Shown: piece after piece, positions 1 to 56,794 of the stretch
How the letters are laid out: each line of letters opens with the position of its first letter
Numbering within the stretch: position 1 is the first letter of the stretch
Origin: a virus
Lineage: Duplodnaviria; Caudoviricetes
Length of the DNA stretch: 56,794 nt
IMG/VR virus record: IMGVR_UViG_3300032308_002493
Location: 1 to 56,794 of that record
Reading direction: 5' to 3' (one strand)
Position numbers and translations under genes: made by a program
The notes under the pieces: generated by a model
Seen by the model: only the letters and a program-made list of their open reading frames with translations
Told to the model about the DNA's origin: nothing
The model's database searches: none

Positions 1-153
1 GCTGATCGAGCTGCCTGGCCGGGCCCGGCACTCCTTCTGGAGGCTGATGCAAGTGCTGCCGCAGCCGTAGCCGGTCGAGCACTTTTTCCGGGCTGCATCA
101 ATACGGGCTTCCAGCTCGGTCAGCTGGTGGCGGCGATTCGTATAGGGGTAGAT
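1..153 (-). CDS. 5' part of a Cys4-module cargo protein running off the left edge; no in-frame ATG (possible ATC start at 153, or a frameshift from the ATG at 170)
   Basis: Not in the ORF track. Reverse complement of 1-120 translates TELEARIDAARKKCSTGYGCGSTCISLQKECRARPGSSIS, nearly identical to the module at ~52522. Confidence 0.75.
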   Translation of the reverse strand, partial: MYPYTNRRHQLTELEARIDAARKKCSTGYGCGSTCISLQKECRARPGSSIS

Positions 154-198
154 GGCTGGCGCTGCGGCATGGGCCAGTCTGAAGCCCTAGGCCGCAGC

Positions 199-226
199 AA
201 AAAGCCCCCGCCGGGGAGCAGGGGCT
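199..226 (-). terminator. Rho-independent terminator
   Basis: Minus strand AGCCCCTGCT-CCCC-GGCGGGGGCT followed by a T run. Confidence 0.75.
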
Positions 227-318
227 GAGCTGGCAGCTGTTTATGTCGCCTCGGTATCTAGGCGAAATGGCCCTTGATGCCTTGTGCAATCAGCTATCCG
301 ATCGGGGCGGCCGTAGCC
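199..318 (-). ncRNA. Candidate ~120-nt small RNA
   Basis: Bounded by the promoter at 324-352 and the terminator at 199-226; stems TAGCTG/CAGCTG and TCGCCT/AGGCGA; no convincing ORF inside. Confidence 0.5.
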
Positions 319-323
319 GTAAG

Positions 324-352
324 ACTGTAGCGCGTCCGTAACGATCTGGCAA
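324..352 (-). promoter_or_regulatory. Sigma70-type promoter, copy 1 of 3
   Basis: TTGCCA-GATCGTTACGGACGCGC(17 bp)-TACAGT; identical to 35075-35103. Confidence 0.8.
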
Positions 353-450
353 AGGCAACTGTCTGGAATTTCCACTGAGTTGCCCTTGCCCTGCCAGGGC
401 CCAGACAGGCCATTGCCTGGGCGCCACGAAAAAGGTCTGGCGGCCTATGG

Positions 451-681
451 CTAGAGCATCAGCAGCAGGTCGGCGCTTACCCCCAGCACCTGGCAGATGG
501 CCCGCAGTTGCTCCGGGGCGGCTGCAGCCTTGCCCCGTTCGAGTTTTGCAATCCATGGCTGCTGGCAGCCGATCGCTTCCGCCAGCTGGGCCTGGGTGAG
601 GTTGCGCTGGTGGCGCAGGTTGCGCATGCGGCCCCCGAGCACTCGGCGCACGTAAAAGCCAGGGGCAATAACTGATTGCAT
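451..681 (-). CDS. XRE-family HTH transcriptional regulator
   Basis: LGGRMRNLRHQRNLTQAQLAEAIGCQQPWIAKLERG...ICQVLGVSADLL; start taken at the ATG at 681. Confidence 0.85.
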   Translation of the reverse strand: MQSVIAPGFYVRRVLGGRMRNLRHQRNLTQAQLAEAIGCQQPWIAKLERGKAAAAPEQLRAICQVLGVSADLLLML

Positions 682-744
682 TCCATGGCGGAATAATTCA
701 CACCAGGTTGGGCGGATTGCCTCAATCTGGCCACAGGTACAGCT

Positions 745-2094
745 GTGCCAGTGACGCATGAGTTGAGATTTGATCGGGGCTTGATTGCTCCGAATCGGAG
801 CTGGGAGAAAACCCCAGAGGGTTATATGCGGGTGCATGGCACTTTCGCCCGCACCGGCTGTCAGACCTACCGACGCCAGGACGGCAGCACCCAGGTGGAA
901 TATCGCCCAGAGGAGGAGGTGGCGCACCGCGATTCCATCCTCTCCCTGGGGGGGCTGCCGGTGACGCTGGAGCATCCGCCCACCCTGTTGACGCCCGCAA
1001 ACGCCCGCGAATACCAGCGGGGCAGCACCGGCTCAGAGGTGGTCTACGACTCGGGGTTTGTGAAGGGCACTGTCACCCTCACCGATGCGGCGATTATCAG
1101 CGCCGTCGAGCGGGGCGACGCGGTGGAGCTATCGCTTGGTTACCGGGTGGAAATTGACCACACCCCTGGCGTCGCCCCAGATGGCACCCGCTATGACGCG
1201 GTGCAACGCCACATTTCCGCAAACCACCTGGCGGTGACGCGCCAGGGGCGCTCCAACGGCGCCGGGGCTCCCGCCGGTGGCCGCCGGGTGGCCCTGCACC
1301 TGGATTCGGCTGAGATCACCGACTGGGCCGAGTCGGTGGACTGCCATCAATTTGATTCCCTATCTGCCCCGGAGGGCAACCACATGAGCACTGAATTTTC
1401 CAGTCGCAGCGATGGCCGCGGCCAAAAGCCCATGGCACCTGCCGCCATGGAAGAGGAGATGGAAGAGATGGAGGAGGTGATGGAAGAAGACCCCGATGCG
1501 GAGGGCATGGAAGAGGGGGAGATGGATCCTCCTGTGACCCCCAAGGCCAAGCGCCCCCCCGGTCGCCGCGACAGCTTCAGCAGCGACAGCGTTTCGCGTG
1601 CTGAATACGACCGGGTGCGCTCGGCCCTGACCGCCCGTATCTCACAACACGAAGCGGATCTAGGACGCCTCGATGCTTTATCCATCCGCCTGGATGAGCT
1701 GGAGAGCGAGATTGCTGATCAGCCAGGTGAGCGGCTTGATGCCGATCAATTCGATTCGCTGGTAAGCGAACGGGTGGAGCTGCTGGAGAAGGCCACCGCC
1801 ATGGCTGGTGAGCGAATTGATGCCGCCGGCAAAAGCGCCCGTGACATCCAGCTGGAGGCCCTGGATGCCATCGGCTACGACACCGATCGGCTGGATGGCC
1901 GAACCAACGAGTACGTGGCCGCCACCTTTGACGCCATGGCTGATCGGCCCGATGGCAGGCGGCTGGACAGCACCACAGCTCTGGCCCAGCTGTTGGGCCA
2001 GGCCGGCCGCCCCAGCGACAACGACGGACTGGCGGCCTACAAGGCGGCCACTGCCGCCGCTTCAACGCAGCCGCTGATGAATCACGCGGCCTGA
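745..2094 (+). CDS. DUF2213-family prohead protease/scaffold
   Basis: TPEGY, ARTG-Q-Y, EYRPEEEV, PVTLEHP, ELSLGY, YDAVQR-I-ANHLA motifs; acidic/coiled-coil C-terminus; upstream of capsid genes. Confidence 0.9.
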   Translation: MPVTHELRFDRGLIAPNRSWEKTPEGYMRVHGTFARTGCQTYRRQDGSTQVEYRPEEEVAHRDSILSLGGLPVTLEHPPTLLTPANAREYQRGSTGSEVVYDSGFVKGTVTLTDAAIISAVERGDAVELSLGYRVEIDHTPGVAPDGTRYDAVQRHISANHLAVTRQGRSNGAGAPAGGRRVALHLDSAEITDWAESVDCHQFDSLSAPEGNHMSTEFSSRSDGRGQKPMAPAAMEEEMEEMEEVMEEDPDAEGMEEGEMDPPVTPKAKRPPGRRDSFSSDSVSRAEYDRVRSALTARISQHEADLGRLDALSIRLDELESEIADQPGERLDADQFDSLVSERVELLEKATAMAGERIDAAGKSARDIQLEALDAIGYDTDRLDGRTNEYVAATFDAMADRPDGRRLDSTTALAQLLGQAGRPSDNDGLAAYKAATAAASTQPLMNHAA

Positions 2095-2137
2095 TCGCTA
2101 CGCGATTGGCCCTTAGCAAATCCACCCTGGAGATCGC

Positions 2138-2719
2138 ATGTCCCCCCTTGTTTTTACCACCAACGCATCATCTATTGATGATGGCGCTCAAATCAGCTAC
2201 CCGGCCCAGGCAGATCGAGGCTTGCCGGGCCAAATTGCCACCAGCGCACTCACCACCATCCTCACCGGCGCCAATGAAACCGGCAGCCGGCTTCTCTACG
2301 GCGTGCCGCTGGCTGTCAATGGATCGGGCCAGCTGCCCAACTCTGTAACCACTCGCACCACTGCAGGGGCCATCCTGGGTATCTCCGCCCGTACTGCCGC
2401 ATTTGAGCGCACTGGCCCCGATAGCTCGCCCGCCTATGCCGACGGCATCCCTGATGGCCGGGCCGTGAACATTCTCACCCGTGGGGTGATCTATCTCGAT
2501 GCTTGGGAAGCCATCGCTATTGGCACCAATCCGGCCGCACCTATCCTGCGTTATTTCAAATCCGGCACCAATATTGGCCGTTGGGGTGTCACGGCTAGCG
2601 CCGGCAACAGCCTGCTGCTGGCGGCTGGTGGCTGGGCCATCCGCAAAGCCGCCGCCGCCGGTGGTGTGGTGATGGTGGAAATCAACACCCCTGCGGCGCT
2701 GACTTTCACCGCCGACTAA
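2138..2719 (+). CDS. Head decoration/cement protein
   Basis: Lies between protease and major capsid gene; GLPGQIA, YGVPL, VNILTRGVIY pattern. Confidence 0.75.
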   Translation: MSPLVFTTNASSIDDGAQISYPAQADRGLPGQIATSALTTILTGANETGSRLLYGVPLAVNGSGQLPNSVTTRTTAGAILGISARTAAFERTGPDSSPAYADGIPDGRAVNILTRGVIYLDAWEAIAIGTNPAAPILRYFKSGTNIGRWGVTASAGNSLLLAAGGWAIRKAAAAGGVVMVEINTPAALTFTAD

Positions 2720-2763
2720 GAAACCGCCCGCATTCTTTTTTATTCAATCGCACTAATCCTCCA

Positions 2764-3705
2764 ATGGGCTACAGCCAAACCCGACAGGATGCCCAGGCCG
2801 CAGCCGGAGCGTTCCTTGAAAATGATCTGCGTCAGAAGCTCAGCAAGTCATTTGAGAAACTTTACCCGGAGTATCATTACGCCCGGATCGTCCCCGTAAG
2901 CTTTGAGTTGGACGAAGGCGCCGAAACCTATAAATATGATCTGTTTGATCGCGTAGGCGATTTTGATCTGGTGGCCGATGCTGCCGACGACCTGCCCCTT
3001 TCCGATGTGAAGCGCGGCGAGGTTGTCAACAGTATTCGCCAATTTGCTGGTGCAACAAAATACACCACCGATGAGGTGAGGAGGGCGCAATTCAGCGGAA
3101 TTCCGCTTCAGCAGCGCCGCATGGACGCAATGCGCATGGCCTATGAGGAGCGGATGCACCGCACCTGCCTGTTTGGCTATGCCGGCACCGGCCTCAAGGG
3201 CTTTTTCAATCACCCGGCCGTGGACCGCCTGGTGGTCACGGGCAGCGCCACTGACGGTTGGTTTGATGCGCCCAACATCACCCCAGATCAGATGAACTCC
3301 CTGCTCAATGAGGGGATTTCGTATCAGGGTAACTTGACAGGCATGGTGGAAAATCCGGATACGCTGCTTCTGCCCTATACCGATTGGCGCAGAGTCAGCT
3401 CTACCCCCAGAAGCAGCAACAGTGACACCACTGTGCTGGAGTTTTTTCTTAAAACCAACGGCACGATCAAGAACGTTGAACCAATCAACGAATTGGATCT
3501 CGGCAAGAGCTTTGGCAACCTGACCGCCAAGCGAATGATCTATTACAAGCGAGATCCGTCAAAGCTGGAATTTCATATTTCCATGCCGCTCAAGTTGCTG
3601 CCGGCGGAGCCCCGCAACCTGGCATTTATCGTAAATGGAGAATCAAAATCTGGGGGCTTTGCCCCCTACTACCCCAAATCGATCACCTACGTCGATAAGG
3701 GCTGA
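2764..3705 (+). CDS. Major capsid protein (DUF2184 family)
   Basis: GAETYKY, ADDLP, GLKGFFNHP, PDTLLLP, TTVLEFF, YYPKSITYVDKG; size and position. Confidence 0.9.
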   Translation: MGYSQTRQDAQAAAGAFLENDLRQKLSKSFEKLYPEYHYARIVPVSFELDEGAETYKYDLFDRVGDFDLVADAADDLPLSDVKRGEVVNSIRQFAGATKYTTDEVRRAQFSGIPLQQRRMDAMRMAYEERMHRTCLFGYAGTGLKGFFNHPAVDRLVVTGSATDGWFDAPNITPDQMNSLLNEGISYQGNLTGMVENPDTLLLPYTDWRRVSSTPRSSNSDTTVLEFFLKTNGTIKNVEPINELDLGKSFGNLTAKRMIYYKRDPSKLEFHISMPLKLLPAEPRNLAFIVNGESKSGGFAPYYPKSITYVDKG

Positions 3706-3753
3706 TTTCCGCTAGCTCCCTGACCGGATCACACCACCACCACCCCATCGCCC

Positions 3754-4260
3754 ATGGCCGCTGCCACCTTGACCAGCCCAATCACTGATCCCGCCAAAAC
3801 TGCGGCCGCGCCGGCCGACCAGTCGGCGGCTACCGGCACCTTGGCAATTGCCTATACTCCTGAGGTGATTGATGCCGTTACCGCCAGCGTGCCGCCCGGA
3901 GCGTTTGCGATCAGCGTTATCAATTCGATCGGCGAATTTGAGCGGCTCAGCCTGGAGCCGGGCCTCAATTTTGGCATTGATGCCGATCTGTGGCAGCGCC
4001 TCCAGGCGCTGCCGGCCGTGCAGGAGTTGAACACCCTGCGGGCACTGGAGGTGATTCCGCTGGGGGGCAACAGCGTGAGTGACACCGCAGCCGCTGGCGT
4101 GACCGCCCTGAAGGGGGTGGAGGAAAAACAGGCCCTGCGGCTGGTGCTTGTCTGCCGCGATCTGAAACAGCTGCAGACCTGGCAGCCCATTGAAGAGCGC
4201 CATGCCGTGCGCCAGGCAATTCAGCGCAAAATCAACGCACTCAAGGCGGGCCAGGGCTGA
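3754..4260 (+). CDS. Hypothetical head-associated protein
   Basis: Clean ORF within the structural operon, coupled to the next gene. Confidence 0.7.
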   Translation: MAAATLTSPITDPAKTAAAPADQSAATGTLAIAYTPEVIDAVTASVPPGAFAISVINSIGEFERLSLEPGLNFGIDADLWQRLQALPAVQELNTLRALEVIPLGGNSVSDTAAAGVTALKGVEEKQALRLVLVCRDLKQLQTWQPIEERHAVRQAIQRKINALKAGQG

Positions 4261-4580
4261 TGGCCGCTCCCAGCCTGGAAATTTTCCTGGAGCGCTTCCC
4301 GGAGCTGGAAATTCATCCGGTGCCGGTGCTTGAGCATGCCCTGGAGATGGGGGCGATCATCTGCCCCGATCAGGTGTGGGGCGACCTTGCTGATGCCGGG
4401 GCTGGCTACTACGCCGCCCACCTGGTGGACATGCGCCACCGGGAGATTGGCGCCATGGTGGGCCAGCCGGTGACTGGCATCAGCGGCGGCAACAGCCAGG
4501 AGGGCAGCAGCGCCACCTTCTACGGCCAGCAGTACGAAGCGCTGCGCAAAACACTGCCCACAACTGGTTTTGTGTTCTGA
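4260..4580 (+). CDS. DUF4054-like head-tail adaptor
   Basis: FLERFPE, YYAAHL, TFYGQQY motifs. Confidence 0.8.
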   Translation: MAAPSLEIFLERFPELEIHPVPVLEHALEMGAIICPDQVWGDLADAGAGYYAAHLVDMRHREIGAMVGQPVTGISGGNSQEGSSATFYGQQYEALRKTLPTTGFVF

Positions 4581-4984
4581 TGCACAGCCCCCTGGCCAGC
4601 ACCACCAACGGCAACCCCTGGGGCGCCTGGGGCAATGCCACGCTCACCTTTTTGGTGAGTGGCCTCACCACCGTGGACGACCCGGAAACGGGTAACCCGG
4701 TGCCGCGCCAGGACAAGTTGATTTATCAGGCAGCCCTGCGGCTGCGCAGCCCCAACCACACCAGTCAACCCGGGGCGGACATGACCGCCTATTCAGTGAC
4801 GGGCCAGCTGCTCAATCCAGCTCAGTTCGATTCGCGGATTGGCAATGGGGCGCAGGCAGAGGCCGTGATCAATGGTCACCAGGGGCGCCTGGAGCTCACC
4901 TTGGACCTGACTACTCCCGTGGCCATGAATCAATTCCTGCGCCAACCAGTGCAGGGCACATTCCGCCTGCTGGGGGGCAGCTGA
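4580..4984 (+). CDS. Putative head closure protein
   Basis: Position; DPETGN motif; overlapping start/stop. Confidence 0.6.
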   Translation: MHSPLASTTNGNPWGAWGNATLTFLVSGLTTVDDPETGNPVPRQDKLIYQAALRLRSPNHTSQPGADMTAYSVTGQLLNPAQFDSRIGNGAQAEAVINGHQGRLELTLDLTTPVAMNQFLRQPVQGTFRLLGGS

Positions 4985-5394
4985 TGGCAATCCAACTGCA
5001 ACAGCTGGATGAGGCGCTGGAGGAAACCTTCAACGATCTGGCGGCATTCCTGGCCAAAAAATTCACCGACGAGATCCGGGCCGAGAAATGGACCTGGCCC
5101 AACCAACCATCCCCTCGGGACATTGTTGATACCGGCAACCTGGCCAAATCGCTGCGGGTGGAACCAGCCACCGTGGAAAGCGATGGCCGCATCCTGCTGG
5201 AATTTAAGTGGGCCACTGAATACGCTGCGGCGGTTCATGACGGGGCGGTGTTCAGGCGCCCGGATGCCCAGGGCAACCTGCGCACCATGCCGGCCCGCCC
5301 CTGGACCCGGCCGGTGCTTTATCAGCGGGAAAAAATCCAGGCCTATGTGCGCAAGCGGTTTGCCCTGGCCATGCGCCGGAGGCAGGGGCCATGA
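4984..5394 (+). CDS. HK97 gp10-like neck/tail completion protein
   Basis: IVDTGNLAKS, EYAAAVHDG, MPARPW motifs. Confidence 0.8.
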   Translation: MAIQLQQLDEALEETFNDLAAFLAKKFTDEIRAEKWTWPNQPSPRDIVDTGNLAKSLRVEPATVESDGRILLEFKWATEYAAAVHDGAVFRRPDAQGNLRTMPARPWTRPVLYQREKIQAYVRKRFALAMRRRQGP

Positions 5395-5831
5395 GCAACA
5401 ACCAGCTGATTGAACGGGGCCCCACCCTCTTGCAGCTGCGAGATGAGCTGCTGGCGCTATTTGGTGATCAGCTGGGGGTTTATGTGCTCCCGGCGGGCGA
5501 CACCAAACCAGCGTTTTGGATCACCGGTGGCGGCAAGGGTCAAGACCGGACCCCCCCTGATTGGAAGATCGAGGGGATTGAGTGCATCCTCAACCGCCGG
5601 CCCGTGCGCCAGCAGCTGGGGGGCCTGGGCACCATCCATGCCCTGCGCCGCTGGACGCTGACCTTCACCAGTTACGACACAAGTCAAAGCCTGGACGCGA
5701 TCGATCTGCTGCTGTTCCGGGGCTACCCGGAGGCGCAGCGGCGGCCGCGGCCTTTGACCGATGACCTGTACGAGCAGCTCACTGTAGAGCTGCCCGATGC
5801 GGTGACCATCCAACCACTCCCTCTCACCTAG
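5391..5831 (+). CDS. Putative tail terminator
   Basis: Position just before the major tail protein; size. Confidence 0.55.
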   Translation: MSNNQLIERGPTLLQLRDELLALFGDQLGVYVLPAGDTKPAFWITGGGKGQDRTPPDWKIEGIECILNRRPVRQQLGGLGTIHALRRWTLTFTSYDTSQSLDAIDLLLFRGYPEAQRRPRPLTDDLYEQLTVELPDAVTIQPLPLT

Positions 5832-5839
5832 GTATCCAA

Positions 5840-6859
5840 ATGGCTGATTTTGCAATTGGCGGCTCTTTTCATAAGGCCTCTCGCTCCCTGATCAGGGCCG
5901 TGGCCCTCACTCTCCCCAACCGCTACTACGCAACGCGAGATGCAGCCGGATTGATCACCCTGCCAACGCTGGCAGCAGGCGATAGCTACATCGAGATGCA
6001 GGGGATGACTAAGTTTTCGTTCAAAGTTGACATGAACGATCAGGAGTTCAGGCTGTTTGGCGATGACGGCTGGGCCGATTCGGTGACCACTGGCGGCAAG
6101 GTTACCGCTAGCTACGAAAGCTATTTCATGCGCAATATTGAACTGCCAAGCGGCGCCACTGTGCCAGAGTTCAGGGGCAGCTATTCAGAGGATTTTGCGC
6201 TAATCGAGCGCAGTCGCAGCGACTTTGATGCTGAGGTTTACATTGAGCTGCTCAAGGAGATGGGCCGAGCCAATGGCAGCACCGGCAATTTCATCTACGA
6301 TTTTGCTGGCTTCAATGGCGTGTTTCGTGGCTACAGCGATGGCGGCGAAAGCCAAGGTATCTCAACGATCAGCGGCGAATTTATGTCTCGGGGTCGCCCG
6401 GTGTTCGGCCGCTACGACGCCGGCAGCACCCCATTGAGCATCGGTGCGCTGCAGAGCAGCCAGCTGAGCACCGCCAACACCTCTGGCACGCGCCGCTGGG
6501 CTGTGGTGCCGCTGGATAACGCCTCGGCCGTGGTGGTGAGCTCTGCAATCACGATCACCTACACCACCGATGGCACCACGGCGCTCACCCAGCTATCGCT
6601 GCCCCCCGCGGGTGGCGGCGGTTTCCGCCTGGAAAATGCCAGCTCCGGTGTGCAAATCCCCGCCGGTGTGGCCCTTGGCGGCGGCAGCAGCAACGTGATC
6701 ACCATCACCCCCACCACCTCCCTGCCGGCCGCCACAATCCTGCGGTTGCGGGTGGCCGATGGCGCCATCAACCAAAGCCTCGATTCCAGCGGCAACCCAT
6801 CGGCCAGCGGCATCCGCCGGCCTTTGCAGGGCTTCTCCACCACCTTCCGCACCGCCTGA
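5840..6859 (+). CDS. Major tail protein with C-terminal Ig-like domain
   Basis: DDGWADSV-TG tube motif; C-terminal VVPLDNASAV...ITITY...VITITPTTSL...FSTTFRT is Big_5-like. Confidence 0.8.
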   Translation: MADFAIGGSFHKASRSLIRAVALTLPNRYYATRDAAGLITLPTLAAGDSYIEMQGMTKFSFKVDMNDQEFRLFGDDGWADSVTTGGKVTASYESYFMRNIELPSGATVPEFRGSYSEDFALIERSRSDFDAEVYIELLKEMGRANGSTGNFIYDFAGFNGVFRGYSDGGESQGISTISGEFMSRGRPVFGRYDAGSTPLSIGALQSSQLSTANTSGTRRWAVVPLDNASAVVVSSAITITYTTDGTTALTQLSLPPAGGGGFRLENASSGVQIPAGVALGGGSSNVITITPTTSLPAATILRLRVADGAINQSLDSSGNPSASGIRRPLQGFSTTFRTA

Positions 6860-6865
6860 TCCTGA

Positions 6866-7126
6866 GTGCAGGACCCAGGCTTCTACCCCCTTCTTGCTCA
6901 TGGCGAGGGGGGGGTGTTCTTAATTCACTGCGACGTGGCCAATGGCCGCATCCAGGCCGCATTGATGCTGGTGATGCCAGGGTTCCCCGAGGCCTGGGCA
7001 CAGCTCACCAGCGAAGCCGACTACCAAGGCGACCGCTGCGCTGTAATGCTGCCATCACGCTGTGTGAATGGTGGCAACCCGTCTAGGGTATATGCGGTGG
7101 ATTTGCCCTACCGTCCACTTTCCTGA
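6866..7126 (+). CDS. Hypothetical protein
   Basis: ORF filling the gap in the tail operon. Confidence 0.55.
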   Translation: MQDPGFYPLLAHGEGGVFLIHCDVANGRIQAALMLVMPGFPEAWAQLTSEADYQGDRCAVMLPSRCVNGGNPSRVYAVDLPYRPLS

Positions 7127-7134
7127 ATGCCTCT

Positions 7135-7719
7135 ATGACATCGGCCAGCGCCCTGGTTTTTGAGAGCTTCGCCAAGCACTTTGAGCAGTTCGGGGTAATC
7201 CGTTTGCGGCGCTATGACGACCTGCTGGGCGGCGAAATCGAGGAGTACGAGCGCCAGAACCGCGAAAGCGCCAATGCCCTGCTGGAGATGAACGAGATGG
7301 CCCGGGCCATCGGCGAGCATCCAGATAGCGGCCTCACGGCCGATGAGGCGATGGATTTGTTGACCAACCCCGCATTGGCCACACCCCCCAAGGTTGCCCT
7401 GCTGATGAAATACGGCGGCCCGGGTGGGCTCGCAGCGGTGGCGGCCGTGATGCCAGCCCAGGCCGAGCAGCAAACCCGCATGCTCACGGTGGTGCTCCAG
7501 TCCAGGGGATCGGTGCAAAACGAAGACGGCAACTGGCTGCCCCTGGACGGCGCCTGGAGCGATAGCAACAGCCGCCAACTGCCCGGCAAGATTCGAGAGG
7601 GTATTTTGGCCTTCATTGGCCGGGAGGCCAACGGCGGCAAACCGGGAAACGCGCCGGCGGCCAAGGGGAAAAGAACCAGCTCCCCAGCAGCCAACCCGCC
7701 AGCATCAGCGAGCGCATAG
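7135..7719 (+). CDS. Tail assembly chaperone (gpG-like)
   Basis: Between major tail and tape measure genes; in-frame slippery G GGA AAC at 7644-7650. Confidence 0.8.
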   Translation: MTSASALVFESFAKHFEQFGVIRLRRYDDLLGGEIEEYERQNRESANALLEMNEMARAIGEHPDSGLTADEAMDLLTNPALATPPKVALLMKYGGPGGLAAVAAVMPAQAEQQTRMLTVVLQSRGSVQNEDGNWLPLDGAWSDSNSRQLPGKIREGILAFIGREANGGKPGNAPAAKGKRTSSPAANPPASASA

Positions 7720-8141
7720 CTGAACTGCGGCGTTACCTGGAGCAGCCGCCAGTTGATTGGAACCGCTACTACTGGCGGCTGGTGAGTTCGGATCTGCATG
7801 ATCCACGGTTCCATGCCGATCAATTTGGCCGTCAACCGGTGCGCCACATCCTGGCGGCCATTGAATGGCTTGATGAACAGGATCGGCGGCGGGCCAACCT
7901 GACCAGCCACACCACCGCCCAGCTGGCATCTTTGGTGCTGGCAATCGGCAGCGGCGGCAAGGCCCAAGGCGATTACACCCAATTTCTGCCGTTCCTGGTA
8001 GAAGGCGCCGATGGCCGGCCGCGGCTGCCATCAAAGGCATTGGCCACGCTCCATCAGCTGATCCGCCAGCGCCGCCTGCCGATGCCGGTGATCGCCCTGC
8101 TGGCAGACGATTTGGCGGGAACGCTGAAACCAGCAGACTGA
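7644..8141 (+). CDS. Tail assembly chaperone gpT-like segment, read by -1 frameshift (fusion 7135-8141)
   Basis: The -1 frame is open from the heptamer: KRAGGQGEKNQ...ERIAELRRYLEQPPVDWNRYYWRLVSSDLHDPRF... into ORF 7782-8141. Confidence 0.8.
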   Translation, partial: GKRAGGQGEKNQLPSSQPASISERIAELRRYLEQPPVDWNRYYWRLVSSDLHDPRFHADQFGRQPVRHILAAIEWLDEQDRRRANLTSHTTAQLASLVLAIGSGGKAQGDYTQFLPFLVEGADGRPRLPSKALATLHQLIRQRRLPMPVIALLADDLAGTLKPAD

Positions 8142-8158
8142 CCCATAGGGTTTTGCTG

Positions 8159-11100
8159 ATGGCAGAAGGGGAGATCAGCTTGGGTTCAGCCGTGTTGCGG
8201 CTGTACGGCGATCGATCGGCGCTGGATAAAGAGTTGGCGGCAGCGATGCGCGACGCCAAGCGCTTTGAGCAGGAGGCGGTCAACGTAAAGCTCGGCGCAG
8301 ATACCAGCCAGGCCAATAACCAAATTGATGGTCTCAGGCGCCAGGTGGGCAGCCTGCGGGCAGATGTAGACCGGCTGAATGCAGCCATGGGCTCCATGCC
8401 CCGGGGGCCGGCGGGCGGTGGCGCGGGCTGGCAGCAATTTGGCAACACCATGGCCATTGTGGCCGCCAATGCCAGCACCGCTGCCAACGCTGTAATGGCC
8501 CTGGCGGCGGCAAAAAAGTCGCTGCTGGCCGTGCCTGTGGTGGTGCGCGACATGGGCGCTGGCAGCGGTGGCGGCGGCGGTAGACAGCCTCCCCCGCTGC
8601 CAGCGGCTGGAGAAAGTGGCGGCGGATCTGGTGGCCGCGGCGGCGGGCCCCCTCTGTTGCCGCCTGGTGCCAGCCAGGGCGGCGGCGGTGGCGGCCAGTG
8701 GTTTGCAAACATGAGCCAAGGCTTCGAGCGTTTCATGCCCGCCGCCAGCGGGGCGCTGGGGATTCTGCAACAGATCGGCGTGGCGGCATTGGGAGCCCAG
8801 GCCATTTTTTATGGACTAGGGACGGCTATCAATGCCGTCATTGGTCCACTGGAAGCGCTGGCTGGTGCTGCAGGCAAATTCAACGAACAGGTAGCAGAAG
8901 CGAGCATCTTCACCGCGCAATCGTTTGCTGTGTTTGGCCCCGATGGGCAGGTGATAGAAGGCACAGCAAATCAAATGCGAGCCCTACGGGGGCGAGTAAT
9001 CAAAGAATTTAAGGAGATCCAAAAAGAAGTTGCCGTAATCAGCGGCGCCACGTCATCGCAAATCTACGAAGCATTTAACATCATCCTGCAAAACAACTCA
9101 GGGTTGGGCGCTGCAGGCGAGAATATTTCTAATATCACAAAACTCAGCACACGCATTGCTGCGGCAATGAATACGCTAAACCTCCCCGGCCAGCAGCTGC
9201 GCACGGAGGTGCAGAGTTTGCTGTCTGGCGACATCCAGATGTATGACCAGCTAGCACAAAAGCTCTACGGCAAAGGCGCTGGCGAGCAGGTGCGGCGGCT
9301 GCAGGCAGAAGGTAAATACTACGACGATTTGATGCAAAAGCTAGAGAAACTGTACGACGGCCAAAAGGTGTTGGCCCTGTCAATGACCAACGTAAAAAGC
9401 AATTTTGCGGATGTATATGAATCAATCAGCACCGGCGGCGGCCAGGCCCTGGAGCGCGGACTGGCCGGCATGCTGCAAACCATCCTGAAGCCCTTCAATG
9501 CTCTGAAAAATAGTTTCATGGGCGTATTCAGGGGCCTAGGGGAAGCCTTGGAGCCAATATTTGGGCAGTTGGGCCAGATGGTTGCCGGCGTGACAGCTGT
9601 GGCATCAGTTTTCTCATCTCTGCTGCAAATACTGTTTGATTTTATGGCATTATTTGGTAGCGCTTTTGGATCGCTAATACAGCCGGCCACGCAATGGCTG
9701 ATAGAGGCCCTTACCAGCATTGCCAAAATGTTTGAGTTGGTGGCCAGCCTGGTGAGCGCGGTGCTGCGGCCTCTGTCTACGTTTTTTCGCATCATCAATC
9801 AACAGGGTCGAGAGGGCGCAGGAGCTGGATTTGACAAGTTCAATGAGCAACTTGACGGCTTGATTGCAAATTGCGAAAAACTTTCAATTGCTATTACCAA
9901 GCCTTTCATCGAGGCGGCCAAGGCCGCAGCTTGGCTGGGGGGCAAGGCCAGGGGCCTAACCGATACGGAAATACGCAATAGGCAAAAAGATATACAAGCG
10001 GAATTTGATAAATCAATTGGCGATCAGAGTGAGGTGACGCTGCGCAGTATTGGCCTTAGCCCCCTTGCTAACAGGCAGCAGCAGGAAGCCAACAAGCGCT
10101 ATGAAAGCACAATCCCAGAGGAAAAGCAATATAAAATATCCAAGGAAATCGCAGAGCTAAAAGAAAAGCAGTACAAAAATGAGATCACGGCATTGGAGCA
10201 GGGGCTTAAACTGCTCAATGCCCAAAAATCTGTGCAACAGGCCCTCAATGAATTAGCCGAAGGACGCCGGGGACTGGACCGCAAGCGGGCCGATTTCAAT
10301 GTGTCCCTGGCTTCCTCCCCTGAGGCCAAACAGTTGGCAGAAGACCGTCGCAACGAGCTTGCTGGCCGTCAGGAGCAGCAGCGCATCAATGAGCGCAAAG
10401 ACGCACTGCAGAGCGAGCGCAGTATCCAGCAGCAGCAGCTACAAATCAGCCTGCGCCAAGCCGCCATCCAACAGGAGCAGCTGAAAATTCAACAGGCCGA
10501 ACTGCAAGTGCAAAAGCTAAAGACCGACTTAACCGCCACCGAGATATACCTTAAAGCCCGCAATACCGCCGCCGGCAGCGTAGAGCGCAAAACATTGATG
10601 GATGCCTACAGAGTGCATCAAAATATTGGCCAGATCATTGGCCGGCAGCTGGCCGCGGCTCAGGCAGCCACCAGCCTGGCATTTGAAAGCGCCACCCAAT
10701 TGCGCCGCACCAACGGTCTGGAGCAGCAGCGGCTCGATATTCAGCAGCAGGGGCTAGACATCCAAGGCCAGTCGGCCCAGCTGACGCTGGAGCAGCAGCG
10801 CCAGCTCAGCGTGCTCAACCAGAAGGAACAGGCGATCAAAAATCGCCAGGCAGATGATAACTTAACACAGAGAAAACTGGCGGAAAACCAAACCCGAACG
10901 GTGGAGCAGCAGCAGCAGCAACTTGACAACATGACCAAATTGGCTGAGGTGGAAAACCGCCGGGCTCAGTTGAGCAAGGCGGTTGCCGATGCCAACGTGA
11001 AGTCGGCCGAGCGGCTGGTGGGATTGGCGGAGGCCCAGGCCAATGCTCAGCGCAATCCCCGCAGCGTCGAGGCTGTGATCGGGGCCCAGATAGAAGCCCT

Positions 11101-13087
11101 GGCCCTGGGCCGCACCGGCTTTGTCAATGCCGCAGAAGCCACCAAGGCCCTGTGGGATGCGAAGGAGAAACAACTCAAGGCGGAACAGGCCGCCGCCAAT
11201 CGCCAGCTGCAAATCCAGCAGTGGCGCGAGGAATCAGAGGAGCGGATCGCCATGCTGCAACTTGAAATTCAACGAGGCGGCATGGCCGCGCAGCTGCTGC
11301 AGCTGAAGGCCACCAAGGAACTGCTGGGGCTCAGTCGCACCAGGGATGGCCTTAGCGGTGCCCCGGCGGGGGCGGCCGGCGGCCGGGCAGGAATGGTGCA
11401 GCCGGCGGCCGGCAACATGTTTGGCATCAGCCCAGAACGGCGGGCGCTGCTAAACACGATTCGTTATGCAGAGGGCACCTGGGGCAATGGCAGCGACAAG
11501 GGCTACCGCACCATGCTTGGCGGCGGCCTGATGAACAACCTGGATCGCCATCCAGACCAGGTGAACAAGGCTGGCGGCTTTGCCAGCACTGCCGCCGGTG
11601 CCTACCAGTTTTTGACCACCACCTGGCGCTCCGTAGCCCAGGCGATGGGCCTGAAGCAATTTGGCCCGGAGGTTCAAGATCAGGGCGCCATGCAGCTGAT
11701 CAAGGGGCGTGGCGCCCTGGGCCTGGCCGATCAGGGCCGCTTCACGCCGGAGCTGGCCAACAAATTGGCGCCTGAATGGGCAAGTTTTCCCACCATGGCT
11801 GGCAAAAGCTATTACGGCCAGCCGGTGAAGGGCTTTGCTGATCTCAAGCGCTTCTATGACAGCCAACTGGCGCAGCTAAGGGGTGCCACGCCCCAGGCCG
11901 CGGCTGGCATGCCCGCCGCGCCAATCCTGCCCCCGTCCGCCGGACTGGCGGGCACAAGCCTGGACAACAGCGTCAACGAAAACATCTATTCAATGGAGCG
12001 CCTTGAGCAGAGCTTTGCAGATCTAACCAGCCGAATCAACACATTGCGCGACACCCTGATGCCAGAAGCGGTGCAGGGGCGGCAGGCGCAACGCGATGCC
12101 ATGGCTGTAGGCGATGCGGCTGCTCAAGCCCAGTTTGATTTTGAGCGCCGCAAAGCAGAGGCAAAAGACCAGGTGTTGCAAACACCTCGCGGTCAACTCG
12201 CCGCCGGCACCACCGAAAGCCTGGTGGGTGGGTTGAGCCAGGCCATCCGCGGCAGCTTCACGGCGGCGATGAAGGGCGGCGACATTCGCGCAGCTGTGGC
12301 AGAAGCCATTGGCGGCGCTTTTGATCGAGTGGCCGCCACGGTGCTGGATACCATCCTGCGGCCGATTGAAACAATGCTGACCCAGAGCCTGTTTGAATTG
12401 CTGTCTGGCATGAATAACAAGCTGATCACCGAACAGCTTGGTGCAGCGCTCACAAACACCAGCGCCGCCAGCGTCCAGGCCGCGGCGGCCAATGTCAATT
12501 TGCAGGCCGCCACCATGAAAGCCAGCGGCGGCGGCGGCTCTTGGCTTGCCGGCTTGGTGAAAAGTGTGGCGGGTGCGGCCCTGGCCCCCGGCGGGGGCGG
12601 CGGCGGCTTTCCTTCCATGGAAGAGAGTTTTTTGGGCAGCTTTGACCTGTCGGGCCTGATCAATGGGCGCACGGCCCGCAACGGCGGCATCCTCAGCCCC
12701 TATGGCATGCACACCCTGCGCAGCTACCGGGTGGGCGGCATCTCTAACGGCCCCAACAGCGGCTATCTGGCGGAGCTGCATGGCCAGGAGGCGGTAATCC
12801 CAATGCCCAATGGCAAAGCCATTGATGTGGCCCTCAAGGGGCCCCTGGGCATGAAGAGCTGGGGGGCCAGCGGCCCAGACGGCTCAGAGCTGCTGGCAGC
12901 TCCAGCCATGCAGCCAATTGAGTACCGGCGGGTGGGCAGCGGCGATTTGCCCTTCGTGACTGAGGCAGAAATGATGGCCCGCATCGAGGAAGCCGCTGCC
13001 CAGGTACATAGCTCGGCGGTGCGCCAGGCCAGTGCCAATTGGCGCCGTGATTTACGCAACCAAACTCGCATCCCAGGAATTAGGTAA
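8159..13087 (+). CDS. Tape measure protein with lambda-type lysozyme/transglycosylase domain
   Basis: ~1640 aa helical Ala/Gln-rich protein; RALLNTIRYAEGT...STAAGAYQFLTTTW...LAPEWASFP at ~11440-11870; ELHGQEAVIP near the C-terminus. Confidence 0.9.
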   Translation: MAEGEISLGSAVLRLYGDRSALDKELAAAMRDAKRFEQEAVNVKLGADTSQANNQIDGLRRQVGSLRADVDRLNAAMGSMPRGPAGGGAGWQQFGNTMAIVAANASTAANAVMALAAAKKSLLAVPVVVRDMGAGSGGGGGRQPPPLPAAGESGGGSGGRGGGPPLLPPGASQGGGGGGQWFANMSQGFERFMPAASGALGILQQIGVAALGAQAIFYGLGTAINAVIGPLEALAGAAGKFNEQVAEASIFTAQSFAVFGPDGQVIEGTANQMRALRGRVIKEFKEIQKEVAVISGATSSQIYEAFNIILQNNSGLGAAGENISNITKLSTRIAAAMNTLNLPGQQLRTEVQSLLSGDIQMYDQLAQKLYGKGAGEQVRRLQAEGKYYDDLMQKLEKLYDGQKVLALSMTNVKSNFADVYESISTGGGQALERGLAGMLQTILKPFNALKNSFMGVFRGLGEALEPIFGQLGQMVAGVTAVASVFSSLLQILFDFMALFGSAFGSLIQPATQWLIEALTSIAKMFELVASLVSAVLRPLSTFFRIINQQGREGAGAGFDKFNEQLDGLIANCEKLSIAITKPFIEAAKAAAWLGGKARGLTDTEIRNRQKDIQAEFDKSIGDQSEVTLRSIGLSPLANRQQQEANKRYESTIPEEKQYKISKEIAELKEKQYKNEITALEQGLKLLNAQKSVQQALNELAEGRRGLDRKRADFNVSLASSPEAKQLAEDRRNELAGRQEQQRINERKDALQSERSIQQQQLQISLRQAAIQQEQLKIQQAELQVQKLKTDLTATEIYLKARNTAAGSVERKTLMDAYRVHQNIGQIIGRQLAAAQAATSLAFESATQLRRTNGLEQQRLDIQQQGLDIQGQSAQLTLEQQRQLSVLNQKEQAIKNRQADDNLTQRKLAENQTRTVEQQQQQLDNMTKLAEVENRRAQLSKAVADANVKSAERLVGLAEAQANAQRNPRSVEAVIGAQIEALALGRTGFVNAAEATKALWDAKEKQLKAEQAAANRQLQIQQWREESEERIAMLQLEIQRGGMAAQLLQLKATKELLGLSRTRDGLSGAPAGAAGGRAGMVQPAAGNMFGISPERRALLNTIRYAEGTWGNGSDKGYRTMLGGGLMNNLDRHPDQVNKAGGFASTAAGAYQFLTTTWRSVAQAMGLKQFGPEVQDQGAMQLIKGRGALGLADQGRFTPELANKLAPEWASFPTMAGKSYYGQPVKGFADLKRFYDSQLAQLRGATPQAAAGMPAAPILPPSAGLAGTSLDNSVNENIYSMERLEQSFADLTSRINTLRDTLMPEAVQGRQAQRDAMAVGDAAAQAQFDFERRKAEAKDQVLQTPRGQLAAGTTESLVGGLSQAIRGSFTAAMKGGDIRAAVAEAIGGAFDRVAATVLDTILRPIETMLTQSLFELLSGMNNKLITEQLGAALTNTSAASVQAAAANVNLQAATMKASGGGGSWLAGLVKSVAGAALAPGGGGGGFPSMEESFLGSFDLSGLINGRTARNGGILSPYGMHTLRSYRVGGISNGPNSGYLAELHGQEAVIPMPNGKAIDVALKGPLGMKSWGASGPDGSELLAAPAMQPIEYRRVGSGDLPFVTEAEMMARIEEAAAQVHSSAVRQASANWRRDLRNQTRIPGIR

Positions 13088-13557
13088 TGAAACTACAGCC
13101 GCTCGGCTCTTTTTTTAAGTTGCTCTATCCAAACGGCCAGCAGACCGGTTATCGGTTTCAAAATTTTGCAGCTGGCCGCGAGCTTAAAAAAAACAAAGAA
13201 ATTTACACACATGCCGGCATTGGCTACTCTGGCGGGATGACGGATTCAACCGCGTCAGCAGTAAGCGGCACGTTGGTGATGGCAATAAATGACCTTACTC
13301 TCAACATTTTCGGCACGGCGGTCAAGGACCGCTGGCTTGTCGAAATTACGACCACCTGGCTGGCGTTGGGCTCGCTGACACCTCAGGACGATTTTACAAA
13401 AGATACATTTGAGCTGCTGTCAATTGGCCATGAAGGTCTCAGGGTTTCCGTAAGCCTTGGCAGTCCCATTGGTGCTGCTGGCAGTGAATTGCCTCGGCTA
13501 CGATTGACTCAGCGCATGGTGGGCAACTTGCCGCCCACCGGCAACGTGCCTCTTTAA
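13087..13557 (+). CDS. Minor tail protein
   Basis: Follows the tape measure gene; YRFQNF and LTQRMVGNLP-TG pattern. Confidence 0.65.
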   Translation: MKLQPLGSFFKLLYPNGQQTGYRFQNFAAGRELKKNKEIYTHAGIGYSGGMTDSTASAVSGTLVMAINDLTLNIFGTAVKDRWLVEITTTWLALGSLTPQDDFTKDTFELLSIGHEGLRVSVSLGSPIGAAGSELPRLRLTQRMVGNLPPTGNVPL

Positions 13558-13562
13558 CGGCA

Positions 13563-16500
13563 ATGCTCTCTCCCCGTCTATCCGATGATGATTCCGGCCA
13601 GTTGCTGCCGGAGGAGCGTGAGCTGCTGGAGTTGACCGGGCTCACGGAAGAACAATATTTCTGGTTTTTAAACCAACAGCGGGAAGCTGTTGTCCAATTA
13701 GCAGAAAGCGATGAACCTACAGCTTTTTTAGTGGTGCCATTTTTAATTTCCCTGGTGGTGGGGGCGGCACTTAACTACGCGCTAAGTGTCCTGCTGGCAC
13801 CCCAGCAGGCATCATCCAAGCCCTTCCGGGTGGAAAGCACCACGGTTGAGGGGCAGTCAATTGTTAATAACGCCAAGTTTGCGCCTAGCAGTGGATTTGA
13901 TTCACCGCAAAACGTTGTGGAGATCGGCAGCCTTGTGCCAGTCGTTTTTGCAAAACGCGAAACAATAGATGGCGTCACCTATGGTGGAGTTCGCGTAAAC
14001 ACAAATCTGCTTTGGAGTCAACTTTACTCGTTGGGTGACAGCCAGCTTTACAAGGGCTTGTTCATGGTGGGTGTGGCCGGCATTGGAGCTATTGACCCAA
14101 CGCAGGTAGCCATTGGTGACAACGTGCTTACCTCCTACGACCTGGCTCCAGCCGGCAATACTACTTCCAGGGCCTCAATCTATTACCAAAATGCCGGCCG
14201 CCGCTTGCGGGCCAGTGATTTTATTGCTGGCCGCATTCCGGCTAGTGATATTGCCAACTCAGAAAATGCAGGCGCCGCCGACCTGTTTCAAATTCGCGGG
14301 CCCAATGGCCTTTGGAGCAATTCTTTTTGCTACGCAAGCGCACCTAGCAATCAAACCGTATTTGGCCTATACGCGCCTATTGGCAATGAGCTGGGAATCA
14401 AGGTCAACCCCCGAGTTGAGCCTATGTATCGGGGCCAAACGCAAGCTGCAGGGCAAAAATTTGATCGCACTTATTTTGTATGCAAAATAGACCCCCAAGC
14501 TTACCTCAGACGAATCAAGCAGAATCAAGTCTATAGCAGCCGTAGCGGCTTTGTTGGGGTCTACGACAATCAGGGGGGCCTGGCTTCCACGGTTTCGGGT
14601 GAAGTGCGCACGGTGCTAAAAGACCAGTCAATACTGTTTTACATGTCCGCTCAGGCTGATAACACTTCGGCGTGGTCCTACGACAGCGGTGATCAGACAA
14701 GCACCGCTGACGCTGTTGACATAGCCCAGAGTATTGCGGGCCGTCAGCGCAGTTGGGACGAATCCTTAACTTTGGGCAGTCTATACAAATGCGGTAGCGT
14801 TGTGCTAGTGCTGGTGGGCCGCAGTCCGGCAACGGCTCCATTTAGTAGCCGCATGGACCAATCGCCTCCAGGCGGCGGCACTGACGTTTACTACACGTTC
14901 AAGGCCATAAAAGCCGGCGTGATGATGTTTAGCGAAACGGCTAAGATCAATCGCAGCGCCTTGAGCAGTGCGGCGCCTTACCGCAATGGCACAAACGGCA
15001 GCCACCTGTATCGCTTGGCGGTGGCAACGTTTGCGATGGCAAGGCCAGGGCAGGTAATCGAAATTGGCTACAAGGTGAGTGCATCATTGCGCTATGGGGG
15101 CTTGTGCAATTTTGCCGCGTCGGAAACGACGACTTTTGCAGACAACAACGGATGCCTCTATTACAACAACATCGAATTAACAAGGTCCGGGCGGACAATC
15201 CAGACATCGCAATACACTTCTGGCACTATTCAGGCGCCTGGTGTTCGTTACGTGGTTTCGCGGTTATCGTTCAGGGTGATGGGCGCTGCTGAATGGGTTG
15301 AATTTCCCCACTTATTGGTATTCAAAGGAGCCGGCGGCAGCGAAAACCGCGATTACATCCGTTTACAGCTACCAAGCTCAGAGCTCTATGAGTTCAGCCA
15401 AATGCCGGTAGACGGATGGGAGGTGCGCAACGGTTACGCTCAGGGGCAGCTGTGCCTAATTGACGCAAGCCAAGCCAGCCTGCAGGTGGCCTACGGTGCC
15501 GGGGCCACGATTGAATTTAACGGTAGCTTCCTTGGCCGCAATCAAGCTACATTTTGCTTGCCTCCCACCCAAACCAACAAAGATCTAGGCATTGCCAACT
15601 ACGAGCTAGGGGACAATGGTATCTTCTCGTATGTTGACGCCTGGGGCTGCATTGCCAACATCTTTGGGCACGAAGAAATAAGTATTTCCAACAGTTCTCC
15701 AGAGTGCCAAATTGCCTATGTCAACACTATCGAGCCAAACCTCGTAGCGCCTAGCTACGCTGGTCTCACTACCATGGGGCTAACGCTTCGCAGCTCTACC
15801 GAGTTTCAATCTGCACAGCAAGTAAGTGTTTACATAAATCAGGGATTTGCCAACACTCATTTAATTGGCTCAGTGCTGAGGATCCTAGCCACCAATTCCG
15901 AGTTCGGCCTCGGAGAGCGAATAAGCCCTACCGCTATTACTGCGTCTTTTGACGAAGCGGACGAATGGACCTACGCTAACCGTTATTTTTTTGATGGGGC
16001 AATATCGGAGCCGGCTAATTTCAGAGTAAAAGGGGCCGAGCTGGCTAATTACTTTCTGCTCGAATTACTGGCCAAGGGCTCTCAGTTCTATCTGCAGCCA
16101 ATCGCCGATCCGGCGGTGCGCTACGAGCCAATGGCTATGTATACCAGTGGCAATGTCTTTAAAATTAATTTTGCTGTTTTTGAGCCGGAGCAGCGCACAC
16201 CACCCATCGTGCACGTTCAGTGGCGCCAAGAACGTCAAAGCTCTACGCCTGGCAACTTGGGCTTATTTCCGGTGATCCGGCAAATCGCTGTTCGAGAGGC
16301 AAGCACGCCAGAAACTGCGCCAATAATAACAATTGACGCGACTGCAAAATTTATGACATCAGAAAGGCATGCAATAGATTTGGCCAAAATGGAATGCCGC
16401 AAACGCCGCATTATTACCTGCGGCGCTCAGCTAACCACTCGGCCGGATGCTGCCTATTTTGAGCCGGGGCGTATTGTAAAACTGGCTGTGCAGTTGTTGC

Positions 16501-18665
16501 AGGCAACGCCACGCAGTGGCCTGATTGCCAGTGATGGCACGATAATCCTAATTCCAGCGGCGTCGACTGGGAGCCACCTGGCTGATGGCAGCTATCCGAT
16601 GCTGTTGTGGGATGGAATTGCCAGTACAATCAGCGCTCAAACAATAGCCGTTACAAACGGCAAAGCAGCCAATAATTTTGGCTGCGTCTTTACGATTGCC
16701 GACGCGACTCCAAGCACTCCAACTTTTAAGATACAGAAAGTTACCTTTGACGATGATGGTAATGTAGAGGCCGACTTAACCGAATATCCTCTTGATCAAA
16801 ACGGATATTCCCTGCTAACAGCCGGCTGGGATGTGGCCAGCAACTGGGTGATCGATGGCCAGTTGTCCACCAACTCCACGATTGTGCTGGAGCAGGCTTT
16901 TTCTGGCGTGACCATCCTGGGCAACAGCTCCAGCCCCCTCAACGGCAGCAGCAACTTCACCGCTCAGGTATCTGGCCCGAGCGGTAGTTACACCTACGCC
17001 TGGTCGGGCTCGGGGATAACCATCGCCAACCCCAACCAGGCCGCCACCAGCATCTCATTCCCAAATGACGGGATTCGCACCATCAGCCTGACGGTGACGT
17101 TTGGTGGCGTCTCGCGGGTGGCAACTAAACCCGTTCAGGTGGGGTCATTGACCGGCTTTGAGTCCGTGGGGGCGGTGACCGTAACCGGGCCAGCTGTGGC
17201 CAATGCCGGCGGAGCTAGCGTCTCCTATTCAGCCACCACCACCAACGCCCTGGCCGGCACCAGCTGGGAGTGGACTGTGTTACCACCTGACGGTGCCACC
17301 CTGACCGCTAACGGGGCCACAGCCACGGTGGTGTTCGCTGCCGGAGGCGGTGGCTCGTACACAATCCAGGCCCGCGTCAACAACATGGCAGCGCTGGACA
17401 ACCTGACCCTGGGGGCCAAATCGGTGCTGGTGGCGCCCAGCAATGCGATCGGCACCGCCAGCATTACCGGCCCTACCGCTCCAGCCGAAAATGTAGCGGC
17501 GACTTATTCCGTTAGTCAAACCGGCACAATCGCTGGAACAGTTTGGGCCTGGTCAGTTTCACCGGCGGGCACCACAATCTCGGGGGTTACAGGTAGCGGC
17601 ACTACCGCTAGCATTGCATTTCCCAATGCAGATATTAGCTACACAGTGACGGCCACGGCCACCAATGGCAATGCCACAGACAGCCCTCAGTTTGCCACGC
17701 TGGCGGTCAAGCCAACGCCTTCTATTGGGGCGCTCAACATATACGGCTCGGCGGTCGTGAGGTCGGGACAGGGTGGCGTAAGGCTGACTGCAGTGCAAAC
17801 TGGTCGTTCACCGGGCACTACCTGGTCGTGGAGCGTATCGCCATCTGCTGGGGTGACAATTCAGCCCGCATGGGGCAGCAGCGGCTTAAACAACTTTGAA
17901 CCAGGCTTTGGGTCAAGCTGTTCAATAAACTTCCCGTCAACCGTTGGCGTAAATTACGAAATTACCGTAGTAGCAACTAACGCAAACGCCACGGACGCAA
18001 CTAGGGTAGCAACAAAGATTGTCGCAGTAGCGGCATACAACGCTAGCCCTTTCACAGGTGGCCCAGATGTAGCTTGGCCTGGTACACTAAACGCGCAAAA
18101 CTCATTTGTACTGGCGGTGGCCCCAGGCGTCCCGGCGCCATTTTCTGCATCTGCCATTGGCAACGCTGAATTTGGAACGCCTAATTACCCCTACAACACT
18201 GCAGACGTGTCCTGGTCCGTTACCCCGTCAGCCGGGGTTGTTATCACCAACGGCGGGACAGGGCAATATGTAAATATAACACTGCCAGACCCCAGCATAG
18301 ATTACGTAATTAGTTGTTTTGCTAACAAAACCGTAAACGGAGTTGCAGCGCTTAATAACGGATCAGTGATTTCAACCAGAATCCGACCGTCATACGTGTT
18401 GTCAATACCAACAGTAAGCGGTCCCACGGCGCCGCAGGTCAATGTCCCCAGTACGTACACGGCCTCGCAGTTTGGCATGCAGGCCGGCACCTCCTATACC
18501 TGGAGCGTGACGCCATCTGGAGCAACGATTACCGGAAGCGGCACCAGTGTATCAATATCGTTCCCCTCTGCAGGCACTCAATATCAGATACAATTGATTG
18601 CGGCCAACGCTGATGCCACAAATAGCCCCAAAGGAAACTCTTTGTATGTAACACCCACAACCTAA
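13563..18665 (+). CDS. Tail tip/host-specificity protein with ~6 C-terminal PKD/Ig-like repeats
   Basis: GSLVPVVF...GGVRVNTNLLWSQ, YFFDGAI; repeats of GP...Y...W-WSV-P...SI-FP...Y-I. Confidence 0.8.
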   Translation: MLSPRLSDDDSGQLLPEERELLELTGLTEEQYFWFLNQQREAVVQLAESDEPTAFLVVPFLISLVVGAALNYALSVLLAPQQASSKPFRVESTTVEGQSIVNNAKFAPSSGFDSPQNVVEIGSLVPVVFAKRETIDGVTYGGVRVNTNLLWSQLYSLGDSQLYKGLFMVGVAGIGAIDPTQVAIGDNVLTSYDLAPAGNTTSRASIYYQNAGRRLRASDFIAGRIPASDIANSENAGAADLFQIRGPNGLWSNSFCYASAPSNQTVFGLYAPIGNELGIKVNPRVEPMYRGQTQAAGQKFDRTYFVCKIDPQAYLRRIKQNQVYSSRSGFVGVYDNQGGLASTVSGEVRTVLKDQSILFYMSAQADNTSAWSYDSGDQTSTADAVDIAQSIAGRQRSWDESLTLGSLYKCGSVVLVLVGRSPATAPFSSRMDQSPPGGGTDVYYTFKAIKAGVMMFSETAKINRSALSSAAPYRNGTNGSHLYRLAVATFAMARPGQVIEIGYKVSASLRYGGLCNFAASETTTFADNNGCLYYNNIELTRSGRTIQTSQYTSGTIQAPGVRYVVSRLSFRVMGAAEWVEFPHLLVFKGAGGSENRDYIRLQLPSSELYEFSQMPVDGWEVRNGYAQGQLCLIDASQASLQVAYGAGATIEFNGSFLGRNQATFCLPPTQTNKDLGIANYELGDNGIFSYVDAWGCIANIFGHEEISISNSSPECQIAYVNTIEPNLVAPSYAGLTTMGLTLRSSTEFQSAQQVSVYINQGFANTHLIGSVLRILATNSEFGLGERISPTAITASFDEADEWTYANRYFFDGAISEPANFRVKGAELANYFLLELLAKGSQFYLQPIADPAVRYEPMAMYTSGNVFKINFAVFEPEQRTPPIVHVQWRQERQSSTPGNLGLFPVIRQIAVREASTPETAPIITIDATAKFMTSERHAIDLAKMECRKRRIITCGAQLTTRPDAAYFEPGRIVKLAVQLLQATPRSGLIASDGTIILIPAASTGSHLADGSYPMLLWDGIASTISAQTIAVTNGKAANNFGCVFTIADATPSTPTFKIQKVTFDDDGNVEADLTEYPLDQNGYSLLTAGWDVASNWVIDGQLSTNSTIVLEQAFSGVTILGNSSSPLNGSSNFTAQVSGPSGSYTYAWSGSGITIANPNQAATSISFPNDGIRTISLTVTFGGVSRVATKPVQVGSLTGFESVGAVTVTGPAVANAGGASVSYSATTTNALAGTSWEWTVLPPDGATLTANGATATVVFAAGGGGSYTIQARVNNMAALDNLTLGAKSVLVAPSNAIGTASITGPTAPAENVAATYSVSQTGTIAGTVWAWSVSPAGTTISGVTGSGTTASIAFPNADISYTVTATATNGNATDSPQFATLAVKPTPSIGALNIYGSAVVRSGQGGVRLTAVQTGRSPGTTWSWSVSPSAGVTIQPAWGSSGLNNFEPGFGSSCSINFPSTVGVNYEITVVATNANATDATRVATKIVAVAAYNASPFTGGPDVAWPGTLNAQNSFVLAVAPGVPAPFSASAIGNAEFGTPNYPYNTADVSWSVTPSAGVVITNGGTGQYVNITLPDPSIDYVISCFANKTVNGVAALNNGSVISTRIRPSYVLSIPTVSGPTAPQVNVPSTYTASQFGMQAGTSYTWSVTPSGATITGSGTSVSISFPSAGTQYQIQLIAANADATNSPKGNSLYVTPTT

Positions 18666-18669
18666 GATT

Positions 18670-19134
18670 ATGTCAGCAATCTCTTTCCCACTTTTGACGG
18701 TCCCCATGACCCGAGAGCTTGTGGTCGGATCACACCCGGTGAAAGTCTTCAAAGCACTCAACGGTGCAGAATACCCTGTGCTCCAGGGCGATCGAATGAC
18801 TGACGCCCGGATCGATGCCGGCTGGCCGTCCCTGGCGGATGAGGAAGCATGGATGGCGAATTATGCATGGGAGCAGAGTTACTCAGGCGTGTTGAACGTG
18901 CAGTTGCCCCCAGGCCTGTTGCAAGGCATTGAGCTGGATGGCCAGGTGTTCCCTGGCTATTTGCATTGGACTATTGCCGAGATGCCAAAAATCAAAAGCA
19001 CCTACCCAGGCCGCAGCAGCCTGGCTTTGACAATGCGAGGTCGGTTGCTCGGGGTAACGGTGGATGATGCCACCAGCGATCTAATGGCCATTGGGCTGGT
19101 GGCCGGACTGGCCCAGACCCTTGGCCGTCGCTAA
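18670..19134 (+). CDS. Minor tail/distal tail-like protein
   Basis: Position and size; ends AIGLVAGLAQTLGRR. Confidence 0.6.
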   Translation: MSAISFPLLTVPMTRELVVGSHPVKVFKALNGAEYPVLQGDRMTDARIDAGWPSLADEEAWMANYAWEQSYSGVLNVQLPPGLLQGIELDGQVFPGYLHWTIAEMPKIKSTYPGRSSLALTMRGRLLGVTVDDATSDLMAIGLVAGLAQTLGRR

Positions 19135-19197
19135 GGCTGGCGATCGCGTTGGAGACCGCTGCGTAATGCCTAGCATGGCGCAGCGGTGGCGCAGGCA

Positions 19198-19593
19198 ATG
19201 GCAATTATCCAAGGCTTTGATGGTGGCCTGAAATTAAACAACGTCACTGTGGCAACAGCCATTGATTGGATCGTCAACATTGCTAGAGATAAAATAGAAA
19301 CAACACCTGCAAACGCCTACGACAAAGAGTATTCTCAGCAGCATCGCAGCGCCACAGGGGCCGCAACAATTCTTTATAACCCAAGCAACGCTATTACTGC
19401 GCAGCTATTTAGCCGCATACTAGACAACAACCCCTTGCCTGACAGGTTTAATTTTGTGCTACACAGTGCCACCGGACACTCATACGTGGCCGATTGCTTT
19501 ATTGATTCAATTGCCGTTCCTAGGGCCGCAAAAGATTTGATGGCCGTTTCAATTGGTTTTACCGTTCAGGGCCGCATGGCATTGGTGAATTGA
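19198..19593 (+). CDS. Second, small tail-tube-like protein
   Basis: G-DG-L, W-VNI-RD-IETT, VSIGFTVQG: tube-protein pattern. Confidence 0.6.
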   Translation: MAIIQGFDGGLKLNNVTVATAIDWIVNIARDKIETTPANAYDKEYSQQHRSATGAATILYNPSNAITAQLFSRILDNNPLPDRFNFVLHSATGHSYVADCFIDSIAVPRAAKDLMAVSIGFTVQGRMALVN

Positions 19594-19630
19594 TTGCAGT
19601 TCTATTAGCCTGGTTTGATTGGTAGCTGCC

Positions 19631-19903
19631 ATGCTGGGTAACCGTTCCCATAGCCCCCCCGTCGGCGCAACCGCCCCGTGGCCAAAAACGTTGCTGCTGG
19701 CGATCGTGGCGCCAGCAGTCCTTGCCATGGGCGGCTGGGTGATACAGGTGCAGGTTGACTATGCTCGCGTTGACGCCAAAACCACCCAGATGCAAGCCGC
19801 GATTGGGGAAATCAAGCAGGAAATCAAGGACAGGGCAATGAGCGCTGATGTTCAATCCCAGGCACTGGAGACCCGGGTGCGGCAGCTGGAGCAGCGGCCA
19901 TGA
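19631..19903 (+). CDS. Small membrane protein (TM + coiled coil), holin/spanin-like
   Basis: Hydrophobic LLLAIVAPAVLAMGGWVI followed by a coiled coil. Confidence 0.55.
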   Translation: MLGNRSHSPPVGATAPWPKTLLLAIVAPAVLAMGGWVIQVQVDYARVDAKTTQMQAAIGEIKQEIKDRAMSADVQSQALETRVRQLEQRP

Positions 19904-20154
19904 TCCAACAGATCCTTGGCGGCATCACAGTTGGCCAGCTGGCCGCGGCGGTATTTGGCTTGACACTGATTGCCCGCTGTGAGTTAGGCCCTCAGCCGCC
20001 TGGGGGCTGGATTGTTTGCTGGCTAGCGGGTGGGTTGGTAGCTAAGGTGCCGGGCCTGGCGCAAGCTGCGCAGCAGATTGGCTACCTAAAAGGCTACAAT
20101 ACCTACAATCCAAGCCTAAAGGAACCGCAGACAACCGACCGCCCCGTGAGCTAG
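19900..20154 (+). CDS. Small membrane protein, putative holin
   Basis: Two hydrophobic segments; ATGA overlap with the previous gene. Confidence 0.5.
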   Translation: MIQQILGGITVGQLAAAVFGLTLIARCELGPQPPGGWIVCWLAGGLVAKVPGLAQAAQQIGYLKGYNTYNPSLKEPQTTDRPVS

Positions 20155-20157
20155 GCC

Positions 20158-20502
20158 GTGAGCAGCATTACCGCGTTCCGATACGATTTTCGGCCAATCA
20201 AGAAGGGGTTTGATTTTGGCTGGGAGTTTTACTGGTATGACAGCGAAGGATCATCGCTAAACCTTGCCGGGTCCATTATCAGCTGCGTAGTGTGGGACCG
20301 AAAAAAAACAAACGTTTTAGCTACGCTGGCAACGCAATACATTAGCCAGATGCCGGGCCACACCAGCCACGGACTAACAAATGAGCAAACCTCCATACTG
20401 GATGGAGCATTGCCCTACGAGTTGCGGTTGCAGGAGCCTGACGGCGCATTGCATTGCTACATGGATGGCCTAATGCCGTTTGTCGATTTTTCACCTCCAT
20501 GA
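20158..20502 (+). CDS. BppU-like baseplate/fibre adaptor domain protein
   Basis: IKKGFDF, LNLAG, LTNEQTS-L, YELRL pattern. Confidence 0.6.
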   Translation: MSSITAFRYDFRPIKKGFDFGWEFYWYDSEGSSLNLAGSIISCVVWDRKKTNVLATLATQYISQMPGHTSHGLTNEQTSILDGALPYELRLQEPDGALHCYMDGLMPFVDFSPP

Positions 20503-20654
20503 TTGGCCCTGTTGTCCCCACTGCTGTACAGGTGATCGAGGCATCAACGACGCCACTGGTGCTGAATTTGATTGTTCCAGGTAAGCAGGGGCCGCCAGGC
20601 ATGGGGAATATAGCCCTCACCGTAGGCCTCATCGTTGCCCTGGGCCGCCGCTAA
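20499..20654 (+). CDS. Small collagen-motif structural peptide
   Basis: PGKQGPPG followed by hydrophobic GLIVALGRR; ATGA overlap. Confidence 0.55.
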   Translation: MIGPVVPTAVQVIEASTTPLVLNLIVPGKQGPPGMGNIALTVGLIVALGRR

Positions 20655-20662
20655 TTTCTAAC

Positions 20663-22351
20663 ATGATTATCACTTCAACTGGCTACACGTTCAACCCAGC
20701 CAACAAAACGGTTACATTCAACACAAGCACGGGGCAGCCTCTGCCGCCTTCGCTGGAGTCTATTCTTACGATTGCAAATTGCAGCAGTTCAAACAGCAAA
20801 GGCGAGCGGCTGTTGTATCAGCCGCAGGCCGGGGATGATCTCAGCGGCAGCTGGAATAGTGCCACATCTACGCTTACCCTGGCGGTCAATTGCGCAGGGA
20901 TGCAAAGCAGCGATCGGCTGCAAATCCTGTTTGAAGACCAAGCAGCCTTGAAGGTTAATGTAGTTGCTGCAAGCGCTGGGATTGGCGGTTCTGCCACGTC
21001 TACCAGCGAGTTGCAAGCGGCGGGCAACCAATTACTGACGTCAATTGATAGCCGAGTAGGCACCACCGGCAGCGGAGCTCCTGCTTTGCCGACTGACGCC
21101 AGCGGTTTGACAGGGCTGGTGCAGGTGTTTTATCAGGCGCTGTTGGATAGGCTGCCGGCGACACTGAGCGGCGGCCGGCTGCAGGTGGCGCCGTCTTTGG
21201 CGGCTGATGCCGCCACGGCCACCAATCAGAATATTATTAACAATTGCCTGGGCACCACTAATAGTTTGCTTTCTGAGGTAAGTAGTGATCTCTCAGACTT
21301 AAATAACTTTGTTAGTAACCCGGTAGAATGTGGCTCTAGTGAGGGACTTTTAATGCCTGAAGGGTCTAGTCCGGACCCACTTAACCCTTATGGAGCTGCG
21401 CTACAAACTACCCTGCGGGATCCAATCCAGCTTGATCAATCTGTACCAGCTGTGATTGGCGGTATAGATCCCACTGGAGCAGCACAACGCGCCCGAGTAG
21501 GACGTGACGGTGGTTTACAGCTCACGGACGGACCTACGTTCACCGGTACTACTGCTGTTGCAAACAGCAGCCCAACGGGTTGGATTGATACGACAGGGTA
21601 TCAATCTATAGTTGTGACATTTAATGCTAGTTTTTCAGGTGGTTCAGGTGTTCTAAGGTTTCACACTACTAATGATATTAGCGCTTCAACTAACACTTTA
21701 ACTAACGCTAGCGGTTGGCCTACTACGGGAGCTCCAACGCCTGCTGCCAGCTTGTCTGGTGCATCTGCAGGTACGACTTGGGTATTTCCTGTAACAGCTA
21801 AATGGTTCAGGCTTGCAATCGGAACGCTCACGTCAGGATCTGTATCTGTAACTGTAACCTTGCGTGCCGCTCCTGCTGTATTTATACCTCTTGCGTTAGC
21901 CGTTGGTGGTGTTGATTTTAGTGCAACAAACCGCACGCTAATAACCGACACTGTTGGCTATCAAGCCATGGTTGGGGCACTACCTGTAGGTTTTCAGGTA
22001 GGGACGTTCAACGTCAACTACGGCAGGTTCACCCAAGCCTTAACCTCACAAACCGCAGCCCAGTCCAACCCTGCGCCATTGATGATAGGAGGCATCGACA
22101 GCGCAAACGTGGCACGGGCTGCGCTGACTGATAGCCAAGGTGCTATGATGGTAACGCCATCATCTTCTACGCAAGCAGCTCAATCACAAGATGAGCTGTT
22201 GTATCAGATCCTTGCTACACTAAGAACGCAATGTCACTATCTGTACGAAATAATGACAGATAGTACAGGAAGGTCTGCTAGTGATGAACCCGATACACTA
22301 ATTGGGGAATACATGAACCAGGCCAACCAGTTTAAAAATTTCACCAATTAA
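20663..22351 (+). CDS. Tail fibre-like protein
   Basis: YTFNPANKTVTF...LTL...DRLQI N-terminal domain; Ser/Thr/Gly-rich; visibly more AT-rich than the flanks. Confidence 0.7.
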   Translation: MIITSTGYTFNPANKTVTFNTSTGQPLPPSLESILTIANCSSSNSKGERLLYQPQAGDDLSGSWNSATSTLTLAVNCAGMQSSDRLQILFEDQAALKVNVVAASAGIGGSATSTSELQAAGNQLLTSIDSRVGTTGSGAPALPTDASGLTGLVQVFYQALLDRLPATLSGGRLQVAPSLAADAATATNQNIINNCLGTTNSLLSEVSSDLSDLNNFVSNPVECGSSEGLLMPEGSSPDPLNPYGAALQTTLRDPIQLDQSVPAVIGGIDPTGAAQRARVGRDGGLQLTDGPTFTGTTAVANSSPTGWIDTTGYQSIVVTFNASFSGGSGVLRFHTTNDISASTNTLTNASGWPTTGAPTPAASLSGASAGTTWVFPVTAKWFRLAIGTLTSGSVSVTVTLRAAPAVFIPLALAVGGVDFSATNRTLITDTVGYQAMVGALPVGFQVGTFNVNYGRFTQALTSQTAAQSNPAPLMIGGIDSANVARAALTDSQGAMMVTPSSSTQAAQSQDELLYQILATLRTQCHYLYEIMTDSTGRSASDEPDTLIGEYMNQANQFKNFTN

Positions 22352-22366
22352 TTTAGGAGTTTTTCA

Positions 22367-23008
22367 ATGATTATTCAAGGTCAAGCTGGTGCTTTGCCAT
22401 CATCTCGTCAGTCCGCAGGAACACCGAACGCTCCGGCTGGAACGTTTGGTGAAATCCTCGACTCCAGACTCAATCCCAACTACTACCAGCTAGTCAAAAG
22501 CGGGCGTGTGTTTCAGGTTGGCGCTGCAGCCGCCAACCCCACCGCTTTTTCAGGGGGGGCTGCAGGTACTCCGCTGATTGGATTGTATAATCCAGTCAGT
22601 AGTGGTGTTGATTTAGTTATGCTTCAAGCTCGTTTGGGTATCAGGACTACTGGTACTGCGGCAGCTAACCTGGACTTCGCCTTTTTTGGTGTAAACCAAG
22701 GTGGTGTTGTTGTTACCGGTACACAAACTGCTTCCCGTAACCTTTACTCACTAGCTGCAACGGGCGGTGCAGGTTATGCAATGGTCAACGTTGCAAACAC
22801 TGCGGCGTTGGCTTCTGCTCTTCTTGCCCCTGTATTCACACTAGGTGCCGTAGGTGCTACAGCTGCGCCTATTGGCGGTGTGTTTGTAGATGACATTCAA
22901 GGTTCTGTTATCGTGCCTCCGGGTGCTTACCTTGCGTTAGGTGCTACGGCTGCTTTGACTGGTGGCTCCCTTGATGTTTCACTGATGTGGGCTGAAATAC
23001 CTGCATGA
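22367..23008 (+). CDS. Structural/receptor-binding accessory protein
   Basis: LYNP-SSGV-LV, IVPPG, W-E-P end; good RBS (AGGAG). Confidence 0.65.
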   Translation: MIIQGQAGALPSSRQSAGTPNAPAGTFGEILDSRLNPNYYQLVKSGRVFQVGAAAANPTAFSGGAAGTPLIGLYNPVSSGVDLVMLQARLGIRTTGTAAANLDFAFFGVNQGGVVVTGTQTASRNLYSLAATGGAGYAMVNVANTAALASALLAPVFTLGAVGATAAPIGGVFVDDIQGSVIVPPGAYLALGATAALTGGSLDVSLMWAEIPA

Positions 23009-23034
23009 TTTAGGTACTTAACACTTCAGTCGGG

Positions 23035-23065
23035 AAGCCTTAGGGTTGCTAACCTAGGGCTTTTT
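23035..23065 (+). terminator. Rho-independent terminator
   Basis: AAGCCTTAGGGTT-GCT-AACCTAGGGC followed by TTTTT. Confidence 0.7.
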
Positions 23066-23104
23066 GCTTAAAGCACAGTCAAGCCTCGTCAAAGGTACAG
23101 TATC

Positions 23105-23425
23105 ATGAGCGCAATTCAACAACTAACTTCTGCTAGCCAGAACAAACAAGCTGCCCTCACAGTTTTGTCAATGGTTGGTAGTCAGCACGCAGCGTTGCTG
23201 AAGGCATGGCAGGATGCTATGGATGTGATTTGGGATTCGCCTGATCCAGCAGGTATTATTGCTGAATTGGGTAATCGTGCGGCAGCGTTGTTTGAGATTT
23301 CGGCTCAAACTTGTGTATTTTTAGAGTCAATCGAACCAGGTTGCAATTTGGACCGGCGTTTAAAAATATGGCCTCATACTATTCACTCAGACGGCTCAAT
23401 TACTGTGGTACCTCCTCCACGCTGA
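23105..23425 (+). CDS. Hypothetical protein, possibly fibre-associated chaperone
   Basis: Clean ORF with a decayed paralog at 23587-23948. Confidence 0.7.
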   Translation: MSAIQQLTSASQNKQAALTVLSMVGSQHAALLKAWQDAMDVIWDSPDPAGIIAELGNRAAALFEISAQTCVFLESIEPGCNLDRRLKIWPHTIHSDGSITVVPPPR

Positions 23426-23586
23426 TTGGTTTATCAAAGTGCTACTATAAACCAAGGGTTAGCCTTATTTTATGCTTAGCGTTACCGTTCCCAATGCTAG
23501 CACCCATGCTATTCAGGGAATTGTGATCACCGCTGGGACTGGCGGCACTACAAGCCTGAATTATGTACTTCTGAAAGGTTTTTAAC

Positions 23587-23948
23587 ATGAACACGATCCA
23601 ACGCCTGGCCATCAATGCCCACGCAAGAAACATGGCACTAGAAGTGCAGAACATAGCACTTACTTCGCTGGGTTCCATGTTAAGTGCATGGCAAACGGGA
23701 ATGGATAAGATTTGACGTAGCGGCGACCCTGCAGCAACGGTTGCGGAGTTAGGAAATACAGCGGCGGAAATGTTTGCGCTGTCAAATGACTTATGTATTT
23801 TGCTGGAAAATACAGTCCAGGTTGTACTTCTGAACGAATGCAGCTGATGGCCCCTTGGCAGGTCGAGTTACATTTTGATGGCACGGCCACTATTGTTCAA
23901 TTGCCTGAACCGGAGCCTGATCCAGGCAACGGTGAGCCAGCGGGCTGA
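23587..23948 (+). pseudogene. Decayed paralog of 23105-23425
   Basis: MNTIQRL...AWQTGMDKI*RSGDPAATVAELGNTAAEMF...[frameshift]...PGC...HFDGTATIV aligns to the upstream protein; TGA at 23713 replaces Trp; 1-nt loss at ~23807-23810. Confidence 0.8.
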
Positions 23949-23989
23949 CAATCAAGCAGCAAAAAAGTCTGCAGTAGCTTTTGCTGGCA

Positions 23990-24865
23990 TCAATAATCCC
24001 AGACAGCCGCAGGCTGGCGGCCAGCACCAGGCACAAAACCGCCGCCGCCTCGGGTGTCAAGGTGAATGAATCCCTTGTTACGGCCATCGCCAAGGCCGCC
24101 AGTCCACCGCCCATAGATCCAGCTGTAAAATTCGTCCAGCGATCGATCAATGGGGTAAACGTCCATTGCGCAGCCGGCCCGCACCAGGGCCTCGGCGGCG
24201 GCGGCGCAGTCGGCCACCTGGCGGTTGATCGGCTCAGGGCGGTAGAAGCTGGTAACCCCCAACGGGCCGCCCCAGGCCCTGCGCACCGCATCAAACTGGC
24301 GGGCCGTATTCAGCAGCCGGCCAATGTCCCCACTGTTGGCCGGGGGGCGACGGCGCAGATCAAACTGCAGCACCTCCCCCACCGTCAGGTAGAAACCCAC
24401 CAGGGCGCTGAAATCGCTCCAATCAATTGGCCAGCCAAGAACCCCAAGCCCCTGCGGCGCTGAAAACGCTCCAGGTGATGCCGTTGGCAGCTTCTGAAAC
24501 CCCTGCCAATGGGGCTGCCAGATGATCCAGGTGCCAGCACCGGCAGCCAGCTCCACCTCCACATGGGCGGTGTGAGGCAGCTCAGTGACGGCCACCACGC
24601 CAAAACGCTGCCCGCTGGCCACGGCCAACTTCTGCCCGGTTGGCAGCTCATCGGCGGGGGCCGCAAGTTTCTTGAGCCAGGTATCAGCCGTGGCTGTGAT
24701 GGTCAAGAACGGCTTAGCCGCCCCTGAAGCCAGGGCCGGGGCCAGTCCCTGGCTCTCGCCCTGATTCACAGCCGGCTCATTGGTACTGTGTCCGGCCTGG
24801 GTCTGGTCTTCCGCCGCGCTGGGGCGCGGTGCCTGGGGGGCATTGGCCGGGGGGCGTTTGCTCAT
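23990..24865 (-). CDS. Endolysin-like M15 peptidase with cell-wall-binding domain (active site looks altered)
   Basis: DTWLKK...W-PHW domain; VTSFYRPEPINRQV...AMD...FIHLDTR. Confidence 0.8.
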   Translation of the reverse strand: MSKRPPANAPQAPRPSAAEDQTQAGHSTNEPAVNQGESQGLAPALASGAAKPFLTITATADTWLKKLAAPADELPTGQKLAVASGQRFGVVAVTELPHTAHVEVELAAGAGTWIIWQPHWQGFQKLPTASPGAFSAPQGLGVLGWPIDWSDFSALVGFYLTVGEVLQFDLRRRPPANSGDIGRLLNTARQFDAVRRAWGGPLGVTSFYRPEPINRQVADCAAAAEALVRAGCAMDVYPIDRSLDEFYSWIYGRWTGGLGDGRNKGFIHLDTRGGGGFVPGAGRQPAAVWDY

Positions 24866-24968
24866 GAATGCGGGCTGCAGCGATCAGCCAGTCTGGAGAC
24901 AACGCCCCGCGAAAGTCCCGCACTTAGGACACTGGCGGTGGCTGCATGGGGCCTGGACGGTCGCGGCT

Positions 24969-25760
24969 TCAATCCTCAAACTCGAACGCCGTGGTGACCA
25001 TCTCGCCATCAGGTCGGCTGGTGAACTCCTCTGCATAAAAAATTGCCCCCGTTTGGTCCCTGTAAACAATTGAGGTGATTTGATTTAGCTTGGTTGGGTC
25101 CTTATAAAAGAAATAGCGCTTATGCCACCTGCGCTGCCTGCCGCCAGGCGTTACCACCTTCGCGCTGGCTATTCGGTCATGGATAGGAGGCCCAGCGTAA
25201 TCCCCGGCGTTGAATATCGGGTGCGTCAAGACCAGGTTTGGCCCTTGGCCGCGCCATTTGGCTTGCAGCTGCCCCAATTGGGTAAGCACTTCTGTATTTG
25301 CCGGTGGCGGGGTCTGGTCAATCGGCCGCTGATCGCAAAGACGCAGGGACCCCACCGGCAGTTGCAGCGTCACCAGGGCCTCTCCATCGGTTCCCTGAAC
25401 CAGCTCTGGCCTGGCCAGCTCCAGGTAGCAGCAGCGTTGCAGCTGCCCCAGCGAGACGGGGTGGACGGGCATTCCCTCATCAGTCAACATAACGCCAAAG
25501 ATCACCTTGGCATTGGCTGGTAAAACGATCTGGATGGTTGTAGTATTAAACGAATCCCAGACCTGAAACTCTTGGCCATATCTGCGGATATGAATACCTG
25601 AGTAAAGGGCCTCAGAAAATAAATGCGGGGGCAGCTCTACATCTCCTCTGTCAAATGGCGGTTCGTCAAGCCGGTCAGCATTTTTGGATGCCGCAAGGCG
25701 ACCTCTCACGGTCAGCTGCAGGGGCCTAGCCACAAATTCATCAATCCAGGAGCGATTCAT
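24969..25760 (-). CDS. Hypothetical protein
   Basis: 263-aa ORF coupled to the upstream gene. Confidence 0.7.
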   Translation of the reverse strand: MNRSWIDEFVARPLQLTVRGRLAASKNADRLDEPPFDRGDVELPPHLFSEALYSGIHIRRYGQEFQVWDSFNTTTIQIVLPANAKVIFGVMLTDEGMPVHPVSLGQLQRCCYLELARPELVQGTDGEALVTLQLPVGSLRLCDQRPIDQTPPPANTEVLTQLGQLQAKWRGQGPNLVLTHPIFNAGDYAGPPIHDRIASAKVVTPGGRQRRWHKRYFFYKDPTKLNQITSIVYRDQTGAIFYAEEFTSRPDGEMVTTAFEFED

Positions 25761-26194
25761 TGGGAGCGATCCAAAATCAGTTGGCGAAGCTTGGGAAGCC
25801 AGATGCGCTCACCGTTGCCGTGCAGCAGCATTCCAGCGGTAATAGCAAGACAAGCCCAACCCGATAGCTGAGCTGTGAAATTTTTGATGGCATCACGCTC
25901 AATGCCAGGGCCGGTGCTATGGCCACCAACCACAAAAGTGGCGCCCTGGATTTCAACGCAGACCCGGGCCGCCGGCCATGCAAAATCCCCCCGGAAGGGT
26001 ACGGCCCTGGTGACCAGCCCCAGGGCCTTCTTTTCGCGAGCCCAGTCCTGCCAGCCAGGCACCACGTAATTCCGCTCGAAGGGCAAATCGGCGCAATCAC
26101 GCAGCCATTTGCCGACAAAGGCGTTTTCCAGCGGGCTGCTCTGCGTTGGCCGATTGGCCGCAACCGGTTTGCGGCGATAAATGCGGGTGCTCAT
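25757..26194 (-). CDS. PD-(D/E)xK-type endonuclease (DUF559/Vsr-like)
   Basis: FRGDFAWP...VCVEIQG...GGH...RD--K...GW motif. Confidence 0.75.
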   Translation of the reverse strand: MSTRIYRRKPVAANRPTQSSPLENAFVGKWLRDCADLPFERNYVVPGWQDWAREKKALGLVTRAVPFRGDFAWPAARVCVEIQGATFVVGGHSTGPGIERDAIKNFTAQLSGWACLAITAGMLLHGNGERIWLPKLRQLILDRSQ

Positions 26195-26661
26195 TAATGA
26201 GTCCGGCTTTCTTCCGGTAGCTCCAGGCTGAGCAGCAGCTGGTGAGTGGCGGCCAGCTGCTGCTCCAGCGCTTGCACTCGCTCCAGGGCTTCCCGCAACG
26301 GTGCACCATGTACCTGGCTGGCCAAGGCCCATATCTGGCATGCGATCCACAGGTTCTCCATGTCCAGGGTGTGGCGTGGCAGCAAAAACAAGTCCTCTGC
26401 GGCTTCCACCACCTCTACGGCCTGGTCAAGGTTGAACGCCTGACCATTGATCTCTACCCATTCCCCGTAGGCCCCATTGGGCCATTCCGCAGGGCGCTGC
26501 AGCCTCACCAAGGTGCCATCGGCCCGCAGGCCCATTGATCCGCAACGGGCAATCAACAGCAGCGGCGCATGGCCGGCTTCCGCATCGGCGGCATCGGGCA
26601 GGAGGCAGCCGGCGGCATCGTGGAAAAAGGCCGCGGCCCTGTTGTCAAGTTGCACTTCCAT
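26194..26661 (-). CDS. Hypothetical protein
   Basis: Coupled ORF with coiled-coil C-terminus. Confidence 0.65.
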   Translation of the reverse strand: MEVQLDNRAAAFFHDAAGCLLPDAADAEAGHAPLLLIARCGSMGLRADGTLVRLQRPAEWPNGAYGEWVEINGQAFNLDQAVEVVEAAEDLFLLPRHTLDMENLWIACQIWALASQVHGAPLREALERVQALEQQLAATHQLLLSLELPEESRTH

Positions 26662-26833
26662 GGGATGGATTCAGGTAACGGAGTTGAACATTGAGGCCAA
26701 AATCCCTGACCAGAGTTGAATGCAGCTCTTGCCAGTCATGATCGCCAGGGGCAAAAAAGAGCTGCCAGCAATGGCCATCCAACGACCAGGACAGCCGCAG
26801 GGCGGCATTGCCTGCGAGGTATGGGGTGGTCAT
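26645..26833 (-). CDS. Hypothetical protein
   Basis: Short ORF overlapping the next gene; start uncertain. Confidence 0.5.
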   Translation of the reverse strand: MTTPYLAGNAALRLSWSLDGHCWQLFFAPGDHDWQELHSTLVRDFGLNVQLRYLNPSHGSAT

Positions 26834-26888
26834 GGCCATCTGGATTAGGAATGAACCGCCAAACCAAGGCTGGCCTAGCAAATGGTTG

Positions 26889-27046
26889 GGTCTTACGACC
26901 GGTGCGCAGGTGTTGCCTTGCAGCCGCCCCTCAAGCCCCACGCAGGGTTGGCGTCAACGGCTGTCCTCGCTGGGACCGCCCAAGCATGAGTCAGAGGCTT
27001 GGCTCACCCAGAGGCCCTGCCGTAGATTCCCTCGCTGGGTTTGACG
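26889..27046 (-). ncRNA. Candidate structured RNA (cloverleaf plus GNRA hairpin)
   Basis: Closing stem CGTCAA/TTGACG encloses three hairpins; GGTC-GTAA-GACC lies downstream. Confidence 0.4.
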
Positions 27047-27123
27047 GCGGCCACCACCTAAGCCGGGCAGTGGAGAGCATGGGGACGGAGGTTCACCTGG
27101 AGTTTTGCCGGTCTGCCCAGGTG

Positions 27124-28098
27124 TCAGGCGTAGGCCCTGGCTGCTGCGGGCGGGACTGCTGAATCGCGGGCGGCAGGTTGCGGCGCACTGGCCGGTGCCG
27201 TGCCGCCAGGGGCTCCAGCAGGGCGAGCGCCAGCACCTATCCGGCGGATATTTTTGGCCGGCAACGGCGGCGGCTTGGGCAGATCACCCCCACCTGGTGG
27301 ACGGCCACCGTTTTGGCGACCACCACCACCACCTGTGGGGTTGCCATCGTCATCGGCATCCGCAGGAAGAATCCCCATAACCGACAAAATGCCCATTCGC
27401 TTGGCGGCAGTGCAAGCCGCAGACCACTTCTGCATGGGGCTCCACAGCTTGTTTTCCTTTTGCAGTAGCGGTACATCGCACCAAATAAACCCACCGGCAC
27501 TATGCACTAAATAAGTGCGGATCACAGAGTAATCAGCCATTACCACCTCTCGGTGGAAATGGCTGATTCCTTGGGAACCAGCGGTGCGGGCCAACGCGCT
27601 CACATCGCCAGGGGTGGCAAAATCGTAGCTGGTTTTTTTGCCGTCAAGAGTTTCAATTTTTGCCGTACCAGCTTTGCCTAGACCCGGGGCCGCGGCCTGC
27701 CATTCAGCCAGCGCGGTGAACAGCTGAGCAAGCTGCTCGGGCGAAGGGCGATAGCCCATCACCTCATCCGGTGCATCGTGAGGCCTGGCCGCGGCTGGCG
27801 GCAACTCTTGATCACTGCAATCCGTAGAGTGATTCAAGGCAGCAATCTGTTCTGCCAAGAGGCCTGTAACGCTGTCGAGGCTGCCAAAGCCTGCCTCTAT
27901 CTTTTTGAGCTGCGCCTTGACCGTTTCGGCCCAGACTCTCATCCCGTTAAGCCGGGCATCGGTGGCGGCCTGCTGTTCGGTCAACTCCAAGACCGATGTG
28001 ACCAAAGCCTGAGCCCTGGTTTTCGGAGCTGCTGGCTCTTCGGCCGCTTGGCAAAGCGGCGGCGGATCGGACGCCAATACACGCACTGGTTCATTCAT
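27124..28098 (-). CDS. ERF-family ssDNA-annealing protein with N-terminal coiled coil
   Basis: LFTALAEWQ...K...YDFA...TYLVHSAGGFI...Q-WSAA-T-AKR...GI...DDDGN. Confidence 0.8.
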   Translation of the reverse strand: MNEPVRVLASDPPPLCQAAEEPAAPKTRAQALVTSVLELTEQQAATDARLNGMRVWAETVKAQLKKIEAGFGSLDSVTGLLAEQIAALNHSTDCSDQELPPAAARPHDAPDEVMGYRPSPEQLAQLFTALAEWQAAAPGLGKAGTAKIETLDGKKTSYDFATPGDVSALARTAGSQGISHFHREVVMADYSVIRTYLVHSAGGFIWCDVPLLQKENKLWSPMQKWSAACTAAKRMGILSVMGILPADADDDGNPTGGGGGRQNGGRPPGGGDLPKPPPLPAKNIRRIGAGARPAGAPGGTAPASAPQPAARDSAVPPAAARAYA

Positions 28099-28147
28099 GA
28101 GCCGGTATGGTGGGGGGGGCGAGCTCCTATCTTCTCACGGATTCAGA

Positions 28148-28393
28148 ATGGTGGCTGTTTTTCCGGTGCCGGGCGACGTGAATTTGCAGTTGATCGGCGA
28201 CACGCTGGAGTGCTCCACGCACTCGGCTGAAACCGCAGACGCCATCTGGCGACAGCGCAACAACTGGCTGCAGCTCTGGCCCGCCGCCCAACAGCTGCTG
28301 CTCCGCTGGCGCTGCCCCAACAGCTCAGCCGAAATGGAGATCACCCACGAACGGGAACACGAACAGCGCCGGCTGGCGCCAAGCCAGCGCTAA
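28148..28393 (+). CDS. Hypothetical protein
   Basis: Short ORF divergent from the ERF gene; start uncertain. Confidence 0.4.
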   Translation: MVAVFPVPGDVNLQLIGDTLECSTHSAETADAIWRQRNNWLQLWPAAQQLLLRWRCPNSSAEMEITHEREHEQRRLAPSQR

Positions 28394-28395
28394 CC

Positions 28396-28731
28396 ATGAT
28401 TCCCGATCCCCTCGCTTGGTTTGCCTTCGGCGCCACCTTTGGCATAGTGCTATGCGGCTGGCCATGGCGCCAGCAATTCAGCCGCCATGAGCGATGCATA
28501 GGCAATTATAGGCTGCGTCAATGGTCGCCTATTCCGGCAAGCCAGGAGTTTTACGACGGCCCCACTCATGAAGGGCCAATCGTCAAAGGCGCTCCTCTGT
28601 GCTGCCCAAGCCGAAAAATCATTGCCGAATGTGGGGGCCCATGCCGCGAAGGTTTTAGACATTGCGACTGCAACCTGATACGGCAACTGAATCCTCGCCT
28701 CCGCCTGCCACCAAGCCGCAGCATTTCCTAG
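28396..28731 (+). CDS. Hypothetical protein (N-terminal TM, Cys-rich C-terminus)
   Basis: AWFAFGATFGIVLCGW; CCP...ECGGPC...CDC. Confidence 0.55.
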   Translation: MIPDPLAWFAFGATFGIVLCGWPWRQQFSRHERCIGNYRLRQWSPIPASQEFYDGPTHEGPIVKGAPLCCPSRKIIAECGGPCREGFRHCDCNLIRQLNPRLRLPPSRSIS

Positions 28732-28739
28732 TAGGATGA

Positions 28740-28910
28740 ACAGATCCAGCCCCCTTGGGGGCGGTGCCAGGGGCTATAACCCCTGGGGTTTCAGCTAGAA
28801 TTATGCGAGTGCTTCTGGATTGAGAAAACCAGCCACTGCATTGGCCGCCTAAAACTTCTGCAGTGATTGGATTGATTGATCGAGAGAGCGGCCTAATGGC
28901 CGCTTTTTTG
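28740..28910 (+). ncRNA. Candidate structured RNA ending in a terminator
   Basis: Stems ATCCAG/CTGGAT, GCCCCC/GGGGGC, CCAGGGG/CCCCTGG, CACTGCA/TGCAGTG, then a terminator. Confidence 0.45.
28887..28909 (+). terminator. Rho-independent terminator, possibly bidirectional
   Basis: GCGGCC-TAAT-GGCCGC followed by TTTTTT. Confidence 0.75.
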
Positions 28911-28921
28911 TTGGCCGGTGC

Positions 28922-29842
28922 TCAGCCTTGGGGCGGCTCCCCTTCCAGCGAGTGGATGGGCAGTTGCTCCAGCTTCAACGCTTTGGCGCCTTGCCGCTGC
29001 GCCAATCGAGCCAGTCCAATTTTTACGGCCGCGGCCTCATCCATAACCGCATCCACTGGCCAGGTGCTTTTGCCCATGGTCACCTCCTGGATCCGAGCCA
29101 ACCGATCAGGGTCAGTGGATGGGTAGCACTGAATCCAAGCGCCCCAGTCATCCACCAGGTCGAGGCCTGCCTCTTTGATGCCGTTGCGAATGTCGCGGGC
29201 CACCTGGGCGCTGAGCTCAGCCGCGGCTTGATCGTCGAGATCTGGCCGCAGGATGGGCGGCTTGGTATAGCCCATGAAAACACTAAAAAACTCTTCGGCA
29301 CCGTAAGGCCCTTGGGCATCGGCAATCACGATGCCTTCGAGAGCATGGCGCCGCAACCGCGCATCGGTGGGCGGCTTCAGGGTGCCGGCATTGATCGCCG
29401 CCAGGTATTCGTTTAAACGCCCAAGAGTGTCAAACGTTATGCAGGTGGCCAGTCGCAACAACTGCCGCTGCAGATTGTTCAGCTGGCTGGCAAATACCCG
29501 CCGCACAGAGGCAACAGCCTCCCAATCCGGGCTCGGTTCTTTTTCCCGCAGCCTAGGCAGTTCCTGCACTAATACCGAATGGCGGGCCTTCCACACATGG
29601 CCATTGGCCAGCAGCAACTGGCCAGCCCGGTAACGGCTGCCAACCGCCATTTCGGGGATTGTCGGCGCCTCCAGCGCGATCACCGCAGTTTCCGCCAGGT
29701 CTGCCATGGCCGCATAGCTCCAACCCGAACGGGCCATCCAGCAGCGCAACAGCTCCGCAAATACTGCCTGCCCTTCGGCATGCCGCAACAGGGCTTTAGG
29801 CAGTTGGTGCGTCAATTGGTCCCGGCAGCGAGCTATGGCCAT
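28922..29842 (-). CDS. Putative repressor-like protein with a split XRE-like HTH
   Basis: F-ELLR-W--RSGWSY--MA-LA ... SQLNNLQR...FDTLGRLN; divergent from the replication operon. Confidence 0.5.
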   Translation of the reverse strand: MAIARCRDQLTHQLPKALLRHAEGQAVFAELLRCWMARSGWSYAAMADLAETAVIALEAPTIPEMAVGSRYRAGQLLLANGHVWKARHSVLVQELPRLREKEPSPDWEAVASVRRVFASQLNNLQRQLLRLATCITFDTLGRLNEYLAAINAGTLKPPTDARLRRHALEGIVIADAQGPYGAEEFFSVFMGYTKPPILRPDLDDQAAAELSAQVARDIRNGIKEAGLDLVDDWGAWIQCYPSTDPDRLARIQEVTMGKSTWPVDAVMDEAAAVKIGLARLAQRQGAKALKLEQLPIHSLEGEPPQG

Positions 29843-30094
29843 TCTGCCTCTGCCAAAGCGCCCTGCTAGGTGGATACCCCATCCTTGCGGCGGGATGCAG
29901 CGCGGGCAGGTTGACGGCGAAGCGGTTGCGCTTCATTCTGGATCCTGTTCGCCCTCGGCGGCATAAAAAAGAGGGCGGGGCACCGCTGCCACCGCCCTCA
30001 AGGCCTTACACCGCAGTCATTCTATGGCATGTTTTGCTCTTTGTCATTTTCGGGTGCCCATTCTTGATGCCGCCACTGCCAGGGGGGCATCCTG

Positions 30095-31390
30095 ATGTCT
30101 AAATCCCCTCCGGCCTGTGGCCAGTTTGCGATGGTGCCGGTTGAGCTGCTAGAGGCCTGCGCCGAATCCAAGGCGCGGCTGTTCATCTACCTCTGGCTCT
30201 GGCACTACGCCGGCAAAAACGATCAGGCGTTCCCCTCCCTGTCCCGGCTGAGTGCCGATTGCCGGATGCGCCGCAACGACCTGGTAGCCGGTCTGGCCTG
30301 GTTGGAGGCCGCAGGCTGGATTGCCGTGGAGCGCCGCGCCCAGCAATCCAACACCTATCGGGTGCGGCGGATTGCCGTTGAACGCAGCCCCAAACCAGGG
30401 GGCAAAAAGCGGTCCACTAGTGTCCAAAAAGCTACTAGTGTCCAAAAAGCTACTAGTGTCCAAAAAGCTACTAGTGGCCAAAAAGCTACTAGTGGCCAAA
30501 CGGACACTAGTGTCCAAAAAGCTCAGGAGGTAGTGTCCGAATCGCTACTGGAACAAGAAGCATTAACAAGAAAAGAAAAAATCCAAGAGAGGAACCCCCT
30601 TACCCCCATTGATCCGGCGGGGCCGTTGGCAACGGTTGGGCCCGATCCGGAGCCAACGCCAACAGCCTCAAAGGCACCAACCGCCCCGCAGCCACCAGCG
30701 GCGCCAGAACCCGCCGCAAAGCAGCCAGTGGCCATTGCCCAACCCCTGGAGCCGCAGGCCGCGGCCATCGAGCCCCAGGCGCTTGCAGCGCCATGCCCAA
30801 AGCCCGTGGCGGCACCCGCCTCCTCGTTGGCGTTGAGCAACCCCCTGGCAGGGCCCCAGGAGGCCTCCGGCCCCATGGCCGGCCCGATGGACCCGCAGCC
30901 CCCCTGCAGCCCCCCTGCAGCCGCCAATCCGGCCCGCAAAGGCCGCAAGCCAGCCGGGCCTGTGCCGCTGCCCCCCGATGCTCCGCCGTTGGAGCCAGCT
31001 GAGCTGGAGCTGCTCACAGCCTGGTGGCAGCTGCGCTGCGACAAACATTCCAGGGCCAACCGCACGAAGCTGGGCACCGGCAACCTGGCGGCCCTCGCCG
31101 AAGCAGCGCAGCGCGGCGTGCTGCTGGCCTACCTGCACAAGGCCGAAATGGCCGGTTGGCAGAGCCTGGACCACAACGGCAGATCAGAAGCGATCGAGCG
31201 CTTGGCCGCGGCGCACCAGCTGGCCACCAACCCCCGAGCCGATTTTCCCGGTGGGGGCCTTCATCCCGAAAACAGGATGTATGATTCGCGCAGACCGAAC
31301 CCCGGTCAACCCAGCCGCCGCCAGCAAACCATGGCTCGGCTCAACAACCTGTTCAAACCCGAGGATGGAGGCCCCGATGATCACCCATGA
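30095..31390 (+). CDS. Replication initiator (N-terminal winged HTH, lambda O-like)
   Basis: FIYLWL...AFPSLSRLS-DC...L-WLE--GWI...SNTY; internal iterons. Confidence 0.85.
   Translation: MSKSPPACGQFAMVPVELLEACAESKARLFIYLWLWHYAGKNDQAFPSLSRLSADCRMRRNDLVAGLAWLEAAGWIAVERRAQQSNTYRVRRIAVERSPKPGGKKRSTSVQKATSVQKATSVQKATSGQKATSGQTDTSVQKAQEVVSESLLEQEALTRKEKIQERNPLTPIDPAGPLATVGPDPEPTPTASKAPTAPQPPAAPEPAAKQPVAIAQPLEPQAAAIEPQALAAPCPKPVAAPASSLALSNPLAGPQEASGPMAGPMDPQPPCSPPAAANPARKGRKPAGPVPLPPDAPPLEPAELELLTAWWQLRCDKHSRANRTKLGTGNLAALAEAAQRGVLLAYLHKAEMAGWQSLDHNGRSEAIERLAAAHQLATNPRADFPGGGLHPENRMYDSRRPNPGQPSRRQQTMARLNNLFKPEDGGPDDHP
30416..30523 (+). repeat. Six 18-bp tandem repeats (iterons, putative origin)
   Basis: ACTAGTGTCCAAAAAGCT x4 plus two variants, followed by an A-rich tract at ~30555-30590. 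Confidence 0.85.
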
Positions 31391-31895
31391 CGATCTAGCC
31401 AACGTGCTGTTGGGCCTCCAAACACTGCACCGCTTCGCCAAGCGGTTGGAGCCAGAGGATCTGCAGTTCGCCTATCTGACCCTGCCGCCCTGTGCTCGGC
31501 AGGAGCTCACGCCCGAGCTGTTGGTTTTTGCCAGCCAGCAGCTGCTGCTGGATCCAGAGCCGGCCGCGGCCATGGCCCCCCACCTGGCTCTGTTGCGTTA
31601 CCTCTACCCCTGCAGCACTGGTCGCGACCCAGACACCAAATGTGTGGTCGTCAAAACCCCGGAGCCCGCCAACGGGCTGCGCTCCGATTTGGCCCAGCGG
31701 CTGCGCAACCCAGACAAGTTCCACCCTCTCTGGGTGCCGTTTGAACAGCGTCAGCCGGCCCTGCCCCCAGCGCCGGTGCGTCCGACGCCGCAACCCAGCC
31801 AGGCCCAGCGCATCGCCCGCCTCGAACGGCTGGCCGCGGCCACCGGTGTCATCAACCCCCGCTTACCTGCCCAACAAGAATTGGCCGCCGCATGA
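31377..31895 (+). CDS. Hypothetical protein, possible helicase loader
   Basis: Directly after the initiator gene; start MITHDD. Confidence 0.6.
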   Translation: MITHDDLANVLLGLQTLHRFAKRLEPEDLQFAYLTLPPCARQELTPELLVFASQQLLLDPEPAAAMAPHLALLRYLYPCSTGRDPDTKCVVVKTPEPANGLRSDLAQRLRNPDKFHPLWVPFEQRQPALPPAPVRPTPQPSQAQRIARLERLAAATGVINPRLPAQQELAAA

Positions 31896-32212
31896 ACATG
31901 ATTCAGGAGCTGCACGAACTCACATCCAGTGGCCGGGCTGCCGATCAAGCCGCACGCCTCACCCGGGCGGTGGCAGCCCAGGCATCCGCCGGCCGGCTGT
32001 TGGCTCGGGGGGTGCTCAAAGGCCACTGGCCACTCGAAGCATTTGATGAGCCATCAGGCTCGGAGATAGAAGCCAGGGCCTGGCGGGCTGCCCATGGCCT
32101 GCCAGAGATCCCCCATCGCAATTCAGCTCGCGAGTGGATTGCATCCCACTCTGAGGAATGGGACGCCATGTTGCGCCAGGAAATGGCGGCAGAGCTTGAG
32201 GCCGCGGCATGA
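31892..32212 (+). CDS. Hypothetical protein
   Basis: ATGA-coupled ORF. Confidence 0.65.
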   Translation: MNMIQELHELTSSGRAADQAARLTRAVAAQASAGRLLARGVLKGHWPLEAFDEPSGSEIEARAWRAAHGLPEIPHRNSAREWIASHSEEWDAMLRQEMAAELEAAA

Positions 32213-32481
32213 AGGGCTTGCCCATTGGCACCATCGTGCGCCGCCCCTGGGGCCAAGCCAATCAAGCTGCAGCTCAAGGCAAAATCCTTGACACTGTTAT
32301 TTGGCTTGATAGCCGTAACCGGCGGCTGCCCTATTACAAAATTCAGCTTCAAGGGCCAAAGGGCCCAACGGTGGATCACTGGCCTGCATCTCATTGCCAG
32401 CCAATAGATCTGGGCAATGTAGTAGGGCGAGAAAAATCCGGCCGCGGCCCGTGCTCTGCATTCTCCGAGGCTGGGCCATGA
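32209..32481 (+). CDS. Hypothetical protein (SH3-like?)
   Basis: ATGA-coupled ORF; IGTIV...GKI...YYKIQ. Confidence 0.55.
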   Translation: MKGLPIGTIVRRPWGQANQAAAQGKILDTVIWLDSRNRRLPYYKIQLQGPKGPTVDHWPASHCQPIDLGNVVGREKSGRGPCSAFSEAGP

Positions 32482-32753
32482 TCTGGCCCCCATCCCCCGG
32501 CATGGCAGCCACCATCGCCGCTCTGGCCTTGCCTCGCTACGGCTGGGGCGTGATCACCACCAAAGGTGAATTTGCAGTGGTGCCCGTGACGGACTGGAGC
32601 GCGGCCCTGCGCACCATGCCCTATCGATGGCTGAACACTCACCACTTGCAGCCGGCTCCGCCAAATGAAACCCTGCCACTGGTGGAAAAAACCTGGCAGC
32701 TGATATTGAAGCGGCGCAGAGAGGCAAACATTGGGCTGCGAAGGTTTGCGTAA
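32478..32753 (+). CDS. Hypothetical protein
   Basis: ATGA-coupled ORF. Confidence 0.55.
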   Translation: MIWPPSPGMAATIAALALPRYGWGVITTKGEFAVVPVTDWSAALRTMPYRWLNTHHLQPAPPNETLPLVEKTWQLILKRRREANIGLRRFA

Positions 32754-32932
32754 TGCCATACAAACGACCTGAATTTAGAAACGCGCCTCAAATTGTCACC
32801 GTGCAACGGGCGTTGTATTTAATTGCTGAGCAAGAATTGGCAAGGCAACAGCAAGCCGAGCTGGCGCTAGCTGGGCAGCAGTCGCAATTTGATCTGGAAC
32901 GAATTGGGGCCGCCTTGGTACAAAATCTCTGA
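32753..32932 (+). CDS. Small 59-aa ORF not in the track
   Basis: TAATG coupling; MPYKRPEFRNAPQIVTVQRALYLIAEQELARQQQ...; overlaps the integrase 3' end. Confidence 0.35.
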   Translation: MPYKRPEFRNAPQIVTVQRALYLIAEQELARQQQAELALAGQQSQFDLERIGAALVQNL

Positions 32933-34222
32933 TACAAAATGCAAAAACACTGGCCGCAGCAATTCATCAGGTGCGTGGCTTAGCGCCTCTGGTGAGCGGA
33001 ACAGTTCTTCGTAGAGACCTGGCCAGGTCTCTGCTGGTAGCGCTTGCATCGTGATGATTTGATCCCTGAGCCGAACGATCGAGGTTCCTAGCCCCGTCAC
33101 CCCCTGATCCTGCAGCTGCTCCAATTGCGCCAACTGCTCGCGGTACGTCAGCAGCTCGGGGCATTCCACATCCGGTGGTTCGGCCCCTTCAATCGCCAAC
33201 CGGGCCAGGCGCGGCGCTGCGCGGCGCACCAGCACATCAATTACTGCCGATCGCAGCGTGTCTTCTCGCACCCCTTTCCCCACGTAACAGCAGCCGGGCC
33301 GTTTGCAGGCATATCGCGCCACGCCAGGGCCGTGGACATTTGGTTTCTGGTGCCATTGCAGATTTTTGCCGCACCCCTCGCAGCGAATCAGGCCGCTAAA
33401 TAGATGCCTAACACTGGCGGCTCGTTGCATTGGGCCCTGGCTGCGGGTTTCCAGCTGCCGCCTAATCAGCGTCCATTCAGCCGGTGAGATCAGCGGAGTG
33501 GTGCGACCCCATTCAATTTCTGTGTAGTCCTGCGTGCCGCTGGGGGCTCCCCGGCCAAGCCCGCCGCGCAAGATCGGATTATGCAGCCAACCGGTTAAAC
33601 CCTGAGATGAGTATTGCCTTGGAAAATCAGCAGGCAAGGCCGTCAGTGTTGCGTAGATATTGCATTCGTGCTGAATGATCAACTCAACCAACTGCCTGGC
33701 TGCAGTCCAGGTAACAGGTGATGGCACAACCTGCCCGTCAACGTGGGCATAGCCAAACGGCACAGGCCCCCTGCCTGCATAACCTGCCTCCCGCCGCCGC
33801 CGGATGCCATCGCGCACCTTGATGCTGATCATGCGGGAGGTCACGCGATTCATCACGCTCATCACCCCGGTAAGAGCGAGCCCACCCACCGTTTGGTTCT
33901 CCAGCACCATCCCCTGCAGATCAGCGACCGTGCAGCCGGCGCAATGGCATTCCTCTAGAAAATCCTGATCAGATCCGTCTCGCGCCAATCGCGACAGGTC
34001 TACCACCAGTACCTTGGCCACCAGCCCCTTGGCCACCAGGGCCCTTAATTCTTCCCACCCCGGCCGCCGCTGGCCTGAGTAAGCGCTCCCGCGTTCCACA
34101 ATCACGCGATCGCAGCCAGCCTGCTGCATGTCCCATTGCTGCCCCTCTACGGAGGTGTCTTGCGCCTCCTTGCCGGTGCTAACGCGCACATATCCAATGA
34201 CTAAGCGGCCTGGACGGTCCAT
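32867..34222 (-). CDS. Large serine recombinase (integrase)
   Basis: GYVRVST catalytic Ser, SAYSG-RRPG, DLSRLAR, PFGY, and zinc-ribbon C-x2-C...YAC. Confidence 0.95.
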   Translation of the reverse strand: MDRPGRLVIGYVRVSTGKEAQDTSVEGQQWDMQQAGCDRVIVERGSAYSGQRRPGWEELRALVAKGLVAKVLVVDLSRLARDGSDQDFLEECHCAGCTVADLQGMVLENQTVGGLALTGVMSVMNRVTSRMISIKVRDGIRRRREAGYAGRGPVPFGYAHVDGQVVPSPVTWTAARQLVELIIQHECNIYATLTALPADFPRQYSSQGLTGWLHNPILRGGLGRGAPSGTQDYTEIEWGRTTPLISPAEWTLIRRQLETRSQGPMQRAASVRHLFSGLIRCEGCGKNLQWHQKPNVHGPGVARYACKRPGCCYVGKGVREDTLRSAVIDVLVRRAAPRLARLAIEGAEPPDVECPELLTYREQLAQLEQLQDQGVTGLGTSIVRLRDQIITMQALPAETWPGLYEELFRSPEALSHAPDELLRPVFLHFVSEILYQGGPNSFQIKLRLLPS

Positions 34223-34228
34223 TTGTGC

Positions 34229-34278
34229 CTGGGTCGAAAACGGCAGTCAAGCAAGCTTGAGGTGCGTTTTCGACCCAG
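34229..34278. other. Putative attP site
   Basis: 50-bp symmetric palindrome CTGGGTCGAAAACG-N4-TCAAGC-AA-GCTTGA-N4-CGTTTTCGACCCAG next to the integrase start. Confidence 0.75.
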
Positions 34279-34285
34279 ATTCCAG

Positions 34286-35032
34286 ATGGCACCCAGGAGC
34301 CGCGCATCGTCTGCAGTCTCGGCGGCGATCGTGCCCACTGTGCCTCCTGCCGAGGGCGCAGCCGCAAATCCCAGGCCGGCTTTGGTGCCCATTGGCAACC
34401 TGGTGCTCGATGCCCGCAACGCCAGGCGCCGCACGCCCCGATCTGCAGACATGTTGGCGCACTCAATGGCGGAGTTTGGCGCTGCCCGTTCGATTGTGGT
34501 CGATGAAAACGGCCGGGTGTTGGCGGGCAACGGCACGGCGGAAGCGGCCAAAAATGCCGGCATAGACAGGGTTTTGTTCATTCCCAGCGATGGGAACACC
34601 CTGATCGCTGTGCAGCGGCTGGATCTGAGCGAGACCGAAAAAACCAGCCTGGCCTTGGCGGACAACCGCACCAGCGACACATCTGAATTTGACGGGGCCA
34701 TGCTCGCCCAGCTGGTGGAGGAGGATGCCCAGCTGGACATCTCCCCCTGGTTTTCCGAAGAGGAATTTGCCGCGCTGCTGGCCGGCGATCAGGTGGATGA
34801 GGAGGAGGAACCAGCACCCCCCAGCAAGCCCGATTCAGGGCTTGAGATCAAGCTGCAGTTCGCCAGCCAGGAGGAGTTCGATCGGTTTGGCTCCTTGTTG
34901 GTGCATCTGGCCGCCGCCCTGCCCGAGCCGGCGGAGCTGACCGGCCGGCTGGCCCTGGCAATCGAGGCCTACCTCGACCGGGGTGAGCGCCAGCGGCAGC
35001 GGCAGCGGCAGCGCCGGCAGCCCAGGGCATAG
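34286..35032 (+). CDS. ParB N-terminal-domain protein
   Basis: RNAR, S--EFG, IVVDENG-VLAGNG--EAA, LALADNR. Confidence 0.85.
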   Translation: MAPRSRASSAVSAAIVPTVPPAEGAAANPRPALVPIGNLVLDARNARRRTPRSADMLAHSMAEFGAARSIVVDENGRVLAGNGTAEAAKNAGIDRVLFIPSDGNTLIAVQRLDLSETEKTSLALADNRTSDTSEFDGAMLAQLVEEDAQLDISPWFSEEEFAALLAGDQVDEEEEPAPPSKPDSGLEIKLQFASQEEFDRFGSLLVHLAAALPEPAELTGRLALAIEAYLDRGERQRQRQRQRRQPRA

Positions 35033-35074
35033 GCCGCAGCCAGCGGGGGCGGTGGCCGCGGCGCCCCTTTGCCC

Positions 35075-35146
35075 TTGCCAGATCGTTACGGACGCGCTAC
35101 AGTATGGGGACCGGAGCCGAGGGGCCCCACCACCCAACAGGCAGCC
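35075..35146 (+). promoter_or_regulatory. Sigma70-type promoter copy 2 plus conserved leader
   Basis: TTGCCA-N17-TACAGT, then GGACCGGAGCCGAGGGGCCCCACCACCCA. Confidence 0.8.
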
Positions 35147-35392
35147 ATGACCAACTACCTCGTCTCTACAAACGACCGTCAACAGTCTCGATCTATTGCG
35201 GCTGAAAGCCCTGGTGATGCCATGCAGCTATTTCTAAGCCAGCGCTTTGCAAGTTTTGCGCTGGCCCACTGGACAGCCAATGGCCGCGAATGGTTTTACG
35301 ACGTGTGCGTCAAAGTTGGCGACGGCCCGTACCGCATGGGCCGCGATGCCGTTGCTTCTATCCGTGGCCACGTTCAGGCTGTTGATGCTTGA
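35147..35392 (+). CDS. Hypothetical early protein
   Basis: ATG directly after promoter/leader copy 2. Confidence 0.65.
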   Translation: MTNYLVSTNDRQQSRSIAAESPGDAMQLFLSQRFASFALAHWTANGREWFYDVCVKVGDGPYRMGRDAVASIRGHVQAVDA

Positions 35393-35472
35393 TTGCCGCA
35401 ACCTGCCGGGCGCCTATCCCGGCAACCCACTCACCAACAGTTAAACCATGGCATCAAACAATCTTTTTCAAA

Positions 35473-35733
35473 GTGGTGACCATTGATCCCACGGCCGCGG
35501 CCAGGATGCAGCGGTGGCGCGATCGGCAAAAGGGGCTGGAGCCGCAGAGGCCCACCTGCCAGGGCTGCGGCAAACTGCACAACGGGGCCAAAGCCCCTTT
35601 TTGCCGCATCTGCTGGCAAAGCCAAACGCCAGAGGGCAGGGCCGATCGCGCCGCCCGGGTTGCCAAGGCCAAGGCCAAGGCCAAGCAGCGGGCAGCCAGC
35701 TCAGCCTCTGGCAAGCTGCAAACTGGGGCATAG
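35473..35733 (+). CDS. Small basic Zn-finger protein
   Basis: AARMQRWRDRQKG...CQGCG...CRIC; start uncertain. Confidence 0.6.
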   Translation: MVTIDPTAAARMQRWRDRQKGLEPQRPTCQGCGKLHNGAKAPFCRICWQSQTPEGRADRAARVAKAKAKAKQRAASSASGKLQTGA

Positions 35734-35744
35734 CGGCCTGAGCC

Positions 35745-35948
35745 ATGCCCATAGCCCCTGGCAACAGCCGCAACTCAGAAAACCCCCAGCCCAAGGCCGC
35801 GGCACATCCCCCGGCGATCGACTGGGCCAACGTGGCCAGCGAGGTGAGGATCATGCGCCAGCTGGATAAGGTCCCTGGCCAGCACCACCAGGGCCAAGAA
35901 AGCCAAGGACCCACCGGCAGCCGCTCTCCTGCAGCTGTGATGCATTGA
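35745..35948 (+). CDS. Hypothetical protein
   Basis: Short ORF before the small terminase gene. Confidence 0.35.
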   Translation: MPIAPGNSRNSENPQPKAAAHPPAIDWANVASEVRIMRQLDKVPGQHHQGQESQGPTGSRSPAAVMH

Positions 35949-35985
35949 TGCCGAGTTGACTATCTTGGTGAATCGCCATTGATTT

Positions 35986-36438
35986 GTGAGCAGGCCCCCC
36001 ACGCCAAAACCTGCAGGGGGTGATAGCCCAAAAAAGCCGAGCAAGAAGAATCAGCCAACGAAGCTTGAGAAGATATACAGAATGCGCGAGCTGCAGACAC
36101 TCTGCAGAAATGGCTATAGCCCACTGGAGTTGCGGGATCATTGCGAGCAGCAATGGGAGATGCCGCGCCGCACTGCCAATAACTACGTTAAGGAGCTGTA
36201 TGAATCGCTGGAAGAGGCGCTAACCAGTATCAACAAGCGGCGCATTGCGCTAATTGTCTATTACCGTTTAGAAAACAGTTACAAAATTGCCAGGGCAGCA
36301 AAAAACCCCAGCGCCATGATTCAGGCCTGTGTGGCCCAGGCTAACCTGTTTATTGAGCGGGCTCCGGATGATGCGGTGGCGGCCCACCAGCAGAGCCGTG
36401 AGGCGGCTGTTATCGATCCCGCCGAGGATTTTGATTAG
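35986..36438 (+). CDS. Putative terminase small subunit
   Basis: HTH-like (L--NGYS...WEM--RTA-NY); immediately upstream of the large subunit. Confidence 0.7.
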   Translation: MSRPPTPKPAGGDSPKKPSKKNQPTKLEKIYRMRELQTLCRNGYSPLELRDHCEQQWEMPRRTANNYVKELYESLEEALTSINKRRIALIVYYRLENSYKIARAAKNPSAMIQACVAQANLFIERAPDDAVAAHQQSREAAVIDPAEDFD

Positions 36439-36440
36439 CG

Positions 36441-37904
36441 ATGGTATCGCTGATTGTTCGGCCGCCCAGCATCGTTGATTGGTATTCACCGGATCCGCTG
36501 ATTGGTGGCCCGGCCAAGGCCCAGCCCTGGGAGTCGCTGCCTGGGAAGTGGCCAGATTTTGCGGCGCAAACCCAGATCGCGTCGGGTGGCCGGCACATTC
36601 CGTTTATACCCTTTGCCGCTCAGCGGGAGCTGATAAAAATACACCGCAAGGTGCAAAACGTCTATGTACTGAAGAGCCGGCAGATTGGCATTTCCGAAGT
36701 GATAATCAATTACAAGCTTTGTCAAGCCTGCCGCCGGCCGGCCTGGACCGGTGTGGTGTTCTCCAAAACGGGCGATGACGCCAGCGAGCTGGCAGCCCGC
36801 ATCAAAGGGCAAGCCGCCTCGCTCCGCGATCGGTGCCCCAAATTCGCCAAAGATTCAGCCAGAAAGCTAGTTTTTGAAGGCTTCGGCTCGCTCCACTTCC
36901 TGCCCCCCACCGAGCGGGCCGCCAGGGGTATCCCCTCTGCTGCCTCGATCCTGTTTGACGAAGCGGCGTTCATCTCCAAGCTTGCCGGTATTGAGCAGGG
37001 CGCCCTGCCCTCCACTTCGCTGCTGGGCGACTTTGCCCGCCACCTGTGGGTCACAACCCCCAACGGCCGCAGCGGCACCTTCTCCGACCACTGGCACGCA
37101 GACCACGGGGAAGTGGTGGTGGACCCCACCCCCATGGGGGTTAATGGCATCCCCAGATTGCGCATCTCTCCCGACAATCAATACGCCAAGGTTTGTATTC
37201 ACTATTCCCAGCATCCGGTTTACGGCGTGGATCCGGATTGGGCAGAAAAGTTTCGCCGCAAGCGTCAGCTCAGCCAGCAGCAATGGCGCAGTGAATTTGA
37301 ACTGGATTTCACCGCTTCTGACTACGAGATATTTGCCCACGATCTGATTGAAGCCGCAGAGGCGGCCGGGGGCTGGGATGCCCCCACCTGGGGCCACAGC
37401 TATGTGCTGGGCATCGATCCCAATGGCGGTGGCGGCGATGCCTTCTGCGGCCTGGTGCTCGATGTAACCGAGAGCCCTTGGCGGGTGGTGGCCGGGTTCA
37501 ATGAATCTGGCTGCAGCCGCGACTACGGCCTGCAGCGCTGCGCCAGGCTGATTGATGAATACGGCCCCACGCTGGTGGCCGTGGAAAAAAACGGCGTCGG
37601 GGCGGCAGTGGCGGAGGCCCTGTGTCTACTGCGGCCCGGCACTGAGCTGGAGGAGATCTACACACTTGGCCCCAACAAAATCACAATGACCGATCGGCTG
37701 GTGTTGCTGCTGGAGCAGGGCGAGCTCACCATCCCACCCAACAGCTATGTGGGCAGCGAGATGCGCAATTTCCGCCAAACAGAAAAGGGCGACCGCAAAG
37801 CCGCCCCAGGTCACCATGATGATGCGGTAATGGCCCTGGCCATGGCCGGGCAAGCCGGCGCCAGGATCAGGCCCCTAACTAACAGCTGGATTTCAATGAT
37901 TTAG
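36441..37904 (+). CDS. Terminase large subunit
   Basis: LKSRQIG Walker A, ILFDEAAF Walker B, TPNG, LGIDP, HDDAVMALA. Confidence 0.95.
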   Translation: MVSLIVRPPSIVDWYSPDPLIGGPAKAQPWESLPGKWPDFAAQTQIASGGRHIPFIPFAAQRELIKIHRKVQNVYVLKSRQIGISEVIINYKLCQACRRPAWTGVVFSKTGDDASELAARIKGQAASLRDRCPKFAKDSARKLVFEGFGSLHFLPPTERAARGIPSAASILFDEAAFISKLAGIEQGALPSTSLLGDFARHLWVTTPNGRSGTFSDHWHADHGEVVVDPTPMGVNGIPRLRISPDNQYAKVCIHYSQHPVYGVDPDWAEKFRRKRQLSQQQWRSEFELDFTASDYEIFAHDLIEAAEAAGGWDAPTWGHSYVLGIDPNGGGGDAFCGLVLDVTESPWRVVAGFNESGCSRDYGLQRCARLIDEYGPTLVAVEKNGVGAAVAEALCLLRPGTELEEIYTLGPNKITMTDRLVLLLEQGELTIPPNSYVGSEMRNFRQTEKGDRKAAPGHHDDAVMALAMAGQAGARIRPLTNSWISMI

Positions 37905-38180
37905 CTGTTAGTGCGTGCACTACGCCGCAAAAAATAAAATCCTTAGCTTGCTGCTCTTGTGGTAATTGATCAAAGGGCACAAGACAAGGATGCTGCTTCA
38001 ATTGACTTCGCGCGCCACTCGGGCAATTTGTTCTAAAGCTTGGCAATAAGCACGATTGACTTCGTGCGCCACTCGGGCAATTTCAATCAGATCGTGGGCA
38101 AATTGTTCTGAAGCTTGGCAATAAGCACGATTGACTTCGTGCGCCACTCGGGCAATTTGTTCTGGAGTCATTTCAGTCAT
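37879..38180 (-). pseudogene. Scrambled RyR-domain phage protein
   Basis: IARVAHEVN(RAYCQA) occurs three times, then a stop; the C-terminal KQHPCLVPFDQLPQEQQAKDFIF-GVVHAL is in another frame. Confidence 0.75.
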
Positions 38181-39154
38181 TGGGTGGGGTGGGTTGTTGT
38201 GCAGGATGTGGGGCCCCTGAGCTGGGGGCTGGGTGGGCGTGATGTAGCTCTAAAACTCTTGCCAGTGGCACCATTGCCACCTGGGGAACCACGGCATTGC
38301 CCAGGGCCTTTAGGCGGTCCACCCTACCGGAAAACCCATCATCTCCTCGACAAATAACGGGTTTAGATAGGTAGCTGCGCCAGTTGGGATCAAGTCTGGC
38401 AATCGCTGCGGGCCATTGCGGCCGCGGGCTTCCCAGTTGGTGCGACCCTTCCAATCGTTGGCTGTAGGAGTGAGCAGCATCTGCCCCATCGCCGTCTCCA
38501 GGTTCCGGTGTTGCCGAGTCGCCTCCTTGTGCAGCTCGCAGGTCATTGCAACATTGGCTCGGGGAGTGGGAAGCAAATCCCGAAGCCTGGTCGCCAGCTC
38601 GCGGCTCTTGGTATCGGGCCTGGCCCGGGCTTTGTCTCGCCCACGCTCCCCATCGCTCGCTTTGGGGGTAGGCAACGCACCACCAGCGATCTCGTTGATG
38701 GCAGGCTCCCACAGCCGCTGCTGGTATGCACGCCCATTCCGTGTCATACCCTGCCGTGGCCAGGGATCCAAGAATGTCTCCCAACCCATTAGCAGTGATT
38801 GCTGCCACGTTCTCCAAGACGACGTAGCGGGGTTCCACCAAACAAATGACCCTAAGCAATTCGTAAAAGAGCCCCGATCGTTCACCAACCAGGCCGGCTT
38901 TCTTTCCCGCCTGGCTGATGTCTTGGCAGGGGAATCCGCCGCAAATAATGTCAGCTGATCCCAGGGGGGGTAAAGGTGCATATGTCATCGTGAATTCGAA
39001 CATTGGGCCAGTGCTTAGCAAGAATGCGCTGGCAAAACGGCTCACGTTCTACAAACTGAATTGTTTCAATGCCACCGAGCCAGCGAGCTGCCAGGCTGAA
39101 GCCGCCAATGCCGCTGAAGGTGTCAATCATGCGGAGGGGCGCAGCTGAAGCCAT
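38173..39154 (-). CDS. C5 cytosine DNA methyltransferase, alpha chain, frameshifted near 38964-38970
   Basis: FSGIGG (motif I) in one frame; GGFPCQ (IV), ENV (VI), Q-RDR (VIII), LGNAV (X) in another; break at a C7 tract. Confidence 0.85.
38310..38981 (-). CDS. Overlapping alternate-frame methyltransferase beta chain (TRD + motif IX)
   Basis: 223-aa nested ORF: three LPTP/LLTP units and LNPLFVEEMMGFPVGWT. Confidence 0.75.
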   Translation of the reverse strand: MHLYPPWDQLTLFAADSPAKTSARRERKPAWLVNDRGSFTNCLGSFVWWNPATSSWRTWQQSLLMGWETFLDPWPRQGMTRNGRAYQQRLWEPAINEIAGGALPTPKASDGERGRDKARARPDTKSRELATRLRDLLPTPRANVAMTCELHKEATRQHRNLETAMGQMLLTPTANDWKGRTNWEARGRNGPQRLPDLIPTGAATYLNPLFVEEMMGFPVGWTA

Positions 39155-39235
39155 TGATCTGTGGTGTTGGGGCCCCAATTCAGGGGCCCCTTAAGGATTA
39201 GGCCGCCATGCCCTGGGGATGCGGGCGGCGGGGCA

Positions 39236-39742
39236 TCAGGGCAGCGACGGCTTCGTCATCCCAGCCATCGGCCTGGAGCCAGCCGGCCAGGGAGACACGG
39301 CGGCGGGGGAGACACGGCGGCGGGGGGCAGGGGCCAACACCGGCACATGGGGGGCTGCTGGGGCTGTGGGCGCCACCGGTGCGGCTGGCTGTTGCTCGGC
39401 TGGCTGCTCAGCCCCTGGCTGCTCAGCCCTTGGCTGTTCAGCCTTTTGTTGGTGCTGGGTGGGATCGGCCAGATCCCCGGCGATGGCGGCCAGCCAGTTG
39501 TTAAGGGCCTCCACCGCCAGACGGGTGGCGCGGCCTGCCTGCCAGGTGCCCCGCACCAGGGCACCGGCGAGCTCGACGGCCAGCCAGATGGCGGCGATCA
39601 CTGGCAGGGTGCGCTGGGCCGCGGCATGCAGGTGCTGGCCCCAATCGGCGCGGGCAATTGCCTGGATGTGGGGTGCGGCAGTCCTGGCTGCTGTTTCGGC
39701 TGCGGCTGCAGCGGTTTCAACTGTGGCGAGAAAGCTTTTCAT
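39236..39742 (-). CDS. Hypothetical early protein
   Basis: Directly after promoter copy 3; AEQP repeats. Confidence 0.65.
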   Translation of the reverse strand: MKSFLATVETAAAAAETAARTAAPHIQAIARADWGQHLHAAAQRTLPVIAAIWLAVELAGALVRGTWQAGRATRLAVEALNNWLAAIAGDLADPTQHQQKAEQPRAEQPGAEQPAEQQPAAPVAPTAPAAPHVPVLAPAPRRRVSPAAVSPWPAGSRPMAGMTKPSLP

Positions 39743-39816
39743 TTTTTTTTTTGCTGGGTGGCGGGGCCCCTCGGCCCCGGTCCTTGCACTGTAGCGCGTC
39801 CGTAACGGAGTTGCAA
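39743..39816 (-). promoter_or_regulatory. Sigma70-type promoter copy 3 plus conserved leader
   Basis: TTGCAA-CTCCGTTACGGACGCGC-TACAGT, then GGACCGGGGCCGAGGGGCCCCGCCACCCA and a poly-A run. Confidence 0.8.
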
Positions 39817-40147
39817 GATGCTGAGCAATGCGGATTCATATTCCGCAACGGGGAAGCCAAGCACCAGCGGTTATGAATGCCAGCCGGCTGGTGTTCAGGA
39901 TTTGATCTGGGCTAGCAAACCGGGCATTGGCTGCGTTTGTAGCCTGGCCCCATCAATGCGGGCATCAGGTGCAGCTCACCCTGGGGATCATGCTGTTGTA
40001 TGTGCTGTATTCACTTGGTTGCGTATGGCGCTGGCATCGCGCCCCTCGCCTGTCGCTGCGGCGTCAAGCCAAGGCCTTAGCGATGGGCGCAGGATTTGCT
40101 GTTGGCAGCCGGCGGCACCGCAGTCGCCACCGGACTGGAGTGCTGGG

Positions 40148-41068
40148 TTAAACCAGAAGCAGCTGTTCGCTGGACAGCGCCGGCAGTCCGGCCTCGACCC
40201 GCTCCCACATTGTTTTGAGATGGGCCTCACCGCGCCTGGTCAGCACGCCGACCTGGCTGGTCGAGAAAGTTTTTGGTGCATGCCAATCAGCCATCAAATT
40301 GGCGGTCTCCTGTTGCGAAAGCTCATGGATCAGCCGCAATTGCATCGCGCTGGATTCCTCGGCCGGCAACAGTGCCAGCAGCCGCCACAACTGCTCCTGC
40401 TGTTCCTCCTGCTCCAGTTTTTCGTATTGCTGCTGCTTGCCCTGGGTGGCGCAGGGAAGAATGTCCTCCAGCGAGTGGCCGCTCTCCAGCCGTACTGATG
40501 TGCTGCCGCAGCCCTGAGCCTTCATTGCAGCCTGCACCCGCTCAAGGCCCTCAATTGTTTTGAGCCCTGCCATCTCCACCAGCTGCGCTTTGCTGAGCTG
40601 TTCAGTGGCAGTGGAAAGCACTTTTTTTACCCGATGAACATCATCGGTGGTGTTCACCGGTACGCGAATTAAACTGCTTCTATCGTTTACCGCTCTTTTG
40701 ATTCCTTGCTTTATCCACCAAAATGCGTAGGTGGAAAAAAGCCAACCCCGACAGGGGTCAAACATCTCGGCGGCGTGTTGAAGGCTGATTGCGCCCTCCT
40801 GAATCAACTCCTCCATCGGGGCCCGATGCTGATAGGGGCGGGCACATTTAATCACCAAACCCATGTTGCCCAGCACCATTCGATCCCGAGCCCGCCGGCC
40901 CCGACCGACCACCTTCTTGGGTGCTTGGTCGGGCCCCGTGGGCCAGTCCATCCAGGCGCGGATGTCGCGGCCATAGGCGATCTGCTGATTTGGCGTGGGG
41001 ATTGGATGCTTGCCAATAACGTTGTCCAAAATGCTGTCCACCACAGTGGGCAACCGCCGCTCTCCCAT
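40148..41068 (-). CDS. Phage-encoded sigma-70 family (RpoD-like) RNA polymerase sigma factor
   Basis: GRRARDRM--GNMGLV--A--Y, ELIQEG, FDP-RG--FSTYA-WWIKQGI-RA, LIRVP; region 4 HTH. Confidence 0.9.
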   Translation of the reverse strand: MGERRLPTVVDSILDNVIGKHPIPTPNQQIAYGRDIRAWMDWPTGPDQAPKKVVGRGRRARDRMVLGNMGLVIKCARPYQHRAPMEELIQEGAISLQHAAEMFDPCRGWLFSTYAFWWIKQGIKRAVNDRSSLIRVPVNTTDDVHRVKKVLSTATEQLSKAQLVEMAGLKTIEGLERVQAAMKAQGCGSTSVRLESGHSLEDILPCATQGKQQQYEKLEQEEQQEQLWRLLALLPAEESSAMQLRLIHELSQQETANLMADWHAPKTFSTSQVGVLTRRGEAHLKTMWERVEAGLPALSSEQLLLV

Positions 41069-41188
41069 GGCCTGCTTTAACGCAACGCACCATGAATATA
41101 TTGCGGCTGCATCCCGGCTGCAGGATAAAGCGACGGCGGCGTGGTTTTATCCGCCCCGCTGCCTAGCCTGGCCCAGGCGCCATTCCCC

Positions 41189-43219
41189 ATGTCCGGTCAA
41201 TCCCCTCCATTGCTAGAGGAGCGCAACGATGGCGTGTTGATCAATGCGCTGACGCGCATGGGCACCAGCCGTGACCGCTCCAGCTACACGGCCATAGCTC
41301 CAGTTCGCTTGCTGCAAGAGGAAGAGCTGGACAACCTCTACGTGAGCAGTTGGCTTTGCCGTCGGGTGGTGGACCTGGTTGCCAGTGAAGCCACCAGGTC
41401 CGGCTGGGGTATCGCCGTGGGAGGCGATGTGAATGAGGCCCAAAAAAAGCGCCTCGACAAACTGGTATCGGCCGGGGAAAGCCTGGGCATTCGAGATCAT
41501 GTGCGCGAGGCCTTGCGCATGGCACGCCACCATGGCGGGGCGGTGATTGTGCTGTTGCTCGACGACGGGCTACCAATCAGCAAGCCCGTGGATCCCAAAC
41601 GGCTGCGCTCGATTCGGGGCCTGTACGCGATGGATCGCTGGCGCATCTGGCCTGCCCCTGGTTGGTCTGGGGTGGGCGCACCGGATCGTTATCAATTTGT
41701 TGTATATCAAGACGACGATTTGAAGCGAGCGGGAATGGATGAGCAGGAAATAGGGGTGCCAATTCATAGTTCCCGTTTGCTGCGCTTTGACGGCGACCCC
41801 CTGCCCCCCAGGCTTAAAGGCCAGAACAACTGGTGGGGCGTGTCTGTGCTGCAGAGCCTCTGGGAGGTGTTTAAACGATATGAAACCGGACAGAAAAGCG
41901 GATCGGCCATCCTCGACGATTTCAGCCTTTTTGTGCAAAAAATAAAGGGTTTAGGCCAGATGGTGGCCAATGGGAAGGAGGCGGCAATTCAGGCCCGGCT
42001 GGAACTAAACGGCCTATGCCGGTCTGTGTTGGGAGGCATTGCCATCGATGCCGACGGCGAGGACGTTGCCTGGATCACCCGATCCCTGGGGGGCATCGAT
42101 ACGGTGATCGGCAAGCTGGAAACGGAAGTGCAGGGGGCCTCCAGGATCCCCCACACCAAGCTCTGGGGCGCGTCCCCCAGCGGTCTGGGGGCCAATGGCC
42201 GATCAGAGGATGCCGCGTTCGCAATGGAGGTGGGCCAGCAGCAGCAGGATCATTTGGATCGGCCCCTGCGCCGCTTTTACGAGCTGCTGGCTGCCTGTTC
42301 CCGCGGGCCCGCAGCCATGGAGCTGCCAGAAGACTGGAAAATCGATTTCCACGACACCTTTGTGCTTTCGGATTCAGAGGAAGCCGAGCTGCGCTCCAAA
42401 CAAGCAACCACAGATACCGCCTATATCAGGGAGCAGGTGATCACACCTACGGAGGTGGCGCTGGCTCGATTCAGCGGCGCCAAATTCTCCATGGAGACCG
42501 TGCTGCTCAACCGGGAAGCGGATGGCTCCATCCCCCAGCCCGATGAGGGCCCCGGCCCCGATTTTGGTGGTGACCTGGAATCGGCAGACACCACCGGCGG
42601 CGACCCAGCCAGCGGTGATACCCCCGATGAGCCCACCGCTCCAGCCGCATCAGCGGCGGCCGGCACCGCCGAGCTCACGCCAGAGGAGCAGGCCGCCGCG
42701 GCCAGGGGTGACGGCCTGGCAGGCGCCAGCGATCCCCGAGAGGATGGCTGTTGCTCCGCCTGCGATGAAGAGGTTGCGCAGCAGCAAAAAGACACCTCCG
42801 CACCGGAGGAAGAGCCCATCCCGGATGACGGCCAGGCCCTGGCTGCGGCCATCGCCCAGCGGATTGCCAAGCCCGGCAGCGCTCGGCGCCGCGGCAGGCG
42901 GGCTGGTGTGCGGGCCGATGGGGCTCGAATCACCGGCCGGCGGGTGGTGGCGGGCGTGCCGCTGGAGGTGCGGGCCGATGGTTCCGCCGCCCTGGTGGGC
43001 CCCTACGGCCAGCCAATTGCGAGGCTGAATGCAGCGGTAGGTTTTGACAGCGAGGGGCTGTGGGAGGTGCTGGGAGCTGGCGGCCAGTGGTGCGCTGTGG
43101 TGGGAGTGAACGATGCCGAGCTGGTGAGCACCGCGGCAGGGGCCAGCGCCCGGGTGAGGCGGCTGGATGGACTCGATTTGATCGCCATGGGTGTGAGGTG
43201 CGACAGCTATGGGAATTGA
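41189..43219 (+). CDS. Portal protein (DUF1073-like) with long C-terminal extension
   Basis: LY--SWL-RRVVD--A-EATR, IHSSRLLRFDG, WWGVSVL, IPHTKLWG-SPSGL-A-G; acidic extension. Confidence 0.9.
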   Translation: MSGQSPPLLEERNDGVLINALTRMGTSRDRSSYTAIAPVRLLQEEELDNLYVSSWLCRRVVDLVASEATRSGWGIAVGGDVNEAQKKRLDKLVSAGESLGIRDHVREALRMARHHGGAVIVLLLDDGLPISKPVDPKRLRSIRGLYAMDRWRIWPAPGWSGVGAPDRYQFVVYQDDDLKRAGMDEQEIGVPIHSSRLLRFDGDPLPPRLKGQNNWWGVSVLQSLWEVFKRYETGQKSGSAILDDFSLFVQKIKGLGQMVANGKEAAIQARLELNGLCRSVLGGIAIDADGEDVAWITRSLGGIDTVIGKLETEVQGASRIPHTKLWGASPSGLGANGRSEDAAFAMEVGQQQQDHLDRPLRRFYELLAACSRGPAAMELPEDWKIDFHDTFVLSDSEEAELRSKQATTDTAYIREQVITPTEVALARFSGAKFSMETVLLNREADGSIPQPDEGPGPDFGGDLESADTTGGDPASGDTPDEPTAPAASAAAGTAELTPEEQAAAARGDGLAGASDPREDGCCSACDEEVAQQQKDTSAPEEEPIPDDGQALAAAIAQRIAKPGSARRRGRRAGVRADGARITGRRVVAGVPLEVRADGSAALVGPYGQPIARLNAAVGFDSEGLWEVLGAGGQWCAVVGVNDAELVSTAAGASARVRRLDGLDLIAMGVRCDSYGN

Positions 43220-44738
43220 TCGCCGCGAACAGCTGGCCGAACAGCTCAGCGAGGCTTTGCGGGGCCTGGAAGACCCAGCAATCCAGCGCATCGGCCGCAT
43301 TTTTGAAGCAGCGCTGAGGGATACCGTGGCGCGGGTGTTTGAGCTGCTGGAGACGAATGCCGATCAGCCCGACTACAACCCCGCCAACAGCCCCGGTGCC
43401 TTTCTGGGCAGCACCCCAGATGGGCCGGTTCCCATTGAGCCGCTGCAAAAAAACCAGGCAGGGCTGCTGCTGCAGGCCCAGCTGATTCAAGATTTGCGGG
43501 TGGTGCTCAATGCGGTGCCGCTTAGCCCCGAGCGGCTGGAGCGATTGAACGGGGAGCTGCGCCAGCTGTTCGATCGGGCCCAGGACCTGGGCACCAATTA
43601 CGGACTGCAGCTGATTCAGGCAGATCTGGCCCCGGCCATGGTCCAGCTCGATCCCGATGGCACCATTCGCCAACTGCCAGGCCAGGAGGCAGCGCCGGCG
43701 GCGCCAGCATCGCCAGCGCTGCCCGGCACTGCCCCCCAGTCTCCAGCGGGGCCTCTGATTGGTGGTGGCCCCAGCCCCACCGGCGGACGGCCCACCGCCT
43801 CAGCCCCGGCCACCGGACCCGCCGGCCCCTTGGCAAGCGGCGGCCCTGGCCTCGGCCCCGATCGGCAGTATCAGGGCGGCCAGCGGCTGACGCGCTTGTT
43901 TGATCTTTCCGGGGCGGTGGTGGCCGCCGAGCGGGATTTCAAGGGCCTATCGGAAAACTACCGCCGCGAACGGGATTTAGCGACCGATCAACACGTGGCC
44001 GCGGCGAAGCACTATTACTCCAAATGGTGGGGCGAGTGGGGGGAAAGCGTGTCGTTTGAGACCTCGCGCCAGATGGCCCAGGGGCCGGACCCCAAAACCC
44101 TGGCGCGGAATTTGCGGGAGCGGATTCCCACGATCAACGAGGCGTTTCAAAATCGGGCGGAAACCATCGCCCGCACCGAAACCCTGATGGCCTCCGGCGA
44201 AGCCCAGGAGCGCTGCTGGCGCAAATTGCGCGTGGGTTTTGTGCAATACATGGCCACGCTGGACGAACGCACCTGTGAGTTCTGCGCCCCCCGCTCTGGC
44301 TGCATTTACTACATCGGCTCAGTAAAGAGCCCGATTCACCCCAACTGCCGCTGCCAGGAAACACCGGTGAGCCTGGAATCGCTGGCGATTGAAAACGACC
44401 TGGCGGATAAACCAGCCGAGCGGTGGGAGGCCCAGGCCAAGCGCCATCACAAAAACACCCTGGGCCATTTCTTCCGGGCCAATGGCAAGGGGGCCAAATT
44501 GCGGCCGGTGGGTGGTGCGGGTGATGAGCGCTTCACACCACGCGATTACCCGTTGATGGAGCGCAAGCAGCTGCCCCAATCCGTGCCCCGCCAGGGGCTG
44601 GGGGGGGAAGATCCGCTGAACCTGGCCGCCAGGCCCTGGCCCACAGGCGATCCGGTGTGGTGCCCCAGGCGCGGCTGGCTGGATCCAGCAGCCCAAGCCG
44701 CCTACGACGCGATCGTGCGCGAGGTGGCCGAGCTCTGA
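43209..44738 (+). CDS. Phage Mu gpF/SPP1 gp7-like head morphogenesis protein
   Basis: RAETIARTE, ATLDERTC--C--R-G, P-HPNCRC. Confidence 0.9.
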   Translation: MGIDRREQLAEQLSEALRGLEDPAIQRIGRIFEAALRDTVARVFELLETNADQPDYNPANSPGAFLGSTPDGPVPIEPLQKNQAGLLLQAQLIQDLRVVLNAVPLSPERLERLNGELRQLFDRAQDLGTNYGLQLIQADLAPAMVQLDPDGTIRQLPGQEAAPAAPASPALPGTAPQSPAGPLIGGGPSPTGGRPTASAPATGPAGPLASGGPGLGPDRQYQGGQRLTRLFDLSGAVVAAERDFKGLSENYRRERDLATDQHVAAAKHYYSKWWGEWGESVSFETSRQMAQGPDPKTLARNLRERIPTINEAFQNRAETIARTETLMASGEAQERCWRKLRVGFVQYMATLDERTCEFCAPRSGCIYYIGSVKSPIHPNCRCQETPVSLESLAIENDLADKPAERWEAQAKRHHKNTLGHFFRANGKGAKLRPVGGAGDERFTPRDYPLMERKQLPQSVPRQGLGGEDPLNLAARPWPTGDPVWCPRRGWLDPAAQAAYDAIVREVAEL

Positions 44739-44880
44739 CCTGGGGGCTGAATGGCTGCGGCTGGTCAGGCGGCAAGCGCCCAGGCAGTCGCCTAAGTAAA
44801 GAGTTGGTCCCATTGCCCAGGCCTGCTAGCACCATGCTAAATCCTGAATGGATCTGCTGAGTGTCCCGCACTTGGGACAC

Positions 44881-45117
44881 TCAAGGGGTTGACTGTTCTG
44901 TTCCCTGGTTTGGTGATGGCTCTTGCATGCCCTGCAGCGTTGCCAGGCGCATCTCCGAGGCTTGCATGCTCTGCAGCGCTGCCAAGCGCCTGTTTAGCCG
45001 CTGCTGCCGGCTGCGATCCTCCATGCAGCGCCAATCACATTCCCCGCCCCACCAGCAGGGTGGCGGGGGGCTGGCGCCGCCCGCTTTGTCGGCGATGGCC
45101 CTGATCTGTTCTTCCAT
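44881..45117 (-). CDS. Hypothetical protein
   Basis: Preceded by the late-promoter motif at 45131-45142. Confidence 0.45.
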   Translation of the reverse strand: MEEQIRAIADKAGGASPPPPCWWGGECDWRCMEDRSRQQRLNRRLAALQSMQASEMRLATLQGMQEPSPNQGTEQSTP

Positions 45118-45189
45118 GCCGCCTTCAAGCTGCGCCAGTCTGGCTAGGGCCGATCAGCCGGTTTAGCCTGGCGCAGCCGATCGCAGCGC

Positions 45190-45525
45190 ATGCGGGCCCA
45201 GATCGTCGAGACGGAGCTGGTCACAAGGCGCAGCTGGCATGGCAGCATCCGCGCAGCCTGGGGCGGGCAATGCGCCTACTGCGGCGCCACCGCTCAATCA
45301 CTCGATCACGTGATCCCCCGCAGCCGGGGCGGCCCCACCGTTCGTGAAAACTGCGTACCGGCCTGCCTGGCATGCAACGGAAGCAAGGGCAGCCGGGAGG
45401 TGCTGAGCTGGTGGCGGCTCCGGCCCGGCTGGTCGGCCCTCAGGGAGCAGCGGCTGCTGGAGTGGCTGGCGGGCAATAACAATGGCGGCAATGAGAAAGG
45501 GGCCCCGAAAGGCCCCTTTCCATAA
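45190..45525 (+). CDS. HNH endonuclease
   Basis: CAYCG...[11 protein letters not shown]...[12 protein letters not shown]. Confidence 0.9.
45495..45520. terminator. Perfect 10-bp hairpin between convergent units
   Basis: GAAAGGGGCC-CCGAAA-GGCCCCTTTC. Confidence 0.6.
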
Positions 45526-45611
45526 AGGGACAACTGGGGCCAACCTCGGAGGATTGGCGCCGACCAGCCGTGGGCCATCGCACTGGACTAAACGTAGCAG
45601 ATGAGCGGCGG

Positions 45612-46091
45612 TCATGGCTGCACCTCTTCATCCAAACTTTTTAAATATTGGTAGGCCTGCATTGCGGGCGTCGCGCCAAGGAGCGGATAGGGCATCCGAC
45701 GGTTAAGAGCATCAAATAATGCCTGGGCAACAGCCTTCCACTCGGCTGCTTTCTTCTCAGCCTTCACCCGCAGCGCGTGCGGCCTCTCGCCGTGGAGCCG
45801 CTGGACATGCACCAGGATCCGCCCCTGGCGCCGGGTGTGAAACTCCAGCTCCAGGTAGTTGGGAGCGGCGGCCCCATCCTTTTCCAGCAGGCCCTCAAAC
45901 ATGCCCGCCAGGAGCTCTGGGCCGCTCCCTCGGCAGCCCACTTCGATGCCTGTATCTCGGCCTATCTGCAGCCCGGCCAGATAGGGGTTAGCGATGATCC
46001 CCTCCAGCCGTTTTACTTCGCGCTCCAGCTGGCGAATGGTGCGCCACGGGGTCAAGAGGCGGGCGATGGCCTGCGTGATGCGGCTAATCAT
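45612..46091 (-). CDS. Hypothetical protein
   Basis: Coupled ORF with GAGGTGCAGCCATGA junctions at both ends. Confidence 0.65.
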   Translation of the reverse strand: MISRITQAIARLLTPWRTIRQLEREVKRLEGIIANPYLAGLQIGRDTGIEVGCRGSGPELLAGMFEGLLEKDGAAAPNYLELEFHTRRQGRILVHVQRLHGERPHALRVKAEKKAAEWKAVAQALFDALNRRMPYPLLGATPAMQAYQYLKSLDEEVQP

Positions 46092-46582
46092 GGCTGCACC
46101 TCTGCAGGGATAGTGGGATCGGCGGGGCACACCAACGGCGTCCAGTGGGTGTAGTACCCGTCCCAGTCAGTATCGAGCGGGCACCCTGTATACGGAGGCT
46201 CTTCAATCGGGAACCGCCAACACATAACAGGCCCATCGTCTTCGTGCCATTCCTCAAAAGGCCTGGCGACGGGCGCCGGTGCCAGGTTGTTGGCGGCGGT
46301 GGCGGTGGCGGCGGTGGCGGCCCAGGCGGTGGCGGCGGCGGTGGCGGCGGCGGCGGCCTCAGACAGCTGAGCTGTCACGTCGTCCCCCGCAAGGCGCCGC
46401 TCCAGCAGCCCGCACATGATGGCCGGATGGGGGCTGCTAGTTTTCGCCTCCAGCCGCCGCAGCAGGGGCACCAGAAACCGATCGTGGCACCGATCCCAGT
46501 CAATTACCGCGCTATCGGGCACCATCACAGGGGTGCTCAGGTAGCGTTGTAGAAATAAAAACCAGTCTGGCTGTTCAGTCAT
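46088..46582 (-). CDS. Hypothetical protein (Ala-repeat linker, C-terminal YTHWTPL domain)
   Basis: ARP-EEWHEDDGPV--W...YYTHWTPL. Confidence 0.7.
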   Translation of the reverse strand: MTEQPDWFLFLQRYLSTPVMVPDSAVIDWDRCHDRFLVPLLRRLEAKTSSPHPAIMCGLLERRLAGDDVTAQLSEAAAAATAAATAWAATAATATAANNLAPAPVARPFEEWHEDDGPVMCWRFPIEEPPYTGCPLDTDWDGYYTHWTPLVCPADPTIPAEVQP

Positions 46583-46617
46583 TGCAAAGCAATTGAGTGG
46601 GGATTAGTGATCTGTAG

Positions 46618-47352
46618 CTAAGGCGCTAGCCGTGCCTTAGCCCAGCGGTGCTGGTGATACCAGGCGGCGATTTCAGGGGCCCAACTTTGCAGGTGGGGCC
46701 ACATCAAATCGCAGAGCTGGCGAATTTCATCCTGGGCATCGAGCTTGGCCCGCAGGTCTAGGAAGTGCAGGAAGGCCCGCAGGCTGAAGCTCACCACAAA
46801 GTGTTGGCGAACGTCGAATGGAATTAACCCCCTGGCCTGCTCAAATGGCTCGCCAAGACAAACACTGAAGCGGTAGGAAAGGGCGGCTTCGTGGCAGCGC
46901 TTAACATCAAGGGCGCGCTTTTGGGTTGTGTATTCATAAGCCTTGCCGGAGTCTGGGTCTCTGTAAGTCCCCGCCGGCCTAATGTAAAACACATCTTCAA
47001 GGTCCAGCTCGCCTGTGGCAGCATCGCAGATGCGCACCCCCGTATAGCGTAGACTCTGCACATCGAACGAAACCCCGACCCGATGTGTGCGGGCCTGCTG
47101 CATCACGGAATGGGGAAACCAGCCCACGTTGAGTACGATCTGGCCGTGCTCCAGGGGCCCGTAGTGGCCGCGGTCGCCGGCCAATAGGCGCTTGACGCAG
47201 ATCTCGCCAGCCTTGGTTTCGTCAGGCCAACTGGCACGGCTATCGAATACAAAACCTTCGCTGTAGTCCTGGTGCATCGCCGCGTAGACGCACTGCTGGG
47301 GGTGGGGGGTGGCGGCGATCAGGTCAACTCTGAAGCGGGAATCCATGGTCAT
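46618..47352 (-). CDS. thyX: FAD-dependent thymidylate synthase
   Basis: GHYGPLEH, QQARTHRVGVSFDVQSLRY, EQARGL, HFLDLR---DAQ-EI. Confidence 0.95.
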   Translation of the reverse strand: MTMDSRFRVDLIAATPHPQQCVYAAMHQDYSEGFVFDSRASWPDETKAGEICVKRLLAGDRGHYGPLEHGQIVLNVGWFPHSVMQQARTHRVGVSFDVQSLRYTGVRICDAATGELDLEDVFYIRPAGTYRDPDSGKAYEYTTQKRALDVKRCHEAALSYRFSVCLGEPFEQARGLIPFDVRQHFVVSFSLRAFLHFLDLRAKLDAQDEIRQLCDLMWPHLQSWAPEIAAWYHQHRWAKARLAP

Positions 47353-47531
47353 TGTGCCACCTCCGAGCGATTACTAATGGCCTGAATACTGGGCGCAATC
47401 ACCACCGAAGCAAAGCCATATACGACCCAAACAAAAATTGACGCAAGAAGAAAAAGCTTAACAAGATGCCAAAGAATAGAGGAGAGCATTTGCCTAATCC
47501 ATGTGGGTGAGGTGGAATGCGCCATGGGCAA
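47349..47531 (-). CDS. Small membrane protein
   Basis: Long hydrophobic stretch; ATGA overlap with thyX. Confidence 0.5.
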   Translation of the reverse strand: MPMAHSTSPTWIRQMLSSILWHLVKLFLLASIFVWVVYGFASVVIAPSIQAISNRSEVAQ

Positions 47532-48213
47532 GAAGGAGGCTGCTGCTGCGGCCTGATTGCAGCCAGTCGAGATAGCTTTGCGCCGGTGGCGTGAGCCGCA
47601 GCGATCGGCGGGCGTTGGGTTGCCAGTTCACCAAGCCGTTGTTGCGCAGCAATACCAGATCGCGGCAAGGGCACGAGTGGTTGCGATAGCCCAGAGCGTT
47701 GCTGAGATCATGCAGCGACGGAGCTTGTCCGATTTCGGCAAACCAAGCGAGCGTTTGCAGCAATCGGACTTGGCGCCTGTTGATTGGCGGTATGTAAGCC
47801 TGATTTGCATCAACTGGTGGCATGGGGGCCACCGTTCTGCCGTCGCCGTTAGGGTCTAAGCGGGCTTGCCTTAGGCGTTTTTGCAGAACATTGTCTGCTG
47901 TTTTTTGCCGCTCCTGGGGGTTGTAGGCGGTGGCCCCTTGCAAGGCAAACCAGTCGCGGCACTGAGGGGTAAGGCGCAGGGATCGCGGCAAGTGCGATTT
48001 CCATTCAATCCAGCCTTTGCTACGCAAGGCTTTCAGTTCGCGATTGGGGGCGGCTGTGGTGCGATAACCCAGCTGCAATGCCAGCTCCGCTCTGGTGGGC
48101 GGTTGGCCAGGGGCCAGCTGTTCATGCGCCCGTAGTGCCGCAAGCACTTGCTGCTCTGCCTTGGTAAGCGGCTGCAACGCCGTAGCGGACGTTGCGATCA
48201 GGGCAGTGCTCAC
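47494..48213 (-). CDS. Protein with two tandem LexA-type DNA-binding domains
   Basis: LT--EQ-VL...PPTRAELA--LG...L-AL--KGWI...RSLRL occurs twice; no peptidase domain. Confidence 0.75.
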   Translation of the reverse strand: MSTALIATSATALQPLTKAEQQVLAALRAHEQLAPGQPPTRAELALQLGYRTTAAPNRELKALRSKGWIEWKSHLPRSLRLTPQCRDWFALQGATAYNPQERQKTADNVLQKRLRQARLDPNGDGRTVAPMPPVDANQAYIPPINRRQVRLLQTLAWFAEIGQAPSLHDLSNALGYRNHSCPCRDLVLLRNNGLVNWQPNARRSLRLTPPAQSYLDWLQSGRSSSLLLAHGAFHLTHMD

Positions 48214-48797
48214 CGCTTGAGCGCCTCCATCAACAGCTGGGCCTGCGATTGAAGCCAACGGGCCTCATCGCGCAATGCCTCTTCCTCTTTGGGGAACTTC
48301 ATGGCCATGGCGCCTCGGCCTTGGCCTGATGCCCGTTGCATCAGGCTTGCGCTTAACTCAAACCCTCCTTGGCTATTGATGCGGCCCACAAACTCCCATG
48401 GATGCTGGGCGGTATTGAGGGGCATGAACCTGGTATCGCGGCGCAACTCCACCACGGCACCGGCCAGAAAAGTGCTAGTTCCATCGCAGCGCTCGGCAAT
48501 GGGCGGCCTCTGAATGCGGATCTGCTCATTGCTAAAAGGGCGATCCAGCAGCCAGGCCCAGGGGCCAGACGTGGTGGTGCGCAACTGGCCGCTGATTTCG
48601 AGCGCCAGATATTTCAGCCAGCCGGATTGAGCCGGTGAAAGGCCGGCACGCTGGGTAGCCAGCTTGATTGCAAAATCTCCCACCTGCTGATGGGCGGCAT
48701 GGGCCTGAAGCACGATTCGCCGGGCGTCTGCATCGGTGAGATCGCAGTTGAATCTCACCGTTACGCCGGAGCGTCTTTCCAATTCAATGATGGGCAT
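48210..48797 (-). CDS. Hypothetical protein
   Basis: 195-aa coupled ORF. Confidence 0.65.
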   Translation of the reverse strand: MPIIELERRSGVTVRFNCDLTDADARRIVLQAHAAHQQVGDFAIKLATQRAGLSPAQSGWLKYLALEISGQLRTTTSGPWAWLLDRPFSNEQIRIQRPPIAERCDGTSTFLAGAVVELRRDTRFMPLNTAQHPWEFVGRINSQGGFELSASLMQRASGQGRGAMAMKFPKEEEALRDEARWLQSQAQLLMEALKR

Positions 48798-48886
48798 GGT
48801 GGGTGTTGGGGGGTAGGCGACAGCCGGACCTCTCCAGCTGCCGCCCGGGCAGGCCAGCGCACTGGCACTTATGCAGTGTACTGGAT

Positions 48887-49111
48887 TTAGGATGCTGCGA
48901 CCAGCACCGGAGCTGGAGCAATATGGCGGCGCACCAGCGACTGAACTTCAATCGCTTCTCGTCGCGACACGGGTTCTGGACGCACATCCGTCAATAACCA
49001 CATGGCGGGATTGTTCCGATCGCGGATGAAATACCAGCGGTCATCAGGTGCGGGCCATTGCACCCAGAACAGAGCCTGTGTCGGAGTGGTGGCCAGATTG
49101 GCTGCGCTCAT
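48887..49111 (-). CDS. Hypothetical protein
   Basis: ATGA-coupled ORF starting MSAANL. Confidence 0.55.
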   Translation of the reverse strand: MSAANLATTPTQALFWVQWPAPDDRWYFIRDRNNPAMWLLTDVRPEPVSRREAIEVQSLVRRHIAPAPVLVAAS

Positions 49112-49299
49112 TTGCGGGCCTCCAGCGGCTGCGGAGACCTGGCACCAAGGCCAGGGCGAATGATGTAGTGCATATCGCGGTGGATCGACCAACCCACCAG
49201 GGCCAGCACCAACGCCAACACCGGGAGAGTTATCAGCCAAACCTCCTGCCACGACCCCACTGGCGGCGTTCCGGTGGAGGGCGGAGAAGCATGCGCCAT
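49108..49299 (-). CDS. Small membrane protein
   Basis: WLITLPVLALVLALVGW hydrophobic segment. Confidence 0.55.
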   Translation of the reverse strand: MAHASPPSTGTPPVGSWQEVWLITLPVLALVLALVGWSIHRDMHYIIRPGLGARSPQPLEARK

Positions 49300-49336
49300 A
49301 ACAATTCAGAAACGAACCGCCGCACTATACAGCATT

Positions 49337-49368
49337 CAGGATGCAAATGAAGCGCGTTTTGCATCCTG
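49337..49368. promoter_or_regulatory. 11-bp perfect inverted repeat, putative operator
   Basis: CAGGATGCAAA-N10-TTTGCATCCTG in a divergent intergenic gap. Confidence 0.55.
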
Positions 49369-49405
49369 GCCAGTCCTAACCTGGCGCAACCGCTCCGCAC
49401 CGCCC

Positions 49406-49744
49406 ATGGCCGATCAGCTCCCCGACAGCCTTAGCCCTGATCTGGCCTATGCACTTCGGCGGCTGGCCGCTGACTGGCTTCCCTCCCATGGCCTGGTGGA
49501 GGTGCGTCACGCCCTGGCCCTGGCTGCCCAACTGGCGCCTGCCTCGAAAAGCTCTCAGGATCTGACCGATCAATTGTTGGCCATCGCCAGCGGCAAAAGA
49601 TCGCTCGCCCCCGAGCCCAGCCCTGAACCCGAGGCCGGAGCCAGCAGCGAGCCAGCCCCAGATTCACCCCCTGGGCCCACCACGGCCCCGGCGCCAAAGA
49701 CCCAGGACCAGCCCCCAAGCCGCGCAAAATCTGCAGCGGCCTAA
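49406..49744 (+). CDS. Hypothetical protein
   Basis: Preceded by TAACCTGGCGCA. Confidence 0.6.
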   Translation: MADQLPDSLSPDLAYALRRLAADWLPSHGLVEVRHALALAAQLAPASKSSQDLTDQLLAIASGKRSLAPEPSPEPEAGASSEPAPDSPPGPTTAPAPKTQDQPPSRAKSAAA

Positions 49745-49779
49745 CCAGACAGAATGGTGCAGTTGCGGCGGCTCAGCCC

Positions 49780-49977
49780 ATGGATGCCAAGCAAGAAATG
49801 GCGTCAATCGTTAAAGATCTCATTGAAGAGCTGCTAAGTGCGCCCATCACGATCACAACTCTCAATAGCAATCGAGCGACAGGCGTCGTAGATGGCCGGT
49901 TCCGCTCAGGCGCACTAGTCTACGACTACAGGATCAAGGGCGACGACGTGAGCTACAAGCCAATCACTAATCGCTAG
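49780..49977 (+). CDS. Small protein similar to the N-terminal domain of 50839-55560
   Basis: LIEELL...GVVDGRF-SGALVYDY-I----VSYKP vs LGELL...GLVAGQM-ADGLVFQF-----ISYRP. Confidence 0.7.
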   Translation: MDAKQEMASIVKDLIEELLSAPITITTLNSNRATGVVDGRFRSGALVYDYRIKGDDVSYKPITNR

Positions 49978-49979
49978 CC

Positions 49980-50759
49980 GTGCCATCCGCCACTGAATTT
50001 GACCGTCAACACCTGGCGGCATCACGCAGCTACCTGAAGGCCTTCTACGGCTGGAGCGGTGCCCGGCTGGATGGGTTTCTGGCTGTGGAGCAAGGCCTGG
50101 TGCGCTTTGATGCACCCAAAAGATGCACCAAGGGACTCGCCTGCGGCAACACTTGCATCGCGCAGGGCCGCACCTGCAGGGCCAAGGGCAACCCGCAGAA
50201 AACCGCCCGGCTCAAGCAACTGCTGGCCTTGCCTGCTGCTGGCCAGAGCAGTGCGGGAGCCATGGCCAAGGGCAGTGGGGGCAATCAGGCAAGCACTCCG
50301 GCCAAGGCTGCAGGCAAGCCCGCCAAGCGCGAAACCATTGCTCAATTACAAAAACCCGTCCTTGATTACTTCAAGGTGAAAACCGTTCAAGAACTAAAGA
50401 CAAACAAAGATTTCCTGATGGCAATTGGAGACGCTGACTCCAGGCAGGCAACCGGCAAAGGTGTAAAGATTGACTTTAAAAAGCGAGAGACATGGGCCAA
50501 GCTGCACCGTGAATTTGCCGGGGTGCCAGCCTCTGAGCGGAACCTGAAAGATGGCGGCAGCGTAATCAGAGGCGTTGACGTAATGAAGAACTTCCGCCCC
50601 TGGCACACCTTCAACCTAGACCCTAAAAAAGCCACGCCACAAGACATCAAGCGGGCTTTTAATCAGCTGGCCAAGACCTACCACCCAGACCAGGGCGGTG
50701 ACCGCAAAGTGTTTGAGCGGCTGATAAAAATGCGCGATTCGTTGTTGGCGCTTCGCTGA
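49980..50759 (+). CDS. Cys4-module protein with C-terminal J-domain (DnaJ-like)
   Basis: RFDAPKRCTKGLACGNTCIAQGRTC; PW-TFNL...DIKRAF--LAKTYHPDQGG. Confidence 0.85.
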   Translation: MPSATEFDRQHLAASRSYLKAFYGWSGARLDGFLAVEQGLVRFDAPKRCTKGLACGNTCIAQGRTCRAKGNPQKTARLKQLLALPAAGQSSAGAMAKGSGGNQASTPAKAAGKPAKRETIAQLQKPVLDYFKVKTVQELKTNKDFLMAIGDADSRQATGKGVKIDFKKRETWAKLHREFAGVPASERNLKDGGSVIRGVDVMKNFRPWHTFNLDPKKATPQDIKRAFNQLAKTYHPDQGGDRKVFERLIKMRDSLLALR

Positions 50760-50838
50760 GCCCGCTCTTGTCCCCCCTTCTGATCGATGGCCACCACCTA
50801 CCGCGCAGATCGCCGCAGACTGGCGCAGCGCTAAAGCC

Positions 50839-53800
50839 TTGCCATTGTTGACCCTCGCCCAGCTGGAAGTGCGACTGGCGCGGCTGGATGCCGCCAGCTC
50901 CAGGGCGGCGCCCCTGGCACCGGTGGCTGCGGCCGTTGCGCAATCGGCGGATACGGTGGCGCAGCTGCTGACCCAGGCGCTGGGGGAGCTGTTGCCGGGG
51001 GCTGCGGTGTTGAGCTGGGATCGGCGCCGGCCGGGCCTGGTGGCGGGGCAGATGGCAGCCGATGGGCTGGTGTTCCAGTTCCGCTGTGACGCCAATCAAA
51101 TTTCATATCGTCCCGCCTGGGATGGGCTGAGCCAGGGGCGATGGGAGGCCCGCAGCGCTGGCTTCCTGGCGGCCCGATCGCCAGGGCTGCGGCTCGATGC
51201 TCCAGGGGCTGGCGGCAAAAAGCGCTGCAGCAGGGGCTACGGCTGCGGCAACAGCTGCATCTCTCTGAAGAATGAATGCCGGCTAAAGGTGAGCTCGGCC
51301 GCCAGCAAAACGCGGCTGCAGCGGTTGCAGGCCCTCGCCAATGCCGGTGATGCCGCCGCCGGCACCCTGGCCGGGCAGGAACAGGCCAAGCGGAACTCCC
51401 AGGCCGCGGCCATCAAGGGCCAGCGCCAACAGGAGCGGGCTGCCAGGGCGCCCAAAACGCCCCCCAGCCTGGCGGGCCAGGTGCGGGTGGTGGCACCGGC
51501 CAGCATTGAGGTGGATCCCGAGCGGTTTCAGTTCAAGCTGGGCCATGGCGCCCAGGGAGAGGTGGGCTCCCTGCGAGGGGTGCGCAAGTGGGATGAGAAT
51601 TTGGCTGGGGTGGTGTCGGTTTGGCAGGACCCGGCGGATGGCAAAACCTATGTGGTGAATGGCCATAACCGGCTGGGGTTGGCCAAGCGCCACGGGGCGG
51701 AGGGGCTCACCGTGCGTTACCTCAAGGCTGCCTCGGCTGCAGAGGCGCGGGCGATCGGGGCGCTGCAAAACATTGCGGAAGGGGCCGGCACACCGGTGGA
51801 TGCCGCCAAGTTTTTTCGAGATAGCAATATCCGCAGCCAGACGGATGTGGAGAAGTTGGGTTTGCCGCTCAGCAGTGGCCGGGCGGCCCAGGGGCTGGGG
51901 TTGGCACGGCTGCCTGCAGAAATGTTCCGCTCGGTGGTGGACGGGGATCTGAGCGCCAGCCGTGGGGCAATCATCGGCAACTCAGGCCTTGATGGCCCAA
52001 AGATGAGCGAGATCGGCAAGTTGTTGCGGCAGCGCAAAAACATATCTGACGGCACATTGGCGGAGTTTGTGGAGGCCCTGGCCGTGAGCGAGCGGCAAAG
52101 CCAGCAAACATTTGATCTATTTGGCGCTAACGAAACGCTGGTGGATAACGGTCTGGCACGGGCTGAATTAACCAACGCAATTGCCAAAAAGATCAGCAAG
52201 GAGAAGCGACTATTTAAGATGGTGAGCAACTCCCAGGCGGCGGCCACCCTGGCGGAGAAGGCGGGCAATGTGATCAACAAGGGCGAGAGCGCCGAAGTGG
52301 CCAGTGCCGCCGATCAGCTGGGGCGCACCTTCAAGGCGCTCAAAAATGTGTCTGGCCCCATGGCCACCGCCATCAATGCCGCTGCCCAGCAGGTGAGCGA
52401 AGGAGCCAACAAAACAACGGTGCAACGCAAACTGTACGCGGAGGTGGTGGCCGCAATGGAGCTTGAATTCAAGGGCAAGCGCCGCGATGGCTGGGGCCAA
52501 AGCACCATTGATCGCTTTGCAGAGCTGGAAGCCCGCATTGATGCGGCCAAGAAGAAGTGCTCGACCGGCTACGGCTGCGGCAGCACCTGCATCAGCCTGC
52601 GCAAAGAATGCCGGGCCAGGCCGAGTAGCAGCATCGGAAAAGAGCGGCTGAAGCGGCTGTTGGCCTTGGCCGGCGGTGGAGTTTCTGACCAGCGGGGGAT
52701 CGCCCCGGTGCGGGCCGCCGAGGCCACGGCCCTGGCCGGAGCGCTTGAGCAGCGCCGGGAGGAGAAGGCCCAGCAACTGAAGGGCACCCGTCAAAAGGCC
52801 ACAGCGGATGATCTCGCTAAACGACTGATCAAGGCAGAAGCAAACCTGGCCGCAAAGAGCAAGATGCCTGCACCACCACCAGGCAATGGAAAGCCTGGTG
52901 TGAAGGTGGAGATCCAACGGGCCAAGCCAGGAGGTGAGTACGGGCCCGATGGCCACTGGTATCCAGGCGGCGCATGGATGAGCCAGGGCCAGTTTGTGGG
53001 AGGCAAAGAGCAGGCCCTTGGCAGTGGTGAGCAGCCGGCGTCAGCAACTGGCAAGGAAAACAGCGGCGCCAGCCAGCGGGTGATCAGGAACAAGGAAAAG
53101 CCCAGGAGGGAGCAACCAACCGAGCCCAAGGGGAAGGGACTGGATCAGCCTGTCGGGCTGAAGAAGACAGCGGCCAAGAACGATGAGGACTTCTTCAACG
53201 ACAGGGGCTTTGTTCTCTATCCCCGTCCAAAAGGCGCTGCAGGCCTGAATGGGCTTCTGTTCGACGCTGCAGTCATTCAGCGGATGTCGACAGAAGAGCT
53301 GGGCTGGGCAACGGATCAGATCCTGACCATGGGGAACGTCAAGCGGAGCGATCTGGGCGTTGTAAATGATCTGGAGAATGCCGCCACAAGGTTTGGCAGC
53401 GAAAAGGACTATCTCAACTACCAGAGGTCTTTTACCCGAAACCAGCTCATCGGCGTGGATGACAAAAGGTTCAAGGCCGGCCTGATCTTCATGGACGCCA
53501 GCCGCAACCTGGGCCACACCAGTCCAGCGCAGCAGCGCCTCCGCACCAGGCGCAAGACAACGGAAAACCCACCGGAGAGGAAGGGCGAGCAGGGGGACTG
53601 GGTCTGGGGCCTGAACAACGTGTTCCGCGCCGTGCAGCTTCGCCGGGATCGCATGGCAGCCCCCTCGGTGCTCACCAACCCCGGCCGCCAGGATCCCGGC
53701 CTGGCCTCCAAGGCCAAGCAGCCAGGCCTCAACGCCCAGGACGTGACCACCAGCACGCAACAAGCCGCCTTTGCTCGCCAGCAGCAGCAGGCGGCCAAGG

Positions 53801-55560
53801 CCGCCGGGGATCAATCCGGGGCACAGGCCTGGCGCAAAGAGGAGCGGACCGTGGAGCGCAACCGGCTGGCCACCGCCATCGGCCGCAACAAGCAGAGCCA
53901 GAGCTCGCTGTTTGGAGTGACCGAATACGACGAGACCATGCCGCTGTTCAAGAAGCGGGGCGACGGCCGCCGGCTGGATGCCGACATCCTCGAAGCCAGG
54001 ATCGATGCACTGCGTCGGAAGTGCCAGACCGGTTACAACTGCGGCAGTACCTGCATCAGCCTGCGGAAGGAATGCCGCAGCAGGCCAGGCAGCTCAATCA
54101 GCAAGGAGCGGCTCAAGCGGCTCCAGCAACTGGCCCGGGGCGAGGTGGCCCCCAGGGGGCTGGGGGTGCCCAGGGGCGCGGCAGCCACCGCCCTGGCCAC
54201 GGACATTCAGGGGCGGCGCAATGCCAGGGCGGCAGAGCTCACGGGGCAGCGGGCACAAGCCGGGCTTATCCCCACAGCGCTGCCGTTTAGCGATCAGATG
54301 GCCGCCCGGATCCGGAAGGGCATTGAGGAGCGCACCGCTACCACCGGCACCGTCAACTACGACGGCAAGGATTTGGCAGCGGCGATGATCAAGGCGGCCC
54401 AGTCGCCTCAGGTAGGCGAAAACATGCGCAAGGCCCTGGCCTTCATGGAAGAGGCCGGAATTATGACAAATATTGCCGCGAACAGCAATGAAGAGATTAA
54501 GCGGATAACTGGAAAGCCTGCCAGCGAACTGCCGTGGCAGCGGCCATTGGAACTTGCCAAGTTCGTACGTGATGCGGGGCTGGTGTCGGATGAAAGACTG
54601 GAATGGCTGAAGAAAGACCAGACTCAGGCCGGTCAGGCGGTGGTCCGGCGTGCAGAGATTGTTCGCAACCCACCAAAGCCCAGCAACGAAGAAAAGCAAG
54701 CAAAAGCCAACTACGAAAAATCAAAGGCTTACATAAAAGAGCAAGAGCAAGCATTTGATAGAAGCGTGCGCCAGGGCTGGAGATTTCCCGAGGACAAAAA
54801 AAGCTTTATGCAGGCCACCAAAAACATGACAGGCTTGGAGAACGATCGCAATCGCTATTTTGCGTATAGAGACGGCAGGTTGAATCAGATCAAGTGGGCA
54901 GTGCTAGAATTTGCCTGTGGCAAAGGGTTAGCAGGGCTTACGTCAAGCGAGAATGGTGGCTACTACTCTTTCGGGCAAAAAAAGTATGTGGCAGTCGCCG
55001 GCAATACGGACAAAAGCTGGGCTGGCGTTTACAAGGTTGACGAAAACAACACAGACCCAAGGAATATGCGAAGGCACTACGCCGAGCACATGGCAAAGCA
55101 CCTCCCGGACAGGCTCGCCGGGCTGTCTCAGACATCCGACAACTTCGACGTGCTCCACCAGCCTCTAGGGTTTAGCGGGAGGCAAACACACGCCGAAAAA
55201 ACCCTTAGCATCCATATCCATGAGCTGGGCCATGTCGTGGATAACTTTGCTGATGTGCGGGTCAGGGAGATCCCCGCAACCGCCGCTGGACCAAAACAAA
55301 TGGTGCTCTCCCATAATTTTCTTGAGCGAGTAGAGAAAAGGCCCGAGGCTGTTAAAAAAGCGCTTAGGGAGAAACGGGCGCCATCAAACTATGCTTTAAC
55401 CAACGCCGAAGAGCTGTTTGCCGAATCGTTTGCGGCTTGGGTGTTTGCCCCACGTGCATTGAAGCGGCATCACCCAGAACTGCATGCCTGGGTAGAGGAC
55501 CGATTTACAAGGGCACGTACTACCATGGCGAAGCATGGGCACCTAAGGTTTGAGGAGTAG
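50839..55560 (+). CDS. Polyvalent-like polyprotein: three Cys4 modules, ParB-like domain, unknown domain, HExxH metallopeptidase
   Basis: Modules at ~51190, ~52522, ~53989; DPERFQFK...YVVNGHNR; HIHELGH...SNYALTNAEELFAESF. Confidence 0.85.
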   Translation: MPLLTLAQLEVRLARLDAASSRAAPLAPVAAAVAQSADTVAQLLTQALGELLPGAAVLSWDRRRPGLVAGQMAADGLVFQFRCDANQISYRPAWDGLSQGRWEARSAGFLAARSPGLRLDAPGAGGKKRCSRGYGCGNSCISLKNECRLKVSSAASKTRLQRLQALANAGDAAAGTLAGQEQAKRNSQAAAIKGQRQQERAARAPKTPPSLAGQVRVVAPASIEVDPERFQFKLGHGAQGEVGSLRGVRKWDENLAGVVSVWQDPADGKTYVVNGHNRLGLAKRHGAEGLTVRYLKAASAAEARAIGALQNIAEGAGTPVDAAKFFRDSNIRSQTDVEKLGLPLSSGRAAQGLGLARLPAEMFRSVVDGDLSASRGAIIGNSGLDGPKMSEIGKLLRQRKNISDGTLAEFVEALAVSERQSQQTFDLFGANETLVDNGLARAELTNAIAKKISKEKRLFKMVSNSQAAATLAEKAGNVINKGESAEVASAADQLGRTFKALKNVSGPMATAINAAAQQVSEGANKTTVQRKLYAEVVAAMELEFKGKRRDGWGQSTIDRFAELEARIDAAKKKCSTGYGCGSTCISLRKECRARPSSSIGKERLKRLLALAGGGVSDQRGIAPVRAAEATALAGALEQRREEKAQQLKGTRQKATADDLAKRLIKAEANLAAKSKMPAPPPGNGKPGVKVEIQRAKPGGEYGPDGHWYPGGAWMSQGQFVGGKEQALGSGEQPASATGKENSGASQRVIRNKEKPRREQPTEPKGKGLDQPVGLKKTAAKNDEDFFNDRGFVLYPRPKGAAGLNGLLFDAAVIQRMSTEELGWATDQILTMGNVKRSDLGVVNDLENAATRFGSEKDYLNYQRSFTRNQLIGVDDKRFKAGLIFMDASRNLGHTSPAQQRLRTRRKTTENPPERKGEQGDWVWGLNNVFRAVQLRRDRMAAPSVLTNPGRQDPGLASKAKQPGLNAQDVTTSTQQAAFARQQQQAAKAAGDQSGAQAWRKEERTVERNRLATAIGRNKQSQSSLFGVTEYDETMPLFKKRGDGRRLDADILEARIDALRRKCQTGYNCGSTCISLRKECRSRPGSSISKERLKRLQQLARGEVAPRGLGVPRGAAATALATDIQGRRNARAAELTGQRAQAGLIPTALPFSDQMAARIRKGIEERTATTGTVNYDGKDLAAAMIKAAQSPQVGENMRKALAFMEEAGIMTNIAANSNEEIKRITGKPASELPWQRPLELAKFVRDAGLVSDERLEWLKKDQTQAGQAVVRRAEIVRNPPKPSNEEKQAKANYEKSKAYIKEQEQAFDRSVRQGWRFPEDKKSFMQATKNMTGLENDRNRYFAYRDGRLNQIKWAVLEFACGKGLAGLTSSENGGYYSFGQKKYVAVAGNTDKSWAGVYKVDENNTDPRNMRRHYAEHMAKHLPDRLAGLSQTSDNFDVLHQPLGFSGRQTHAEKTLSIHIHELGHVVDNFADVRVREIPATAAGPKQMVLSHNFLERVEKRPEAVKKALREKRAPSNYALTNAEELFAESFAAWVFAPRALKRHHPELHAWVEDRFTRARTTMAKHGHLRFEE

Positions 55561-55567
55561 CGCTGAG

Positions 55568-55912
55568 ATGGCCGGCGACATAAAGGATGCCCAGGCATTG
55601 ATAACAGGCATGAACGGAAAGTTAGATCGTTCTGCTGTTGTTCGTTGGGCTGCAATCAAAAACAAAGCTACAGGCCGGGAGCGAGAGGCAATTTCCTGGA
55701 TGGCTGAAGCCTTTGGCCCCATGACAAAAACAGAGGAAGACCGCCGCTGGCTGTCAAGTTTCCTTAGTGGGATCCCTGAATCAGCGCCAAAAAAGAGCAC
55801 CCGCGGCGATGGTGTTGGCCACCAAAGCCCAGGCGATCGACTTGCCGAGCTGGAGACGCGAATTGATGCTGTCAGTAAGGCCAACGGCTCCAGGCCGCCG
55901 CTGCAGCAGTGA
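55568..55912 (+). CDS. Small protein ending in a truncated module linker
   Basis: Ends ...RGDG...DRLAELETRIDA without the Cys4 part. Confidence 0.65.
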   Translation: MAGDIKDAQALITGMNGKLDRSAVVRWAAIKNKATGREREAISWMAEAFGPMTKTEEDRRWLSSFLSGIPESAPKKSTRGDGVGHQSPGDRLAELETRIDAVSKANGSRPPLQQ

Positions 55913-55953
55913 AGCCCACCCCCCGCCGCCGGCAACTGCCCAAGGGCTGATCC

Positions 55954-56794
55954 ATGGCGGTGAGCACTGACATCAATGCCCGGTTTGCAGCCCTCGGGGC
56001 CCGCATCGATGCGGCGCGGAAGCGCTGCGGCACCGGTTACAGCTGCGGCAACAGCTGCATCAGCCTTCAGAAGGAATGCAGGGCCAGGCCTGGCAGCGCG
56101 ATCAGCAAGGAGCGGATTCAGCGGCTTCAGCAGCTGGCCCGGGGCGAGGTGGCCCCCAGGGGGTTAGGTGTGCCTGGGCAGACGGCCGCGGCGGCCATGG
56201 CTGCCAGCCTTCACGGCCAGCGCAGCCAAAGGGCCGTTGAACTGCAGGCCAAGCGGCAAGCGAGGGCTCGCCAGTCCGCTCCAGTGGCGGCGATCACGGC
56301 GGCCGAGATAAAGCGGGCCTTCCCGCTGCCCACCGCCCAACAGCGCCAGCAGCGCGATCAGCTGCAAAACGCCACCAACCTGGCCGCAGCCGAACGCCAG
56401 GCGGTTTTCGATTACAGCGCCACCACCAGAGGGCCTCGGGCGGCATCAGCGCTCAACCGCTGCCTGCGACAACCGGCCAGCTGCCGCCAGAAAAAGGCCA
56501 CCGCCGCCATGGCAACAGATTTTGATGCCGCATTGCAAAAATTACCCAAGAACATAGAAGGTGCCCCTTTTTATCGGGGCATAGCAGTAAAAGACAGCAA
56601 TATGCAACGCCTGTATCAACAATTGCTCAAGGCTCGGCCTGGTGAGCGGTTTGCGGATCAGGGTTACGGCTCCTACTCCGACGACCGGCGAGTGGCGGCC
56701 ATCTATGCGGAGGCCAATGGCCCCGCCCCAGCGATCGTGTTGGTGAGCCGCAGCCAGGCCATCACCGGCATCAGTGCCATCTCCGGCTACCGCA
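55954..56794 (+). CDS. Cys4-module protein with ADP-ribosyltransferase domain (3' truncated by the window edge)
   Basis: Not in the track (no stop). MAVSTDINARFAALGARIDAARKRCGTGYSCGNSCISLQKEC...AVFDYS...LNRCLR...FDAALQKLP...FYRG...DQGYGSYS; VIP2/C3-like pattern. Confidence 0.8.
   Translation, partial: MAVSTDINARFAALGARIDAARKRCGTGYSCGNSCISLQKECRARPGSAISKERIQRLQQLARGEVAPRGLGVPGQTAAAAMAASLHGQRSQRAVELQAKRQARARQSAPVAAITAAEIKRAFPLPTAQQRQQRDQLQNATNLAAAERQAVFDYSATTRGPRAASALNRCLRQPASCRQKKATAAMATDFDAALQKLPKNIEGAPFYRGIAVKDSNMQRLYQQLLKARPGERFADQGYGSYSDDRRVAAIYAEANGPAPAIVLVSRSQAITGISAISGYR

Follow-up and report, generated by a model that had tools for sequence, protein, structure and literature searches.

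R-x-D-[A/G/S] as a candidate cleavage motif of a DUF2213 head-maturation protease in a 56,794-nt phage DNA

The 56,794-nt DNA of an uncultured phage analyzed here (the window) encodes at its start a DUF2213 protein in which the short motif R-x-D-[A/G/S] is repeated, and the same motif recurs in the capsid, portal and cargo proteins. The question raised by this locus is whether the motif marks the places at which a head protease cuts. The initial annotation proposed an Asp-specific protease that dissolves the scaffold and dices polyproteins. The product of 745-2094 is read here, with a probability of roughly 0.75, as a head-maturation serine protease that is fused to its own scaffold and cuts after Asp in [Arg/Lys]-x-Asp, with Ala, Gly or Ser as the usual next residue. 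An Asp-cutting DUF2213 head protease is supported by the capsid N-termini of phages T1 and TLS, by the 11-12 motifs in their proteases and by a 6.6-fold enrichment across the family. Every cut in the window phage is predicted by analogy, with the T1 and TLS capsid proteins as anchor; dissolving of the scaffold and dicing of the polyproteins are suggested by motif placement and conservation.

The protease-scaffold gene and its neighbors

Three head genes lie in the order protease-scaffold, cement, capsid; the portal/MuF and cargo genes are found at the opposite end of this linear sequence.

745..2094, plus strand: protease-scaffold fusion, 449 aa, with DUF2213 domain, disordered acidic linker and helical scaffold part
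745..1269, plus strand: protease domain, aa 1-175 (AF2 pLDDT 86.6)
874..1200, plus strand: three motif copies within the folded protease domain, aa 44, 123 and 149 (nt 874, 1111, 1189)
1405..1971, plus strand: eight linker/scaffold sites, aa 221-406 (nt 1405, 1564, 1666, 1732, 1813, 1888, 1945, 1960)
2138..2719, plus strand: cement (decoration) protein (Pfam Phage_cement, E 1.8e-17)
2764..3705, plus strand: major capsid protein (PF09950, Pfam E 4e-48)

The protease-scaffold matches Pfam PF09979 (DUF2213) over residues 21-170 (E 1.5e-38; bit score 132.8, cut-off 22; positions 2-158 of the 167 in the profile) and PHROG 530, 'head maturation protease' (E 4e-73). Pfam assigns it to DUF2213 only, with no sequence-level match to the T4 gp21 family, and a sequence search of the PDB gave no meaningful match. 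The full-length AF2 model has strands to residue 165, disorder at 178-231 and 247-278, and helices at 285-441. The modeled protease domain adopts the fold of T4 gp21 and herpes assemblin: the best Foldseek match in the PDB is T4 gp21 (5jbl; E 3e-5, probability 1.0, TM 0.53-0.61), followed by the KSHV and EBV proteases (probability 0.9-0.99). His77 (nt 973), Ser130 (nt 1132) and His161 (nt 1225) are invariant in an alignment of 101 sequences and are the putative catalytic residues. Arg54 and Arg169 are invariant as well and may line the pocket beside Ser130.

R-x-D-[AGS] occurs at residues 44, 123, 149, 221, 274, 308, 330, 357, 382, 401 and 406. The eight linker and scaffold copies are predicted self-cleavage sites. 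In the AF2 model their P1 Asp lies in coil or disorder at seven of the eight sites, D310 (site 308) being placed mid-helix, and two P1 Asp directly precede a helix start. In an alignment of 69 relatives, sites 308, 330, 382 and 406 are found again, as is one near 357. The three copies within the protease domain are probably structural and not cut sites; they occupy conserved positions of the fold (G47 invariant, D151 nearly invariant), and in the model one sits in a turn, one behind helix 115-123 and one where strand 152-165 begins. A further R-x-D at the N-terminus (R8-x-D10) is almost invariant, although a beta-strand is predicted there.

At the DNA level, 745-3705 has no match in the phage collection, and it took a protein-level search to reach relatives. 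The single protease sequence retrieved only two close relatives, and since neither record had a portal match, database homologues were used for portal conservation.

Motif counts in the window and in the DUF2213 family

The protease-scaffold contains 11 motifs against 0.97 expected; none of 5000 whole-protein shuffles reached 11, and shuffles within 30-residue blocks gave a mean of 1.07 and a maximum of 5 (0/1000 reaching 11). The portal has 8 motifs against 1.3 expected (0/5000 whole-protein and 0/1000 block shuffles), and a 1573-aa cargo protein has 8 against 1.8 (fraction 0.0004; 1/1000 block shuffles). R-x-D ranked first in an unbiased residue-pair scan of the protease-scaffold (13 against 3.46). 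With ORF classes of the analysts' own choice, the seven head/cargo genes hold 30 motifs against 5.52 expected (Poisson p 3e-13), the 19 neck/tail genes 5 against 3.90, and the remaining 33 ORFs 4 against 6.39. The cement protein (0.15 expected) and the MuF-like head protein (0.6 expected) have none. Eight control motifs, among them the reversed motif, R-x-E, K-x-D, D-x-R, R-x-N, re-spaced forms and a non-small P1', were at or below expectation in the window, none at a fraction of 0.05; R-x-E-[AGS] occurs 0 times in the scaffold, 0 times in the portal and twice in the cargo.

These counts agree with most of what had been noticed by eye. The initial annotation had put about ten motifs in the 449-aa protein, had placed others at the capsid N-terminus (RQDA at residues 7-10), the portal N-terminus (RNDG at 28) and the portal extension (six sites), and had judged tail proteins to be sparser in them. 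Every motif it named is present in the sequence. Its list for the cargo proteins holds apart from RFDA, which belongs to a 259-aa ORF (49980-50759). By class, enrichment is seen in the head/cargo genes; in the protease-scaffold, the portal and the 1573-aa cargo protein it survives composition-matched backgrounds of both kinds, whole-protein and 30-residue-block.

The motif is a trait of the DUF2213 family and is Asp-specific. A total of 9390 cluster representatives match DUF2213 at E up to 0.001; in the best 150 of these, a diverse set, [RK]-x-D-[AGS] occurs 1243 times against 187.6 expected (6.6-fold), and 145 of the 150 carry at least three copies. Against local shuffles the same 150 proteins give 6.15x, versus 1.16x with a non-small residue after Asp. 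In their scaffold parts, Arg (3.65x) and Lys (1.7x) are enriched at P3 relative to Asp, Phe at P2 (3.8x), and Gly, Ser or Ala at P1' (1.5-2x); around Glu nothing is enriched above 1.9x. R-x-E-[AGS] stands at 0.64x in the 150 relatives, where reversed, D-x-R, R-x-E and re-spaced motifs are likewise at or below expectation. Of the R-x-D-[A/G/S] code as first worded, the Asp and the small residue after it stand, while Arg as the sole P3 residue gives way to Arg or Lys. A basic P3 is not universal in DUF2213, as E217 gp23 has 0 motifs against 0.98 expected and Pam3 gp5 has 3 against 1.89. The protease-scaffold of S-CBS4, the nearest isolate, has 6 against 1.2.

Carriers of DUF2213 proteases include T1-like coliphages and the E217/Pa193 group of therapeutic Pseudomonas phages. 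In the accessible literature on DUF2213 phages the protein is not called a protease, or its cutting is left undecided, as in the Pa193 paper, which cannot tell whether it is cut. The Pam3 paper does not mention a protease or cleavage, and the E217 paper describes residues 1-65 of the capsid protein as not visible, with nothing further on processing. An exact capsid N-terminus is missing from the accessible part of the Rogue1 paper. No published Asp rule was found in the literature.

Capsid, portal and cargo proteins as candidate substrates

The capsid protein contains RQDA (nt 2782-2793) and RMDA at residue 119. From its sequence it is predicted to be cut after Asp9, with removal of 9 residues and a mature start at Ala10. 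R-x-D is found at this N-terminal position in 69 of 74 sequences, and the residue after Asp is Ala, Gly or Ser in 20 of the 69 and Thr, Asn, Asp or Glu in 49; the P1' preference is looser at the capsid site than elsewhere. The peptide predicted to be removed from these capsid proteins has only 5-9 residues, and the S-CBS4 capsid protein begins with a 7-residue leader ending in R-M-D. The motif at residue 119, in a folded region, is present in 32 of 74 sequences; cutting there and at portal residue 215 is unlikely, as both are folded.

The anchor for these predictions lies in T1 and TLS, of which only TLS has Edman data. The Edman N-terminus of the TLS capsid protein is ASDMGIW (PMC11447400, accessible part), which maps to residue 33, directly after K-N-D. 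The same source gives 45 residues as removed, which conflicts with its Edman sequence; the present mapping gives 32. The cryo-EM model of the T1 capsid protein begins at residue 27 (PMC11945409, accessible part), an Ala directly after K-Q-D, although this start could reflect disorder and not cleavage. The window capsid protein is about 27% identical (tblastn) to capsid proteins of T1-like phages, and in the HMMER alignment to T1 gp47 its R7-Q8-D9-A10 falls residue for residue on K24-Q25-D26-A27, exactly where the T1 model starts. The DUF2213 proteins T1 gp50 and TLS gp33 contain 11 and 12 motifs, respectively, in their scaffold parts; the expectation for gp50 is 1.13, and 27 other T1 proteins have about as many motifs as expected. 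Both papers report the N-terminus, and their accessible parts state no motif (PMC11945409, PMC11447400).

The portal features are listed below.

41141..43219, plus strand: portal protein, 692 aa (Pfam Phage_portal_3, E 1.4e-64)
41222 and 41783, plus strand: portal sites RNDG at residue 28 and RFDG at residue 215, the latter in the core
42704, 42737, 42911, 42971, 43160 and 43196, plus strand: sites 522, 533, 591, 611, 674 and 686 of the C-terminal extension

Among 121 portal sequences, homologues of 40-95% identity, the motif is enriched 9.7x N-terminally and 7.3x in the extension, and is depleted to 0.22x in the folded core. Site 28 is conserved in 111 of the 121, 522 in 76, 591 in 106, 609/611 in 79, 674 in 78 and 686 in 54. 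The extension has no Pfam domain at E up to 0.1.

The cargo genes and the ORF upstream of them carry the following features.

49980..50759, plus strand: 259-aa ORF with RLDG at residue 29 (nt 50064) and RFDA at residue 42 (nt 50103)
50839..55560, plus strand: 1573-aa multi-domain cargo protein with three Cys modules, a C-terminal zincin-like domain and eight sites
50881, 51082, 51190, 52480, 52534, 53956, 53971 and 53998, plus strand: cargo sites
51226-51279, 52558-52611 and 54022-54075, plus strand: cargo Cys modules
55954..56793, plus strand: second cargo gene, truncated at the end of the contig, with RIDA at residue 17 and a Cys module at nt 56026-56079

In the 1573-aa protein, seven of the eight sites lie at the N-terminus or at most 30 aa upstream of a Cys module, and sites outside the module motif (RRDG at 548, RGDG at 1040, RLDA at 1045) fall at the same junctions. 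The zincin-like domain (Pfam M90, E 1e-6) is its only Pfam-significant domain; residues 196-527 match PHROG 21, residues 1-120 and 569-1056 have no Pfam domain at E up to 0.1, and 121-568 have one weak match (E 0.078) below the curated cut-off. The second cargo gene opens with a 19-aa leader ending in R-I-D, followed by Ala and the Cys module, and its homologue in a relative is a 310-aa ADP-ribosyltransferase-domain protein (L010 ORF 1926-2858; Pfam ADPrib_exo_Tox, E 8.7e-6). A small-protein search with its 90 N-terminal residues, leader and module, found only two homologues (89-92% identical). Stand-alone cargo genes open with short leaders ending in the motif. A relative has an LPD1 domain and a separate ADP-ribosyltransferase gene. 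The 259-aa ORF has 2 motifs against 0.3 expected and a weakly J-domain-like C-terminus (Pfam DnaJ, E 1.1e-5, below the curated cut-off); its product is possibly further head cargo.

A degenerate DNA pattern scan found 80 viral loci with 43 distinct Cys-module contexts. R-[IL]-D-A stands in one fixed register in 31 of the 43, with a second site 7 residues further upstream in 9 of these; one context carries its site at another offset, and in the remaining 11 an R-x-D lies farther upstream. Site and module together also recur as a DNA repeat of 77-88% identity. Because R-I-D-A belongs to a module that is conserved and repeated, its copies in the cargo do not count as independent. In one relative these modules delimit single genes; in the window they mark junctions inside a polyprotein. 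From conservation by itself, a cut site here cannot be told from a structural element, and the fixed register would suit a motif that is simply a conserved part of the Cys module, with the cargo processed by its own C-terminal zincin-like metallopeptidase or not at all. Processing mainly by their own metallopeptidase domains has been proposed for polyvalent proteins in the accessible part of Iyer et al. 2017 (PMC5512222). This reading, which concerns the cargo only, is judged unlikely, since extra non-module sites pile up at the junctions, both here and in the 9 contexts elsewhere, the leaders of stand-alone cargo genes end in the motif, and scaffold, capsid and portal are marked by the same motif.

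The motif could also serve scaffold, portal tails and cargo leaders as a docking signal for the protease or the inner capsid surface, any cutting being elsewhere or at the capsid protein only. Its many copies in flexible regions would fit such a role, as would its place before a conserved Cys module that is itself a possible head-targeting element, and the near-invariant R8-x-D10 in a predicted strand. Docking is nevertheless improbable: the TLS Edman N-terminus starts exactly after the motif Asp and the T1 model at the same aligned residue, the preference for a small residue after Asp is typical of a scissile bond, and the scarcity of motifs in the portal core is accounted for more readily if cuts are avoided there. 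An enrichment without specific function, arising from composition, helix capping, salt-bridge periodicity or internal repeats, is barely credible. In its favor, Arg, Asp and Ala abound in the largely helical scaffold, two P1 Asp stand just before helix starts and the cargo copies are repeats. Against it, block shuffles that keep local composition never exceed 5, helix capping and composition were rejected on the control motifs (the reversed, D-x-R, R-x-E and re-spaced forms are not enriched in the window or in the 150 relatives), the signal is specific to Asp, portal positions are conserved across 40-95% identity, and the motif recurs in T1 and TLS with Lys for Arg.

Under the preferred reading, cleavage after Asp by the DUF2213 protease, the enzyme would act inside the procapsid. 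Its scaffold part would be chopped at about eight sites and so become able to leave the shell, and the capsid protein would shed its first nine residues and begin at Ala10. The portal would be trimmed near the N-terminus and its C-terminal extension cut into pieces. Packaged cargo proteins would be cut just upstream of each Cys module, each freed piece then consisting of a Cys module followed by an enzyme domain (zincin-like, ADP-ribosyltransferase-like or other), and short leaders ending in R-I-D would be removed, as T4 does with the capsid-targeting leaders of its internal proteins. More tentatively, R-x-D site and Cys module may together form a portable 'address-and-cut' cassette for head uptake and release of any enzyme domain placed behind it. 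The cassette, being a DNA repeat, may also be a recombination joint for swapping, fusing and splitting effectors, which is consistent with the modules bounding single genes in a relative and polyprotein junctions here, and the portal extension may be a further protease-released payload; these suggestions are equally tentative.

Significance and comparison with known systems

If the Asp rule is true, mature capsid, portal and scaffold products become predictable from sequence alone, unassigned cryo-EM densities could be read better, semi-specific searches of existing virion proteomics data could be guided, and packaged cargo proteins, themselves candidate anti-defense effectors, could be recognized by their leaders. 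For DUF2213, a large and little-studied protease family, the motif provides a testable rule.

T1-like coliphages share the DUF2213, Phage_cement and PF09950 families with the window phage. The gene order portal, MuF, protease-scaffold, cement, capsid is found in T1 and TLS, and the order protease-scaffold, cement, capsid also in Pam3, E217 and S-CBS4. Motif density is alike, at 11-12 per protease-scaffold in T1/TLS and 11 in the window. P3 is mostly Lys in T1/TLS and Arg in the window phage, and the removed capsid peptide has 26-32 residues there, against 9 predicted here. T1/TLS portals are short, that of T1 having 2 motifs where 0.9 are expected, and the annotated T1 and TLS genes include no cargo polyprotein with Cys modules.

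T4 gp21 cuts after Glu, in [L/I]-x-E; its substrates are gp23, the scaffold core, internal proteins with capsid-targeting leaders, and Alt. It has the same fold as that modeled here (5jbl), and one short motif is likewise common to capsid, scaffold and packaged cargo, including an ADP-ribosyltransferase. The differences are Asp in place of Glu at P1, a basic P3 and the fusion of protease to scaffold; because the signal is at Asp only, the system in the window counts as a variant of the Glu-type systems and does not belong to them. The motifs of phiKZ gp175 and SPN3US gp245 also end in Glu. These belong to a different protease family, and their sites were mapped by mass spectrometry, whereas those given here are predicted from sequence. 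Motif-directed cutting of many head and ejection proteins is described for both in the accessible parts of the reports (PMC10052503, PMC7411985).

Polyvalent proteins may resemble the cargo in being multi-domain and head-associated, with zincin-like peptidase and ADP-ribosyltransferase domains, and LPD1 occurs in a relative. The term 'cysteine' was not found by term search of the accessible text of Iyer et al. 2017 (PMC5512222). In contrast to polyvalent proteins, the cargo junctions in the window carry the head-protease motif and a repeated Cys module.

The architecture of the window protein, protease then scaffold, is also that of herpesvirus assemblin, with no sequence-level relationship. 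Assemblin has an N-terminal protease fused to a C-terminal scaffold and a Ser-His-His triad, and cuts at Ala-Ser sites, not after Asp. Fold matches to the KSHV and EBV enzymes were obtained, and the invariant, putatively catalytic His, Ser and His of DUF2213 follow one another as in assemblin. An Asp-specific member would extend the head proteases with this fold beyond Glu and Ala-Ser specificity, which would make the basis of P1 choice directly testable.

Motif content of the window and of the DUF2213 family

The linear record comprises 56,794 bases, all of the virus record, with an estimated completeness of about 80%. The genes relevant to this analysis, with their R-x-D-[AGS] copies where present, are:

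745-2094, DUF2213 protease-scaffold; 11 motifs
2138-2719, cement protein
2764-3705, major capsid protein (PF09950); two motifs, one of them RQDA at residues 7-10
up to about 23 kb, neck and tail genes
32867-34222, serine recombinase
36441-37904, large terminase
41141-43219, portal, 692 aa; eight motifs, at residue 28, at 215 in the core and six in the C-terminal extension
43209-44738, MuF-like head protein
49980-50759, 259-aa ORF; two motifs, residues 29 and 42
50839-55560, multi-domain large cargo protein, 1573 aa; eight motifs
55954-56793, second cargo gene, running off the right end; one motif

Among isolates, Synechococcus phage S-CBS4 has the closest capsid protein (46% identity), and relatives bear database names that indicate picocyanobacteria. 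The serine recombinase gene suggests a temperate lifestyle. Between 20000 and 24000 the G+C content drops to 0.49-0.53, against about 0.6 in the rest of the window; three ORFs there (20663-22351, 22367-23008 and 23105-23425) match no family, and their third-position G+C is 0.36-0.46. Recent acquisition of a distal tail or host-range block may explain this.

Every motif listed in the initial annotation was found in the sequence, including RFDA, which lies in the 259-aa ORF and not in the cargo as had been stated. That ORF sits directly upstream of the cargo genes, and its C-terminus weakly resembles a J-domain (Pfam DnaJ, E 1.1e-5, below cut-off). In whole-protein shuffles the mean count was 0.97 for the protease-scaffold and 1.29 for the portal, the observed 11 and eight being reached in none of 5000; for the large cargo protein (eight copies) the mean was 1.82 and the fraction reaching it 0.0004. 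Shuffling in 30-residue blocks, which keeps local composition, gave means of 1.07, 1.13 and 1.88, with the observed counts reached in 0, 0 and 1 of 1000 shuffles, respectively. The proposed enrichment in head and cargo genes was borne out when 59 ORFs were divided into three classes, the choice of ORFs and the class borders being the analyst's own: the head/cargo class (7 genes) holds 30 motifs against 5.52 expected (Poisson p 3e-13), the neck/tail class (19 genes) 5 against 3.90, and all others (33 genes) 4 against 6.39. Eight control motifs (reversed, R-x-E, K-x-D, D-x-R, two re-spaced forms, non-small P1' and R-x-N) were at or below expectation in the protease-scaffold, portal and large cargo protein, none reaching a fraction of 0.05. 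Of 1200 residue pairs scanned without bias at spacings 1-3, R-x-D came first in the protease-scaffold (13 against 3.46, p 7e-5).

Searching 1.84 billion cluster representatives without a profile gave 9390 DUF2213 matches at E up to 0.001, the best 150 of which were used for family statistics. Among these 150, [RK]-x-D-[AGS] occurs 1243 times against 187.6 expected by composition (6.6-fold; 6.15-fold against block shuffles), with at least three copies in 145 members; the reversed (0.75x), Glu (0.64x) and non-small P1' (1.16x) forms are not enriched. Around the 3023 Asp residues of their scaffold parts, enrichment was found at P3 (Arg 3.65x, His 2x, Lys 1.7x), P2 (Phe 3.8x, Leu 1.8x), P1' (Gly 2.0x, Ser 1.8x, Ala 1.5x) and P2' (Tyr 2.6x), while around 3011 Glu residues it nowhere exceeded 1.9x. 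The DUF2213 protein E217 gp23 has no [RK]-x-D-[AGS] and four A-x-D-[AGS] (0.96 expected), and the E217 capsid model begins at residue 66, two residues past an A-M-D. In Pam3 gp5 the basic form is not enriched (3 against 1.89). On this light testing of sequences, Asp at P1 may hold across the family, with P3 depending on lineage.

Protease fold and position of the scaffold sites

His77, Ser130 and His161 are invariant in an alignment of 101 sequences, as are Tyr42, Arg54, Tyr133, Gln154, Asn160 and Arg169. For residues 1-196, the AF2 model has good confidence up to residue 168 (mean pLDDT 86.6). Its top PDB matches are three T4 gp21 chains (E 3e-5 to 8e-5, TM 0.51-0.61), followed by herpesvirus proteases (probability up to 0.99). 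We take the protein to be a serine protease of the gp21/assemblin type, with His-Ser-His as its probable active site; speculatively, the invariant arginines are suggested to bind the P1 Asp. Within residues 8-10 (766-774), R8 and D10 are at least 90% conserved and R-x-D is present in 63 of 69 sequences. This element is followed by Arg in this phage, is predicted to lie in the first beta-strand, and could be structural, a pseudo-substrate or a self-cut site.

The full-length AF2 model predicts disorder at 178-231 and 247-278 and a helical scaffold part. For seven of the eight sites past the protease domain the Asp is modelled in coil or disorder, in two cases directly before a helix; D310 is placed mid-way along a long helix. 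Sites 44, 123 and 149 occupy conserved positions of the protease fold and are probably structural rather than cut sites. The motifs at capsid residue 119 (present in 32 of 74 sequences) and portal residue 215 are likely structural as well. Given these conserved or folded positions and the mid-helix D310, a motif copy is not automatically a cut site.

The literature searched yielded no description of DUF2213 protease specificity and no phage head protease tied to cleavage after Asp. The Pa193 paper regards its homologue as a scaffold and nothing more, and calls cleavage undecidable.

Capsid and portal sites

The capsid protein matches solved T1 capsid protein structures (E 3e-32), and a HMMER alignment places R7-Q8-D9-A10 on T1 K24-Q25-D26-A27. 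By cryo-EM the T1 protein was modelled over residues 27 to 319 (PMC11945409), residue 27 being the Ala directly after K-Q-D. The Edman sequence of the TLS major virion protein, ASDMGIW (PMC11447400), begins at residue 33 in the TLS record (L012, 15072-16061), right after K-N-D. One independent cut, mapped by experiment, and one structural N-terminus thus coincide exactly with the motif, at the homologous counterpart of the window's capsid motif. The TLS paper further concludes that 45 residues are removed (PMC11447400), in conflict with its own Edman sequence as mapped to residue 33. The DUF2213 proteins T1 gp50 and TLS gp33 carry 11 (1.13 expected) and 12 copies, respectively; in each of 27 other T1 proteins the count stays at three or fewer, the 1172-aa T1 tail protein having three against 1.9 expected.

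In an alignment with 73 homologues (30-94% identical), R-x-D is found at the capsid N-terminal position in 69 of 74 sequences, against 7.4 expected within the first 15 residues. P1' is looser at this site, as T, N, D and E are common; A, G or S follows in only 20 of the 69. From sequence, the propeptide of closer relatives would be just 5-9 residues long. In S-CBS4 the capsid leader is 7 residues long and closes on R-M-D; the protease-scaffold of this phage carries six motifs against 1.2 expected.

Portal sites were compared in 121 sequences, the window and the best 120 of 125 matches (36-95% identical). The motif occurs 113 times in the N-terminal part (11.6 expected), 435 times in the C-terminal extension (59.6) and 21 times in the folded core (94.2). 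The core is thus depleted about 5-fold, as if accidental cut sites were disfavoured by selection. Recurrent sites correspond to window positions 28 (111 of 121), 522 (76), 591 (106), 609/611 (79), 674 (78) and 686 (54). Tail enrichment with core avoidance is the pattern that selection by a resident protease would produce. Many homologues (P0238-P0275 and others) have PF20106 in the extension, one (P0253) is named 'anti-CBASS Acb1 family protein' at NCBI, and the Pam3 portal C-terminus has two H-x-[TS] motifs, 2H phosphoesterase-like by eye; portal extensions of this group may therefore carry enzymes.

Cargo proteins and overall interpretation

Seven of the eight sites of the 1573-aa protein lie at its N-terminus or at most 30 residues upstream of a Cys module (C-x2-G-Y-x-C-G-x2-C-I-S-L-x2-E-C; three copies), and the long stretches 150-540, 600-1035 and 1090-1573 contain none. 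The second cargo gene opens with a 19-residue leader closing on R-I-D, followed by Ala and a Cys module; its homologue in a relative has an ADP-ribosyltransferase domain, and the gene upstream there has LPD1 and a zincin-like motif. When viral contigs were scanned with a degenerate DNA pattern of the module, 86 stretches matched; the 80 loci retrieved yielded 43 distinct contexts. R-[IL]-D-A stands in one fixed register in 31 of these, nine with a second site 7 residues further upstream; in one further context the site is offset differently, and in the other 11 R-[ML]-D stands further upstream, with F, Y, R or A as the next residue. Some modules open a gene behind a leader of about 12 residues and others are internal junctions. 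This placement would fit leader removal and junction cutting, with the R-I-D-A copies belonging to a conserved repeat and being neither independent counts nor proof of cutting.

Alternatively, the cargo may be processed by its own zincin domain, as PMC5512222 proposes for polyvalent proteins. An H-E-x-x-H motif is present in the C-terminal zincin-like domain (residues 1450-1553, 55000-55560), which weakly matches Peptidase_M90 (E 1e-6) and a lethal-factor-type domain family (E 2e-5, below cut-off); the domain could act as a peptidase on its own protein or as an effector.

Positions 1-150, minus strand, hold the start of another leader and Cys module gene, which runs off the contig. Module copies at 51235-51282, 52522-52622, 53989-54102 and 55999-56106 are 77-88% identical in DNA. 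With module genes at both ends and copies this similar, the record probably breaks, or is mis-joined, at the repeat. In a relative's record (L010, 1-2858) a 644-aa open reading frame terminates within a truncated module and an ADP-ribosyltransferase gene follows in another frame, starting with a full leader and module, which hints at recombination at the repeat or at a frameshift there.

Cleavage at R-x-D-[AGS] by the DUF2213 protease, as the initial annotation had read the motif, is the best explanation, at a probability of roughly three in four, of the established enrichment in head and cargo proteins, its specificity relative to the control motifs, its conservation, the fold and the agreement with the T1 and TLS N-termini. 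In this phage the protease would make the individual cuts, remove the scaffold and, most conditionally, dice the cargo. Such a system would be a variation on motif-directed head maturation, in which Asp with a basic P3 replaces Glu.

Follow-up and report, generated by a model that had tools for sequence, protein, structure and literature searches.

A repeated four-cysteine junction module precedes diverse payloads in a phage genome and probably tags them as virion cargo

The right end of a 56,794-nt stretch of viral DNA (hereafter, the window) carries a gene cluster in which a short peptide module, an R-x-D motif followed by four cysteines (Cys4), stands ahead of a series of different payload domains. 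This tag probably marks enzymes as virion cargo, separated from one another by cleavage with the head protease. The analysis yielded a protein family with this repeat architecture, its payload diversity, its synteny with virion genes, the statistics of the R-x-D motif and one fusion to a portal protein. The phage is probably a siphovirus-like cyanophage whose host is Cyanobium or Synechococcus (freshwater picocyanobacteria).

Searching the six frames of the 56.8-kb contig with the regular expression C-x2-G-x2-CG-x2-C gave six matches, whose positions agree with those of the original prediction (~50103, ~51190, ~52522, ~53989, ~56002 and inverted at 1-120), and none elsewhere. The first cysteine is encoded at nt 50124 in a 259-aa ORF, at 51226, 52558 and 54022 in a 1573-aa ORF, at 56026 in a 3'-open ORF and at ~81 on the minus strand; the R-x-D of the plus-strand copies starts at nt 50103, 51190, 52534, 53998 and 56002. 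The DNA copies share only 62-86% identity, which makes them diverged paralogues rather than duplicates created in assembly. The R, D and A, the four Cys, two Gly, the I and the final R are invariant across the six aligned copies, and the segment is strongly basic, with K/R-K/R-K ahead of the first cysteine and K-E-C-R behind. The junction runs from a ~55-residue helix-plus-sheet pre-module domain, present in some cases, through an amphipathic leader ending in R-x-D-[A/S/G] and a basic stretch with a C-x5-C-x3-C-x6-C hairpin, to a helix (K-E-R-L-x-R-L-x-x-L-A) that is often followed by P-R-G-I-G. The module itself is present as described earlier, but the true repeated unit is larger and includes a separate ~55-aa domain.

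The cluster opens on the plus strand with a 65-aa ORF (49780..49977), in which this pre-module domain stands alone, as found by jackhmmer. Its stop codon is TAG, followed 2 nt later by the GTG start codon of the next gene (ATG in the related loci L031 and L032). This second gene, the 259-aa ORF (49980..50759, plus strand), encodes a leader with RLD/RFD, the Cys4 module to ~50261, an Ala/Gln-rich linker and a J-domain with HPD at nt 50682 (aa 235). The 1573-aa polyprotein (50839..55560, plus strand) contains a pre-module domain (nt 50953-51117, jackhmmer) and three modules with three payloads: module 1 (51190-51363) precedes a ParB-like payload, module 2 (52534-52695) a payload with GGEYGPDGHWYPGG (nt 52930, aa 698), and module 3 (53956-54159) an HExxH zincin payload (HELGH at nt 55219, aa 1461). 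Two or more unrelated effector-type domains are therefore carried on one chain. The next, 120-aa ORF (55550..55912, plus strand) ends with ...ELETRIDAVSKANG..., a C-terminal leader-like ELETRIDA with its RIDA at nt 55859 and no cysteines; it is a truncated junction, matching the truncated linker placed earlier at ~55840, and in six loci a homologue is placed after the last module ORF and before the MuF gene. The last ORF (55954..56793, plus strand) has a 20-aa leader, a module at 56002-56163 and a predicted ADP-ribosyltransferase payload, from which the contig end removes ~30 aa. Each module copy was expected to precede a different payload, and the module does head differing payloads in the window and in relatives.

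The payload identities assigned originally held in part. The J-domain has its HPD, but the Pfam DnaJ match of the 259-aa ORF (E 1.1e-5, 25.9 bits) falls below the 27.8 cut-off; homologues of this payload in relatives reach DnaJ E values as low as 8.6e-15. The zincin payload scored above the cut-off for Peptidase_M90 (27.5 bits vs 26.2) and under it for ATLF (22.4 bits), and matched none of the polyvalent-specific peptidase models. For the last payload, the ADP-ribosyltransferase identity is supported at the sequence level through the full-length, 310-aa orthologue in locus L033, which scored 25.6 bits against ADPrib_exo_Tox (cut-off 23.4); the window copy, which lacks ~30 C-terminal aa at the contig end, had no Pfam match. 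The ParB-like payload had no Pfam or PDB sequence match, and the sole basis of the ParB reading is its ESM Atlas language-model neighbours, ParB/sulfiredoxin clusters at 0.95-0.96; it also matched PHROG 21 (E 2.9e-49), at the C-terminal part of a 'portal protein' family. Neither Pfam nor ESM Atlas gave a family for the payload with GGEYGPDGHWYPGG. In addition, no LPD domain was found in the window and the module ORFs had no MuF match, MuF being a separate ORF (43209-44738).

At the opposite end of the window, an inverted copy listed as a seventh module (ELEARIDAARKKC..., 1..186, minus strand) runs off the left end, with no in-frame ATG, GTG or TTG from the stop at 187-189 to the module. A 24-kb contig of one sequencing run, probably the source run, begins inside this copy (window position 55) and continues into the head genes, while a contig of a second, unrelated run covers window positions 1-193 at ~89%. 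The contigs of the two runs agree on the junction with unique DNA at 118-193, and in those of the first run the DNA extends at least 2 kb to the left of the window start. The inverted copy is real DNA.

Starting from ORF 49780-49977, jackhmmer retrieved a conserved ~55-residue domain upstream of the modules in many matches and loci, fused in relatives 25-45 aa ahead of the module. This pre-module domain is a second conserved domain of the unit, newly identified here. It gave a confident fold only when modelled together with the Cys module (pLDDT 76, pTM 0.72), and in this joint model the R-L-D-A site lies at the start of the sole low-confidence internal stretch, aa 89-94. The module alone was poorly modelled (pLDDT 60, pTM 0.27), its R-x-D leader as a helix, and the models placed short strands around the cysteines. 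A classical zinc ribbon, or two CxxC-type knuckles on beta hairpins, was considered and rejected: the C-x5-C-x3-C-x6-C spacing differs and Pfam gave no match at E<=10. For the 149-aa unit (window 50935-51381), Foldseek found no clear relative (best E 0.08, a BLIP-like protein), and VIA-align reached a best Z of 4.0, with many rows of generic helix-on-sheet folds (VirB8, cystatin, PepSY). Complex prediction of the scaffold tail with the module scored 0.00, uninformative either way.

As had been proposed, a profile was built on the six window copies and the domains downstream of its matches were tabulated. Searched against 1.84 billion (1.84e9) protein clusters, it matched 347 at E<=1e-3 and 90 at E<=1e-10. 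Several module copies per protein are common, with up to 6; relatives run to 3641 aa, with five module matches by local scan and six stretches by database search. At the other extreme are solo genes headed by the tag, the first Cys lying within 30 aa of the N-terminus in 65 of 146 matches. Among 144 of the best 150 matches, the Pfam payloads were DnaJ (17), DUF676 (9), Palm_thioest, Lipase_3, Peptidase_M90 and LPD1 (5 each), LRAT (4), ADPrib_exo_Tox (3), and Pkinase, PI3_PI4_kinase and GNAT (2 each): many payload types and not one constant payload. Clustering of 176 payload segments gave 77 clusters by the stricter procedure, the looser one having joined 136 segments via shared linkers. One member, P0085, matches a portal of the Mu type (Portal_Mu E 2e-49, aa 4-296), and its C-terminal extension bears two Cys4 cores. 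PHROG 16619, 'minor head protein', covers both a MuF domain and the module.

That the module is not a named family was confirmed, with nothing in Pfam at E<=10 and no meaningful NCBIfam match; the NCBIfam FxLD lanthipeptide precursor hit (16.6 bits vs a threshold of 30) was treated as chance. No published description of the Cys4 tag was found in the literature. One module used as a tblastn query against 50,697 phage records gave no match, and the phages CL131 and PaV-LD were found by longer queries only. Judged by capsid protein, the nearest named phage is S-CBS4 (46%); its first 22 kb, which include the portal-to-tape-measure genes, are devoid of the module. Two Rhodobacteraceae loci share the Cys core alone, in small Cys-rich proteins, and probably belong to another family.

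The window also encodes the head genes. A DUF2213 head-maturation protease (745..2094, plus strand; Pfam, PHROG) has its protease domain at 745 to ~1270, carries an acidic linker and a C-terminal scaffold-like tail, and is followed by the major capsid protein (PF09950; 2764..3705, plus strand), with R-Q-D-A at aa 7-10. The portal (Phage_portal_3) and the MuF-domain minor head protein (41141..44738, plus strand) form the upstream boundary of the variable slot. A linkage of the module to head genes in other genomes was anticipated and was indeed found: 45 of 55 viral loci have a portal, MuF, protease, cement or capsid homologue within 10 kb or the examined flanks. The usual arrangement is either portal-module ORFs-MuF or module ORFs-HTH(-)-protease-cement-capsid; the module genes lie between portal and MuF in 35/55 loci and just ahead of the head protease in 13/55, and Cyanobium MAG contigs show like synteny. 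The cluster was originally placed between portal/gpF and the protease; the head-gene linkage stands, but the cluster does not adjoin MuF in the window, where the two are ~5 kb apart, with HNH, ThyX and LexA-like genes in the interval, some of them on the opposite strand.

The R-x-D motif connects the module with these head proteins. Among 59 module instances selected by the Cys motif only, D is invariant and R is present in at least 90%; in a wider set, R.D occurs at most 22 aa upstream in 156 of 220 instances, compared with 41 of 220 for the D.R control. The 1573-aa protein has eight R-x-D-[ASG] sites: six precede the first Cys of a module by no more than 30 aa, two are located in the N-terminal pre-module domain or ahead of it, and the payload bodies are free of them. 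The DUF2213 tail (aa ~324-422) is rich in R-x-D and includes RLDALSIRLDEL, mirroring the module leader. R[LIFV]D was observed 7 times in the window protease-scaffold protein vs 0.33 expected, with the rest of the proteome at expectation, and the last 200 aa of nine distinct protease-scaffold proteins hold 70 R.D vs 6 D.R. At the capsid N-termini, R-x-D was found at aa 3-11 in 10/10 examined, including CL131 and S-CBS4. The near-invariance of R-x-D ahead of the Cys, its enrichment in the DUF2213 tail and its capsid N-terminal placement are new in this analysis.

From these sequence patterns, R-x-D is probably a maturation cut site. The conservation may be structural, given the relatedness of the nine scaffold proteins and of the capsid N-termini, and the motif by itself cannot mark a site, as the rest of the proteome shows no depletion of R-x-D. 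Distant module members have V/L-D-F-A, or no R-x-D. The release by proteolysis that had been proposed gains indirect support from a motif common to the module leader, the protease's scaffold tail and the capsid N-termini, while the cut itself is one that we infer. Literature titles and abstracts gave nothing on DUF2213 cleavage specificity, and the text of the Pam3 paper does not mention a protease or cleavage.

Taken together, we consider it somewhat more probable than its contrary that the region encodes virion cargo (ejection) proteins, that is, junction-tagged enzymes that are packaged, cut after R-x-D by the head protease and injected. The tagged proteins would enter the procapsid together with the scaffold, where the DUF2213 protease would cut after R-x-D, the motif of its own scaffold tail and of the capsid N-terminus. 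Cleavage would split the polyproteins into single enzymes, each starting with a basic four-cysteine knuckle; this knuckle probably binds a metal and retains the enzyme with the DNA or the capsid interior. The enzymes would then exit with the DNA and act on the host, with DnaK as the putative target of the J-domain, host proteins as those of the ADP-ribosyltransferase and kinases, and the envelope or proteins as those of the lipases and peptidases. At the DNA level, the conserved junction may double as a joint for payload cassette swaps between phages.

Three other explanations were weighed. In CL131, gp044-gp048 hold all six module matches; the tape-measure gene, gp049, comes immediately after them, and gp047 is annotated as tape-measure-like. 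PaV-LD has six module ORFs (ORF065, 078-081 and 085), five of which occupy the interval from the head-tail genes to the tape-measure gene. Since in both phages the module genes follow the head genes instead of being interspersed with them, and precede the tape-measure gene, a live alternative, which we nevertheless regard as improbable, is that the proteins are tail-lumen or tape-measure-associated ejection proteins whose tag docks the cargo to tail-assembly components. The many lipases and NlpC/LRAT-type hydrolases among the payloads, suited to the cell envelope, agree with it. However, it does not fit the genes of the window lineage, located between portal and MuF or just ahead of the protease, nor the member fused to a portal, nor an R-x-D common to head scaffold and capsid protein. 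In favour of virion cargo as such, two PaV-LD module ORFs bear the depositor labels 'virion structural protein' (ORF081R) and 'minor virion protein' (ORF085R); the first was possibly given by similarity alone, since ORF081R is similar in its C-terminal part to head-morphogenesis and peptidase proteins from other phages.

Similarly improbable in our judgement is a nucleic-acid- or metal-binding handle without capsid loading, in which each enzyme is localised by its basic Cys4 knuckle through binding to DNA or RNA of phage or host, or to a metal cluster, the R-x-D is a salt-bridge pair of the leader helix and the proteins act inside the infected cell. The strongly basic segment, the four invariant cysteines and the helical R-x-D leader of the module-alone model would suit such a handle, as would Rho_N, a nucleic-acid-binding fold found immediately after the module in three matches (Pfam Rho_N in 4 of 76 scanned), but it fails to explain the virion-gene setting in 45/55 loci, the portal fusion, the R-x-D-filled scaffold tail or a tag ahead of every polyprotein payload. 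The DNA of the junction offers a last reading, the least likely of the three, in which the module is mainly a recombination joint, its conserved DNA allowing cassette swaps by homologous recombination and its peptide being a passive linker. Locus L033 (88% nucleotide identity) has a different zincin payload, linked to the same last gene by a broken module, so that the cassette was exchanged exactly at the modules; a comparable scar stands at 55859 in the window, whose inverted partial copy begins exactly at ELEARIDA, and the same payloads recur in differing order among relatives. Solo genes also begin with the tag, however, and the low DNA identity of the copies is accompanied by a protein motif that is invariant as far as CL131 and PaV-LD; therefore, selection acts on the peptide.

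In the overall assessment of the cargo reading, the points counted in favour were the module matching at the six window copies only, the 347 clusters matched by the profile, the payload diversity, the synteny, the P0085 portal fusion, the R-x-D statistics and site placement, the joint fold, the PaV-LD depositor labels and the L033 cassette exchange. Counted against were the ~5 kb of non-structural genes between MuF and the cluster, the one inverted copy without a canonical start, the gene position in CL131 and PaV-LD, the R-x-D at expectation elsewhere in the proteome, the distant members without R-x-D, the related sequences behind the R-x-D statistics, the non-classical Cys spacing and the poor module-alone model.

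Within the virion-cargo explanation, a more specific proposal is put forward tentatively, and we think it on the unlikely side: the pre-module domain and the Cys4 knuckle could form a two-piece, protease-split portable tag for capsid loading and ejection, possibly metal-dependent, with the head protease cutting an exposed R-x-D loop between the pieces, used across cyanophages and also on a Mu-type portal. Little is known about the proteins injected by cyanophages, which control major primary producers. If the cargo tag is true, dozens of unannotated genes would become a testable list of host-takeover and anti-defence effectors; with a two-piece tag, sequence would suffice to list all the injected effectors, among them J-domains, kinases, ADP-ribosyltransferases and lipases against cyanobacteria. 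It would also provide a cut-site rule for the widespread, uncharacterised DUF2213 head proteases and a handle to load foreign proteins into capsids.

Among known systems, the T4 internal proteins and Alt carry a short N-terminal capsid targeting sequence that is removed by the gp21 prohead protease before injection. As in the mechanism proposed here, that leader sends unrelated proteins, including an ADP-ribosyltransferase, into the prohead. However, the T4 leader has 10-20 residues, is wholly removed and has no sequence similarity to the module, whereas the folded Cys4 element would stay on the cargo; gp21 cuts at L/I-x-E, whereas here the motif is R-x-D, the protease is DUF2213 and the tag is repeated inside polyproteins. 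The prohead proteases of the giant phages SPN3US and phiKZ reportedly cut many proteins inside the head at a short consensus, and these proteins are ejected into the cell (PMC5694885, PMC7411985, PMC10052503). The protease family and the motif differ from DUF2213 and R-x-D. To our knowledge, the ejection proteins of these phages have no shared Cys4 tag. MuF toxins also join variable effectors to head-assembly proteins (cf. PHROG 16619 and P0085), but their effector is fused to MuF or portal, while in the window the tagged proteins come from genes of their own and have neither a MuF nor a portal domain.

The module proteins, known here from their genes, are classed with phage polyvalent or capsid-cargo proteins. 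Polyvalent proteins, described by Iyer, Burroughs, Anand, de Souza and Aravind in 2017 (PMC5512222), occur in phages and conjugative elements; that paper predicts their packaging, processing and delivery together with the DNA. They likewise combine unrelated effectors (zincin-like peptidase, ADP-ribosyltransferase, ParB-like) on one chain in a virion-gene context. A zincin-like metallopeptidase, present in the window too, is a frequent hub domain among them, and LPD1, defined in the same work, is found in 5 of 144 module relatives. Its main text has no mention of cysteine, ribbon or DnaJ. For polyvalent proteins, PMC5512222 proposes processing by their own zincin domains, whereas here the junction tag bears the motif of the head protease.

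The cysteine motif of the module, C-x2-G-x2-CG-x2-C, was found exactly six times in the window by a regular-expression search of all six frames, and only at module places. Five copies lie on the plus strand in three ORFs (49980-56793), with the upstream R-x-D at 50103, 51190, 52534, 53998 and 56002, and one lies on the minus strand (1-186); the copies are 62-86% alike at the DNA level. The predicted module positions were borne out, since both the R-x-D coordinates and a cysteine-less linker (RIDA at 55859) agree. The inverted copy begins exactly at ELEARIDA, after a hairpin resembling a terminator, and lacks an in-frame ATG, GTG or TTG. Its junction with unique DNA is backed by contigs of the probable source run and of another sequencing run, and the join of positions 1-54 to 85 onward runs through a 32-nt repeat node.

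Assignments made beforehand for the payloads, the segments following each module, mostly held. The zincin scored above the Pfam cut-off, the J-domain has its HPD with a Pfam score just under the cut-off, and the ADP-ribosyltransferase is backed by a complete 310-aa orthologue in L033, a relative with 88% DNA identity to the window. Support for the ParB-like assignment comes from language-model neighbours only, and no known family matched the GGEYGPDGHWYPGG payload. Homologues of the ParB-like payload (about 32% over 380 aa) occur in 17 Prochlorococcus phage records (P-SCSP1a-u, e.g., OM416768.1, 20607-21782) and in one Ruegeria phage.

A profile built from the six window copies was searched against 1.84 billion representative proteins, giving 347 matches at E ≤ 1e-3, 90 at ≤ 1e-10 and 10 at ≤ 1e-30. 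The strict cysteine motif is present in 146 of the best 150 matches, with 222 occurrences altogether, and the module either is repeated at intervals of 300-800 residues, in proteins as long as 3641 aa, or stands at the extreme N-terminus. The module is a real protein family, and the repetition first noticed in the window is both confirmed and extended. No model for it was found in Pfam (E ≤ 10) or NCBIfam (E ≤ 1); two PHROG families include it unnamed, 33618 ("unknown") and 16619 ("minor head protein"), the latter also spanning a MuF region. Literature searches returned no published description of the tag, and the main text of the polyvalent-protein paper (PMC5512222) does not mention cysteine, Cys, ribbon or DnaJ.

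Payloads in relatives were diverse. A Pfam scan of 144 of the 150 best matches (six were omitted for size) gave DnaJ (17), DUF676 (9), Palm_thioest, Lipase_3, Peptidase_M90 and LPD1 (5 each), ATLF, LRAT and Rho_N (4 each), ADPrib_exo_Tox (3), Pkinase, PI3_PI4_kinase and GNAT (2 each) and Portal_Mu (1), and many of the proteins had no Pfam match whatever. The 176 post-module segments of at least 80 aa formed 77 clusters, of which 53 have a single member, and the window's own payloads were found again in different order and gene position. In the three proteins examined (P0084, P0140 and P0132), a Rho_N-type domain lies about 45-50 residues after the module, and Pfam found Rho_N in 4 of the 76 matches of one scan batch; this domain may give the tag a nucleic-acid-binding extension.

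A further domain of about 55 residues precedes many modules. Jackhmmer started from the 65-aa ORF at 49780-49977 placed it 25-45 residues ahead of the module in many matches and loci, and also found it at aa ~39-93 of the 1573-aa ORF (50839-55560, plus strand), a polyprotein with three modules. It is a separate gene ending in TAG in the window and in two relatives (L031 and L032), with the next start codon a few bases on; in other relatives it is fused, and in distant polyproteins it stands ahead of several modules within one chain. AlphaFold2 modelled the 149-aa unit of this domain plus module (17 sequences) with pLDDT 76 and pTM 0.72, compared with 60 and 0.27 for the module alone. The model has one helix with four strands, followed by another helix and then the cysteine region at pLDDT 85-87, with the R-L-D-A site at the start of its sole weak internal stretch. 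This suggests that domain and module may pack against each other, with an exposed cut loop between them. Fold searches matched no known fold to the unit.

The window, one contig of 56,794 nt with zero N that makes up the entire record, is a tailed-phage genome of about 60% G+C. It encodes a portal (Phage_portal_3, 41141-43219), a MuF-domain protein (43209-44738), a DUF2213 head protease with a long C-terminal tail (745-2094), a cement protein (2138-2719) and a capsid protein (PF09950, 2764-3705). By capsid protein comparison, the closest named phage is Synechococcus phage S-CBS4 (46%). Cyanobium MAGs include contigs carrying the same module, and relatives were found in one freshwater and one drinking-water sequencing run.

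Among 59 instances of the module, 5 of the window and 54 of other loci (<85% identical), the D of R-x-D is invariant and the R at least 90% conserved. Since these were selected on the Cys motif alone, their Cys and Gly invariance is by construction, while the conservation of R and D is not. In a wider set, R.D occurs within 22 residues upstream in 156 of 220 instances, compared with 41 of 220 for a reversed control, the D usually lying 4-6 residues ahead of the first Cys; in distant members, V/L-D-F-A replaces R-x-D. The window protease-scaffold protein contains R-[LIFV]-D seven times against 0.33 expected, with six of these sites in aa 324-422; the module ORFs contain it nine times (about 1.6 expected). 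The remaining ORFs have 12 (about 11 expected), including three in the portal (0.49 expected), and no R-x-D depletion was seen elsewhere in the window proteome. The last 200 residues of nine distinct protease-scaffold proteins, several of them close relatives, hold 70 R.D, mostly R-x-D-[S/A/G], versus 6 D.R. R-x-D is found at aa 3-11 in each of the ten capsid-protein N-termini seen, with G-[A/V/L]-F about six residues later. The 1573-aa protein has eight R.D[ASG] sites: six no more than 30 aa ahead of the first Cys of a module, two inside the N-terminal pre-module domain or ahead of it, and none in about 1300 payload-body residues. The scaffold segment RLDALSIRLDEL has the seven-residue spacing of many leaders, e.g., DRIDALEQRLDAL. 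On the simplest reading, the DUF2213 protease would cut at R-x-D plus a small residue, and the polyproteins would be cut by it at every junction.

An IMG/VR scan for the module gave 55 loci, which are not independent, some coming from the same or near-identical contigs. By tblastn with the window head proteins, 45 of the 55 have at least one of portal, MuF, protease, cement and capsid in the fetched flanks, 35 having portal or MuF and 13 protease, cement or capsid. Typically, the module ORFs stand between portal and MuF, or ahead of a minus-strand HTH gene followed by protease, cement and capsid. One match, P0085, is itself a Mu-type portal (aa 4-296, E 2e-49) with two Cys4 cores in a C-terminal extension. 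The original prediction, that the payloads are packaged and released by proteolysis, stands as the best available interpretation, based on synteny and motif statistics; it is slightly more probable than not that the module proteins are protease-separated cargo packaged in the head. In Aphanizomenon phage CL131, however, gp044-048 hold all six profile matches and immediately precede the tape-measure gene, and Planktothrix phage PaV-LD has the module in six ORFs, five of them between head-tail genes and the tape-measure gene. These positions count against a pure head location and would suit tail cargo, a reading that appears unlikely beside the gene orders of the loci. The depositors of PaV-LD label ORF081R, perhaps from sequence similarity alone, "virion structural protein" and ORF085R "minor virion protein"; LC-MS/MS of CL131 virions (PMC6293099) identified 23 proteins.

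The four-cysteine core would also suit an intracellular nucleic-acid or metal handle, which the proximity of virion genes makes improbable. Exchange at the module is seen in L033, which links the right end of the window to position 327 through 1758 nt with three minus-strand ORFs. There the last gene, shared with the window, is preceded by a different zincin payload, joined via a module broken after ...RRKCQTG. Such a break would suit a mere recombination joint; with the protein motif conserved while the DNA copies have diverged, this explanation is less probable still than tail cargo or an intracellular handle.

Several other features were observed. In the window, in S-CBS4 and in CL131 alike, a minus-strand HTH regulator gene (window, 451-975; L056, 13837-14127; L057, 5135-5446) immediately precedes that of the head protease, as it does in relatives, a conserved and odd placement within the head gene block. 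A 254-aa protein (47494-48258, minus strand) has two tandem LexA-type DNA-binding domains (Pfam LexA_DNA_bind, two stretches) without the peptidase part, and its gene adjoins those for an HNH endonuclease (45190-45525) and ThyX (46618-47352, minus strand). At 30398-30541, an 18-nt unit (ACTAGTGTCCAAAAAGCT and variants) is repeated in tandem about seven times, resembling iterons or operator repeats, and 38001-38163 holds a 34-nt word three times and a 63-nt word twice, spaced 54-75 nt. A 35-nt inverted repeat (324-358 and 35069-35103, 97% complementary, 34.7 kb between), also found in L033, may be a repeated site with a role in regulation or recombination; at 324 and 358, contigs of three sequencing runs break or branch.

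The leader and Cys core of module 3 (53956-54207) matched the NCBIfam FxLD lanthipeptide precursor at 16.6 bits, below the cut-off of 30, and this is probably chance. Two Rhodobacteraceae genomes encode small Cys-rich proteins (L064, 9707-10090; L065, 9854-10129) ending in C-[RK]-[TK]-GYACGNSCIS-x4-CHQPPGCACNG. These stand in another context and without R-x-D, but their Cys core is identical to that of the module.
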